63,600 bases of DNA, filler included, from Piedraia hortae CBS 480.64 (GCA_010093745.1; 3 parts of 3 records of this genome joined end to end with filler, not necessarily neighbours in it); one strand, 5' to 3'; shown: positions 1-63,600, numbered from the whole stretch's first letter. Numbers and translations: made by a program. The notes: generated by a model from the letters alone, not told the origin.

Positions 1-59
1 GTCAACTAGTTTTCCGTAGAGATTTGTATGCAGGTACACATCTGCTCACAATTATAATA
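1..59. repeat. Contig-start repeat, copy A (identical to 31248-31306)
   Basis: GTCAACTAGTTTTCCGTAGAGATTTGTATGCAGGTACACATCTGCTCACAATTATAATA matches the start of contig 2 exactly, then the two diverge abruptly. Confidence 0.95.
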
Positions 60-1153
60 ATTGTGTGCACAAATGGATAACAGAGTAAGAGTGAGAACAG
101 AGTGGAATCGCAGTTCCAATCTCAGTGAATCGGTTCTATGGAATCTCTAGGATACAAAAGGGAATTGGAGATAGATCCTGAATCTCACCGGCATGATCCG
201 CGCTGCGGTGACAGGGACTCTGTCACGGAACCATATCACAGCCACGTGACCCGACACCTCACCTCCAGTCCATAGCGTTGTTACCTCTTCCGTAAGGCAC
301 AACACAGTTATAAGCATAGCATCGTCCGCGACGTGACAGACTCTCTTCCATGACATCCTGCAGGTTTTACCCCAACGAACCATGGGCCGCGAAAATGCCT
401 ATGACATGTCATTGGGAGTGCATTTGCCACCATACAAGTGTGACCGCGATATATAGGGAAAACTTCAAATAGGAGAAAATCTAGGGAACTCCTGCGGTGC
501 ATGCCACGTGCTTATAGCAACGAGGCTTCATCCCAACAAAGTTCACCTTAGTTGGAGGTTTTTGGCTTTTTTCTGCAACAAGTGGATGCTTTGTGGCGTT
601 TTTGTGCTCTGCGCCCTCGGCAGTCAATCCCTGCAATCTCGTTCCAACCACGATCTAATAGCAAGCGAACGAATATAGAGAGGTATTTCTGACGATAATG
701 GTGTGTATGTATGATTACAAGGACCAGGAGGGTGTGAGGATGCGAATGGTGGCGAATATGTGTGTGTGTGCGTGCCCGTAAGAAGACAAGTTAAGAAAAA
801 ATTATAGTGAGTCTTCAGGCACCAACCCTAGGCACTGTCGCGGCTAATACCGGCCAACGCGTACTCTGATAGGCATCACGGGTCGGTTTGACCCCAGAAC
901 TGCGCGGGCCAGTCCTCATGTCTGAAGTTGATACCCCGGAATCCCAACTATTTCTCCTTGATTACTTTCCTTTACGGCCCTGCCTGTAGCCCCTTCTCCG
1001 GAACTAACAATTCGAACAGATTGGGCTTCAATACGCTCCCGCTACGCATATCAATTTCCATGGAATGCAGAAAAACCGTTCATTCATCCCAAATACGATA
1101 CCTACAATATGTCTGATAACGGTCCTTGTTACCATGACAGTGATCGCAAAAGC

Positions 1154-1948
1154 ATGCGGAACACTAACCTCGCCAAGTCTGCAATGCCGTTGGCGGATTA
1201 TTTTACCTCAAAGCAACATCAAGATCGTAAGAGAACATTAGGAGAAGTGGAACATAACGCTCAATCGCCTATCGCAAGGCTGAAGTAGCGTCCAAGGAAG
1301 AGAAGGGTGGTCGGGGCTGATTTGGAACCACAAACCCCTGATCCATCCGATGCTGTTAAGCCTTATTATAAGAATGATCCCTTACCACCACCACAATTGG
1401 ATCCGATCACCGCAAATCCCCCAAGCTCATTCAGCCAAGGAGAAGCAACAGTGGTCGTTGCTGATCAAGAGTCAGAATTGGCTGAATTCTCTGAGAAAGA
1501 GCTTGGTGATAAGCTTCTATTCCTAGGTTCAGATGTTGAGCAGAGCGACGATGAGACTGAAAATGAAAGTGAGTGGGGCAAAGAGGCCGAGCAATTCGAT
1601 GCAGAGAACGCCGAAGTCCACCATCCCCAATCTTCTCGTGGTTATTGCGCGCCCCCTGATTTAATGGTAGTTGAGCCTCCTGCAAGCCCTTCCTATTGTT
1701 GAGATGTATCGGTGCCATACCTCGACCTGATAACAAAGACTATACAAAGAAATATCCCGTATAGCAAAATGCTCAAAGAGCATAATAAAGAGGACAGTGC
1801 GGCAATGGAGTTATGTTTGAGACTGTCTGAACAAAGAAGCTACTTGTATATAAGCTCGCTGCTCAACATCAAAAAATGCAACTTTGTTAAAAACTTAATC
1901 TTCAGAACGATTACGCTACGCAAAAACTGTTCTCCAACAAGGGTATGA
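1154..1948 (+). pseudogene. Decayed ORF of unknown function (acidic middle region)
   Basis: ATG 1154 and ORFs 1307-1702 and 1712-1948 lie in one frame, interrupted only by TAG 1286-1288 and TGA 1700-1702. No family recognised. Confidence 0.35.
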
Positions 1949-3126
1949 TAGTATAACTGACACATCAGGTAATGTCATCAACCGTAGCGGGTTTTTTTTT
2001 TTTTTTTTTTTTTTTTCTTGGCAATACTGTTGACTGAAATGACGCCCTGCGGCTATAACCAGGATTGAGGGCGATCAGCTCCATGTTTTAGATTGCTGTC
2101 AGGCAAAGCAAGCAGCAAAGCAGCACACCGAAGCCTTGCCATCTACATCGACAACAGTTGCCGTGTCGGGCTCATTGCAAACATGCTAAACCATGCCCTT
2201 GAATTTCCATCGCTATTGTGCTCTTGTATAGCGCGATTACATATAAGAACGAAGCATACTGGCTTGGAAACAACCCAGTGTGCACCGCGTAAAAAGACAA
2301 GCCTCTCAATGTTCCGCAAAGGCCCTATCGCCGAACTGCAGCATGTTCACAAATGTCAAAAACTTCTCACACATCATCCTAACTTGCCTGATTGAAAGGC
2401 CCTTTGGATCAAAAGCTGCTCAGGCATTTGAGTTGTGATTGTGGAGAGAAAGTAGTTGACAAGCGACGTGTGTGGAGTCAAGTTCGAGGGGACCCTCCGC
2501 TCTAAATCAACCTTGATCTTAGTTTCTATATGTGGGAAGTGATGGGAACGCGCTGTAGGATTTGGGGCGTCCAGTATGCTTGTGATAGCTTTTGCTATAC
2601 TATATAGCAGGAACTCCAGGTTTTGAACAGCGTGAAGGCACCGTGGTACTACGGTTATTATAAAAAGTTATATGTCATACCTGCAGAGCATGTTACCATA
2701 ATGTAGCCTTAATAGACCATGGCTCTTATTTCACAGGTCAGAAAGGAGCAGCAGAGGAGCGTCGATAGATCTGGCTGCGGCTATAAACCTAAGTACAATT
2801 TAGAATGGGTAACTGGGCGCGTGCAATCCATGTCATCGGCGTACGTTACGCAGATCAACGTACGTGGCACCGCCAGGGTATGCCAACAGTTCTAGGGTGT
2901 CAAGCTATTCTTGCGTGGTGGAAGCAGTCAGAATCCAATAGCATAATAGTAGCATAGCAGCATAATGGCATATTCTAACTGAGTAACTGCATAACAGCGT
3001 AACAGCGCGGCAACGTTGAAAGCGCGTATGGCTTTATATAATGTGCATTATATTCTCGTGAAGTTTCGGTTAAAACATTTGATCGGTTGGACACCACGCA
3101 TCGAGATTGCTCCGGATACCTGCCCT

Positions 3127-3162
3127 ATCAGGTCGTGGCGATATCTATCGCCACGACCTGAT
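3127..3162. repeat. Perfect 17-bp inverted repeat with 2-nt spacer
   Basis: ATCAGGTCGTGGCGATA-TC-TATCGCCACGACCTGAT. Confidence 0.95.
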
Positions 3163-3448
3163 CAACCCATGGATCCAGGTCAGGGCTAGGCAGCACTCGC
3201 CATGGAGGTGGAGAAATCCACAGTACAATGCGGCAGAAAACTGCTATCTTCACCCTGGGTAAAAATCAGCAAGGGCCTTTCTCACATGTTCAAATTTCAA
3301 TTACTATAGCATACGTTGCAGTGCAGTTCTCCTGGCAATTTTCACAGCAGATTCAAGAAAGAAACTTCAAATTTAGCGACACGGACCGACTGCATCGCTC
3401 AGTAAAAGGAATCAGGACCGTTGGAAATTTGAACAATTTCAGTTTCAT

Positions 3449-6400
3449 TCAGAAGGAGTCTTTGCCCGTGAAATACAGCACAGTAAAACCAGTCTCTTCA
3501 TTGGGAAAAGTCATTGTTCGCCCGCACGAGAACCAATCATACCATCTCAGCAGATCAGGGCGTTTGAACATCTTCCGACCATTGACAGTGATCCACTGGT
3601 ATGTAGGGTCCAAGGCCCAGATTTGTCGGTCTTGGAACATCGAAGTTGAGCTTGTCGAGGCGGAAGAGTCCGCCTGCGTTTGGGGCTGATTGTCTTCGTT
3701 GGCTGCTAACCTATCCACGACAGGCAGGAACGCTGACGACACAAAGTGACCATCGATAGGTATCGAACCATATTCAGGGCCCTCAGCGAGTGTGCGCACA
3801 ATGCACGCCTTTTCAATATCCCATTCATATAACTTATAAGAGTGCCAAGTGTAGAGCATCCGACCGTCTGCTGAGAAACATGCCTCATACATTGTCTCTT
3901 CAGAGCTCAGTACCAGCGGGGTTTGTGACTTCGGTCCCCAGATCCTTACTGTCTTGTCGTATGATGCCGATGCAAAGTTCTGCCCATCTGGAGAAATCGC
4001 TATATTGTAGATTATTTCCGTATGACCGGTGAATTTTTCTCGCAGAAGTCCACGTTCCAGATCAATAGCCCATATCTGACCGTCGCGCAAACCGCAAAGG
4101 AGTGTTTTGTTGTCTGGGGATAACGCAAGAGCAGTAACATATCTCGGTCTGTCTTTTAACTCTCTCAGTTCATCTGCATCCATGTCCCAAATCAAAACCG
4201 CGCTGTCGTTGCGAAAAAGGGGTTGGTATATGCAGGCAACAACCACAAAACGACTGTCCGATGAGATCAGGATCTGCCTGGGATAGTACATATAGTGATT
4301 TATAAGCCTGTGATCTGTTAACCGCCGTTCGCAAATTCGCGTTTCAATGTTCCAAACGCTGAGATGGTTTCCATAACTCCATGAGGCGAGTGATCGTCCA
4401 TCCGTTGACAGTGCAAGAGTAGCGGGACCAGTTCGATGGTGCGGGGTCTTCAAGGCTAGATCCAGGTCCAGCTGTATAATTCGTCCATTATGATACCCCG
4501 CCCAGATTGTCTTCCCGTCGCGCGATGATGTCGTGGCTGTGACGCGGCTTCCCAATCCCAGTTTCATCGGCCCTTGTTGCGTTTGAAAGTCGTAGAGATA
4601 AAGACCAAACCAGTCACCAAAAAGAACTTTCTGGCTGTCTGGCGTTACCATGAGAGAATAGACACGAGAATTTCGCTTGATCTGGTCCACTTGGTGGGTG
4701 GTGCAGTGAAACACCGATATCGTGCCAGAGAGAAAGACCACGAACTTGCCATTTGGCGAGATGGTGATGCGCTCGATATCAGCACCAACTTGGTATACCA
4801 TCTTATGCCCAGCTTGTGGGCTCCATTTCCAGATGTCTGTGGATCCCGACACCAGTGTCTCGCTATCCGACGAGAAGTGCAGGCACCACACTGGAGAGTT
4901 ATGACCCTTAAGCACCTGTCCGGCGCCCTCTTCGGAGTTGTTGTCGGCGTCCCAGATGTAAATCTCGCCGGTGTCCAAGCCCCAAGCGGCATATTGGCCG
5001 TTCGGAGAGACGGAAACGCTTGCTGCAACGCCTGGCAGTTTGATATTAATTGGCCTGGCGTCGTCTTCCAAGTTCCACCTCCAATAATCTCCGGACGACC
5101 CGGCAATGACCACAATGTCTTCTTCAGGGAAGGCTGAAGCGAATATGGGAATAGACCCACCGGATGAGTTAATTTCCGTACTTTTTTCTTCGGTGCCGCT
5201 CTCAACATCCCATAGTCGTGCTGTGTTATCACTGGCAATAGTCACAAGCCTTCTCCCGTCGATCGAAGGCGTTATCGACAGTATATAATCAGAATGCCCC
5301 CTCAGCGTTTGCAACTCAAAGCCCCAATCAGTCGCGACTGGTTGCCAAACTTGCAAAAACTCTTCCTCCTCACTTCGGAAGCTGTTTCGCACGACACTGT
5401 TGCTCGGTGCAGAAGCCACTGCTGAGAGATATGTCTGAAGCGGTGCATCGCTGATCATATTTTGACTTGCTGGGACCCATCTCAGAGCATCGGCGACAAA
5501 GGCGTGTAGCTTGGGCGATGATTGTGACTGCGCAGCGTTAGGCATACTTTCGGCGGACGGAAACAGAAGCAATACATACGTCGATGGCCTCTTGCAGCTT
5601 CTTGAGGCATATTATAAGTTCCCCAAGCTTATCCAGCCAGGCCATTGCCTCTGTCCAATGAAGGAAACATGCGCGCAAGGAACAGTCGACTTTTCCGCCA
5701 TCTTCAAGTGTCTCATTGCTTTTGACTGCATGACTAACCCAGTAGCGGCAGGCGTACTGTACTGACTCAGAAAGGTGCTTTTCGACATGCTCTGCGGACA
5801 CATCTTTGCGTTCCGTTGCTGGATCTTTCTGCTTGCAGACATCGCGGCCAAGCTTGTTCGTGAGCAAGTCTAGACATCTCGTTAGGAGGATACCATGAGT
5901 CTTGCCTTTGTCAATCGAGAACTGGGATTTGTCCTTGAGATTGGGATCCACAAGGAAGTCTCTGAAGGATTCATGATAAATCCGCACCGTGGCTCGAGAG
6001 CCTGATTTCACCTCCTTTCCGCTCGGAAAGTCGATCACCGAACTCAAGGGTTTGAGAGCATTCGGAACAACCATGTTATCTCCATCCCCCAGCAAATCCG
6101 TCAACGCCGGAATCGAGAGGGGAGCACGCAGAACGACAATTGGCTCGATGGCTCGCTTCAAGTGGCCGAGCCACCTTGGATCAACCTTAGAAGCCTGCTC
6201 GAGAATGCCTGAATAGATGCAGTTCAGCCTTTCTGAGCCAGTGAAATTGAGCCGGTCGACCCATTCCCGAAGCTGCCTTCGTGGATCGTTGCTCGCTTCT
6301 CGGAATATCGTGGAGGCTGCAATGAACAGTGGCTTTGATATTTCCACAAGTTTGTCGACAACGCTTTCCCCTGGCCAGTCGTCCTCGAGCTCGTCATAGC

Positions 6401-8113
6401 TGGACTCCTTCCTGCTTTGCTCTCGAAGCCTTCTCAGTTCATCGTGACAGAACAATCTCAAGTCGCCTTCAATGGTACTCGATTGCCAGTGTTCAAGCCT
6501 CTCGTGCTGGAGATCCTTGTGCCCCATCTCGCTTAGCTTATCCCCGATCTTGTTGTCGGACCGGCTCGTCACGAAAACTCTTAGGTTCATGGAGCTTTGT
6601 GCACGAAGACTCGGCCAAAGAGTCATCGCATGGCCTATCGCTCCCCAGTCCTCGCACTCATCAAGAGCATCGATAACAATCACCCGAATGTCCGTCGCAG
6701 AACCCGTGCCATATCCTGAAAGTGGCCCTTTTATGAGCGTATCGAACTGAGTTGTCAGCGGCCTTTCGTTCACCGGAGGGGAGCCTTTGGAGGCGGCAGC
6801 AATCTCGTGGCTGATGCTGGGTACAAAGTCTGCCATCTGACGGGCAATGGTGGGAAAGAGGCTTCGTGCGCGGCACAATTCACCCCGGCCACGCTTGAAG
6901 AAGAAGCTTCCCACCAGGTACCCTTGTTTCGCCAGTTCATCTGCAACGGTTCGAGCAATTGTGGACTTGCCCGTTCCGGCCTTTCCGCACAGCCAGAACA
7001 CTCTCTGATCATTGGCAGTGATGGCCCAGTCCAGGATCTTGCGTTTGATGTCCACCCGTGTACCTGCTAGACATAAATGTAACTCGCCAATGTCGTCGGC
7101 ATTACGATAGTCCATCGAATCGTAAGCTGCCCCAGCAGCCGCCTGTAGAGCATTAAGATCTAGCAGTTGTTGAACGCCCTTGATTCTCTCACTGACTTCC
7201 TCTTGAGCCTTCCTCAACGCCTTAAGCTGCTCATTGACCCATGCCCGCTGCTCCTCTGAGACCTCGCGATCGACAGCTCTTGCATGATGTTCAGCCGTCT
7301 TCAGCACTCCATTGTGATCGATTTCGAAGTTTGGTATAACCACACCAGTCAGAGAATGTACAATACGCTCCCACCGGTTCATCTCGCACGTGTTTCGGGC
7401 ATGCGCAACGAACTTCAGAATGAGGGCATACAGTTTGACCATGTTGTGATACAAGTTCCCAATCGTGGGCGTGCCATCGAGGCGGCCGTATATGTCAAAG
7501 TATACGTTTAGGAGGTAGGTGGTGTCTAGAGCGATTTCGATGCCCTTTAGGATCGATTCCTCCTGATGATGGACCTTTTGAGCAGTCTACGAAGAGGTGT
7601 TACATGGGTTTGCAGTGACTGAACAGCTTAACAGCAACTTACCATCAACAGAAAGCGAATGCCGGCCCACGGTAGGCTAAGAACCTCTGGTTTAACATTG
7701 ATTGCAACGTCAGCTACTGGCGCAAATTGCAGGATTTGACAGGCAATCTTCCTCATGCTGGCAATCCATTGATTGGGCTTTCTGGTCTGATTTTGACTTC
7801 GCAAGGCAAGCACTTCAGCTGCGTCTCTTTCATAATCACCATCGGGTTGGAGTTGCTCCTCAACCAACCTGCGGTCGTCAGGTGAAAGACCGACAAGGGC
7901 ATCAAGCATCATCTGCCTCCTATCTCGAAACGGGTTGTTTGAAACCATCGGTGGAGGCAAAGACTGGACAGGCGCATTTTGTAGCTGCAAGGGCTGTGAA
8001 GGCAGAGCAATGGAAGCGGAGGCCCGCGACGTGGAGTTGAGTGAAGCGGCAATTTGCGATTGTGAGGTCTGCCATGCTCCATCCAATTTCCTGCGCTTCG
8101 ACTCTGCGGGCAT
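3449..8113 (-). CDS. Fungal NLR: NACHT_N/Goodbye-like N-terminal domain + NACHT NTPase + WD40 repeats (HET-E/NWD-like), about 1518 aa, 3 exons
   Basis: Exons 8113-7643, 7586-5580 and 5527-3449 join in frame across GT-AG introns 7642-7587 (56 nt) and 5579-5528 (52 nt). Motifs: N-terminal SLPWAGIRFLL, Walker A GKAGTGKST, Walker B IVIDALDECE, YHESFRDFL, YACRYW, and WD repeats (GHSDYILSITPSIDG...RLWD; GHTEIIYNIAISPDG...RIW). Confidence 0.92.
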
Positions 8114-9331
8114 TCTGGGCGTGGAGAAGCGGTGACAATATCGACCCTGAGTCTAGATGGAGGAAGCCTTTGCAAGGTTTCTCCCCAAGGCTGAGGGCTG
8201 ATGGATTGGGGTAAGAGTGGCGTGCATGCATAAATCGACCGCTGACGTGGAAAGTGATTGGAGCGGATGCCGTTCGCCGCCGAGACTCGCACACAAGAGT
8301 ACCCTATATGAACTACCCAGGGAGACATAATACCAATCCCTGGCCAAAAGCCCAATAGCTTCCAGGATTCTGGCCAGGGCTTGTGGTGGGATTTTGTAGA
8401 ATGACATTTTTGCGTAACGTGAGCGAGACGCCTCCTACTCACCCCTGGATCAGATCGGCTTACTGACATAATTCGAAGTTGCTTAGAGAGGAGATTGCAG
8501 ATTCGGGGTTGCTCTTAAGCGCGCACGATTCTTGTCTGGAAGATTCTGGCGTGATAGGGTTTTCCATGCACGATTCTTGTACTATTACCGCACGGTCCAA
8601 GGAGTTCTACGAACTCTATCTTCCATTCCTTTCCAAGATTACTGCGCTGTTTTCATGTACCGCTCATAAGCGGAAGTTCTACGCGGTACACATACGGTAC
8701 AGTCCTTCACGAGGAACCCCAAAAGCAAGATGCCACCGCTCGCTCTCTTCGCTCTTCGCCGGAGTGATTTCAACCACTTGACGACTTTCCAGATCTTTAG
8801 TTTCCTTCGTAGAAGTCTGGCTGACATCGCTTTGGAGCTTTTTGCGTAGCTGGTCGCAGCGAATATCTGATCCTTGTCCAAACTATTACAGTCGGTTTAG
8901 CCCAAACAGCAAGAGCAGATCCTTGCCCTTCATCCTCCAGTATATCTCTCGACTCAAAGGCTTTCACTTCCATCTCCCTCAATTACTCATGCTTTAGGAT
9001 CCCCGCGTCCGGCTTTCTCTGCTAAGTTTCTCTACCTCCTGATCCTGGTTCCCTGCTGGATGCTGATCGCACGGTCTAAGGCTCGATAACTTACGCTGCA
9101 CGTATTCCGATGTGCTGGAGCCACGCGGCGTAGCGAGACCGACATCGGGCGATAGCTCCAGTGAAGTTACGTTGGGTTCCGCCCCCGCTACCCCACCACC
9201 CCGCCCTCGTCCCGCGGGGAACCCCAGTTAGATCACGGATGGAATTCATTCCGAGAGGCGCTAACCACATTTGGTACTCGACTTCACCTCTCTGCGAAGC
9301 TGGCCTCCAGATCGCAGCACGCAATGCAATA

Positions 9332-12300
9332 ATGTCAACATCACCTCCTCCGAACCCAAGTGCCTCTACATCCACCGACCTCGATATACAGAAACTCCAC
9401 GCCCTACCCTCTGATCAACAACGCCTCTACCTCTTAACCTACACAACCCAACTCGCGGAGCGAATCTCCCCTTCTACAACCCCCCAAACCCTCCTGAAAT
9501 GCGTCACTCTCTCCACCCCAGCCCCCACACGGGTAATGCGAGCCAACCTTGCGCGCGCATACGCCAACCTCTTCGCCGCCTCATCGAAGAACCTCTACGA
9601 GACGATCAACACCCTATCCTCCCTCCTCGGCGGTAAAGAACACCCCGCAACGCAACACGCAGCTGCGACCTGCCTGGCTTCAATATATCTCAGACACGGC
9701 GAGAACGCAGTCTCCCTCGCTCCCCTCGTAACCTCCGCCTTGATAAAATCCCTCCGCACACAGGACGTCGGTCTGCGTGCGGGGGCTTTCCACGCCCTTA
9801 CAGGGATTATCCAAGGCATAAAAGGCTCGATTGACGAAGATTCCGCCCGCGCGGTTTGGAAAGCATGTAGGTCTGCTGCGCAGGGTGATAAAGCCCTCTT
9901 AACCCAGAAAAGGGCATGTGAGTGTCTTGGCACGGTTGGGACGCTGACGAGGTGGTTTGATGATGCTACTTCGGTTGATAAGTTGGTGGGCGCCGCGTGG
10001 AGGGCGATGGAGAGTGGGAGTAGGGATGTCAGAACCGAGGCGGCGAAAACGATTGCGAGAAGGTTGGCGAGGAGTTATGCTGCTGTTGGGACGGCGGCGA
10101 CACCTGCGGTGAGGAAGCAGGTCCCGCTTAGGAAGAGTGGGGTTAAGGGTGTGAAAGAGGAGGAAGGGAGGGAATCCTCTTCGAGGACTGGTTCGAGGAC
10201 GGCTTCCCCCGCGGCGGAGAAGACGCATGCGCTTTCGTTTCTGGAGGTGCTGAAACTGCTGTCGGCACAGTATACGCGCACAACGACGAGTAATCGCGCC
10301 AGGGCGGGGATTGCGGCGGCGTATGTGATGCTGTTTAGGGAGTTGGGGGAGCAGACGGTTGAGAGACATTATGGGGAGATTGCGATGCATTTGTTTACGG
10401 AGCTGCTTAATCATCCAATAGTGCACGTTAACAAGTACAGGCAGATGATGACGAGGCGGTTTGTGGGCGTTATCTTGGAAGGGGTTGTGGGTGGGATGTT
10501 GGGAGAAAGTGCGCAGTTGAATGCCGCAAGGTTTTTGATTAATGATGTTCTCAAAGATTATCCTCAGGCGATTAAAGAGAGGCCGGAGCCGACGAAACAG
10601 ACGCTTACAGGTGCGCTGAGCGCGTTGACGGGGCTGATCGATAGTCTGGATTCTGCTATTGCGGCCATCGCGGATCAGTGTAGAGATGCCTTGCTGCAGG
10701 TGCTCAAACATCCTAATTTCACGGTGCAGGTGCATACAGCTCATGCTCTCAGGGCGTTTGTCCTTGCACATCCGCAGCATTTGCTGTCTGTTGTGACGAT
10801 TTGCATGAACAGTGTGTCAAGAGAGCTTGGCTTGTTGGGTGGGCCTAGACAGGCCTTGAGGCAGTGTATCGGTCATGCGTATGGTTTGGCCGCATTGCTG
10901 AGCACGTCAAGCCACCGACCATTGTACGGTGCAGTGGACGTCTATGCACGAGTCTTCCAGCAGGCGACGGCTCTCCTCAAATCAAGCAGCAACTCGGACC
11001 TTCGCATCTCCAGCTGCCAGGTACAGGTTGCATGGACCATGATCGGTGGCCTCATGTCACTTGGCCCGAATTTCGTCAAGATCCACCTCTCGCAGCTGCT
11101 GATGCTGTGGAAGAATGCCTTGCCCAAGCCCGGCCAGCAGCGGAACATGCTCGAGCTGAGCTATCTCGCCCATGTGCGGGAGTGTGCGTTAGGAAGCATC
11201 AAGGCTTTTCTGACTTTTAATCAGAAGTTGCTGACGGCTGATGTCTCCAGACGGCTGGCTGCCATGCTGGAGAACACGGTCACATTCTTGCAGGGGCTGC
11301 CGGAGAGGAAGACCAGCGAGGACCCGGCAAACAGGCTCACGCCGGCGATGCAGCTGCAGGATTATGAGATGATGGTGCGGGCTCGAGTGTTTCAGTGTTT
11401 CGCCCAGCTGCTCATCCTGAGCCCGGCCGAGAGCGTCGAGGTCAATTCCATTATTCTGCCACTTGCAGTTGCAACGTTCTCGAATTCAGAGTATTACCCA
11501 CCCAGTTCGCTGAACGCGGCCATTGCGAGCGCCGCAGCTCAGTTTGAAAGCATCTGGGATGTAGGCGATAATAATGGCTTCGGCGTAACGGGGCTTGTCA
11601 GGGGCCTGGACGTCGTCGATCCAGTCACTAGACAAGCACGAAAACATTGGTCAAGCAGAGAGGGTTACCTTCACGATATAGACCGCACACTCACATCACC
11701 CATTGGCTGTGCAGCAGAGAATGACCCTACGAGTTGCTATCTCGCCGAATCAGAGTTCAACCCGCCAGGCACCGAGGCTGTCAACTCTGCCATTGCCGTC
11801 TTCAGCCTCTGTCTTCCGCTGCAGTCTCCACGGATCCAAGAGAGTACACTGGAAAGAATTTCTCTCTCCTTGACGGGGACAAGAGATGCTGCCCGCAGAG
11901 CTGCCATCACCGTAAATACTGCTGTAGCCTTGGCTACCGCATCTAGCAGTGCCAAGGGCGATCTCAGCCACTCAAACACGCAAAACGCACTCACATCGCT
12001 GCTGCACATTTGCCTCAAAGACGCCGATCAGGCTGTTCGCCAGCTAACGGCAGAGGCGATCGGCGCGTTCTGCTCCGCGTCTGGCAACGTGAAGGCAGAA
12101 GTGACTTATCTCACAGAGACGATAGTGAGCAATAGAGAACCGCATGTGCGTGCTGGCTGTGCACTGGCGCTCGCCGCCATCCATTCGCAGCTCGGCGGCA
12201 TGGCAGCGGGCTTCCATATGAAGCAGATTGTCAGCATCTTAATGTCTTTAGCGGCAGACACTCACCCGCTGGTCCACTGCTGGGCGCTGGACGCTCTCGC

Positions 12301-15148
12301 ACAGGTTGCCGAATCCGCGGGTTTGAATTATACGGGTCATGTCGCGAATACAATCGGCATGTTGAGCCAGCTGTATGCGTCAGATACGCATAATGCGGAG
12401 TGTGCGGCAGTTGCGTCGTCTAACATGGCGTTGGAGCTGCCCGTTACAGCTGCCATGGCGCGGGGTGTAGATGCTGTCATCAACGTCCTCGGCCCAGACC
12501 TGCAGGATATGGTCAAGGCAAGGGATATGATTCTCACAATGGTGCGGCTGTTCAGTCAGGAGGATGCCATACCTGTCCAATCGGCGGCTCTACGTTGCAT
12601 GGAACATGTATCGGTCTACGCACCGGGATACCTCGACTTTGCCCAACATGTCCAGACGTTGCAGACTGACATCGAGTCCGAGTCGGTCGAGATCTCTTCC
12701 ACTGCCCTGCACGGTCTGTCGGATCTCATGAGGAGGGATGCAACGGCTGTCGTCAAGGCAGCACGGCCGGGCCTTGAAGATGCGCTCTGGGACCGCCTCA
12801 ACTCGGAGCCATACCAGAAGAATATCAGGAGTATATTCACAAATTGGCTGGGGCAGACGGGGTCTACAGATCCCGCGGACTGGATTCAGCGGTGTAATAC
12901 CATCTTGACAAAGACAAAAGCCAGTGCGGAGCGATCTGAAGAGGAAGCGGTGCCGGACGTGCAGGATGAGGAGGTAGCCGGGTTCGCCGTTGGAGAAGCT
13001 CCCCAGGCGCCAACATCTACGCAAGAGCTTCTGCGTTGGCAAGTGCGTTTGTTCGCGCTGGAGCTGCTTTCTGATCTCATCTTCATGATCACGAAGCAAG
13101 CCCTCGTCACAGACGACAGCCCGGGGGAGCTCGCCCTGCAGAGCAAGGTAGCAGATGTGGTCCGCATTGCGTTCTCCGCCTCCACAGCGGGTGTCACCTC
13201 GTTGAGGGTGCTTGGTATGCGCATCATCCAGCAGGTTCTGGAGCTCTTTGGAAAGAGCCCCGACCCAGACTTTCCCGATGCGATGCTGCTAGAGCAGTAC
13301 CAGGCCCAGATCAGTTCCGCGCTGACGCCCGCATTCGCTACAGATTCGTCGCCTGAGCTTGCAGCCGCAGCGGTCAGCGTCTGTGCGACTTTCATCGCCA
13401 CGGGTATAGTCACAGACGTAGACCGTATGGGGAGAATACTGAAAGTGCTGGTTTCCAGCCTAGACAACTTCTCAAAAGACACAGACTGTGCGAGCATAGG
13501 CGATCTGAAGCATCTCAGTGCAAACGCGCTCGTCATGGTCCGCATGGCTGTGTTTTCGGCCTGGGCGAAGCTGCAGATTGCGTCTACAGAGCAGACATAC
13601 CTGATGCAGGTCGTTGAGCCGCACATCACGCAGCTCATGCCGCTTTGGTTGACGTCGCTGCGGGAATACTCGCATCTGCGCTTCGAGCCGGACATCTCTG
13701 CCACGCTCGGTACGCCGTCGTCTGGGGACGTGGATACCGTGTATGCTGCATTGAACAGGCAGACGCTGCTGAGATTTTATCAGTCTTCGTGGTTGAGTCT
13801 GGTCGATGCGATTGCGTCTTTGATCGATCAAGACTCAGAAGCAGTCTTCGATGCCCTAGACGATAGAGAGCCGCCGACGACGCCAAAACAGATCAACTAT
13901 CGCGAGGAGCCCGTGGCCTTCTTCTTTGTCCTCTTCGGTCTCGCTTTTGAATCCCTCGCCACGAGGTCTTCCGATGACGATATCGTCTCTCGTCAACGCA
14001 ACTTGGAGATTTTACAAGCGCTGAAACGCGTGCTTCGGCCTTCAGTATCAGGAGATGCAGTGTACCAAGAAGTTGTCTTTTCCGAAACAGTCGATCTGCT
14101 CTCACGCATGGTGCTGACCGAAAGCCTCAGCGTGCAGAGCAACGTTGTTGAGATCGCGCGGAACCTCTGCATCGTGCATCCCTCTACCCGCAGCGAAGTC
14201 TCATCCGATCTATCCGAAGAAATCGAGCAGCTCTTCGAGCTAACGAGGATCATCGTCCTCGTCCTTGGAAACCTCATCCCAGGACTCAGCGACTCCCCCG
14301 TTGCAGTGCAGGATCTCGACGCATCAGACGAAGCGACCGCTTTAGCAAAGACAGCCCTCCAGGCTCTCGTCGACGTGTCGAACGTCTTTCCCACCGTTAT
14401 AAAACTCGATCTCCATGCGGCGATCCTAAACGTCTTTGTCGCTACCCTCGCGGCGCCTACGACGCAGAAAGCGTTGGTCAAGACAACCCTGCCACTTTTC
14501 AAGTCATTTGTCGAGACCGTATCAGCCTCTGACGGGGGCGAGCTCTTAACACATGCTTTCACGCGACTAACGGGCGTCTTACGCCTAGCACAGAGGAGAG
14601 AGGGTGCGTGGTCTGTGGACTGCGAGACGAATGTCCTACTAGCACTTACCATTCTGCTTGGGAGCAAAGGGTGGGATGCTTTGCCTTGGACAGGGAGCTT
14701 CATAGCTGAGCTGGACGGCGCAGCGAGGAATCCCGTCACTGCGAGGGTGGCGCTCGGCTGTTTGCGGACACTACTTCTAGCGGGGGTAGGAGCGAGGAGG
14801 ATAGTGGAGTTGGGGATTCGATTTGTCCTCGATCCTGCCGTGGAAGGGAGGGATTTCATGACGCAGACGCTTGCACTGTATGTTGGGAAGGTGGAGACGC
14901 GGATGGTGTACATTGGTCTGCTGGTCAAAGTACTACTGGAACGGGCGAGGAGGGGGGAGAAAGTCGCGGATGAGATTCTATTTCTTGCGTCGGTTGATCA
15001 AACCACTTTCAGGGCTGTGGTGGGGGGTCTGGCGGGAGATGAGCGGTCTTCTTTGGAGCAGGTTCTGAAGGAGAGGGCGGCGGCGAATGCGGTTCGCAGA
15101 GCTTCGGATGAGAAGGAGCCAAGTATAGCTCTGAAGATGGATTTTTGA
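9332..15148 (+). CDS. LAA1: HEAT-repeat AP-1 accessory protein (Laa1/HEATR5 family)
   Basis: Intronless ORF of about 1940 aa (likely ATG 9332) with HEAT-like helices. Family-typical segments LMSLGPNFVKIHLSQLLMLWKNALP, LLEQYQAQISSALTPAF and C-terminal PSIALKMDF. Confidence 0.88.
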   Translation: MSTSPPPNPSASTSTDLDIQKLHALPSDQQRLYLLTYTTQLAERISPSTTPQTLLKCVTLSTPAPTRVMRANLARAYANLFAASSKNLYETINTLSSLLGGKEHPATQHAAATCLASIYLRHGENAVSLAPLVTSALIKSLRTQDVGLRAGAFHALTGIIQGIKGSIDEDSARAVWKACRSAAQGDKALLTQKRACECLGTVGTLTRWFDDATSVDKLVGAAWRAMESGSRDVRTEAAKTIARRLARSYAAVGTAATPAVRKQVPLRKSGVKGVKEEEGRESSSRTGSRTASPAAEKTHALSFLEVLKLLSAQYTRTTTSNRARAGIAAAYVMLFRELGEQTVERHYGEIAMHLFTELLNHPIVHVNKYRQMMTRRFVGVILEGVVGGMLGESAQLNAARFLINDVLKDYPQAIKERPEPTKQTLTGALSALTGLIDSLDSAIAAIADQCRDALLQVLKHPNFTVQVHTAHALRAFVLAHPQHLLSVVTICMNSVSRELGLLGGPRQALRQCIGHAYGLAALLSTSSHRPLYGAVDVYARVFQQATALLKSSSNSDLRISSCQVQVAWTMIGGLMSLGPNFVKIHLSQLLMLWKNALPKPGQQRNMLELSYLAHVRECALGSIKAFLTFNQKLLTADVSRRLAAMLENTVTFLQGLPERKTSEDPANRLTPAMQLQDYEMMVRARVFQCFAQLLILSPAESVEVNSIILPLAVATFSNSEYYPPSSLNAAIASAAAQFESIWDVGDNNGFGVTGLVRGLDVVDPVTRQARKHWSSREGYLHDIDRTLTSPIGCAAENDPTSCYLAESEFNPPGTEAVNSAIAVFSLCLPLQSPRIQESTLERISLSLTGTRDAARRAAITVNTAVALATASSSAKGDLSHSNTQNALTSLLHICLKDADQAVRQLTAEAIGAFCSASGNVKAEVTYLTETIVSNREPHVRAGCALALAAIHSQLGGMAAGFHMKQIVSILMSLAADTHPLVHCWALDALAQVAESAGLNYTGHVANTIGMLSQLYASDTHNAECAAVASSNMALELPVTAAMARGVDAVINVLGPDLQDMVKARDMILTMVRLFSQEDAIPVQSAALRCMEHVSVYAPGYLDFAQHVQTLQTDIESESVEISSTALHGLSDLMRRDATAVVKAARPGLEDALWDRLNSEPYQKNIRSIFTNWLGQTGSTDPADWIQRCNTILTKTKASAERSEEEAVPDVQDEEVAGFAVGEAPQAPTSTQELLRWQVRLFALELLSDLIFMITKQALVTDDSPGELALQSKVADVVRIAFSASTAGVTSLRVLGMRIIQQVLELFGKSPDPDFPDAMLLEQYQAQISSALTPAFATDSSPELAAAAVSVCATFIATGIVTDVDRMGRILKVLVSSLDNFSKDTDCASIGDLKHLSANALVMVRMAVFSAWAKLQIASTEQTYLMQVVEPHITQLMPLWLTSLREYSHLRFEPDISATLGTPSSGDVDTVYAALNRQTLLRFYQSSWLSLVDAIASLIDQDSEAVFDALDDREPPTTPKQINYREEPVAFFFVLFGLAFESLATRSSDDDIVSRQRNLEILQALKRVLRPSVSGDAVYQEVVFSETVDLLSRMVLTESLSVQSNVVEIARNLCIVHPSTRSEVSSDLSEEIEQLFELTRIIVLVLGNLIPGLSDSPVAVQDLDASDEATALAKTALQALVDVSNVFPTVIKLDLHAAILNVFVATLAAPTTQKALVKTTLPLFKSFVETVSASDGGELLTHAFTRLTGVLRLAQRREGAWSVDCETNVLLALTILLGSKGWDALPWTGSFIAELDGAARNPVTARVALGCLRTLLLAGVGARRIVELGIRFVLDPAVEGRDFMTQTLALYVGKVETRMVYIGLLVKVLLERARRGEKVADEILFLASVDQTTFRAVVGGLAGDERSSLEQVLKERAAANAVRRASDEKEPSIALKMDF

Positions 15149-15260
15149 AAAGCAAGGTGATTCTTGCAACGATGCAGCATGATGAATGTTTATTGACCAC
15201 AGGCTGATGCAGAAGCGCACTGCATTCGATACCACAGAATGGAGTTCAGACTTTATACAC

Positions 15261-16214
15261 CTACCACTTAACAGTCTGCATCTCCATTTCCGGCGGTGCA
15301 GCCTCCTCTTCATACTCGATTGTCATCTTCGGCCCCTTCTTGCGCTGCCCCTTCATCTTATCTTTACGTTTGCGTTTGTTTCCCGTCTCCTCATCACCCT
15401 CCCCACCCTCCCCACCCTCCCCATCCTCTCCATCCTCCTCATCCCCACTATCCCCTGAAAACCAATCCTCCAAGTCCTCATCCGAATCCTCACCCTCAAC
15501 ATACTCAACCTGCGCATCCTTCTCATACTCCACCTCATGTTCCTCCTCCTCCTCCTCCTCCTCCTCCCCCTCCTCCGCCTCAACCATCGAATCAAGCACC
15601 TTCTCCCACACCTTCTCGTCACAATTGAGCGGCACCTCACCATAAACCCCACTCTTCAACCTCTCCACCAACTCCTTTTCAATCGCACGTTCCACCTTCG
15701 CAGCAGCAACAGCCCTCCTCTCCCGCCCCTCCTCCCTCCTCCTAACCTTCGGCGCCAGGCGTCCCACGACCCTCTCCCCCAATCTCTCCTGCTCCTTGAC
15801 CAACCTCCTCTCCCTCGCCCTAACCTGCACCAACCTCGTAAGCCGTTGCAAACACCGATTAACCGCGCCCCCATTCCAATGCGCCAAGCGCGTCTGAACC
15901 TCCTCAACCGCCTTCGTATAATTATCGCTTAATCTAATCCGCTCCCACCATCTCTTTGGGAGATGCGCCCGCTCAGGTTCTTTGATGTAGAGGTATATCC
16001 GCCCCGTGGCGGGGTCGGTGCGGACGGTAGCGTAGCGCGAGTTGGCGATGGGACAGGTCTGGCGCGAACAGACGCCCGTGAGGTTGTACTCGTTGCGGCA
16101 GAACGTGGATGCGCCGCCGACGTGGCCCCGCCCGCGCGTGCGGTTGGGGAGCGTGAGTTTGAAGGAGCAGAATTGCGTGTTGATTATTTGCCAGGTTATC
16201 TCGTCGGAGGACAT
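15261..16214 (-). CDS. MAK16: Ribosome biogenesis protein Mak16
   Basis: MSSDEITWQIINTQFCSFK...FCRNEYNLTGVCSRQTCPIANSRYATVR, ERAHLP, IEKELVERLKSGVYG, and an acidic tail ending IEYEEE. Confidence 0.95.
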   Translation of the reverse strand: MSSDEITWQIINTQFCSFKLTLPNRTRGRGHVGGASTFCRNEYNLTGVCSRQTCPIANSRYATVRTDPATGRIYLYIKEPERAHLPKRWWERIRLSDNYTKAVEEVQTRLAHWNGGAVNRCLQRLTRLVQVRARERRLVKEQERLGERVVGRLAPKVRRREEGRERRAVAAAKVERAIEKELVERLKSGVYGEVPLNCDEKVWEKVLDSMVEAEEGEEEEEEEEEHEVEYEKDAQVEYVEGEDSDEDLEDWFSGDSGDEEDGEDGEGGEGGEGDEETGNKRKRKDKMKGQRKKGPKMTIEYEEEAAPPEMEMQTVKW

Positions 16215-16379
16215 TGTGGTGGGTTGGTCGTTGGCGGAGGGAAATTTTTGGGGTGTGGGCGCGCTAGGAAGGGGGGGCTAGGCTGGGTTGGGTTAGTGCG
16301 GTGATGTCGGTTGGTTATCTGGAGGGAGGGAGGGAGGGAGGGAGGCAGAAGCGGACGTGGAGGGTAGCATGGAACCAGA

Positions 16380-19046
16380 ATGGTGATGATGCGTGCACAG
16401 TTGTGTAGAGCGAGCTGTTGGCCGGCCGGCCAGGCTGGTGTTTTAGACCGAGCTTGGCGGTTTGGTGGTTCGTGTAGGCCGGCGCATTCTCTCGCGCATT
16501 CTCTCGCGCCTTCACTGCGTGGGGGCTGTATGACTACCGGTCGAGCCACAATCGATCCGAACCTTGCCGGACTGAGACACGCAACGACAGAAGCCGGCGA
16601 GAACAAGACAGGCCACATCACGCTGACGCCGCGGGAGTCGATCCTCTTCTTCGGCAACTTGCTTCCTATAGACATCCAATGGCTCTTCCGCTACCTACGG
16701 ACTTCATCCTTCCAACGCCTCGGTGCTGCGTCGCCGCGTCACGTCCTCGAGGATGCGGTCAGAACGAACAACTTGGGCATCACCCATGTTTCGGTCGTCG
16801 AGGTCCTGCCGCGGCTCAAAGAGGGCGGTGCATTCGTCAAGTTCGCCCACGACGAGCATTCAGATCCCGCTACCATCTCCGAAGCGGTGAGGGTGTACTT
16901 GAAGAACCAGAGGATACGACCCTGGTGGAACCCCCTCAGGAGGGTCAAGGCGAGCTTGGTGGTAGGGAAGCCTTGGCTCGAGGATCTCTATCGCTTGCCC
17001 TCCAGGAGACTCATGGTGGAGTTCCTGCCCACGAATCCCGCTGCAACCGCGGCGGAACTCAGCCCCGAGCAGCTGTATTCGTTCTTCAGGCCGTACGGCA
17101 AACTTGCTGAGATTGTTCCGCAGCCGGCAGATTCAAAGGTCCTGCCAAGGTTTGCGTATCTTGATTTCTCGCATAGGGATCGGGCGGTTCTTGCCAAGAA
17201 CTGTCTCCATGGATACACTGTTCGTGAGGACGAGGGGGGAGGCAAGGACGGCACCGTCCTGCGATTGACGTACCACAAGAAGAGCCGCTTCAGGTGGGCA
17301 AAGGACTTTTTCCTGAATCATCCGCGTATTGTGGTGCCGCTTCTCGCTGCGCTGGTTGCGGGCATCAGTATTGCCATCTTTGATCCTATAAGGACGGCGA
17401 GCATCAAGGCTCACATCAGAGGTCATTCTTTGGGCAAGTGGCTACACCGTGGACGAGATTTCATCGTCTCGGCTGCCAAAACGCAGCTACGTCTGGGGGA
17501 TAACACCAACCAGAGTGCCGTGTTATGGGCAGACCGCGAGGACGAGATATCTACCATCCGTGCTTGGTTGATGGAGAGCACCGAGACGTTCAATATCGTC
17601 TACGGCCCCCGAGGCTCAGGCAAACGCGAACTCGTCCTCGACCACGCCTTGTCCGAGAAACACGATGCGAAGAAGCTCCTCGTCGTAGACTGTAAACCAA
17701 TGCTTGAAGCCCGCAGCGACTCCACCGTCATCCTCGCGGCGGCAAACCAGGTCGGCTACCGCCCCGTGTTCTCCTGGATGAACAGCATCTCAGGCCTCAT
17801 CGATCTTGCCGCACAGGGCGTAACGGGCGTCAAGGCCGGCTTCTCCGAGACGCTGGAGACGCAACTTAACAAGATCTGGCTCAACACGGCCGTGGCACTG
17901 AAACAAATCGCACTCTCGCAAAAAGAAGGCGAATCTACCGACGACGAATGGCTCCTCTCCCACCCCGAAGCCCGCCCCGTCGTCGTAATCGATAACTTCC
18001 TCTTCCGCACATCCTCTTCCGAAGGCAGCAAAGACATGATTAACCAAAAACTCGCCTCCTGGGCCGCAGACCTGACAACCACAAACGTCGCGCACGTAAT
18101 CTTCCTTACCGACGACGTTGCCTTTGGCAAGACGCTAGCAGCTGCCCTCCCCGGTCGTGTCTTTCGCCATCTCACCCTCGGAGACTGCGAAACCGAAACC
18201 GCACTCCGCTACGTCCACGGCCAACTCGAGGAGAACTCTAATCACCACCACACGCTCCTCCACCACGATAGCAGCCCTGCTTCCGACGAAAAACCCCAGG
18301 TCGATCTATCAACCCTCCCCCAGTCCATCGCCACGCTCGGCGGCCGCCTCTCCGATCTCGAATTTCTAAGCCGCAGGATCCGAGCGGGCGAAACCCCCGA
18401 ACATGCCGTACGCGAGATCATAAGCATCGCCGCTGCGGAGATTACGAAGATGTTCCTTCTCCCTGGTCCCCAGCGGGGGTTTACAGAGGGTCAAGCATGG
18501 ACGATCGTTCGCTCGCTTGCTAGCGATCAACAAACCCATCAGAATCCTAACGCCCACCCGTCATGGAACCCCTTCCAGCTCAAACCCTCCACGGAGACTG
18601 ATCCAAGTGGGGTGGATCCCTCGGCCCCGCGGATAGGATATCACACCATCCTCCTCACCCCACCGTTCAAGACAGCAGGCGAAGCAGCCCTCGCCGCTTT
18701 GGAGCAAGCAGAACTCATTACGATCGAATACTCCGACGGCCGACCGGCCTCCATCCGCCCCGGGCGGCCAGTCTATTCCGCTGTGTTCGCGAAGCTGGTC
18801 AAGGATCCGGTTCTCAGTGCGAGGATGGATCTGGGGTTGGTGGGAGAGAGGATTAAGGCTGAAGAGAAGAAGGTTGAGGCTGCGGAGGAGGAGCTGAAGT
18901 TGATTGGGGGCTTGGCGAGGAGGGCGAGGGGGTTGGAGGGTAGGGTGGAGTACCTTGTTCAGAAAGTGGATAAGGCGCAGAGGAGTGTGGTGCAGTTGGA
19001 GGGAAGGGAGGATAAATTGAGGGGGGTGTTGGAGAGGGAGGGGTGA
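16380..19046 (+). CDS. YME2: Mitochondrial escape protein 2 (RRM + RNA12 domain)
   Basis: Arg-rich presequence, PRLKEGGAFVKF, LYSFFRPYGKL (RRM), TM segment after HPRIV, GPRGSGK, QVGYRPVFSWMNSIS, LGGRLSDLEFLSRR. Confidence 0.93.
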   Translation: MVMMRAQLCRASCWPAGQAGVLDRAWRFGGSCRPAHSLAHSLAPSLRGGCMTTGRATIDPNLAGLRHATTEAGENKTGHITLTPRESILFFGNLLPIDIQWLFRYLRTSSFQRLGAASPRHVLEDAVRTNNLGITHVSVVEVLPRLKEGGAFVKFAHDEHSDPATISEAVRVYLKNQRIRPWWNPLRRVKASLVVGKPWLEDLYRLPSRRLMVEFLPTNPAATAAELSPEQLYSFFRPYGKLAEIVPQPADSKVLPRFAYLDFSHRDRAVLAKNCLHGYTVREDEGGGKDGTVLRLTYHKKSRFRWAKDFFLNHPRIVVPLLAALVAGISIAIFDPIRTASIKAHIRGHSLGKWLHRGRDFIVSAAKTQLRLGDNTNQSAVLWADREDEISTIRAWLMESTETFNIVYGPRGSGKRELVLDHALSEKHDAKKLLVVDCKPMLEARSDSTVILAAANQVGYRPVFSWMNSISGLIDLAAQGVTGVKAGFSETLETQLNKIWLNTAVALKQIALSQKEGESTDDEWLLSHPEARPVVVIDNFLFRTSSSEGSKDMINQKLASWAADLTTTNVAHVIFLTDDVAFGKTLAAALPGRVFRHLTLGDCETETALRYVHGQLEENSNHHHTLLHHDSSPASDEKPQVDLSTLPQSIATLGGRLSDLEFLSRRIRAGETPEHAVREIISIAAAEITKMFLLPGPQRGFTEGQAWTIVRSLASDQQTHQNPNAHPSWNPFQLKPSTETDPSGVDPSAPRIGYHTILLTPPFKTAGEAALAALEQAELITIEYSDGRPASIRPGRPVYSAVFAKLVKDPVLSARMDLGLVGERIKAEEKKVEAAEEELKLIGGLARRARGLEGRVEYLVQKVDKAQRSVVQLEGREDKLRGVLEREG

Positions 19047-20321
19047 GGTTGTGATGGGGAGGTGGGGGTTGGGTTTGGGTTTGGGTTTGGAAGGGTTTGT
19101 TGTGGGATGATGGCGAAGGGGATGAAGCTGTACCTATGCTGTAGTCTAGCCTCGGTTATATTCTTGTAATCTGGAGTCGTTTGGCTATTCTAACATTCGA
19201 GGGGGGGATGGTGGTCTCGATCCATGTACATGGGACATTCGCTTCGAGTCAGGAGGTTCGTCATACTCGTAATCCTCCGCTTCACGATCTTGTTTTCACT
19301 AAAGAGTGTCGTGCTGCTAACGATAACGAAATACATTCAGACTGTCCTTCAATCAGTTCTACCCCGAATTGCAAGTTTGGAGATTGGTTATAGCCGAGCA
19401 ATCTGGCACAAGAATCCTGTCCGCTATAACAAGGTTCCGCTGTGTCCATGCTCATAGTCATGCTTTGAAAAACTCGCAGCAATAGCTAGATGCTCTAAGT
19501 CTATCATTGTCTTTTGTTTTGGGCAGCAGCATGCTCCACAAGTCGTGGAGCACTCGCTGCTCGCTGGTGTCCGTATTATGTCGTTCTGCCTAGCGGTTCG
19601 GCCCGTTGCAGGACCCCTGCATGTTGTGACATTCAGCATGTCTGAAATGACAAGTAGGGTCAGTTGCTGCTGGAGCGTTTTAAACCACGGCTGGATGCCG
19701 GCTGTTCAGGTTTTCTTCCAGGTCTAATGGAAGTAGGAAGAGCCACACACTTGAATGACCAAACATTCCACATATATCCACAGCGTGCTGAAGCTGCACT
19801 TCGGCAAAGCAATATACACAACACTTTTTTTTCAGTAGCGCCTCGAATTACAGTTGGGTCTAGTCCTGGCAGAAACTCAAGTGTGTACCGGCGTGCGCTT
19901 GATCGAGGTGTAATAGCGCAACCCCCTTGAACAACGAAACTGTCGCAGTCCATGACATTGACGCAAAAGTTGATCACGCTGGACGAACACCTTGCTGCAA
20001 ATGCCGACGTTTGAAGATCAAGATGGCAACACACTTGACCTGGTCACTGTTGTATAAAGAACCTGGACTGCACAATCTACATGAAACCCGAAGCCTAACC
20101 CACATCACATTGCCACTTTTATTCCCACAAAGAAAGAACAAAGACCCATTGAATAGGATGACAAAGCGCATTCACCAGATTAGCGTCTGTAACCCGCAAG
20201 GACATTCATACTGCCCTCCAATTGGTGACGAAGGGATATCTGAACACCATAAACAAAACGCGCGCGTCTTACATACCCCACACCTATCCATATAACTTTG
20301 CACATATTCGACCCTGTAATA

Positions 20322-20897
20322 ATGGACGCACCATTCTTTCGCGGCCGCCTCCCAGCTATTGAATGCTTCCTGGGGGAAACCTATAGCTCGTACTCGATTG
20401 GCAGCATAGAGCATTACAACGAAGTAGAATTCTTTCTTAAAGGACTTCGCGTCATCAAAAACTACTTTCAAGCCCACTGGGAGAATCTCCGCGACCGGTT
20501 CGCCAGGATACCCGAGGGTTTCTCCCACGAAGACGTGGACTTGTTCTCTGGGCTGTGGTGTGCCTTTGAATTCAGCGAAGATAGCGACAACAATGTACAA
20601 GCATTCAATGACGTTGAGGATCTGCTCATGCGCGGTGAACGGGCACTCGGCCAGGATACCCCTGTAGGGGCTGAGACGTTGCTCAACTCCGCCGCAGAAA
20701 AACTCCGGAAGCAGCTGGAATTCCTCAACAACTCAGACGCAAGCGTTAGGGTCTACGAAGCAGCGTATGCCAAAGCCCAACGGCAACAAATGGTCCAGCT
20801 GCAGGACATGATGGCCGATATGAATCTTGCAAGAAACCAGATAAATTGGGCTCAAGAGCTGGAAGAGACTATGGCTCAATTGAACATCAGTCGGTAG
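20322..20897 (+). CDS. Hypothetical protein, about 191 aa, predicted helical
   Basis: Clean ORF from ATG 20322 with protein-like composition. No family recognised. Confidence 0.5.
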   Translation: MDAPFFRGRLPAIECFLGETYSSYSIGSIEHYNEVEFFLKGLRVIKNYFQAHWENLRDRFARIPEGFSHEDVDLFSGLWCAFEFSEDSDNNVQAFNDVEDLLMRGERALGQDTPVGAETLLNSAAEKLRKQLEFLNNSDASVRVYEAAYAKAQRQQMVQLQDMMADMNLARNQINWAQELEETMAQLNISR

Positions 20898-21545
20898 TCT
20901 ATGCTTGGATCCATCAATTCCTTCATCTCTATTACATTGTTACACTGAATTCGCGGTTTAGGGCGTGCATTGCTGCTCTGCAACTAGGCTTAGCAGTTTG
21001 ACTTGATGCGGCACCTTGTCCATGGTGACTCTTGGCACACACGGTACACGTCGGCCTCAGAGATGTGAGAAATGCTGTTCGGCTTTTGGTATCCCCGTTG
21101 TTATGGGCCTGCCTCCACAACTCAGAGAGAGAGAGAGAGAGCGGGCCGCAACCACTAATAGAGAATGCGGGGTCTTTAGATGACGCGAGGTACACAGGAT
21201 ACTTGGCTCCACCCAGCTGACCTCCTATCTAAACGAGCAGAAACAGAGCAACGGAGAGTCTGTCTTTGGGTTATGGTTTACCAGTGCATTGTCTGAACAC
21301 AATTACCTTGCATGACATATGACACATGGCCTAGGTGCTGGCCCGACTAAAACCCGAACCCATCGGCCCTTCAAGGTATAGAAGATGGTATGGGATATGA
21401 TGATACCTCTCGATCCATTGCTGCGCTTGTTACCCGCAGACATCTGGCAATAATTTGGTCAAGCAACTCAACGGCGTCTTTCACAATCGAATATTTGTAC
21501 ATACTCGATGATCGAACACAGAGCAAGCATAGCTGCTACGCACTC

Positions 21546-22369
21546 TCAACGCCGGGTACGAACCCTTTTGCACTGCCTTTCCCTATCACGAAAGGAGTAT
21601 CGAGGAGCAGGTGACTTTTCTTTTCGTATATCATCTGGTTGAGCAGACGACTTCTCTGATTGGGGTGAAAAATCATCCACGTTCTCCCTCTTTCGATTCT
21701 TCTGTATACTATCAAGTGCAACCGTGTTCCCTACCTTAAACCGAGAGTTCCTAACGCGGTCCTGAACCGCTTGGGGATTAATACGACGGGCAATTCTTGC
21801 AACGCGATTGCTGAAGGAATCAGTCTTTGCACCTCTTTTTTTTTTCCCCCACCCGTGCGGACTTACCGCCCAACGATTCGCAAATGAGGATATTGCCTCC
21901 TGATATAATCATAGAGCTCATTACGATTGAGCCCCGTTACCTTTTTATCCTTCAACTCCCTTTCCAGTACTTCTTCGATATTTTGATCCACCTCGTCCTC
22001 TTCGTACGGCATCGTCCGCTTGTACAGGCCCATTTCCTTCCTGATCTTGGCAACCACGCGTGCCGAGACTTTGTAACCATTTTCACTGAGCATTTCTGCC
22101 ATCTCTGCATCCGTCAGTCGTGTGTTGGTGTGCATGGCTCTGATTTCAGCTGATATATTTTGCTGACTGGGATCCTGAGCTTTCAGGGGGGGGTTACTCT
22201 TGCGGATGCCCCACTCCTTTAGCCTACGACGTAGCGTGCAGTCGCTTACTTTGAGATCATGAGTCTTTCTGAGCATTCGTATGACTTCTTTGACGGTGAA
22301 GTCTTCGTTCGTTATCAGATGCGCGACGCGATCCCGCCATTCGTCCAGATCGAGCCGTGGCGCCGGCAT
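21546..22369 (-). CDS. Clr5-domain/HTH protein, about 255 aa, 2 exons; resembles the N-terminal half of fungal Clr5-integrase-core transposase-like proteins
   Basis: MPAPRLDLDEWRDRVAHL...VSDCTLRRRLKEWGIRK. Intron 21866-21811 (GTAAGT...CTGAT...CAG) joins to exon 21810-21546 (NRVARIARRINPQAVQDR...RVRTRR*). Confidence 0.7.
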
Positions 22370-23099
22370 GATGGTGCGAAGCTCTCAGCTAAGCTCTCGG
22401 TGATTTCACCGGAAATACCTATGGCGGAGAAATTGTAGTGAAAGGGGTCGCGGCACCCACGGCGCCCCAGACCTACACGTCGTGCTGGCGCGCGTGTTAA
22501 GCGATGCAAACGAACGCCGACCAAAATGGTCGGCTTTCAGTAACGAAAAATTTTGTGGAAAAGGGTCGCTTTCCCGTTCCGAAGAAGTAGCGGAGAGCAG
22601 TCTCCGAGTCGAGCGAGTGAGGTTTCGGTATTTTTTGTTTGCTCTTATGAGCAACGACGGGAAGAGCCGAAACGCGGAATTGGTCCGCCTGTGTGAATTT
22701 ATTGGACGGTTTATTCATCAATTGATTTGGGTAATGATATGGGAACAAATTTCGCCAGCCAGCTTGTATCACAAAGACTTGAATCTGGAGCTGTTGGATC
22801 ATTGTTCATATGACTGTACATCAGTCCCCAGTTTCGATCGAAACATCAATCTGCCACCTGCTCCCCACATCCCCTTCAATAGCGCACACTTGAGATACCG
22901 TGGAGACTCGTACGTCTGGATGATACGCTTGAAATACTGCATGCTGAGCCTGACGTCCAGGGCAATCTAGCGGGGGGCTTCATGCTCGCCCAAAAGGCTT
23001 TGACCTTATGTGATTTTCTACGGTAAACCATACACACCATAAGAACAGAACAGTTTGAATGAGGTTCATGGTGCAGTGCTCTTTTCAACGGTCACAAAA

Positions 23100-23700
23100 G
23101 GGATAATTGGAGCATTTCATACAGGGGCCATGGCTGAATACAAATCCAGTCCCATCGGGGAAAATCCTAATCCTCTATTTTCTTTGCATGTGCCCTGAAC
23201 CTTCTTGAATCGATAGTCCATAGCTGGCTGTCCAACGAAGCGTCAAACAGCGTTTTGTTGTCTGGAGGTATCGCAAGAGCAGTTATGCGGTATGGTTTGC
23301 CATCCGTCTCTGTCTAGTTATTATACCAGCAATGCTGAAGGGTCGGGGAAAATTGTGACACTCAAGCAGCACCCATTTGTCATTCCGGACAATCCCAGCG
23401 AAGACACTGCAAGTGTGTAATAGGTTCCAAGCAGTGAACTGGCTATCTGGAGGGACTGAAATGCAATATGCATTACCAGTTAGCTGCACGTCAATTCTTC
23501 CGACATATTCTTGCAATTCCCGCCCGAGAAGATCGCCGTTCAGCCCGACAATGATCACCAGGTTTCTCACAGGGATAAATGAAGCGACGCTGTGTGAGAC
23601 CAGCTTCGCCCTGTCCTCCAGATGTCGTTTTCATTGTCCCATAGTTGTAGAGTTGTCAGAAGCTATAGTTCCAGCGTCCCACCCAGTTTGCTTGTGTGGA
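23100..23700 (-). pseudogene. Third, heavily degenerate relic of the same NLR WD40 domain, with internal deletion
   Basis: Fragments TIASDNS, LVIIVGLNGD...IDVQLTGNAYCISVPPDSQFTAWNL, ITALAIPPDNKTLF...QLWTID and GFSPDG align with TIASDNT, IVVIAGSSGD...IDLKLPSVAYSVSVSPNGRYAAWGL, VTALALSPDNKTLL...QIWAID and AISPDG of the other copies. Boundaries approximate. Confidence 0.75.
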
Positions 23701-24618
23701 TGGCGTTGGCTTTTTAGAATTTTTTGACTGAAAGCTGCCCTTTTCGGGTATTTAGTGAATGAGGCGGGCCGTCTCTAAGTGCGCGGTGCGGAAGGGGTGT
23801 TGTTTGCTAGCGTACAATCACACCTGGCTCGTCCTGGATACTATCAGAAACGGGAAGAAATCTACTCACCTCAGCCTGATGTAGTGAAATGTGAAACTGT
23901 CAACAGTGCGTGTGAATCCTTAACGATGGAAATGATGAAGCGAGTGATGGCTGTCCCACAATGTGGGACGGCCTTGCCAGACGAGTCACATCTTGACACG
24001 ATCCACACCGAGACCATTTCATGTGATGGTAACTTTCCCCCAAGGGAAAACATCCCCCTCAAGGTTAAAGCACTGAGAAGTCTATCTCAGACAGGCGTCT
24101 GAGACGTGTTTGAACCATCTTCAGATATGCAGCGAGCTTCGTAGCAGTGATAGTGAATTTCGGGTAATCCAGAGGGACGTGATCAATCGACCTTGGTATC
24201 GATCTTTCAATGCCGGAAACAAGACACAAAAGAGCGATGGACCAAAGCTGACCAGCCATGAAGGTGGGGGAGGGTGGGCGAAAATGGCGGGGCAAGTCTG
24301 GTGGGGAAATTTGATGTGGCAAGCTTGGCGACGAGGTAATTAAGGGGCCAAGCCAGCTCACAAGAAACATGAAATTCTCTAATTCTTTCTTCGGAACACT
24401 GGCGACAGTGAGATCGGCCCAGGTCAAGCACATGCAGTGTAGCCTGGGCCTTGTGACCTACCTAGCCACAATTTGCTTACCGACGCCTAGCGTCTGGAAG
24501 ATTGATATTACTGTCCTCTATATGGTACAGTGGCTCGTGAAAAACTTCCACGACTAAGCATATCGAGCTGGCCAGTAAGCGTACTGACAAGTCGCTCTCA
24601 CATGGAACAGCAATTCAC

Positions 24619-24667
24619 GGTCAGCGGTAGGGAAAGTAGCTACCTAGCTTCTTCCCTGCCGCTGACC
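24619..24667. repeat. Imperfect hairpin (about 23-bp stem)
   Basis: GGTCAGCGGTAGGGAAAGTAGCTA-CC-TAGCTTCTTCCCTGCCGCTGACC. Confidence 0.8.
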
Positions 24668-24805
24668 TAAGGCTAACTGACCAGTATCTTTGTTCCTTAA
24701 TCGGCCTTGGGAGCAAGGAGCTCTATGACCCTAACTGCCACCAGGTCATCGCGCACGCCTGCATGATCGGAATCTGCAAGGATGTGCTGACCTCCTACAT
24801 CGCAT

Positions 24806-25051
24806 CTAGGGCTGTGTGGTCGGATGTCTTTCACTCGAAGCCTCGAAGCTACTTGTGGACCGGCGGAACTGCGCTTCTCGGTGGTTTAAGGTGCGAACCT
24901 GACTCGTGCTCAACATGGCCGTCAACGGCGGTGCAGTCATGGCCTTAAAGCGCGAGGAGAAGTTGCGGTGGTCCCTGTTAAAGGGGACGGCCATTGCCGC
25001 AAACCCCATCATTAGCGCTGCAGAGATAAACACAATGTGAAGTATGCCCAT
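24806..25051 (-). CDS. Possible small secreted protein (81 aa)
   Basis: N-terminus MGILHIVFISAALMMGFAAMA resembles a signal peptide. No other support. Confidence 0.25.
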   Translation of the reverse strand: MGILHIVFISAALMMGFAAMAVPFNRDHRNFSSRFKAMTAPPLTAMLSTSQVRTLNHREAQFRRSTSSFEASSERHPTTQP

Positions 25052-25847
25052 GTCGACAAAGGCCTTGAATCAAAAACATGGGCAACAGCTACATAGAACA
25101 GTGCTGCAAAGTCGCCCACAAGGTCAACTGCTGCAGGCTGTCCGAATTTAGGCCGAAGAAGCTCGGTGGGAAGATTCTTTTTCATGCCCTGCACGAGTCA
25201 CGAGATTGTTCCGTTCTTAAAGTTTAAAATTAGATCCTCCCTCGCAGGTATATCGAAGACGTATGCATGAGATGGGATTGTGGCTCGCTCACACCACGCA
25301 AGAGCAGCTTGACGCCCGGGTACCACGGTGTATGAAGATTACATTACGGTAACATATTCTGAGCTTCTGACACATAAAGCTTTTAATCAACGTAGTAGTA
25401 CCGTGCCTCCACGCTGTTTCAAACCCTGCAGTTTCTCCTAGGTAGTTTGCTTCACAAGCCTCTTCTCCTTCCCGGTCCCACAACTATACTCAAACTGCCC
25501 AGTTGATGCTCCACCACAGCCCTGGATTTACTCACCTTCTTTACAATCATCACGAGCTTACCAACCCACCGATCCAGCTCAGATATAGGCAACACCGGCA
25601 CGCAGGCGGAGACACCCACAGCACGATGCGGCTGAAGACTGGTATCTGCATCTCAAAGAATTTCAAAAGACCTTTCTTCACAGGGTTGACTGCGATGGCC
25701 ATAGCGTGCAATGAATTTTGCAGTTCTCCTTGCGTAGGTTTTCGCAGCAGGTTCAAGGAAGAAACTTCAACTTTAGCGACACGTACTTATCTCATCGCTC
25801 AGTTAATAAATTGGGACCGTCGGAAGGTTGAACAAAATCCATTCAAT

Positions 25848-28800
25848 CTAAAAGGGGACTTTGCCCGTGAAATGCAGAACAGTAAAGCCAGTCTCTTCGT
25901 CGAGAAAAACCATTTTTCGTCCGCACGAGAACCAACCAGACGCTTTCAGTTGATCAGGTCGTTTAATCATTTTCTAACCATTGACAGTGATCCACTGTTC
26001 TGTAGGGTCCAAGGCCAAGATCTGTCGGCTTTCGAATATCGAAGTGGACTCTGTTGAGACTGAAGAGTCCCCCTGCATTTGGGGCTGATTGTCCCCATTG
26101 GCTGCTAAACTGTCCATGACACGCCTGAGCCTTGACGACACAAAGCGACAACCGATAAATATCGAACCACCATAACAGCCCGAATCGTGTGCGCGCACAA
26201 TTTTCTCCTTTTCAATGACCCAGTCCAATATGTACTTTATATTGTCCGCTAAAAAGCATGCCTCCCTCACTTCGCGTTTAGAGCTCAGTACCAGCGGGGT
26301 TTGTAAGTTCGGTCCCCAGATCCTAATTGTCCCATTGTGTGATGACGATGCAAAATTCTGCCCATCTGGAAAAATCGTTATATCACGGATGCTTACCGTA
26401 TTACCCGTGAATTTTTTTCGCAGAGCTCCGCGTTCCAGATCGATAGCCCATATCTGACCGTCGCGCAAACCGCAAAGGAGTGTTTTGTTGTCTGGGGATA
26501 ACTCGAGAGCTGTAACTCTGCCCGGTCTGTCTTTTAACTCTCTCAGTTCATCTGCATCCATGTCCCAAATCAAAACCGCGTTATCCACGGATTCGAGTAG
26601 GGAGGCAACAATTGTGAATCGATTGTCTGATGAGATCAGCATCAGAAAAATTGCGGGCGCGAAAAACGTAAGAGTCTGTCATCTGCTAACCGCCGTTCGC
26701 AAATTCGCGTTTCAATGTTCCAAAGGCTGAGCTGATTTCCTCCAGAAAATGAGACAAGTGATCGACCATCAGTTGATAAGACAACTGCAGTGTCGACGGT
26801 CGGATAATTCTGGCTCTCTATGACTAGATCCACGTCCAGCTGTGTAATTCGTCCACCCCAATGCCCCGGCCAGATTGCCTTCCCGTCGGGCGATAATGTC
26901 ATGGCGTTGCCCCACTGGGTTCCCGAAAACAGTTCCTTTGGCTCTTGTTGTGTTTGAAAGTCGTAGAGGAAGTGTGTAAGCCCGTCCCCGATCAAGACTT
27001 TCTGGGGATCTGACGTGATGAACAAACTGCCGTGATTAATTGTGTATACTTGCATGATTTGCTGAACTTGGTGGGTGTTGCAGTGGAGAACCAATATCGC
27101 GTCAGACCCAAAAACAACGAAATTGCAGTCTGGACAGATGGCGATGCACTTGATATTAGTGCCAACTTGGCATAATATTTCATGCCCAGCTTGTGCGCTC
27201 CATTTCCAGATGTCTGTGTATCCCGACACCAGTGTCTCACTATCCGACGAGAAGGCCATGCACTTCAATGGGGAATTATGACTTTCAAGCACCTGTCCGG
27301 CGTCGTTTTCGGCGTCCCAGATGTAAATATCGCCGGTTTTCAAGCCCCAAGCGGCATATCGGCCGTTCGGAGAGACGGAAACGCTGTATGCAACACTTGG
27401 CAGTTTGAGATCAATCCGTCTGGCGTCGTCTTCCAAGTTCCACCTCCAATAATCTCCGGACGACCCGGCAATGACCACAATGTCTTCTTCAGGGAAGGCT
27501 GAAGCGAATATGGGAATAGACCCACCGGATGAGTTAATTTCCGTACTTTTTTCTTCGGTGCCGCTCTCAACATCCCATAGTCGTGCTGTGTTATCACTGG
27601 CAATAGTCACAAGCCTTCTCCCGTCGATCGAAGGCGTTATCGACAGTATATAATCAGAATGCCCCCTCAGCGTTTGCAACTCAAAGCCCCAATCAGTCGC
27701 GACTGGTTGCCAAACTTGCAAAAACTCTTCCTCCTCACTTCGGAAGCTGTTTCGCACGACACTGTTGCTCGGTGCAGAAGCCACTGCTGAGAGATATGTC
27801 TGAAGCGGTGTATAGCTGATCAAATCTCGATTTGCTGGTACCCATCTCAGAGCATCGGCGACAAAGGCGTGTAGCTTGGGCGAAGAATTCGACTGCGCGG
27901 GGTTAGGCATACTTTCGGCAGACGGAAATAGAAGCAATACATACGTCGATGGCCTTTTGCAGCTGTTTCAGGCATTCCACCATTTCCCCAAGCTTGTCCA
28001 GCCACGCCATTGCCTCTGTCCAACGAAGAAAAAATGCGCGCAAGAAACACTCGATTTGCCCGCTATCTTCGATTGCCTCATTGCCATGAATCGCATGGCT
28101 GGTCCAGTAGCGGCAGGCGTACTGTACTGACTCAGAAATTTGCTTTTAGACATGCTCTGTGGACACATCTTTGCGTTCCGTTGCTGGACCCTTCTGCTTG
28201 CAGATATCTCGGCCAAGCTTGCTCGTAAGCAAGTCTAGACATCTCGTTAGGAGGATATCATGAGTCTTGCCTTTGTCAATGGAGAACTGGGTTTTATCTT
28301 TGAGATTGGGATCCATGAGGAAGTCTTGGAAGGATCCATGATAAATCCGCACCGTGGCCCGAGAGCCTGATTTCGCCTCCTTTCCACTCGGGAAGTCGAT
28401 TACCGAACTCAACGGTTTGAGAGCATTTGGAACAACCATGTTCTTTCCTCCACCGAGCAGATCCGTCAGCACCGGGATGGTGAGTGGAGCAGAACGGCGA
28501 TTGGCTTAATGACTCGGTTGAATTGGTCGAGCCACTTTGGATCGACCTTAGCCGCTTGCTCTAGAATGTCTAAATAAATGCAGTTCAGCCCTTTCGAGCC
28601 AGTGAAGTTGAGCCGGCCCAACCATTCTTAAAGTTGCTCTCGTGGATCATTGCTTACTTCACGGAATATCGTGGAGGCTGCAATGAACAGTGGCTGAGAT
28701 ATTGCAACCAGTTTGTTGACAACACCTTGTCCAGGCCAGTCATCCTCGAGCTCGTCATAGCTAGAATCCTTCCTGCTTTGCTCCCGAAGCCTTCTAAATT

Positions 28801-30463
28801 TATCGTGACAGAACAACCTCAAGTCATCTTCGATGGTGCTTAGTTGCCAGTTCTCAAGCCTCTCATGCTGGAGATCCTTATGCCCCAACTCGCATAGCTT
28901 ATCCCCGATCTTGTTGTCGGACCGGCTCGTCACGAAAACTCTTAGATTCATGGAGCTTTGTGCACGAAGTCTTGGCCAAAGAGTCATGGCGTGGCCTATC
29001 GCTCCCCTGTCCTCGCACTCGTCCAGAGCATCGATGACAATGGCTCTGATGTCTGTCGCGGAACCCGTGCTGTACCCTGAAAGCGGCCCTTTGATAAGCA
29101 TGTCGAACTGAGTTGTTATCGCCCTTTCATTCACCGGGAGGGAGCCTCTGGAGGCGGCAGCAATCTCGTGGCTGATGCTGGGTACGAAGTCTGCCATTTG
29201 ATGGGCAATGGTGGGAAATAGACTGCGAGCACGTTCCAATTCACTCTGGCCACGCTTGAAGAAGAAGCTTCCCACCAGGTACCCTTGCTTCGCAAGTTCA
29301 TCGGCAACGGTTCGAGCAATTGTGGACTTGCCCGTTCCGGCCTTCCCAGACAGCCAGAACACTCTTTGGTCGCTTGCGGTGGTGGCCCAGTCCAGGATCT
29401 TCTCTCTGATCTGCTCCCGGGTACCGTCCAGACAAAGCTGCAGCTCGCCAATATCGTCGGCATTACGATAGTTTATCGAGTCGTAAGCTGCCCCAGCAGC
29501 TGCCTGTAGAGCACTAAGATCCAGCGTTTGTTGGACATCTTTAACTCCTTGATTGATCTCTGCTTGAGCTTTCTCCAACGCCTTCAGCTGTTTATTGACC
29601 CAAGCCCGCTGCCTTTTCGACACCTCGTCATTCACAGCTTGACAATGGGATTGAACAGTTTCCAGTATCCCGTCGTGATCAGCCTTGAACTTTAGTATGA
29701 CTTAACCAGTCAGAGAGTGTATCATCCGCTCAAACTTGTCCATATCGCATGTGTGCTGAGCGTGCGCCACGAACGTCAGGTTGAGGCCGTAAAGTTTGAC
29801 AATATTCGCATACAAATGGCTAATTGCGGGTGTCGCATCAAGCTGGCCGTATATGTCAAAATACTCGTTTAACAGGTGACCTGTATCTAGCACCGTTTCG
29901 ATTCCTTTCAGGATCGATTCACTTTGCTCATGAGTTTTCTGGGCCACCTAGAGAAATAGGGTCGTTTAGGGTCGCAGTCGCACAGCGCTGCTGCTAACCA
30001 TCAAGAGAGAGCGGATGCCGGCCCATGGCAGGCTAAGCATATCAGCTTGGGCATTAGTTGCCACATCAAACACCGGCGCAAATTGCATGATTTGACAAGC
30101 GATCTTCCTCATGTTGTCAAGTCATTGATTGGACCTATTTGTATGATTTTGCCCTCTCAAGGTTAGAACTCTGGTCGCGTCCCTCTCGAGATTACTGTTG
30201 AACCCCAGTTGATTTTGAACGAACTGACGATCTTCGGCGGTAAGCTTTTTGATGGCATCGCGTAGTAACTTGCCCTTGTCTTCAAACGGATTTTGCGGTG
30301 CTAACACTAGAGCTGAAGTCCGAAATGGCAAATTGTGCTGCGGCAAGGGCAGCGAAGGCCGTACAGTGGAAGCTGGAACCTGGGAAGTAGATGCATTTCC
30401 AGTGGAAGCTTGCTGATGTGGGGAGTTTCCTTTTGCTTTGAAGCGTCTCACCCACTCCGGCAT
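25848..30463 (-). pseudogene. NACHT-WD40 NLR pseudogene, paralog of 3449-8113
   Basis: Same domain order and intron positions (29998-29948, 27944-27893). In-frame stops at 30122-30124, 29702-29704, 28628-28630, 28146-28148 and 25974-25976. Frameshifts near 28490 (4-nt deletion), 26645 and 25915. Confidence 0.92.
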
Positions 30464-31143
30464 ATTGGGTACGGTGAAATGTGGTGAGAAAGTGAGACTG
30501 GAGGAGGTGCCGGCTGGCTCAAAGCTGAGGTCGGATGAGGTGGGGTAATAGTGGTGTGCATGCATCAATCGACGGTTGATTTGGTTGCAGCGGATGCCCT
30601 ACGCCGTGAAACGCGCATACAAGAGCACCCAGAATAGACTGGTCTGTGGAATATTAGGTATGTATCCGGCCAGATACTGTGGTGTGATTTGGTAGGATTA
30701 CATCTTTACGTAACGTTAGCGAGATACCTATCACTTTCATTTGCCAACTAGTTAGCAGGCACTACTTTTTTCCAGTCTTGTCACCACATAGATTATTCTA
30801 AACTTGCCTACGCTTTGATCCTGTCTGGTTTCAAAAGGGAGAATTTCTCCCACATGGCCCGATTTATGGTTCTGGGCAACGAGAGGCCCTCTCCCAAAAA
30901 CTAAAAGTAAGCTTCAGGTTCGGCGTGCAGGGGAAATAGTCAAGATCTCTGCCTTCACCCAGTTCTTAGAGTTTGACGATAAACTACCTACCCCGCATCA
31001 TATCATGTGATATAAGTCCCCAGGCTAATGTACCCTACTCACTCGAGACAAGTGTTGAGCCCAGTAACGCATCAGGTACTGTTGTGAATATGCGGTATAT
31101 TACGCGCATTATTAGTAACCGTCGCTCGGCTCTCGACTTCACG

Positions 31144-31243
31144 NNNNNNNNNNNNNNNNNNNNNNNNNNNNNNNNNNNNNNNNNNNNTTAATTAATTAAN
31201 NNNNNNNNNNNNNNNNNNNNNNNNNNNNNNNNNNNNNNNNNNN
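31144..31243. other. Artificial contig linker
   Basis: 44 N + TTAATTAATTAA (stops in all six frames) + 44 N. Confidence 0.98.
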
Positions 31244-31247
31244 ACGC

Positions 31248-31306
31248 GTCAACTAGTTTTCCGTAGAGATTTGTATGCAGGTACACATCTGCTCACAATT
31301 ATAATA
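31248..31306. repeat. Contig-start repeat, copy B (identical to 1-59)
   Basis: Exact 59-nt match to the window start, preceded by ACGC at the contig edge. Confidence 0.95.
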
Positions 31307-32279
31307 CCGAGCCACGTGCGAATACGCCAATTACCTACAACCAAACGTGGCATTCAATCAAGAGCTGACGTAGCACTGACACGCAATTCGAACGCGATGT
31401 AAAAGACGAAGGTCAACGTTATCCATGCCCTAGAACTTTCACCTTGCCTAACCGCGACATGACGTGAGCAGGTTCAGACTTTGCCAAGCCGTGGCATGTG
31501 CGCAAAAATCTTGGCGCAATATGATGGGACTTAGTCTAGGACACTGGGAAGACGGGCTGATGTCAGACCGTGAACACACCAGTGCACATATGGGAAAACA
31601 GGCACAGAGAGAGAAAGCATAAATGAATAACCTCTATCTGGGGGCGCCTCGAGGCCTATAAACAACTGACTATCATAAAGGGGCCCAACTGCTACAAAGC
31701 TATTGTCCCAGAATAGCATTGCTGCATGAAACAAGCAATGCTGCCTCATGGGGACAGCACTGTCGGGACACTCAGAACCTTCTACGGTTTGAAAACGAAG
31801 GGCCTATCGTTACGGTGAAAACATCATACGCCAATGCTTGGTGTCTTTAAGGGCCATCGTCCAGATCCTTCTTAGAATAGAATACCTGAGTTTCAGGTCT
31901 TTGCGAAATTGTGGGTTGAAGTAGTATCGATTCAAAACCGACTGCACTTGGACTGAATCCGTAGGATCTCGAATATAGGGCTCTTACGAACGCGCAAACT
32001 TTATTGAACACACAAAAGTAGCAGAAGGGGCTATCGTATGCAGTGATATATAACGTATCTCAACGTTCAAGTGTCATGTGGCACGAATTCAAAGATGGCA
32101 GCTTAAACTACCGTAGTTTGTCCACGAGCGATCCAACCTTGGCTGATAAATACGACTAACACTGCATGATTGCAGCTACACCCTAAATGTAGATACCGCC
32201 ATACTGTACAATTATGAGCTCCATACAACAACAAAACGCCTATGACACTTCCTGACTCTGTTCCAACAGAAAAACAGTT

Positions 32280-35200
32280 ATAACTTACCACCACTAAATG
32301 TACCGCTTCCACAGCTTTGATACCTTAATCTTCTCAATCCTCGTCTTCCTTCTCATCCAAGTCCAACAATATGTCATGTCTCTCTGGGCGGCATTCAGCT
32401 CGCCTTCGCGGAGCATCAACGCAACCGCAGCGATTTCCAGGAGGTGGCCGCCTCATTGACAACGATACCAAGTATTGCGCTTGTATTTGCGTCGGCCATA
32501 AAGATCATTCGACCTGAGCCACATTTCGCAAAACTCCCACGCAACCTTGCACGCAATGCTTCCGGTGAAGTCTTGAAACGAAATATTCTGAGTGCAACTG
32601 GTGGCTTCTTGGAGACCCTTCATGAGCCCCGGGTGTATCGGACAAGCACTGGTATCGTGGTCCTGGGACCGGTTGCCGAGAAGGTAGCAGATTGGTATTT
32701 GTCTTGCATTTGCGCCAATCGATAAATCCGTTCGCGGTGTTGCTCCAGCTGCTTGACGTCGGCGATTCGGGATGGTCGGTTGACGAAGTGATTGCTCCAT
32801 GCCAATAGCTGAAACACCTCCACCGGCGCCTCCACCGGCGCCTTCAGTGCCCGTAATGCAGCCGGTGCCGTGTCAGGCCTGATGTTGGCCAAGCCCTGGC
32901 TGGTTGGGTATGTTGAATTTGGTGCAAGGGTTGCGAATGTCGAAAGCATCGAGTTAAGTCCAACAGTCTCCTGCGTGAAGCAAAACTGGTAGTACTCGTC
33001 CTGGCTGGTGCCAGTGTACTGCTTGCCCATCCGCTCCATCTCACCGTTAATGTATCTTCCTGCGACGCATGCAGCCTATTCCATATTCGCAAATATGCTG
33101 AATATTCAAGACTTTCAATGGTCCATTAATGGAAATTACTTCTAGCTCTCCCGTTGTGGCGACCAAGTGTGACCCTTTCGTTACTGCACGTCGTTTGATG
33201 CTAGTCTCAGAAACTGTCAGCCGAATTATATCCACCAAAGCATAGTTTGCTCTGGGAACAGATTGTCCCAAGGTATAGGCTTATATGATAAAAAAGAGCC
33301 AGACGCCGGGGCTTTTAGGAAAGATCCAATTTGGCAGCCAGTGGCAGCCAGGTCGGCCGCGTAGGCGAGAAAATGCACTGTAAGACCCTGACGGAAATCC
33401 AAATGCTTCCAGTGTGCCAGTGATACCTGGTTGCTGACAGACGACTTACCGGACAGCATACACACCTGTATGCTTGAATTCTGTCCGACGAGAATCCCAT
33501 CTCTTTGCGAGTGTGGGGGTCATAATAGACTGCTCTGCATTCCACACCTTTCCCTTTTATCCCCATAACCATTTGGGATTTAGAGATACGCACGGTGCCG
33601 TATTTGTCAATTGATTTTTCAAATCGAAAGACCCCTTGTTGGATCAGATGACCGCCAACGAAGGGTCGACCACATGGATGTTGCGGGGTTCATGGATGAG
33701 GTATTGCGAGCAAAACTCTGCCATGATTTGCCCCTGCTCGTCAGCTTCGTCGTTGGTGCAGCATGATACCATGGCACGGAATGAAAGACATTAGGCACTG
33801 CCTGCTCGTGTCATTTCAGTGTCTGCCAGGCCGAATAGGCCTCCATCGACGTTACATCGTACGGTATCCCCCAACAAGTGAATGCTTAACACATTGTCTG
33901 AGAATCGTACATATTCCTCTTCATATCTTCGAGCGTCCAGAGGGTCTTCCACGTCTTGAAAAGCTGCTTGTGAGTTGATGGAAAATCGATAGACCATGCA
34001 TCCACATCGTCGATTGTTGTATCATGCATGGCCTTTGTAAGCTTTGCAGCCAGGAGCCACCCATGCACCAACTTCTGCATCCTTGCATTTTTATGCTTTG
34101 GTGGCGTAGATGGGAAGCAGTGCATGTGGGAGGAGTTGTACTAGACTTCTGAAGTTGCCTCCGTTGCAAGACCCGCTCCTGTACCCTATCTGCTCTGTGC
34201 TCATCTTCCTGGGCCGACACTATTCCGAACTCTGTCGTTCCATTCGCCCTGGCGGCTGAATCTGTACACGCCGTTGACGCTGCTGTTACCGCACGGAGCC
34301 CTCCTAGACCGGCAGGCACAATTCTCGGGTCATGGGACGTCGGTGGCACGATGCCCGAATCGTTGCCGAAAATTTCATCCATCGGCTCTGCTCAAAGGAG
34401 ATGAACCAAGTCCGCCGTACCCCCGTCAGCCATGTTGCGCGATATCTTGTGCTTCTTGTACGCCGTGATAAGTGAGTTGAATTTGTTCTTGCACTGTGTC
34501 CGTGGCGCTATACTGCACTGTTGAAGATATGAGGTCATCTTGATCTAAGATAATATGTACTAACCGCCCAGAACCTTTCGCCCATGTTCTGCCGGCGGTT
34601 GTGATTGGTTCCACTAGTAAGGTCAGTGAACACGGCGCGCAATTCAAGCGGCGGACCTCTCAATCTGTCAACAAATTGGTATCTTGGCTACTTTGCTGAC
34701 AGCGCACCGAATACTGGAATCGTCACAAGTTGCGGATTTCTCGAAAATCTGTCCCGTTGGGGCTTAATACGAATTCATTGCGGACCCAATCTCTTGCGCG
34801 ATACGAGCGAGTCAGTGGCCCAAATACCCAAGCGTTGGCCTTGATCCACCGCCTTCATGATTGCAAGAAGCTTTTACAGTTTCTCGGCCTCTGACTGCTT
34901 ATCATGGGCCCTTTGAAATGTGTTGACCCTTTTGGTTGGGTCAAAATGTTCAGCTTGTCGGCCGCATCTGACGTCCAGATGGTTAGACCTAGACGCGAAT
35001 ACAGAAGGCAAGAACAGAGGTCCCCTTGACAAAGACTGCCAGCCCTCCAGGCGAGGCAAGATCGTTTTTCTGCGTTTTGGACAGGGTCGATTGGTGCAAT
35101 GATCCCGCAAGGGCGCGAGGAGCGAGAGCCCTGGGGTTCGCCGGGCTGGTACAGGTGCCCTGCTTGGCGAGCTGCTTAGATGAGACGACACCGGCAGCTG

Positions 35201-36830
35201 ACGCGTTCTTTTTTATTCAGGGGGCCAGTGCCTATCGGTGGCAAAGGCTTGCGTTAGGCCGGCGTTGGAGCGGAGCTGCTTTCGTGCATGCTTGTGCTCG
35301 ATTAACCGTCTTTCCAAAGAGTTAGGGGATTCTATTCACGACAGTAGGGCGCGGTGCCCTTACTCGTCGTTGGCTTGGCGTACAGCAGTGCCAGATTGCT
35401 GCGTGTTCGTCTTCTTCTCGGTCCGACTTTAACACTTGTCGTTCAACACATCCGCATCACTTCGAAATGCATTGCTGGAGTCTAACTGTTCTCAGTAGGG
35501 CAAGTTTGCTTGAAATCCCGACCCTGATTTGCTGAGAACGGGTCCCTCATGCCTTGAAGGACGTCAAATCCGAGAGTCGACGCATTTGACGAGGCTAGAT
35601 TGGTGAAAGCTGTCCCAATGCATTGCAGCATCTACCTGATATCATCCTCTCTCAAAGATTGGCAACCTCCGCAGGTGAAATCACTGCCCCACGTGTGCGA
35701 GCAAACTTCTGGCGACGCTGCATTGTCCGCGACGATCAGGACAACCCCGCAGTAAAGCACTTGATGTTAGTTTATTCTCAGATAAATAGCCAGGATATTC
35801 CAATGGAGGTTGATCAGGTCCCGTTTGATTGTCTCCATTATGCTTACGGACCTCATCTTATGGCCAGTGGCTATGGTATGGCTGTTCGCCGGACGTCATT
35901 TCATATGTTTAGGTTCATCTTAGCAAGCTCATCACCGATAGTTGCTGACATTGTGGCAGGTGATGCGGTACATGTGAAGATTTCTCTCATAGCACCATAC
36001 CATGTTAAACTTTGTGCAGTAATCAGTGGCGTGACTGGCAAACTTTTGGCCGCTTCCTTCGCACAGTGGTAGCACGAGGTTGAAGTGGACGTTTGCGAAC
36101 AGTTGGCATTCATGAACTCTCGGCATTCGCGTATCAGTTGATGCATTTTTTGCCTTGAGCAGAGGGTTGAGCGGTCAACAGTCCTCCGGGGCATGATCAA
36201 GATTGCCCTTACCACGAAGTCGCGAGGCAAACCAACATCAAGTCACAACCGAAGTAAAGTCATGCTCCTGTACCTCGATCTTTTGTCAGTGCGATAGTCT
36301 TTCCCTGGAAGTTCCTTCATATAGGCAATCTTGAGAAACCTAGTGAAGGTATAGTTGATTTTGTTCCGATGCCCCGAAGGACTTCCCAAAACTTTCTGAT
36401 CTACAGGTACGAAGCTTTGTACAACCATAGTCCAATGTTTTAAGCTCGCAGATGCAACGCCATGAGAGGTGATTGGGCGAACAAGTAGTTGATGCAATAT
36501 CTGATTTCTCAAGTTCGTCTGCTTTCAACGTCTGGTACGATGGGTTGCAATCACAAAATCTTCTTGAAGACATGCGCCATGATTATAACGTATCTGCAGG
36601 GTGTTTGTTGTGCATTGCAGGATAATTTTGACGAGTGTGCGTGTGTGGGTGGACCGGAAGATTTCGGCGCTCGGGCCACGCGCTAGCGGTTGCCCTTCCC
36701 CACACGGGGTAAACAGATCGACCAAACAAACCACGCGCCGACGACCAGCTCCTTCCACTTGCGCATTGACGCGTTCATCTCGTTCGAATCGTGCGTTTTT
36801 GACCCCTCTGGATCCATTAAATGGGTCGCC
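32280..36830 (-). pseudogene. Long decayed coding-like tract; candidate endogenous negative-strand RNA virus L-polymerase relic
   Basis: Chain of minus-strand ORF fragments, with 36833-36525, 36512-36243 and 36230-35901 in one frame. Ordered degenerate motifs: LNKKER..CRLI, FDPTK, IILDQDD, IVPAGLGGL. Identity is inference only. Confidence 0.3.
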
Positions 36831-36878
36831 CATAGGCTACACGGATGCGCGACCCCGATTTCGTGCTTCTAACAGACG

Positions 36879-39800
36879 ATGAGCGTAGCTCCGAATGGCC
36901 ATGGACGGTCCAATGGACAGTTTGGTGACAGAGCATCTCCCGGCCCTCCTCCAGCTCATGCGCGCTCCAATTCGGCATTCAATTTGGGAGGGCGCAATCC
37001 TTCGTTCGTCGGCGGCCTGAGCAGGACGGGCTCAGTTCGGAACAGCACTCCAGCAGGCACGTTCGCGCCAAAATTCATTCAGAATGAACAGATTGCGGGC
37101 GCAGAAGAGCGCGTCGGCGGAATTGAGGGAGAGAATGACTTGTCCGGCAAGAAGTATGTGTGGCTCAGGGATCCCCAACTGGCGTTTGTTCGCGGATATG
37201 TGGTGGAGGAGCTTCCCAACGAAGTGCTCAGAGTACAATGCGACGACGGCAGCCAAAGGGAAGTCTCGGTGGACGATGTTGAGAAGGTTAACCCTGCCAA
37301 GTTTGACAAGGCCAACGACATGGCCGGTCTGACGCACTTGAACGAGCCCTCGGTGCTGCACAATCTCAATCAACGCTATCAGTCGGACTTGATATACACC
37401 TATTCCGGTCTGTTTTTGGTGGCAGTGAACCCGTACATGCAGATTCCAATCTATGGCCGAGACTACATTAATATGTACATTGGCCGTGGGCTGGAAGAGA
37501 CGAAGCCGCACATCTTCGCCATGGCCGACAAGGCTTTTACCAGCTTAACGACCGAAGGCGGTAACCAGTCGATCTTGGTGACGGGAGAGTCTGGTGCGGG
37601 CAAGACGGAGAACACGAAGAAGGTGATCCAATACCTTGCAGAGGTGGCCAAACAGACGCCGTCAAAACAACATTCCAATCTCTCTGAGCAAATCTTGCGC
37701 GCAAATCCCATCTTGGAAGCCTTTGGCAATGCGCAGACTGTGCGAAACAATAACTCGTCGCGGTTTGGGAAGTTTATCCGCATACAATTCACTCGATCGG
37801 GGCAGATTGCCGGTGCCTTTATTGACTGGTATCTCTTGGAGAAGAGCAGAGTAGTTCATGCCAATCCTCGCGAGCGTTCCTATCACATCTTCTACCAGTT
37901 GCTCCGGGGCGCTGACCAGACCACGCGTCGGGAGCTGTTGCTCAATAATATGAATGTTGGTGATTTTGAGTATACCAAATATGGGAATGACCACATCGCC
38001 GGCATCTCAGATGCTGATGAATGGGCGCAGCTCCTAGATGCGTTTAATATAATGGGCTTCACCAAGGCTGACCAAACCGCTATTCTGCAAACAATGGCCG
38101 CCGTCCTACATCTCAGCAACGTGCAAGTAGTTAAAGAAAGTCTGCGGGCTGATCAGGCAGCTTTGGCACCCCAAGCAGAAATTGCCGTGCAAGACGCCTG
38201 CAGATTGCTCGGCATCGATGCAGATGCTTTCACCAAGGCGCTGTTGCATCCGCGGGTGAAGGCTGGGCACGAACTTGTCGAAAAGGTGCAGACGCCGGAG
38301 CAAGTCAGGTTCTCATTGGAAGCTCTTGCCAAGGGCATCTACGAGCGTGGGTTCGGCGATCTGGTTAACCGGATCAACCGACAACTTGACCGCACCTCTT
38401 CCGTTTCTATTGCCGAGGAAACGTCTTTTATCGGCGTGCTGGACATTGCGGGTTTCGAAATTTTTGAGCAAAACAGCTTCGAGCAGCTCTGCATCAATTA
38501 CACCAACGAAAAACTCCAGCAGTTCTTCAACCACCACATGTTTGTGCTCGAGCAAGACGAATATGCCCGTGAACAAATTCAGTGGAATTTTATCGACTTT
38601 GGCAAGGATCTGCAGCCTACCATTGACCTCATCGAAGTGACGAATCCAGTCGGTATCTTTTCTTGCTTGGACGAAGACTCTGTAATGCCAAAAGCCACCG
38701 ACAAGACCTTTACCGAGAAGCTGCACAGCCTCTGGGAGGGCAAGTCGCCAAAGTACAAGCGTAATCTCCTCACACAGGGCTTTATGCTTACCCACTATGC
38801 CTCGACGGTCGAGTATTCTACAGAAGGATGGCTCGAGAAGAACAAGGACCCTCTGAATGACAACGTCACCAAGCTCCTGGCTTCATCAAGCAACAAGCAC
38901 ATTGCCAACCTCTTCTCAGACTGTGCAGAAGTCGATGAGTCTATGGAAGGTGCTAGCCGTAGCCGCACCAAGAAGGGACTCTTCCGGACTGTTGCGCAGA
39001 GACACAAGGAGCAGCTATCCACCCTCATGAGCCAGCTCCACAGCACCAAGCCACACTTTGTCCGCTGCATTCTGCCAAACAACAACAAACGACCAAAGCA
39101 GTTTGTGGGACCTTTGGTCCTCGACCAGCTCCGCTGCAATGGTGTGCTCGAGGGAATCCGCATTGCCCGCAACGGGTACCCGAACCGCCTCCCCTTTGCA
39201 GAGTTCCGAGCTCGTTACGAAGTCCTCTGCAAGAACATGCTCAAGAGCGGCATGGACGGCCGCATGGCGTGTCAGATGATGCTCCAGCAGCTGAACCTGG
39301 ATGAATCCTGGTACCGCGTCGGGATCAGCAAGGTCTTCTTCCGCGCCGGAGTGCTGGCAGATTTGGAAGAACGCCGCGATGCCATGATCAGGGCCATCTT
39401 CGAAAGGTTCGCCAGCGTTGCCCGTGGCTGGGTCCAAAGGCGAATGTTCAAGAAGCGACAACATCGTGCAGAAGCCACGAGGATTATCCAGCACAACTTC
39501 CAAGTTTATCTTGAGATGCAGGCCAATCCGTGGTGGCGTCTGTTTGTGCGAATGCGTCCCCTGCTCGGTGCCACGCGTCAGTCCAACGAGGCCAAGAAGC
39601 GGGAAGAGGAGATGAAAAAGCTGCAGGAGAAGATGCAAGCTGATCACGTCAAGGCAGAGGAGGAGCGACGGCGGGCGGAAGCTGAGATTCAGCGAGTTCA
39701 GCAGACTCTTGAAAGCGAACGTGCACTTGCTTTGGATAAGGAGGAAATCTTCCGTCGTCTGCAGCACCGCGAGGCTGATCTCACCGAAAAGCTCAGAGGA

Positions 39801-42800
39801 GCTATCGAGGATCAAGAAGCCTTGGAGGGCCAGGTGGATGAACTGTTCGCTGCCCGCAAGGAAGCTGACCGAGTGGCCCAGGAACGCCTCATGCAGCTAG
39901 AGAAGGCCGGCAATATCGTCTCGAGGCTCGAGCAGGAGAAGCATGAGCTTAACGGTCGCATTGCTGAGCTGGAGGCCCTACTGGAAGAGGTTGAGCAATC
40001 AAGAAATCAGAGGACGGAGCAGGAAGAGCGGCTTCAAGGGGAAATTCGCATGCTGCAAAGCCAACTGAGCCTCAAAGAACGCAAGCTTCAGGATCTGGAA
40101 ACGAAACTGTTGGACAACGAGAACGAGTTGGATGCCAAACTTGCTCATGTCGATAAGCTCCAGCAAGAGTCCAAGAAACAGATCCGGGAGCTCGTCGACG
40201 AGAACCGGTCCATTCGCCAGCAGATGACTGACCTATCGGCTACATCCACCAGCTTTGAGGATGTCATCCGTCGCAAGGACAGCGAGTTGGCTATACTCAA
40301 GACAGATCTGCGTAGGTTTCAAGATGACCGACAGCGGTTCGAGGAGGAGAAGCAGACTCTCACGGCTGAGCGAGACAGTGTGCTTGGCGAACAGCGCAAT
40401 ATCAGGGCGCAGATGGAAGCGTATCAGTCGCAGCTGGAGAAGGCTGAACGAGAAGCTGCCGATGCACGGAGGGCGTTGGAAGAGCAATCGTCAGCCAATG
40501 AACAGGTGGAAATGCTGGAGATGCAGCTCCACGAGATCAAAGGCGAACTGTTTCAGACTCAGACAGATCTCAGCCGGGAGCGACAGTCGAGGGACGACGT
40601 CAAACGCATCGCCCAGGCCGAGTATGAGGATCTGAAGCGTGAATACGACAGCCTCAACGAGTCCAAGGTCACGATTGAAAAGGAAATGTATGTCCAGTCT
40701 GACCTAACACGCAACGCGACCGCCGCACGTTTAAGGGCTGAAAAGGATCGTAAGGAGTTCCAGGCCGAACTTCAGGCTTTGCGGAAAAAATTCATTGAGC
40801 TGCAAGAGGCCAAGATTGACTGCGAAGCGGCTGTGGAGCGGACCGTCCTGCAGCAGGCCAACGAACGGCATGCCGTCACTCGTCGTGAGCTAGAGGCGAG
40901 CATGGAGCGGCTAGAACACATCGAGCTTGAGAAGACGCAGCTATCGAACAAGGTGCAGGAGCTGAAGACTCTGATTGCCAACTCTGAAAACTTCAAGCTG
41001 CACCACGATCAGGAGAAGGTGCGGCTTGAACGAGAACTCGTTACCATCAAGGGCAGGCTGACGGCGTCGGAAAATGACAACCGAGCCTTGTTAAACAAAG
41101 TGCAGCAGAAGAACTTGGACATCGCCCGGTCAAATTCTCGAGTTTCTGATGGTCAGCGCTCTCGCATTGCCCAGCTGACGGCGGAGAAGACCAAGTCCGA
41201 AGAAGAGGTCAAGCAGGCGCACAAGCAGCTCAACGAGGCTCAGCTCACCATTGCCAGCTTAGAGAAGAAGGCTGAGAGACTGAAGATGGAAGCCGAAGAT
41301 CTGAAGTACGAGTTGGATCGCGAGCACAAGGCAACAAGGTCGGCAGAGCAGAGCAGCAGCACGAGCATGACGCAGCTGGCAGAGGTCAACCGTAAACTCG
41401 AGACGGAGCGGCAGATGCGCACAAAGGCCGAAGCCACCGCCCGAGAGACGCGTTCGATGCTGACTTCCCGCGAGGCGGAGCTCAACGAGGCCCATGAGAA
41501 CCTGCGGCTGCTGCAGAAAGTGTTTGACCCAGAGGCTGGCAAGGTCTCGTTCAAGCAGAAGCCAGACATGACGCAGACAATAGATCTTGCCAAGAAGTTG
41601 GAAGCCACCGAAGAAGCTCTTGCTCTCGCCAACGAGCGTCTGGCTCATGCCCAGAGCGAACGTGCCCAGCTCCCAGAGGGTAACGTCAAGCGGGTTTTGC
41701 TGGAGGAGATGAATTCTAGTCAAGTTAACGCCAGATCGTCGCCCAGTAACCAACGGCGTGAGTGGATGAGAGCTTCTACGCCAGTCAATGTCACTCCCAT
41801 AGCCCAGCGACATCTCAGCAAGGCAAGCACGAGTTCTGCAAAGTCAGACCGAACTGAAGACATCATGGCCTACCATCAACGCATGGATCTTGCAGCCGAG
41901 CTGGAACAGGCGCAGAATCAGCTGCAAATGTCTGAAATGCGTAACAAGCACCTGCAGGCTCAGATTGAACGTAGCAGCCCGACCAAGGGCTTTGGTGATG
42001 ACGACAGCTCGTCGATGCGGCGCATGCAGAAACTGGAGCGTGAGAATGGACGGCTACATGACATGCTTGACGATTCCAGCAAGAAGGTCTCGCAGCTGGA
42101 ACAGAGCGTTCGAACCGGGCAGCTTTCCCTCAAAGAAGTCCAGACTAAGAGTCATGAAGAGCTGTTTGACCTCATTGGGTCGCAAGAGGACTCGAGGCGC
42201 ACGCTCTTGGCTGCCCATAACTCTGCCGTGGCCGAACTGGCTGATGCAAAGGTCGCGTTTGACGAAGTCAAGCAGAACAGCATCGCAAATGAAGTGGAGT
42301 TGCGGGATGCACGGTCCGAGCTTGAAGAGCTGTACTATGAACGGGAGCAGGAGACGGCCAAACACGCCCAGCTGTTGGAAGAGTTTTCTGATCTGCAGCT
42401 CAGGCTGGACACAGAATCGTCCAAATTGGTGGATGCCACGCACAGCCTCAACCTCTACAAAGCGCGGGCGGACGAATACTTTGCCAAGCTGGAAACGGCC
42501 GAAGTCCATGTGCTCAAGGCCAAGAAGGCTGAAGAATTTGCAAAGGCCCAAGCCAAGGAGACGGAAGAGCAGTGTGCGCAGGTCATGGCCGAGCGGAAAC
42601 AAATGGACGCCCAGCTAGAAGACCTTCAACGCATGGTGCAACAGTACGAGGAACGCGTTGCGGATTTGACCGACGATCTCGACGGTGCATTGTCGAATAA
42701 GAAGCGACTGCAAAACGAGCTCGAGGATTATCGATCCCAACGTGCAATGGACATTGAAGACAAGGAGTCTTCCTTGGAGCAGACGAGAAAGAAGTATCAG

Positions 42801-44006
42801 TCTGAGCTTGCTTCGCTGACGAATGAACTCGAGATTGAGCGAGATAATGTCATCCACGCCCGCGGTGAGAACAGTCGTCTGCGTGATGAACTCGAGGAGT
42901 TACGCTGCAAGTGGGACGATGAGGTCCTGAATTCTTCGTCATGGGCCAAAGAGAAGTCCCGTCTGGAGGTTGCCGTGCAGGGCTTATCAGACTCCCGGGA
43001 CGAAGCCGTTAATGCTCACAATGAAGCCCAGAGTAAGATCGTCGATCTGCTTGGCCAAGTGCGCAATCTCCGCAGCAATGTCGACGATGTTGCGGCTGAA
43101 CGGGACGAACTGATCAAGCAGAAGAAGGGATTGGAAGCACGATTGAAGGAGGCTGCTGAGCGGCTGGAGAACGTTTCCTCGTCGCCGTCCAAGCGGGATG
43201 CGGCTTTGGTTGACCGCGAAGTGCTAGCATTGAAGACACAACTGGCAGAAAAAGAAGACATTACCACAGCGGCAGTGGGCAAAATGCGTCGTGCGGAAGC
43301 CTTGGCGCAGGAAGTTCAGAAAGACCTGGCCCAATCACGCGATGATAGCGCTCAACTGCACAAGGACAAGGCGGCCTTGGAAAAGACGGTCAAGGATCTG
43401 CAGCTTAAGTGCATCGAGCTCGAGACCAAGGGATACTCTAGTGCCAGTAACGATGTGCGCTTCCTTCACGGTCGTATCCAAGAGGTGAGTCACGGAAAAC
43501 CTATACATGATGAGAAATGACTAACAGCCTAGCTCGAAACAAACCTCGAAGCCCTCGAAAAGACTCGGGCAAGCGAAGCCCGCAGCGTGCGCAACGTTGA
43601 TCGCACAGTCAAAGACCTTGAGGCCCAACTGGAGCGTCGAGACAAGTCCGCCCAACTAATGACCGAAGACCTCAACAAAGCCCGCAACAAGATCTCCCGC
43701 CTCTTAGAAAACATTGACGAGCTCCACGCCGCAGATTCAGAAACACAGCTAGCCGTCAAGCGCGCAGAGCGCGAACTCCGCGAAGAGCGGGAGAAATCCC
43801 TCCGTCTGGAGCGGGAAGTTGATACCCTCCGCACCGCGGCTCAAGAGCGCGAGCGAAGCGTCCGTAGAGCGGGCACGCTAGCAGCACTCAGCGACAATGG
43901 AGGCGGAAGCAGACGCGGCAGTTCCATTGGTCTGGGGAGCGTGAATGGAGATGTTACGATTGAAGTCCCACCCAGAAAGAGCAGTCTCAGTAAAGGTTTT
44001 TTGTAG
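36879..44006 (+). CDS. MYO1: Myosin type II heavy chain, about 2359 aa, 2 exons
   Basis: GESGAGKTENTKKVIQYLA, NNNSSRFGKFI, LDIAGFE, QLRCNGVLEGIRI and a long coiled-coil tail. Intron 43485-43532 (GTGAGT...CTAAC...TAG) joins in frame to the 43533-44006 exon. Symbol follows S. cerevisiae nomenclature. Confidence 0.96.
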
Positions 44007-44314
44007 ATGATGGCGCGTTGGGAGTTCGGAGCTTAAGGGTCAGGGTCCTTTCAAAGGCTTTTTTGTAAATATATTTTTTTTGACTTCAAGGTAATGGTAT
44101 ATATTTCAGTGGGTGCATTCAATACCGTAGTCTGTGTCATTGTAGCTATTCAAGATGGTTGCAACCAAAGGATTGCCATTCTATATCTGTACCAGTGAGT
44201 GAGGTTCATGGATTGACAATCTGTACCAACTATGCCACTATTCAAATACAATCCACCAACAATTATACATGTACACCCTAACCCAACAACTTCTTTTACG
44301 TCCCAAGTTCTGTA

Positions 44315-45675
44315 TCATACCAACTTCTTAACAACCCATTTACCGAGCTTCACACTAGGCTGATCAATCCACCTGGTCCCCAACTCCGCCAAAAACAAAT
44401 TAACCGGCAGGACGATAGCTTGCACGACAAGAAACCTACTCGTTAACCCCGTGGGTCCCACATCGGGAATCGCCAAGATCCCATCCCACCACATCGCATG
44501 CTCCCTCGGCTGACCAAGCACTCTACTAATTCGATCCCCGGCGGTCCAGAGAAGGGGAATATGGGTTAGATAGAACGAGAAGCTGACTCTTCCGAGGAAG
44601 CGTAGGGGACGGGTTTCGAAGAGTCGTTGTAGCCAGGGGATGCGGAGGAGGGTATATACTGCTAAGGCTGAGCCGGGGATCTCCCAGAAGCGCCAGTATT
44701 CGTCATTGTAGTACCTCGTTGGGTGAAGGTTTTGGTGAGAGTGTACCAGCCGGGGGTGTTGGAGGATTGGGAGGGAATGCGTCCACTTGTGGGTTGGGAG
44801 AGGAGGTACCATGCTAATATTAAGAGGGTGTGGTTGATTAGGGATGTTGTTTTTGAGTTGAAGGTTTCGGGTAGGGTCGGGCTGAGCTCGTTGAGGGCTA
44901 GGATGATGCCTGCGATGAACATTGCCAAGGCCCATTGGTATGTAGCCGTGAAGATTGCTGTCATGATGAGGAATATCCCGAGGCGGTACCGTGATCGCAC
45001 AAAACTGACGAGTGCGAGAGCGAGGAAGACGACGATTGAGCCCACGAATTCAACCGCAATAGTCCATACGGGTGGGTTGTAGCAGAACCATCTCCCAAAT
45101 GGACCTGAGTCGATAAAGGGATAGAAGACTATGGCACATTCTTTGATCCATTTGATCAGTTCTTGGGGAAGGGAATCAAGCGGTTCAGGCCAATCGATAT
45201 GAGGAGATAGGCCAAAGGGCAGATGCATTGTAAGCACGAGCATTAACGAAAAGGCCAGTGGCGGGAGGAAGAGCCTGATCGGTCGACGTATGGACGCGCC
45301 TAGCAATTTCCTCCGCACCTTTTTCCCAGACGCTTGTCCATCCCGCACCATCGTTTGTAAATGTGATTTACTCAGCACGAAGCCTGACAGGACGAAGAAA
45401 ATAGCCACAGCCGCCGCCCCCCCGGTCCAGAAGAGCCTCACGATGGGCAAAGCGGCAAAGGACCATGGCTTATCTTCGTAGCCAAGTCCGAAGAACAGAG
45501 GATTGTCTCCTTCATACCAGTAGGCAACCCAGTGGGAGTTGTACACCATCAACGCGGCAATACCCCGTAGTCCATTGAGAAACTCGAGAGATTCCCCCTG
45601 TGTCTTCTCATTTATCTGGCTTTCGACATCTTGAATCTCGGAAAAATCGTCGAGGGGAATTTCATGATAGTTCAT
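44315..45675 (-). pseudogene. Acyltransferase family 3 (OafA-like membrane O-acyltransferase) with a single frameshift; pseudogene or sequence error
   Basis: FLNGLRGIAA, AVAIFFVLSGFVL, RRPIRLF and WTIAVEF lie in one frame. YYNDEYWRFW and FLGRVSFSFYLTH lie in another. The frame changes near 44722 with no room for an intron. Confidence 0.8.
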
Positions 45676-45856
45676 TGTGTGTTCATGTCAAAACATTACT
45701 CAATCACTTCTATAGTCATCTATGTAGTCCGACTGATTGTGATGTGATGTGACGCGGTGTGAATGCCACGTGGCGGCCCGACCCGCTGACATGCCGATCC
45801 CCACAATGACGTCACTGTCGCAACCTCGTCGCGCAGCAAAACGCGCTGAGCGACCC

Positions 45857-47107
45857 ATGGCAGGCAATATCAGCGCCTATGTAATCACCTTCAACTGCGC
45901 GCGAACTCCAGTGCACAGGGAATATTTCTCCGCAAACCTTTTCAATGCGCTGCCTGCGAGCGCTTCGGCCCCAGACTTGCTGGTGTTTTCTCTCCAAGAG
46001 CTTGCGCCCATTACATTTGCCTTCTTGGGTGGATCCTGGCTGACTCCTTATTTTGCAGCTTTCTCGGCTGCCTTGAACGATGCTGTGCGTCAAAAGTTTG
46101 GCCTCGAGCCGTACGTCAAACTGGCAGCTTGCAATGTGGGCATGACGGGCATCATGGTCTTTGCAAGGCCTGAATTCGAAGAGAGAGCACGTGTACTGGC
46201 AACGGCAGGTACGGGAGTGGGGCTATGGAAGATGGGAAATAAGGGTGCGGTTGGGGTGCGGTTGAAGGTGGATGGACGGGTCACGGTGACGTTTGTTGGT
46301 GCGCATCTCGCGCCAATGGAATTGGCATGGGAGCGGAGGAATGAGGACTGGAAGAATATTTGTCAAGACTTGGTGTTTGAGGGTCCGAGTTCTGGGTCCG
46401 AAACCGAGCCTTTACTTGGTGGTGAGGAGACAGGAGAGCAAGAGCTGTTTGATCCGCCCTCATACATCTATCTTGCTGGCGATCTCAACTACAGAGCATC
46501 TGATCAGCCGCCTGGCTGGCAGGACCATGAATCTTGGCCTCAACCCGGCGAATCGTCCCGCCATTATGATTCCCTCTTGCAAAATGATCAGCTCCGACGC
46601 GAGCAAGGGGAAAATGCAACCCTACAGAACTTTGTCGAAGCCCCGGTTCAGTTTCCACCAACATACAAATATTCCAGCGCGGCTCAAAAACTCGCACTTT
46701 CCACATCCAAAAAGGACGGCGTGGTTACGTCTTCCACGGATGAGCTTCCCAGATGGCAGTGGGCCAAGCATAGAGTGCCTAGCTGGTGCGATCGCATCCT
46801 GTACCTGTCACACAGCGCTGTGCAGGTTCAAAATTACACAGCTCTTCCGGTGCAACCGACGTCTGATCATCGACCCGTAGTTCTTTCTTGCTCGTTTCCA
46901 GCAAAACCCATCGATACGAGCGTGAAGAATCCTTTCCCAGTCAGTAAAGACTGGCGAGAATCACGCAAAAGGGCTCGACAGCTAGAGTATTTGATTGGAC
47001 TCTTGTCGTATCCTGTGCTGACGATGGAGGGTCGGTTAATGGTTTTGGGAACGATAATAGGAGTTTTGGGCGGTTACTTCTTGCTTAGGGCTTTGTTTCT
47101 GTGGTAG
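45857..47107 (+). CDS. Inositol polyphosphate 5-phosphatase with C-terminal membrane anchor (Inp54-like)
   Basis: ITFNC, SLQE, GNKGAVGVR, AHLAP, GDLNYR, PPTYKY, PSWCDRIL, SDHRPV, hydrophobic C-terminus. ATG 45857 assumed. Confidence 0.9.
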   Translation: MAGNISAYVITFNCARTPVHREYFSANLFNALPASASAPDLLVFSLQELAPITFAFLGGSWLTPYFAAFSAALNDAVRQKFGLEPYVKLAACNVGMTGIMVFARPEFEERARVLATAGTGVGLWKMGNKGAVGVRLKVDGRVTVTFVGAHLAPMELAWERRNEDWKNICQDLVFEGPSSGSETEPLLGGEETGEQELFDPPSYIYLAGDLNYRASDQPPGWQDHESWPQPGESSRHYDSLLQNDQLRREQGENATLQNFVEAPVQFPPTYKYSSAAQKLALSTSKKDGVVTSSTDELPRWQWAKHRVPSWCDRILYLSHSAVQVQNYTALPVQPTSDHRPVVLSCSFPAKPIDTSVKNPFPVSKDWRESRKRARQLEYLIGLLSYPVLTMEGRLMVLGTIIGVLGGYFLLRALFLW

Positions 47108-47174
47108 AAGTTAGACATGGGGCTATTTCTGACGTTGAAGCTACATACCTTGTCACGCCAAGACTTTGCTCATT

Positions 47175-48623
47175 ATGATAAACCAATCTAGGACGGAACT
47201 GGTCTTGATCCGGGCGGTTATTCTTCTACTGAGCGCCATTGGACCAGTTTGTACCGCTTATACAGCTGTTCTTGCCCTGCGCGGTGCGATAACCCCTCAG
47301 ACTAAGATTCAGTCATGGTGCGTTGCGGAAACCGTCTTTTTCCTATTTTCACTCTTGTACAACAGCACTCATCTCCAACGCAAGGCAATTCATCCGCCCC
47401 TCAATAGCAAACTAAAACGAAAGGAGATTTTTAATAACATCAAGGCCGAACTGCAAGACCCCCGAAAGTTTCTTTCGGGATGGTTCCGTGGCGCAAATGT
47501 CGAGGATATCCATCGGGAAGACTTGCTGGATTTTCTAGACTGGACATTCTGGGAGGGAAGATGTGGACATGACGACTCCCAAGAGCTGCAGGCGATAGCG
47601 GATGAAGTGGAAGAATTGGTGGGATGCAAATTCAAAGATGGAAGGGGATCTGCAAAGGGGTTGAGATTGACTATTGATCCTATCGAGATGCAACCGAGGA
47701 GTCTGGTTTGGTATACCATCATCATGCTGCTGGATACGATAACCCACATCCGACTTCTGTTTCATGGGATGAAGTACATGTGGACGCCGACGACGGCTTT
47801 TGTCGTATTCCCACCACGTCCGCTGGCATTTGTAACGGCAAGTGGAGGATCACCTGCAGACGCCATGTCATATTGGTATCGACCTCACGCGGCTCGTGAT
47901 CAGCTGCCGATTGTATATCTACACGGCATTGGCATAGGTCTACATCAAGATGTGGCCTTCATCAACGACTTAACAATAGCCCTGGATCATTCTTCAAAGG
48001 ATAAAGTTGGCATCTTGTGCGTTGAAATGCTGCCAATTTCCAACAGACTCATGAGCCCAATGGCAACACGACAACGATTTGTGAAGCAGTTGACTCAGGT
48101 CCTGAACTATCATGGTTGGCAACGTTTCGTCTTGGCCAGCCACTCATACGGTTCGGTGCTTACTACACATGTGCTCAACGACCCGCAGCTGGCAAAGAGA
48201 GTGTCTGCCTGTCTACTAATTGACCCCGTGACCATTCTACTACACACACCCAGCGTGGCATACAACTTCACCGCACGGCGGCCACGGGAAGCCAACGAGT
48301 GGCAGCTGTGGTACTTTGCCTCTCAAGACCCCGGCGTTGCACACACGCTCGGCAGGCACTTTTTCTGGAGTGAAAATGTCCTGTGGCGTCAACGTATTCA
48401 GGAGCTGGTAAACGATGGCATGTGCATGACCTTCAGCCTGGCTGGCAAAGACCTCATCGTAGACGCAACCGCCGTTAGAGACTGTCTCATGCAAGGTCAG
48501 GTCAACGAGTCACGGCTACAGGTTCTATGGTGGGACGGGCTGGATCACGCCCAAGTGTTTGAGGATGCAGCATCAAGAACCCGGCTAACCGAAACGTTGG
48601 TGCATTACAGCCGGGGGTGCTGA
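47175..48623 (+). CDS. Membrane-associated alpha/beta hydrolase
   Basis: N-terminal TM segments, YLHGIGIGL, nucleophile elbow SHSYG, LLIDPV, GKDLIV, GLDHAQVF. Confidence 0.85.
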   Translation: MINQSRTELVLIRAVILLLSAIGPVCTAYTAVLALRGAITPQTKIQSWCVAETVFFLFSLLYNSTHLQRKAIHPPLNSKLKRKEIFNNIKAELQDPRKFLSGWFRGANVEDIHREDLLDFLDWTFWEGRCGHDDSQELQAIADEVEELVGCKFKDGRGSAKGLRLTIDPIEMQPRSLVWYTIIMLLDTITHIRLLFHGMKYMWTPTTAFVVFPPRPLAFVTASGGSPADAMSYWYRPHAARDQLPIVYLHGIGIGLHQDVAFINDLTIALDHSSKDKVGILCVEMLPISNRLMSPMATRQRFVKQLTQVLNYHGWQRFVLASHSYGSVLTTHVLNDPQLAKRVSACLLIDPVTILLHTPSVAYNFTARRPREANEWQLWYFASQDPGVAHTLGRHFFWSENVLWRQRIQELVNDGMCMTFSLAGKDLIVDATAVRDCLMQGQVNESRLQVLWWDGLDHAQVFEDAASRTRLTETLVHYSRGC

Positions 48624-48727
48624 ACCATTCCCGTTTGGGAGTTAAACCCCCATGGTGGGGCAGATCACGTGCGACGTTCGACTAAGGCTGCCTCAGCCGA
48701 ACAGCTGACAGGTAGATAGACACCAAG

Positions 48728-50626
48728 ATGGCGCTCGTTTCGGCGCCGGCGCTCAACAGCCGCTTCATGCAGCTGTGCATCACAGCCATGCTGCTGGTCA
48801 CGGTGCTTTGGCTGTTAATACCAGACGCTTCTGTGCGGGAAGGAGTGAGGCAAGTGCGGTTGCCGCAGCCAGAGATCGCCGCGAACAAAACACGACCGCC
48901 GCCCCGTCCGGCGTCCCAGCGGCCGCGGCCGGAACACCCGATAGATCACCTCGTGCAGCGGGCCGACCAGGAGTTTGCCGAGTTGCTGGCCAAAGAAACG
49001 GACACATTGAAGGCGGCCGCCGAAGCGTACCGGCGGCGGCGTGGGCGACAACCACCACCCCGGTTTGACGCCTGGTTCCATCTTGCGCGCAACCGGAGCG
49101 CCATTGTCGTCGAAGACTTTTTCGACCAAATATACCACGACCTGGGCCCGTTTTGGGGCGTGGCCGCGCGGCAGGTGCGACGGCAGGCTTTGGCGTTCGA
49201 GCACCGCATCAGCGTGCGTGGCGGCAACGCGACAATTCACAGCGACGGCGTTGACCGACCGTGGATGACTTTGTGGCAGGAAATGGTCGGTAGCGTGTCC
49301 GCCGAGCTGCCAGATGTCGACCTACCCATAAATGTCATGGACGAGAGCCGGCTGGTGGTCCCGTGGGAGGAGATTGACGGCTACATGGAGAGGGAAAGGT
49401 CGAGCCGGAAGATTCTACCGTCGCGGGAACTGAAGCCCGACTTCCAGAGCCTCGGAGACGTCGACGCGGCAAAGTCAAAGGACGAAACCTTCGATCCCGA
49501 CTTTGAGCGTAGTGGTCCCTACTGGCAAATGGCCGTCGCCGGCTGCCCGCCCGGAAGTCCCGCGCGGTCCAGCTACATCGAGACCGACTTCACAACGCCG
49601 CCGCCGCTGACGGGACAGTGGCCACCCGATAGCTACATGGGCTACGTGCGGAATTGGACGCTGGCGCGATCGCCGTGCGAGAACTCGCGGCTGCAGGGTC
49701 TACACGGCTCGTTTGTTGAGCCCATTTCCATCTCCACTAGCAAGAAGCTGTTTCCGCTGTTTGGCGGCTCCAAACTGCAGATGAACAACGAGATCCTGCT
49801 GCCTCCCGCCATGTACTGGACTGAAGATCCCTTCTACAGCGGCGGTAAGGAGCATGGCCAGCCATGGAGCCTCAAGAAGGACGGCATGATGTGGCGCGGC
49901 GCAGCATCAGGCGGTCGCAACCGACGGGAAAACTGGACGCGATTCCAGCGTCACCGCTTCGTGCGCTCTGTCAACGCTACCGCTGTGCGTCTGGCCGAGA
50001 CGGGCGAGGAACCAGCCAAGAGCTTCGTGTTACCAGTCAACAACTCATATAACCTCGCAGCCCAGAACCAGCCAGGCAGCAACGGGGACGTGACGGGATT
50101 GCCGTCCTGGCTGTCGCGCTGGTCGGACGCGGCCGTCGTGCACCTGCTGTGCTTCCCCGATGAGGGTTCGGCTGAGAAATGCTCTTACAGCGATCACTAC
50201 TTTCATGCGGCCAAATCGAAGCCGATGAAGGAACAATATCACTACAAGTATCTGCCTGATATTGACGGCAACTCATTCTCGGGTCGCTACCGCGCCTTTT
50301 TGTACAGCACGTCGCTGCCCATCAAAGCCACCATCTATAATGAATGGCACGACTCACGCCTCGTGCCGTGGAAGCACTTTGTGCCCATGGACAACACGTT
50401 TATTGATTTCTACGGGCTCATGGAGTATTTTCTTGGTAATGAGGAGTTGGACATTGCCGGTCATGATGACGTGGCCGAGAAGATTGCATTGGGAGGCAAG
50501 TCGTGGGCCGAGAAAGTGCTACGAAAGGAAGACATGGAAGTATATGTGATGCGGCTGCTGCTTGAGTTTGCGCGCATTTGTGATGATGACCGAGAAAGCA
50601 TGGGCTGGAGGGAGTTGGGCGTGTAG
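48728..50626 (+). CDS. CAP10-domain glycosyltransferase family 90 (beta-1,2-xylosyltransferase-like)
   Basis: Type II membrane anchor, YRRRRGRQPPPRFDAWF, INVMDESR, WRGAASGG, KYLPDIDGNSFSGRY, EWHDSRLVPWKHFVP, YVMRLLLEFAR. Confidence 0.92.
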   Translation: MALVSAPALNSRFMQLCITAMLLVTVLWLLIPDASVREGVRQVRLPQPEIAANKTRPPPRPASQRPRPEHPIDHLVQRADQEFAELLAKETDTLKAAAEAYRRRRGRQPPPRFDAWFHLARNRSAIVVEDFFDQIYHDLGPFWGVAARQVRRQALAFEHRISVRGGNATIHSDGVDRPWMTLWQEMVGSVSAELPDVDLPINVMDESRLVVPWEEIDGYMERERSSRKILPSRELKPDFQSLGDVDAAKSKDETFDPDFERSGPYWQMAVAGCPPGSPARSSYIETDFTTPPPLTGQWPPDSYMGYVRNWTLARSPCENSRLQGLHGSFVEPISISTSKKLFPLFGGSKLQMNNEILLPPAMYWTEDPFYSGGKEHGQPWSLKKDGMMWRGAASGGRNRRENWTRFQRHRFVRSVNATAVRLAETGEEPAKSFVLPVNNSYNLAAQNQPGSNGDVTGLPSWLSRWSDAAVVHLLCFPDEGSAEKCSYSDHYFHAAKSKPMKEQYHYKYLPDIDGNSFSGRYRAFLYSTSLPIKATIYNEWHDSRLVPWKHFVPMDNTFIDFYGLMEYFLGNEELDIAGHDDVAEKIALGGKSWAEKVLRKEDMEVYVMRLLLEFARICDDDRESMGWRELGV

Positions 50627-50817
50627 CAGTTTGATTTTCTTTCTAATTTCCGTGTAGAGTATAGCTATCCTGAGTGGCTAGCCAAGGTAGCAGCCTAAGT
50701 TGCCGAGTGACAGCCTACTTATGCTAGCTAGTTCTCTGTCGTTCTACCCATCAACCACCAAAACTTTGTGTGTGCATGTGGGGCCGTCATACTCATGCGC
50801 GTCACATTTTTCCCTTT

Positions 50818-52950
50818 ATGCACCGCTTGCTCTCGTTCATTTCAAACATCAAACCGCGATTCGCCTGTAGATTTGGATCCTCTATCGAAGTGGCCCGCAC
50901 ACGCCGCTCCTTGACCATGGCGTCCGATGCGCCTTCCTTCGCCGGCGTGCAGCTCTACCCTAATATCAATCCGACCGATGTCTACCGCGCCCATATCATC
51001 CAACAGATTCACAAAATTACACAGGCCGAGCCCACTGTCGTTGACAAGGCACTGGCCTGGACGCAGGATCTCAAGCACGGCGATCTCACCCTGCCTGTGC
51101 CCGCCCTGCGTATAAAAACCAGCAGCACCGAGCAACTCGCTCAGGAAATTGTGGATAAATTTGAATGTCCGATAGTCGAAAAGCCCGTGGCCGAAAAGGC
51201 CTCGGTTCGCTTCTTCTTCAACCCCTCACATCTGGCCCAATTGACCCTGCCCATGATCTTGAAGCAAAAAGATAAGTACGGCCTGAACGACACCTTGGGT
51301 CTGAAAGACGCCAGCAACCCTGAATTGGGCAGGAAAAAGATTGTAGTAGAGTACTCGAGCCCCAACATCGCCAAAGAATTTCACACCGGTCATCTGAGGG
51401 GCACGATCATCGGTGGCTTCGTAGAGAAGCTGTACCAGGCTGCCGGGTGGAATACGGTGTCTATGAATTATCTAGGCGACTGGGGCAAACAGTATGGTGT
51501 GCTCTCTCAAGGCTTTGAAAAGTATGGCAGCGATGAAGAGCTCAAGGCTGATCCCATCAAGCACTTGAACGAGGTGTACGTGAAAATCAATCAAGATAAT
51601 GCAGAGGAGCAGAGGACAGCCAAGGCATTGGCTACGAAAAAGGACGAGCTCGAGAAGCTCAAAACCCCCCCAAAACCCAAGAAGCCGGCCAAGGAGCCGG
51701 TACCAGAGGTCAAATGGACCGAAGAACAAGAGAAAGAACTTCAATCAGTCACGGCCGAGCTGGAGAAGGAGCAGCAACGGCTCGTGGACCTGCCTAGCAT
51801 CGATGAAAAGGCGCGACGGTTCTTCAAACGCATGGTAGATGGTGATCCAGAAGCTCTTCGGTATTGGCAAAAGTTCCGGGATCTCTCCATCGAGGCCTAT
51901 ACCAATATGTACGCCCGTCTGAACATCGTTTTTGACGAATATACAGGAGAATCGACAGTCAAGGTCGAAGACATGGACAAGGCAGGAGACGTGCTGCAGG
52001 CCCGTGGTGTCAGTGAAGACAGCAAAGGTGCCGTCATCGTCGACTTGGCCAAGCACGGAAAGCCCAAGCTGGGCAAGACGTTGGTCCGTAAGCGGGACGG
52101 CACATCTCTGTATCTCACCCGTGATATTGCCGCAAACCTGGAGCGGTATGAAAAACATCACTTTGACAGGATGATCTATGTCATCTCCAGCCAGCAGGAC
52201 GTCCATGTGGGCCAATTCTTTGAGATTCTCAAACTCATGGGCCCGCCCTACTCCGATGTTGTGGCCCGCTGCGAGAACATGTCGTACGGTTTGGTCAAAG
52301 ACCCCAAGGGTCAAACAATGTCAACCCGCAAGGGAACTGTCATGTCTTTGGCCGACTCTTTAGACTCGGTCAAGGAGTTTATGCACAACGTCATGAAGAA
52401 AAATGTGCAAAAGTACGAGCAAGTAGAGGATCCGGAAACAACGGCAGATATCCTGGCCATGTCGGCTATCATGGTACAAGATTTCGGGGGCAAGATGGTG
52501 AATAACTACAACTTTGACATGGAACGCATGACTTCGTTTGAAGGTGACACAGGGCCATATTTGCAATACAGCCATGCGCGCGTCTGCAGCATGGAACGCA
52601 AAGTTGCTGTGCCGCGGGAGCAACTGCTTGCGGCTGACTATTCACTCATCACGGCCAAGGAAGGTCTAGAGTTGGTCCGTTTGCTTGCACAATGGCCCAA
52701 TGTTTTTATGAACACATACAGGACGCGGGAGCCGGTGACAGTGCTGACTTACCTCTTCAAGATGACACATCAGCTGTCATCCTGCTACGACGCCAAGGAC
52801 ACCGGCAAGAAGAATGCCAAGACAATGAGCGTCATGTATGCGGAAAGCGAGGAAAAAAAGGCAGCCCTGATGGGTCTGTACGACTGTGCACGCCAGGTAT
52901 TAAGTAACGGAATGAGGCTGTTAGGTTTGCGGCCGGTCGAAAGGATGTGA
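50818..52950 (+). CDS. argS: Arginyl-tRNA synthetase (in-frame ATGs at 50818 and 50917)
   Basis: EYSSPNIAKEFHTGHLRGTIIG (HIGH motif), NYLGDWGKQYG, DGTSLYLTRD, MSTRKG (KMSKS equivalent), GDTGPYLQYSHAR, LLGLRPVERM. Confidence 0.96.
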   Translation: MHRLLSFISNIKPRFACRFGSSIEVARTRRSLTMASDAPSFAGVQLYPNINPTDVYRAHIIQQIHKITQAEPTVVDKALAWTQDLKHGDLTLPVPALRIKTSSTEQLAQEIVDKFECPIVEKPVAEKASVRFFFNPSHLAQLTLPMILKQKDKYGLNDTLGLKDASNPELGRKKIVVEYSSPNIAKEFHTGHLRGTIIGGFVEKLYQAAGWNTVSMNYLGDWGKQYGVLSQGFEKYGSDEELKADPIKHLNEVYVKINQDNAEEQRTAKALATKKDELEKLKTPPKPKKPAKEPVPEVKWTEEQEKELQSVTAELEKEQQRLVDLPSIDEKARRFFKRMVDGDPEALRYWQKFRDLSIEAYTNMYARLNIVFDEYTGESTVKVEDMDKAGDVLQARGVSEDSKGAVIVDLAKHGKPKLGKTLVRKRDGTSLYLTRDIAANLERYEKHHFDRMIYVISSQQDVHVGQFFEILKLMGPPYSDVVARCENMSYGLVKDPKGQTMSTRKGTVMSLADSLDSVKEFMHNVMKKNVQKYEQVEDPETTADILAMSAIMVQDFGGKMVNNYNFDMERMTSFEGDTGPYLQYSHARVCSMERKVAVPREQLLAADYSLITAKEGLELVRLLAQWPNVFMNTYRTREPVTVLTYLFKMTHQLSSCYDAKDTGKKNAKTMSVMYAESEEKKAALMGLYDCARQVLSNGMRLLGLRPVERM

Positions 52951-53135
52951 AGTTAGCGTGACATGGATGCCCAATTCCTGTCGCACGCGTACATAGCGCC
53001 TTCCCATAAATGGTTTAGTTGAACCAAGATCCAATCAAAATTCAACTGTGCAATGCCCAATCAAATCATTCATCCTCCGACACTCCCTAGGTCTACTCAC
53101 GCAATGGGCCCCTGTTTTTGCGCGCGACCCTGGTC

Positions 53136-54491
53136 ATGAACCCTTCACCCACAAAAACGTCCTCAGCCAGTAGTGCGAAAGTTGCCACGGTCGAGGACTA
53201 CGACGAGGAAGCAGGGGCAACCAAGCCAGACACTGCCGTTCGAGCTCATGTCAAAAAGGAAAAGCCTATCCCGCACCGTCCACCCGTCGTGACTACACGG
53301 CCGGTGAAAACTAAGCCTGTAGAACCCGAACCTAGGCCTGTTCCTTTAGCTAGCAACTGGCCGCAACAGAGCCATTGGCAGCCCGCTCCAGCCCACGTTC
53401 CCGCCCCCCATCCAGCTCCACTTCACACCGCTCCACCAGCTCATACTGCTTCAATCCATACAGCCCCACGACCACCTCATACCGCTCCATTCCATCCAGC
53501 TCCGTGGGGCCACCTTGCCCCTCCCGTCCGACCAATCTACCATCCCTATCCTCCCCCGGCCAACTACCTACATTACCCTCCCCAGTTCTATGGCCATCAG
53601 CAGCCATATTATCCGCAGTATGGAGGCTATCCTCCATACAACTACACGCTTCCCTCGCCTCATCTATCTCAACCACCCCACCTCATGCCGCAACAGATGC
53701 CCATGTATCAAGAGCCTGTGTACCAGACTCGTCCACGACCTTCTGCTCCACCATCGCCCGCTGCGCACACTAATCCATTGGCAACAACTGCCGCGCCGGA
53801 ACGGCCAGTGTACTCAACCCGTCTTTCGAGACAAGCTTCCACACAGCGTGGAAGATCGATGCCTGGGCATTTTCCGTCTTCTGAGTCAGACGAAGACGGG
53901 GTCTGGGATGACGCGCCAGTGGATGAGCCTCCATCGCCACCGTCGCATACGCGTCCTCCTTTGACTGCACGTCTGGCTACAGCTCCAGCCATAACGCAGC
54001 TCCAGTTAGATGCCGAGAATGGTGCCCAAACACGCGCGGGTTCATCTCGCTCCAGTCGCAGCCGTCAATCCGGTTCCACGGCAGGATCTGCACGAACCAA
54101 AGCCACGTCGGTTTCCAGCGGACTAGTGGATGACAGGCGAGCTTCGCGTCTGGCCCATCGTCCAAGAACCACGTACGAGGATATTGTTCCTCGTGACCAA
54201 ATTGCCGAAGTCCTGGCTTATCAGAGAAGCCAGGGCGCACCCACGGGGCTTGATTTCACCTCTGAAGAGCTGACCCGTCGCCGGAAACCAGTCGGTGGGA
54301 CCAGCCAAACATCTGAACGTAGCCGGCGCAGCAGACGCAGCGTTGAGTCTAGAACCATGGAGGTTTCTGCCCAGGGCAAAACCGTACATCTTAGGGGCGC
54401 TGATGCCCATTTTGACCTAGGCAGCGGTGTGCTGATCATGAAGCCCCGTAGAGATTCTGCATGCGAGGATGATTACGAGGGTGATCCTTGA
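53136..54491 (+). CDS. Pro/His/Tyr/Ser-rich low-complexity hypothetical protein
   Basis: Open frame of about 450 aa from ATG 53136, probably largely disordered. Confidence 0.7.
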   Translation: MNPSPTKTSSASSAKVATVEDYDEEAGATKPDTAVRAHVKKEKPIPHRPPVVTTRPVKTKPVEPEPRPVPLASNWPQQSHWQPAPAHVPAPHPAPLHTAPPAHTASIHTAPRPPHTAPFHPAPWGHLAPPVRPIYHPYPPPANYLHYPPQFYGHQQPYYPQYGGYPPYNYTLPSPHLSQPPHLMPQQMPMYQEPVYQTRPRPSAPPSPAAHTNPLATTAAPERPVYSTRLSRQASTQRGRSMPGHFPSSESDEDGVWDDAPVDEPPSPPSHTRPPLTARLATAPAITQLQLDAENGAQTRAGSSRSSRSRQSGSTAGSARTKATSVSSGLVDDRRASRLAHRPRTTYEDIVPRDQIAEVLAYQRSQGAPTGLDFTSEELTRRRKPVGGTSQTSERSRRSRRSVESRTMEVSAQGKTVHLRGADAHFDLGSGVLIMKPRRDSACEDDYEGDP

Positions 54492-54700
54492 GATCGTTGC
54501 TCTGTCCTTGATGATTGAATGCGCTGAATATGATTATGAGATGAACAGAATAAGAGTATGTTTGGCTTGATTACTTTGCGTTAAGAGTGCTTCTTCAGGA
54601 GTCACTAAGTTAATGTACACCCCCTAGCCTCTGGGAAAACATTTGCGCCCAACTCCGCATGTAGAAAAAATTTGCATCACAGAGGCAAATTTCTCCGAGG

Positions 54701-55794
54701 CTATTTAAACCCTACAGGATCCCTGAAAAAGGAACTGACAGGGTGACCGGAATTCGCCATGAAATCCTGTGTCTCGTCTTGCGTCATGCCAAGATACAGT
54801 AGATGGCGTTCTTCCAGCTGCGTCAGAACCGGAGACCCAATGCTGGTAGCCATTGAGTGCAGGTAATTCAGTATTTCAGCTTCAAAGCTCGAATGGGAGT
54901 GATCTTTAGCGATCCTGTTTAGGTAAGGGAGTAGATATGGCGAATCGATCTGCGAATTCAACATCTGCCGGTAATGCTGTTTGGCATCTCGCCATTTCTG
55001 GTTCTCATGCATATTGTGTGCATCCCAGAACATCTGACTAGGACAACTGTCAGCTAGTCGCCTGGTCGGACACCCCAGCGAAAAGGCCATGTCAACGACT
55101 TTCTCGAATGAGTCGGTGCCAAAAACGAAGGCTTGCTCTAAGCAGGCCTGGATCAGATATTCGCCTACCAGATCGATCCATGTTTCCGTTATCTGGTTCT
55201 CCTCGGCACCCATCATCTGCCATCGGAGGAAATTCGTTTGCAGGAAAAGGGGCAAAAGGTCCAGATAGGACAAGCACGACTTAGTACCGTAGAAAAGACT
55301 ATAATTCTGTCAGCCAAGTTTTCTCACTGGGATCGCGGAACACAGTACTCTTGCGGACAGCCAAGATCTCTCAAGGCTTGGACCCGATTATTTACCAGCT
55401 GATGGCTTTCCAATGGCTCAGAGGCCTTTCCTCGTGGGTTCAAAGGCAGATCGGCCAATTTGCGCCATTCGATGAGTTTGGCAGCGTGCTTCTCCCGCAA
55501 CCGCTGAACCTCCTTTCGGGTTGGCGTGCTCGGGTTTCGAGTATACCTCTGCGTAAAGAGGGTAACAAACTGCAGCAATGCCAAGCGGAATTGTATTTCG
55601 TCATGAAGCTTGTATCTCGGATGTCGAGACTTGAATACTCCGATTGCTTGACTCGCGAGCGAAAGAGCGGGCCCCAGCGCGGAAGGGGTGTGGACCTCGG
55701 GGGTGTTGCGGCTCTGGAGACAAGCGAGGATTGCGTGATGGACGAGGTAATCAAGAACGAGTAAGTCGGTTTCAATCTCTACGGAATCGTCCAT
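54701..55794 (-). CDS. Fungal hypothetical protein, 2 exons
   Basis: Exon 55794-55349 (MDDSVEIETDLLVLDYL...) and exon 55298-54701 (LFYGTKSCLSYLDLLPLF...PVLTQLE) join in frame via intron 55348-55299 (GTACTG...CTGAC...TAG). Confidence 0.7.
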
Positions 55795-56290
55795 GCTGGC
55801 CGAAGTCAGCACGTTGCACATGGGTGGAGCTGTCAACCAACGGTCGGGCATTGGGGCGGCCCGGTCCGCGCCTTATCGCCCCACCATCTCGCCCAGCGAC
55901 GCGGTAAACCCCAGCCCAGTTGAACGGTATGTGTATATATATGCGCCTACGTTCTCTCGCCGGCCAGGGTTTTCGTCTAGCAAATTCACCGGCACCTTCT
56001 TTACGAATACGAGAAAAGTGATTTTGGTACATTATCCAAGCAAAGGGCAAAGTCTTCATAGACTAGAGGTGCAAGGCTATGCAGATTGTGAAATGCTGTT
56101 GCTAGACGCCTCTCAAAAGTGTACCGCCCGGTGAACTGTGCTCGGTGGATGTACATGACATGACCGTGGTGAATCAGCGGCGCTAACCGTGTTAGACTTG
56201 GTGCATTCACGACCAAGCGGATCTATTCCGCCACCACCGTCGTCCACCAACCCCACAAGCCCGCTGCGCATCTACCTAACAAAGCCCACC

Positions 56291-58378
56291 ATGCCGGAGC
56301 GCCCGCAGTTTTCTGAAACTCAGGGCCTAGGTCCCGCCTCTAATTGTGCACAGCAAGACTGGTTGAAGGCGGTGCCTGAGGAGGAAAGAGCATTGCTGCG
56401 TGGCATCTTGCCGGAACAGGTGGACCTCATCACGCGTCTTGTCCAGAAGGGAATTCTAAAAGCGTCTCCAGCCCAGCAGAATGAGCCCCGCTTGCCCACG
56501 GACGTCAATCGGCCTGCTAACCTTGAAGCGCCGCGACATGCACGCAAGCGCAGCCCAAGTCCTCGAGATTTGAGTGACCAAATGCGCCGCAAATTTTCTC
56601 GACCAGATGTACCAGTCCACCAAACCCTAAGCCCTTCGGAACATTCGGTTGCTCGCGCCTTCCTCTTTCATCTCTATCATGCGGGATATTCGTTTGATCA
56701 GATAGCACATGAGGTTGGCCAAAGAGATGCTCTGAGTGAGGCATACAAGTCCATGGGCCTCCCTAGACCCAGGTTCCAGCAGCCACAGATGCCTCTGAAT
56801 GACTCAAGCAAGGCCATTCGTGGGGACACAATACCTAACAAATCACCAAAGCCCCGTCCGGCCAAAAAGGCTCCGCCAAAACCAGCAGCACAATCTCGCG
56901 CCGAGTATTTGGAGAAACTGAAGCAAATCAAACTGAAGCCTACGGCCATAACGCCAAATCACCCGATCCAGCTCCCAATCCACTCGATTGACCAGCAATC
57001 CAGCGCTGCCGCCCTCAAACCGGCGGTCAATCCGAGGCTGCCCAACGTCCAGAAGGTTCACACCCCTGCACCAATTCCCAAAACGCCGAATAAAGATACA
57101 CGTGCAAAGTCGGTAGTGAAGACTGAATTGCTAAAGCAGAGGCTGGCTCAGCTAAAGGCGGATATGGCTGCGAAGCAAACTCCAGCACCTAGCTTGCCGA
57201 GTCCTAATGTCAAAAATGACAGCATGCCGGCGAACTCTGTATCGCCAAGCATGATGCCCGAAAGTGAAAAGAGCTCCAAGCTGCACAACCATGTACCAAA
57301 CGGGCAGTGCACAACAGCCTCCATATCTCAGAAGAGTCCTGCCGAAGCGCAGCCAATCCAGCTTAGCATACTTGGTGGTGCAGCTTCAAGGCAGCCATTC
57401 ACGCTTCCCGGACTTTTCATGGATACAGCCCGGGATCAATCGATCCCAGTCCCGCAGAGTCCAACGGTCCTGCAAAATGTGCCGGCCCCGCCAGAGAATA
57501 CTGCTCCGAAGCCAACTGTTTCTGCTGCACCATCATTGCCTCGACAGATTGTTGATCCATCCCCGGCACGGCGAATCCCCCGCTTTGGTAGCAGCAGGCG
57601 CGATAGTGAGCTGGAAAGGATCATCATTGAGGTTTCTAGTGAAGATGAGGAGTCCCCAGCAGTGCCAACATCTAAAGCTGCTCATCCTGACCCTGGCGAC
57701 CTATTAGAGAAACAAAAGGCAATTGAAATGTTGCAGCGCCAAATCGCCCATAGAGAAGCTTTACTGCAGACTAACGGCCGGCTCAGCCAGGCTAAAGCCC
57801 CAGCACCCGTTGCCATCGCTAAAGATGCAGAAAGAGTCCCTGCAAAAACATCACAAGAGAACGCTGTAGCGATGCAGGCTACCCCCGGCGAATCTGAGCA
57901 AGGCGATGATGAGCTGTCGGATGGAGAGATTGTCGAAGACGACGAGAGCCCAAGCACCCCAGGGGACTCATTGGACAATGCAGACGTGAATGCAGAAGGC
58001 CCCATGGACGTGGACTCTACGTCATCTAGTGATGACGAGGGTTCCCTTGGTGAACGGTCCGACAACCAGCAACCTGCAAACAACCTTGCACCAGAGCCCC
58101 AACCATGTGTGGCGCGTCCTGACGAACCAAGTCAGGTGCGTTTGTGATTGCAAGGCGGACAAGGCTATCACTGATCCAATTAGAAAAAAACTGCCTCACA
58201 CTTTGTGCCCTATCGCAGCATTCTCGCCCATTTCAAAGGCTACAAACAGCCTCAAACAGAGGGAAACTTGCTAAGTGATGGATCTCGACCTCTATGCAGA
58301 TTCGAGGCCATGGGCGGCAAATGCAACGATGGCAATTGTAATGACAAACACTTTGCTGACTTGGGTGCGTATCAGTGA
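56291..58378 (+). CDS. red1: zf-C3H1 zinc-finger protein, Red1/ZFC3H1-like (nuclear exosome targeting, MTREC/PAXT)
   Basis: Long disordered exon, intron 58136-58183, then HFVPYRSILAHFKGY...PLCRFEAMGGKCNDGNCNDKHF. The 5' start and a possible further 3' intron are uncertain. Confidence 0.7.
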
Positions 58379-59470
58379 TGCATGAACCCATCCAACGATG
58401 CTCTTGCCATTTTGAGAAAGGACACTAATGAGACTCCGGTCTTACTGACAAATCCATGTACAGGTCTTTTAGAACTACCACCTGCAGTTGCGCAATGAGC
58501 TGCACTACGGTGACGTTCGCCAAATATGAGCTACTCCCACTGTGACTCGATACATTTAGGAGCTTTTGCTTTTCGTGTACACTTTCTGTAGCAGCCATCG
58601 TGATATTCATTTCAATCTCCTCTCCACTACGTTTGAATGGCAGATACTGGTGCATAAACAGCATTCAATCTGACGCGCACAAAGAGCGCTTCGAATGAAG
58701 ACGGAACCTAGAATAGAACAGTCCCTGTTGAGCCGTCAGTCGACTGTCAAACGCACAGATGCCTGAGTCGCGGCCCCTTGTGACCCCTGGAAGGCGCAAC
58801 CACCAACTTCCCCAAGCTTGGCCGTGTTATTTTCGGCCATTACTGTGATTGAATAGATTGGACGGCAGGTGAAGACGCATCAGCTAAACGAAATATGCAA
58901 TTAAATCTCCTTGAGCCAAAATGACGCATTCTTTCCGTCTTTGATCATTGTGATCTTTGGAGAATGGCAACAAAGCCTGCATTGACACTGCCTGTGCACT
59001 TGGCCACAACAAGCCATCGTTTAGACCATCCTATTTCGGGAGATTCTGGCCTGTCCCATCTCGACTCGTACGACCGTCAAGACCGAAAGTCGTGTGCAAA
59101 TCCTTGGATCCCACTGCAGAGACTTGTGAGTCAAATAGACTGAACATGGCAAAGATGATCAAGTTGGCATCTGAAGGCTGCTCGAATTGACTTTTGGAGA
59201 AAGAAAAACCATACAGAATAGAAGCAAATGAGCCATGAATACCTCATGCCAAAGTGCCAACCGTGCATTGCCCGTTCTCAGCATGACTCCAGTAGTGGTT
59301 CGTGTGCATCTCTGCGGGAGGGAGAGTGGTTTGGGGACTTATAAGCCTTTCAGGCCACTCTCCCTCCAGAATCATCCTCCACAAGACTTTCGTTTACACA
59401 ACCAATTGCACATTCACTCGCTTTAACCAACTACCTTTGACAAAGTACATCCCAGAACTCTCACCACAAG

Positions 59471-61091
59471 ATGCGTTCGACTTTGCTCACCGCGGTCTTG
59501 GCCGCCAGTACCGCCTCTGCCCTTAATGTGCCAATCCCTGGGGCGAGTGGTGGAATGCCGGGCTTGCCTGGAGGCAGTGGAGGGCTCCCAGGCCTCTCTA
59601 ACCTGCCTGGACTCTCCAACCTGCCTGGACTCTCCAACCTGCCTGGACTCTCCAACCTTGGCTCTAAACTCCCGGGACTGGGCTCTGGTAGCCAGCCCGG
59701 TGCGTCGACCACCCAGCCTCAGAAGCGCCAAGGTTTGCCAGGACTTTCAGGATTGCCAGGCTTGCCTGGAGGCAGTGGAGGACTCCCGAGCCTCTCTAAC
59801 CTGCCTGGGCTCGGCAACCTTGCCTCTAAACTCCCGAAATTGGGCTCTGGCGGCCTTCCTGGTCTGTCTGGTTCGCCTGGCGCATCGACCACGCAGCCTC
59901 AGAAGCGACAAGGCTCCTACGGCTCCGGCAGTCCTTCAGGATACGGCAGCCCCTCTTCGAACAGCGGTAGCTCATCTCCTGCGGGTAGTGCTGCTCCTGC
60001 TGGAAGCGGTAGCCCTGCTCCTCCGACCGGCAGCGGTACCCCCTCCTCCAGTGGCAGCAACAGTGGAAGCGGTGGCGACTACCAGAGCAAGTGTCTTTCC
60101 GCCCACAACATTCATCGCGCCAACCACTCTGCTCCCGACATCACCTGGGATGAGGGCCTTGCTGCCACCGCTCAGAAGATCGCCGACTCCTGCAACTATG
60201 AGCACAATACTGAGATGGACGGCGGTGGGTACGGACAGAACATCGCCGCCGGATACACTGCGGACCAAATTGATGCAGTCATTACCAACGGCTTCTACAA
60301 CAGCGAAATGCCCCTGTTTGACTGCTATGGACAGGACAGCCCCCAAAACTACGAAGCCTGGGGCCATTTCACCCAGGTCGTCTGGAAAGGATCTACCAAG
60401 GTCGGCTGCGCAACAAAGGACTGCTCCGGCCAAGGTCTGCAGAACGCTGGTGGTTGCTCCCCTCACTTTACCGTCTGCAACTACAAGGCTCAAGGTGAGT
60501 TCATCCATACCGGGGGACAGACGACAAGGACGGCAAACGCTAACAATCTCAGGAAACATGATGGGCACATTTGCTGCCAACGTCGGCAAGCCCCTCGGCC
60601 ACCCCATGGTCACAGCAAAGGGACCCGGAGGTGATGATAGCGGTTCAAGCGGCTCGTCCGGAAGCGGGTCCCCGTCCGGCAGCGACTCCCCAGCTGGAAG
60701 CGGCTCGCCAAGCGGCTATGGCTCCCCATCCGGCAGCGGCTCGCCAAGCGGCTATGGCTCCCCATCCGGCAGCGGCTCGCCAAGCGGCTATGGCTCCCCA
60801 TCCGGCAGCGGCTCGTCCGGAAGCGACTCCCCATCCGGCAGCGGTTCGTCCGGAAGCGGCGACTCCCCATCCGGCAGCGGTTCGTCCGGAAGCGGCGACT
60901 CCCCATCCGGCAGCGGCTCGTCCGGAAGCGACTCACCGTACGGTAGCGGCTCATCCGGAAGCGACTCTCCGTCCGGAAGCTCTGGCAGCGGTTCGCCCAG
61001 CGGCTATGGCAACGGCGGTGATTCTGGAAGCTCCCCATCGGGTGGTTCGGACAGCGGCTCGCCTCAGGGATATGAATACTTCTCTGAATAG
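59471..61091 (+). CDS. Secreted CAP/SCP/PR-1 (Pry-like) protein with N-terminal LPGLSN repeats and Ser/Gly tail, about 520 aa, 2 exons
   Basis: Signal peptide MRSTLLTAVLAASTASA; CAP motifs HNIHRANH, YGQNIA, GHFTQVVWKGSTKVGCA, TVCNY. Intron 60495-60552 (GTGAGT...CTAAC...CAG) continues GNMMGTFAANV. Confidence 0.92.
59590..59660 (+). repeat. 18-bp coding tandem repeat (LPGLSN)n
   Basis: Repeated CTGCCTGGACTCTCCAAC units. Confidence 0.9.
60640..61010 (+). repeat. Coding minisatellite (GSPSGYGSPSGS / GSSGSGDSPSGS units)
   Basis: Near-identical 33-36 bp units such as GGCTCGCCAAGCGGCTATGGCTCCCCATCCGGCAGC. Confidence 0.9.
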
Positions 61092-61522
61092 ATGATGGGA
61101 TGGATTTAGATTATCGGTAGTTGTGGTATACTTCTTGGCAATTGGTCTTCATCATGACTGAAAATCCATGGACCTAGCCCAATGAGCAATGGGCATACAG
61201 CGTATGCCCATTGACCGGCACAAAAAGGCCTAGCATAATGAGCAAACATCGGCGGGCCCGCGATGTTTGAAAAAAATGTCTGGTCTAAAAAGACGTCAAA
61301 ATGATGGTAGAGTGCTCTAGAGTGTATGGAAAGGTGTTTTGGGAGATTCTGGAGGGGGTCGAAAAAATCCGCCTGCGATGTTTGCTTTCAGTTCGCCTAG
61401 GATGTTTGGTTTTTGCTGGACTTGTGGAGGCGAAATTTGAACAGGGTAATGAGATGGTCCCGATGCAGGTTAGGAAAAAAGTTGAGATGATTCTAGTGGT
61501 TGGATGGCGATATAGGCAGGCA

Positions 61523-61622
61523 NNNNNNNNNNNNNNNNNNNNNNNNNNNNNNNNNNNNNNNNNNNNTTAATTAATTAANNNNNNNNNNNNNNNNNNNNNN
61601 NNNNNNNNNNNNNNNNNNNNNN
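61523..61622. other. Artificial contig linker
   Basis: 44 N + TTAATTAATTAA + 44 N. Confidence 0.98.
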
Positions 61623-61649
61623 CATTGACGACGCGTGCCGACCTTCGCG

Positions 61650-62417
61650 TCAGTGCGCCATCGCCAGCACGGGCGGCGCAGCGATCATCCACAGCGCCAT
61701 CGCGACCATCATCAGGTTTTCGGTGAGCGAGATGAAGCCGAGCGGCACGTTGCTGTCCCCGCCCACGCACGCGCATTTCAGCTCACGCTTGTCGATGTAG
61801 ACGGCCTTGAACACCGACACCGCGCCGATCGTACCGATAACGAGCGCGACGGGCACCGACAGCCAGGTCAACGCGCCGGCTGCCATCAGGACGCCCGCCG
61901 CTCCTTCCGCGTAGGGATAGACATAGGAATAGGGCACCCAGCGCTTCGCGAGCAGATCGTAGTTGAGGAACATGCTCGAGAAGCTCTCGACGTTCTGGAG
62001 CTTGAGCATCGCCAGAGCGCACATCGAGAACGCGATGAACCATTCACCCGCCCGCACCGTGAAGGGCGTGCCGAGTACCGCATAGCTGGCGGCGAGCGCC
62101 ATCAGCGCCGTCATCGCGAACACGGCAATCACCGGGCGATAGGTGACGGCCTTGGGGTCGCGGACCATCTTGCCGAAGAAGCGGCGCAGATCGTCATAGC
62201 CGCCGACCCGCTCCCCGGCGATAAAGATCTGCGGGGTCGTCTTGACGCCGTGCGTCGCCTTGAAAGCGTCGGTTTCTTCCCGCGTCATCAGCCAATGGTC
62301 ATCGACCGCATAGCCTTCCCGGCGCAGAAGATCCTTCGCCTTCAGCCCGAAAGGGCAGGTATGTTCCGGCATCACCATCCGGTAGATCGTCGCCTGTTTG
62401 GCGGGGGCGCTCGCCAT
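61650..62417 (-). CDS. Bacterial glutaredoxin-domain + MauE/DoxX-family membrane protein fusion
   Basis: N-terminal Grx fold (TCPFG, TTPQIFIAGERVGGYDDL), followed by TM helices with YDLLAKRWVPYSYVYP and CACVGG...SLTEN. Confidence 0.88.
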   Translation of the reverse strand: MASAPAKQATIYRMVMPEHTCPFGLKAKDLLRREGYAVDDHWLMTREETDAFKATHGVKTTPQIFIAGERVGGYDDLRRFFGKMVRDPKAVTYRPVIAVFAMTALMALAASYAVLGTPFTVRAGEWFIAFSMCALAMLKLQNVESFSSMFLNYDLLAKRWVPYSYVYPYAEGAAGVLMAAGALTWLSVPVALVIGTIGAVSVFKAVYIDKRELKCACVGGDSNVPLGFISLTENLMMVAMALWMIAAPPVLAMAH

Positions 62418-62446
62418 GCCGCTTCTCCAATATCCTCGCCCCGCCT

Positions 62447-62477
62447 ATATAGGGTCCGTACCATAGTACGGAGTCAA
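62447..62477 (-). promoter_or_regulatory. MerR-type promoter/operator driving the Grx-MauE gene
   Basis: Minus strand: TTGACT (-35, 62477-62472), 19-bp spacer, CTATAT (-10, 62452-62447). Dyad TCCGTAC-N4-GTACGGA at 62455-62472. Confidence 0.9.
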
Positions 62478-62480
62478 GGC

Positions 62481-62885
62481 ATGACCGGCATGACGATCGC
62501 GGCGCTCGCGCGCGAGGGCGGCGTCGGCGTCGAAACGGTGCGCTACTATCAGCGTCGCGGTTTGCTGGACGAGCCAGACCGGCCGACCGGGGCTGGCGCC
62601 GGAGGCGGCATCCGGCGCTACGGCACCGATGACGCCCGCCGCCTTCGCTTCATCCGCTCGGCGCAGGCAGCCGGTTTCACGCTCGAGCAGATCGGTGAGC
62701 TTCTGGCGCTGGATGCGACCGACGATCGCGCCCGCGCGCGCCAGCTCGCGGGCGAGCGCATTGCCGAACTGGATGCGAAGATCGAGGAGCTTGAGCGGGT
62801 GCGCGCCTCGCTTCGCCGGCTCGCACATGAATGCGGGTCAGGAGCGGAGGGACCATGCCCGATCCTGACCGCCTTCGAGGGCTAG
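62481..62885 (+). CDS. MerR-family metal-responsive transcriptional regulator (134 aa)
   Basis: MTIAALAREGGVGVETVRYYQRRGLL (HTH), RLRFIRSAQAAGFTLEQIGELL, C-terminal ECGSGAEGPCPIL. Start at 62481 or 62490. Confidence 0.92.
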   Translation: MTGMTIAALAREGGVGVETVRYYQRRGLLDEPDRPTGAGAGGGIRRYGTDDARRLRFIRSAQAAGFTLEQIGELLALDATDDRARARQLAGERIAELDAKIEELERVRASLRRLAHECGSGAEGPCPILTAFEG

Positions 62886-63600
62886 CGGCACTCGACGGTC
62901 AGGTGCGCGATTTCATGAACCGGTGCGAGGCGGGCGCGGATATCGTCGCCGGTCACGCCCTGCCCGCCTACGACGCTGACGATCGCGGCGTGGGCTTCCG
63001 GACCGACGCGCCAGACATGAAGATCGGTGATACGCGCGTCGCCTGGCGCCTCGACCAACTCGCGCACTTCCTCCTCTACATGATGATCGGTCGCATCGAG
63101 CAACACGGACGCCGTGTCGCGCATCAGCGTCCATGACCAGCGCGCGATGACGATCGCACCGACGATGCCCATCACCGGATCCATCCACACCCAGCCGAGA
63201 TAGCGGCCCGCCAGCAGCGCGGCGATGGCGAGAACCGAGGTGAGCGCGTCGGCCAGGACATGGACATAGGCGGAGCGCATGTTGTTGTCACCGCCATGCG
63301 CGCCGTGCGCATGCCCGTGCCCGTGATGGTGGTCATGCCCGTGATGATGGTCGTGCCCGTGATGGTGCCCGCCCGAGAGCAGGAAGGCGCAGGCGATGTT
63401 CACGCCCAGACCGACCACCGCGATGAGCGTCGCTTCCCCGAATGCGACCGTGATCGGCTGAAACAGGCGAAGGATGGACTCGACACCGATCCCGAGCGCG
63501 ATCAGGCCCAGCACCATCGCCGACGCGAACCCGGCCAGGTCGCCGACCTTGCCCGTGCCGAAGCTATAGGCCCGGCTGGAGGCATGGCGCTTGGCATAGG
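62882..63600 (-). CDS. dmeF: CDF-family Co(II)/Ni(II) efflux transporter DmeF-like (5' end outside window)
   Basis: FGTGKVGDLAGFAS, His-rich loop, SAYVHVLADALTS, MDPVMGIVG, DLHVWRVG, HLTVE. Confidence 0.88.
   Translation of the reverse strand, partial: YAKRHASSRAYSFGTGKVGDLAGFASAMVLGLIALGIGVESILRLFQPITVAFGEATLIAVVGLGVNIACAFLLSGGHHHGHDHHHGHDHHHGHGHAHGAHGGDNNMRSAYVHVLADALTSVLAIAALLAGRYLGWVWMDPVMGIVGAIVIARWSWTLMRDTASVLLDATDHHVEEEVRELVEAPGDARITDLHVWRVGPEAHAAIVSVVGGQGVTGDDIRARLAPVHEIAHLTVECR

Follow-up and report, generated by a model that had tools for sequence, protein, structure and literature searches.

Two related gene copies on one scaffold

The sequence analysed, hereafter the window, is a 63,600-nucleotide stretch of the Piedraia hortae CBS 480.64 genome (GCA_010093745.1), in which three scaffolds are joined by artificial linkers at 31144-31243 and 61523-61622. 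The first of these scaffolds (1-31143) is free of internal N and carries two related genes, designated copy A and copy B, placed 22.4 kb apart in direct orientation on the minus strand. The features of the locus are as follows:

3449..8113, minus strand: copy A, an intact gene predicted to encode a NACHT-WD40 NLR, with three exons for the 1518-aa protein P0003, mapped letter for letter
8113-7643, 7586-5580 and 5527-3452, minus strand: copy A exons by P0003 mapping, stop codon at 3451-3449
7587..7642, minus strand: copy A intron 1 of the gene model, 56 nt; a contig of read run X2 joins 7586 to 7643
5528..5579, minus strand: copy A intron 2 of the gene model, 52 nt, gtatgt...ctaac...cag; an X2 contig joins 5527 to 5580
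5055..5445, minus strand: candidate tract of conversion within copy A, coding for aa 855-984 of 1518, covering about 41 aa of linker and the first WD blades
27420..27810, minus strand: candidate conversion tract in copy B, exactly identical to 5055-5445
4065..4202, minus strand: two shorter exact tracts, 4065-4124 equal to 26443-26502 (60 bp) and 4145-4202 equal to 26523-26580 (58 bp)
9134..19046, both strands: housekeeping genes between the copies, by Pfam
9134-15148, plus strand: Laa1/HEATR5-like gene, by Pfam
15261-16277, minus strand: Mak16 gene, by Pfam
16368-19046, plus strand: RNA12 gene, by Pfam
25848..30463, minus strand: copy B, an NLR pseudogene in direct orientation relative to copy A, read in the frame of copy A
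31144..31243, no strand: artificial linker N44-TTAATTAATTAA-N44, joining scaffolds

Copy A gave Pfam matches to NPHP3_N (E = 3.8e-28, 99 bits against a cutoff of 24.8) and NACHT (29 bits, cutoff 26.7), and its C-terminal part matched WD40 PF00400 (116 bits, cutoff 27) together with many other propeller families. With both a P-loop NTPase domain and a C-terminal propeller found, copy A is predicted to be a fungal NACHT-WD40 NLR, i.e. an NWD-type STAND NTPase. Exon 1 yielded no match in the Pfam search other than a weak, below-cutoff one to DUF7708 (E = 0.009), and an N-terminal effector domain could not be recognised in the Pfam matches. Contigs of the public read run X2 skip both introns of copy A exactly, which means that X2 contains spliced transcripts from copy A or from a paralog very close to it; the bases skipped at intron 1 have CT..AC ends on the plus strand. 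Within the WD exon, TRF detected no array, a direct-repeat search returned only a 21-nt chance pair, and blastn of the window against itself gave no internal matches. This agrees with the initial annotation, which had described the WD repeats as mutually diverged, and copy A is thus a receptor whose internal repeats are poorly conserved among themselves, the near-identical tandem WD units of HET-E-type genes being absent from it.

Copy B retains the ATG and both intron boundaries, and in the frame of copy A it carries five stops (aa 116, 239, 597, 759 and 1477, with the stop codons starting at 30124, 29704, 28630, 28148 and 25976, respectively) and two frameshifting deletions, one of 1 bp near 26661 and the other of 4 bp near 28488. 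The pairing of an intact NLR gene with a pseudogene, as initially annotated, is thus borne out by the 1518-aa full-length reading of copy A and the seven lesions of copy B. Because housekeeping genes stand between them, A and B are separate loci and not alleles. When the window was searched by tblastn with 17 paralogs of the family, copies A and B were the only family members found, besides a weak WD40 match at 23170-23681 that is unrelated and, at 28-50% identity, was rejected as a third member. Among 101 Dothideomycetes, P. hortae ranks lowest both in assembly size (16.95 Mb) and in gene number (7,572), according to the portions covered of the report on that genome set (PMC7082219).

A 391-bp tract of identity between diverged copies

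By direct comparison, positions 5055-5445 and 27420-27810 (offset 22365) are the same at every base over 391 bp, and the identity does not extend by one base on either side. The tract lies inside one blastn alignment of the window against itself (3152-7814 versus 25551-30170; 4691 columns, 80.2% identity, 829 mismatches and 24 gap openings), and in a global MAFFT alignment the identity of A and B outside the tract ranges from 45 to 94% per 100-column window, so that the exact comparison, blastn and MAFFT all agree with the identical tract and diverged flanks reported at the outset. Its placement over the linker and the first WD repeats likewise stands, since the tract spans aa 855-984 and propeller matches begin at about aa 896. 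In the MAFFT alignment, A and B match exactly in 24 runs that are no shorter than 20 bp, of which the longest measure 391, 60, 58, 51 and 44 bp. Both shorter tracts noted earlier, at 4065-4124 and 4145-4202, do exist; they pair at offset 22378, because of indels between, and both fail at the offset of 22365 that holds for the long tract.

Chance is ruled out as the source of the 391-bp run. The number of such runs expected anywhere in the block is ∼1.5e-7 at the best flank identity of 0.94 and ∼6e-35 at 0.80, and for the ∼90 synonymous sites of the tract, with no internal difference, the pS of 0.35 over the rest of the gene gives a probability of ∼2e-17. The synonymous divergence (dS) of A versus B along the gene was as follows:

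aa 1-128: 0.91
aa 129-300: 1.39
aa 301-600: 0.47
aa 601-826: 0.34
aa 827-854: 0.17
aa 855-984, the tract: 0.011, one difference, in a boundary codon
aa 985-1100: 0.23
aa 1101-1260: 0.50
aa 1261-1330: 0.18
aa 1331-1518: 0.27

Overall, dS was 0.011 in the tract versus 0.47 over the remainder of the gene. Selection at the protein level cannot explain identity at silent sites, and copy B is dead besides. The spread of dS among the segments indicates several exchanges that would differ in age, with the 391-bp patch as the putative youngest; the stretch at 4065-4202, in the WD part with low dS (0.18 at aa 1261-1330), may be a conserved block or the trace of an exchange that was older or shorter.

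RIP leaves a C:G to T:A bias, a raised TpA/ApT index and a lowered (CpA+TpG)/(ApC+GpT) index. The substitutions between A and B form a symmetric spectrum (C>T 149, T>C 122, G>A 112 and A>G 116; 499 transitions and 369 transversions), and both indices are normal, with TpA/ApT at 0.50 in A and 0.54 in B and (CpA+TpG)/(ApC+GpT) at 1.40 and 1.38, respectively. On this symmetric spectrum and the normal dinucleotide indices in both copies, RIP-degraded flanks around a spared island were rejected as an origin of the pattern. Selection at the nucleotide level, by which a functional DNA or RNA element would be held identical in A and B, has the identity itself as its sole point; with copy B a pseudogene, the protein identity of other paralogs to A no higher than 69-87% in windows that take in most of the tract, and no internal repeat or structure signal detected, it is hardly credible.

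The identity could also be a product of assembly, the two loci truly differing in the tract and the assembler having used one graph path for both or corrected one copy after the other. The genome was assembled by AllPathsLG from Illumina 2x150 bp reads of 270-bp fragments and 2x100 bp reads of a 4.5-kb mate-pair library, as given in the portions covered of PMC7082219. The 391-bp tract exceeds those fragments, no one of which spans it with unique anchors on both sides, and it is the mate pairs that phase the flanks. Moreover, similar NLR paralogs tend to collapse in short-read assemblies, as stated in the passages covered of PMC13449251, and the family is so repetitive in k-mers that the Logan contigs over 3000-8200 are split into 198 and 413 short pieces for the two runs, none of them crossing the whole tract. 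Against such an artefact, a collapse requires near-identity, and a de Bruijn graph does not merge sequences 10% apart; the true identity would fall at most from 100% to about 98-99%, for which a recent exchange would still be required. Copy A is open and copy B broken on both sides of the tract, as for correctly phased flanks, and the identity falls off gradually beside the tract (87, 94 and 91% in neighbouring 100-column windows), which looks biological and not like a sharp splice.

The public reads, X1 (apparently DNA) and X2 (apparently RNA), contain about half of the region's sampled words; they were consulted as Logan contigs, which merge variants and are fragmented in this family, and so do not make an independent test. 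With this merging of variants in mind, the tract interior at 5102-5323 was represented in both runs by a single 222-bp contig with no differing letter, and from 4917 to 5461 no alternative letter was present among the rows listed, which also speaks against the artefact. Taken together, we regard an assembly origin of the identity as quite unlikely; the assembly could have smoothed away a few true differences inside the tract, which would bear on when the event took place and not on what it was. Elsewhere, 23 of the 40 differing letters among those listed match copy B, in contigs that are not pure B, and the differing-letter contigs probably stem from other paralogs or merged bubbles. The X1 depth of the 222-bp contig was 25, about double the 13.4 and 11 of contigs elsewhere that had zero differences; these depths are not copy numbers and were left out of the count of evidence.

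Patchwork relationships in the paralog family and the origin of the tract

A protein search with the WD exon retrieved at least 17 proteins of P. hortae that were 47-100% identical, followed by a drop to 22-28% (best 120 of 631 matches), and one with the NACHT exon retrieved at least 19 at 56-100%, the next species, Elasticomyces, Friedmanniomyces, Cladosporium and Hortaea, reaching at most 37% among the matches scored. Both searches scored about 8000 word-sharing candidates, so that remoter members may be missed. From these identities, A and B appear to belong to a species-restricted NACHT-WD40 NLR family with at least 19 annotated paralogs.

Sliding-window identities were determined in 60-column windows on an alignment of 17 paralog proteins and the conceptual translation of copy B with X at each break, the family-wide tests outside the A/B pair having used proteins only. 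From window to window, A and B each changed their nearest relative. Copy A was closest to P0009 at aa 129-242 (93-95%) and in three windows between aa 540 and 770 (95%), to P0008 at aa 363-421 (97%), and to P0005 and P0006 at aa 1293-1352 (90%). Copy B was closest to P0004 at the N-terminus (78-79%), to P0011 and P0010 at aa 129-185 (93%), to P0007 at aa 186-242 (91%), and to A at aa 881-934 (100%).

Phylogenetic trees of separate segments gave conflicting placements as well. At aa 129-300, A was sister to P0009 (support 100) with B in a different clade, and forcing an A+B clade was rejected, being 106 log-likelihood units worse (AU p = 9e-16). A, B, P0008, P0009 and P0010 formed one clade at aa 301-600 (support 98), and the topology (B,(A,P0009)) was recovered at aa 601-826 (support 99). 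Downstream of the tract, the A+B clade was rejected at aa 985-1260 (AU p = 0.006), and over the whole of aa 985-1518 rejection failed (AU p = 0.14). A+B was the sole grouping set before the trees were viewed, the other clades subjected to AU tests having been picked afterwards.

A second pair, P0005 and P0006, showed a longer tract. These two genes, both annotated as intact and each listed on a 331,972-bp contig, from the equal size of which their linkage was inferred, have an exact stretch of 483 aa in common in the WD part, and are 34-80% identical in their N-terminal halves and 65-89% at their C-terminal ends. P0005 was sister to P0016 across aa 129-826 (support 100); among the clades chosen after viewing the trees, P0005+P0016 was rejected at aa 985-1518 (AU p = 2e-9) and P0005+P0006 at aa 129-826 (AU p = 2.5e-4). 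Because the 483-aa tract joins two annotated intact genes, exchange needs no pseudogene. Further long exact stretches, in the NACHT part and elsewhere, were found between P0008 and B (64 aa), A and P0008 (54 aa), and P0013 and P0123 (66 aa). Permutation of run lengths gave p ≤ 0.05 for 53 of 153 pairs under a column-shuffle null and for 63 of 190 under a site-conservation-aware null; many of the moderate hits sit in the single conserved block aa 761-874, by which these counts are inflated, and so the trees and the longest stretches were relied on instead. Linked versus unlinked pairs gave a Mann-Whitney p of 0.04, with six linked pairs, too few for a conclusion, and with linkage taken from equal contig sizes. 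Judged by these trees and stretches, the family appears to be a patchwork of segments with differing nearest paralogs.

Three features of a conversion tract were thus found together at 5055-5445, i.e. an internal patch of identity, homogenised silent sites, and a conflict between tract and flank trees. The patch erased every A/B difference, the synonymous ones included, in copies that are otherwise old and mosaic. Since dS in the tract is about zero and the AU tests reject A+B in segments to either side of it, very recent ectopic (interlocus) gene conversion between A and B is the best explanation of the 391-bp identity, and we hold it to be very probable. A patch placed internally between diverged flanks would fit conversion and not a single unequal crossover. 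Mechanistically, a break in one copy would have been mended by homologous recombination with the other copy as template, whereby a few hundred bases were copied and the flanks stayed unexchanged; the same process appears to have been active repeatedly over the family of at least 19 genes, in all domains and in intact-intact pairs too.

The direction of the transfer appears ambiguous. In the tract tree (130 aa), the nearest other paralogs were P0004 (path 0.44) and P0008 and P0009 (0.45-0.46), which are effectively equal distances, and the tract groups decisively with neither copy's flank relatives. This bears on a further reading, templated diversification, in which pseudogene B would be a silent donor cassette feeding patches into receptor A. 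Pseudogene B does exchange with an intact member, the family is large, species-restricted and mosaic, X2 contigs are spliced at both introns of copy A, and P0004, the N-terminal relative of B, is marginally the nearest in the tract tree. In addition, Paoletti et al. 2007 argued, in the passages covered, that pseudogene WD repeats and active loci belong to one exchange pool (PMC1805685). On the other side, the tract-tree distances do not separate the relatives of A from those of B, the biggest tract of the family joins two annotated intact genes, and the N-terminal and NACHT parts were exchanged too, which resembles generic homologous recombination and not a sensor-directed process. One isolate was analysed, B was the sole pseudogene seen, and the tblastn search of the window with 17 paralogs gave no array of donor pseudogenes near A. 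We therefore consider a donor-cassette role of B unlikely.

Of the earlier proposal that the family diversifies its sensor by patchwise conversion among paralogs, the conversion and the patchwork family held up, and the targeting of the sensor and the dedicated system gained no support. Shared stretches and tree conflicts occur equally in the N-terminal, NACHT and WD parts, so an exchange aimed at the sensor finds no backing here; and the suggested likeness to avian Ig or antigenic-variation systems gains none from a single pseudogene in a single isolate with no sign of one-way or programmed transfer.

Comparison with known exchange systems

Pseudogene-templated diversification is known from avian Ig V genes and trypanosome VSG. 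As in those systems, a broken silent copy and another copy in P. hortae have a copied patch in common; unlike them, no donor array accompanies it, and there is no sign of one-way, programmed or somatic transfer.

Recent ectopic conversion between A and B has closer parallels among fungal NLRs. In Podospora, WD repeats evolve in concert both inside single NWD loci and across them, as shown by Paoletti et al. 2007, in the passages covered of which RIP-killed pseudogenes keep intact WD repeats, apparently via exchange with active loci (PMC1805685). A 2026 paper repeats the Podospora concerted evolution and reports identical repeats in divergent family members, as far as the sections covered extend (PMC13449251). 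Like the Podospora anserina NWD/HNWD genes (het-e, het-d, het-r and nwd), in which exchange proceeds by gene conversion and/or unequal crossing-over, the P. hortae NACHT-WD40 paralogs swap sequence between loci, pseudogene members join in, and identical stretches occur among otherwise diverged members. The two systems differ in that near-identical tandem WD units are shuffled in number and order in Podospora, whereas the P. hortae blades are diverged and without internal DNA repeats; in that P. hortae exchanges positionally homologous segments, including those of the NACHT and N-terminal parts, unlike the WD-repeat exchange of Podospora; and in that the Podospora pseudogenes were killed by RIP, whereas A and B have no RIP signature.

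Intergenic conversion among NLR paralogs was also described for RPP8 of Arabidopsis, a system of three loci (MacQueen et al. 2019, passages covered of PMC6771003). As in RPP8, conversion among direct-repeat or dispersed NLR paralogs leads to shared patches and mosaic genes, although RPP8 is a plant system with an LRR sensor, studied over many alleles and accessions, and that of P. hortae has WD40 sensors and is seen in one genome. In a 2025 survey of Sordariales, NLR clusters were proposed to promote conversion, with 16 of 272 clusters composed of paralogs in the portions covered (PMC12258605). The A/B pair fits the cluster definition given there (two NLRs within 40 kb and fewer than 8 intervening genes; sections covered of PMC12258605); conversion was proposed in Sordariales, whereas P. 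hortae has a linked paralogous pair with a direct conversion footprint. A literature search for Piedraia with NACHT found no P. hortae NLR family described in the passages covered, and one for ectopic gene conversion in fungal NLRs gave none on P. hortae among the matches listed.

With exchange among fungal and plant NLRs already in print, the A/B tract is a fresh example of a known process, which is ordinary and expected for such NLR gene families. Its value lies in being a clean, datable exchange between fungal NLR paralogs without near-identical WD blades, as documented fungal NLR exchange has so far concerned mainly the repeat-shuffling Podospora genes and is a proposal only for ordinary NLR clusters. 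The family itself is notable for at least 19 paralogs with at least 56% mutual NACHT identity, versus at most 37% elsewhere, in a genome of 7,572 genes, and with no RIP signature at the A/B locus, P. hortae offers a setting in which to measure the rate, tract length and direction of conversion. More tentatively, and with considerable doubt on our part, the at least 19 diverged-blade NLRs might form a reticulate pool, in which frequent patchwise conversion among linked and unlinked genes, dead copies included, yields new receptors. If that were true, pseudogene-to-gene transfer would be a real source of receptor novelty, and the P. hortae pool would be a fungal counterpart of the chimeric 'type I' plant R-gene clusters, without repeat shuffling and without RIP.

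Sequences flanking the NLR copies

Near the intact NACHT-WD40 NLR gene (3449..8113, minus strand; protein P0003), base 3253 was joined directly to 3314 in a contig of the public sequencing run X2, and so 60 bases (3254-3313), with CT..AC ends on the plus strand, were absent. The gap lies a short way downstream of the stop codon of this gene, which suggests an intron, located either in its 3′ UTR or in an adjacent minus-strand transcript.

Between the intact gene and its pseudogene (25848..30463, minus strand), two further features were found:

23170-23681, minus strand, weak WD40-like match with 28-50% identity to the WD blades of the NLR family
21863-22384, Clr5-domain frame neighbouring the WD40-like match

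Given this identity to the family blades, 23170-23681 was rejected as a family member.

Scaffold ends and the third scaffold

By self-blastn of the window, scaffold 1 begins with 59 bases (window 1-59) that recur unchanged as bases 5-63 of scaffold 2 (window 31248-31306); this common end may be the edge of an assembly-breaking repeat, or else a library artefact. Scaffold 3 has a GC content of 66% versus 52-53% in scaffolds 1 and 2, and carries the following:

61623-63600, MerR-family regulator and cation-efflux protein, in long uninterrupted frames within this interval

Scaffold 3 looks bacterial, and it may be a contaminant contig within the fungal assembly.

Probable exchange among paralogs and family size

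Outside the window, P0005 and P0006, both annotated as intact paralogs and each listed on a contig of 331,972 bp, have an exact stretch of 483 aa in common, while over aa 129-826 the segment trees placed P0016 as the sister of P0005. This conversion or recombination event is larger than the in-window one, which left a 391-bp tract shared by the intact gene and the pseudogene.

For the NACHT part, at least 19 Piedraia hortae paralogs (P0003-P0019, P0123 and P0124) were identified at an identity of at least 56%, and among the matches listed no relative from another species exceeded 37% identity to this family. According to PMC7082219, the 7,572 genes of Piedraia hortae are the fewest among the Dothideomycetes compared (n = 101). 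The NLR expansion has been kept despite this reduced genome.
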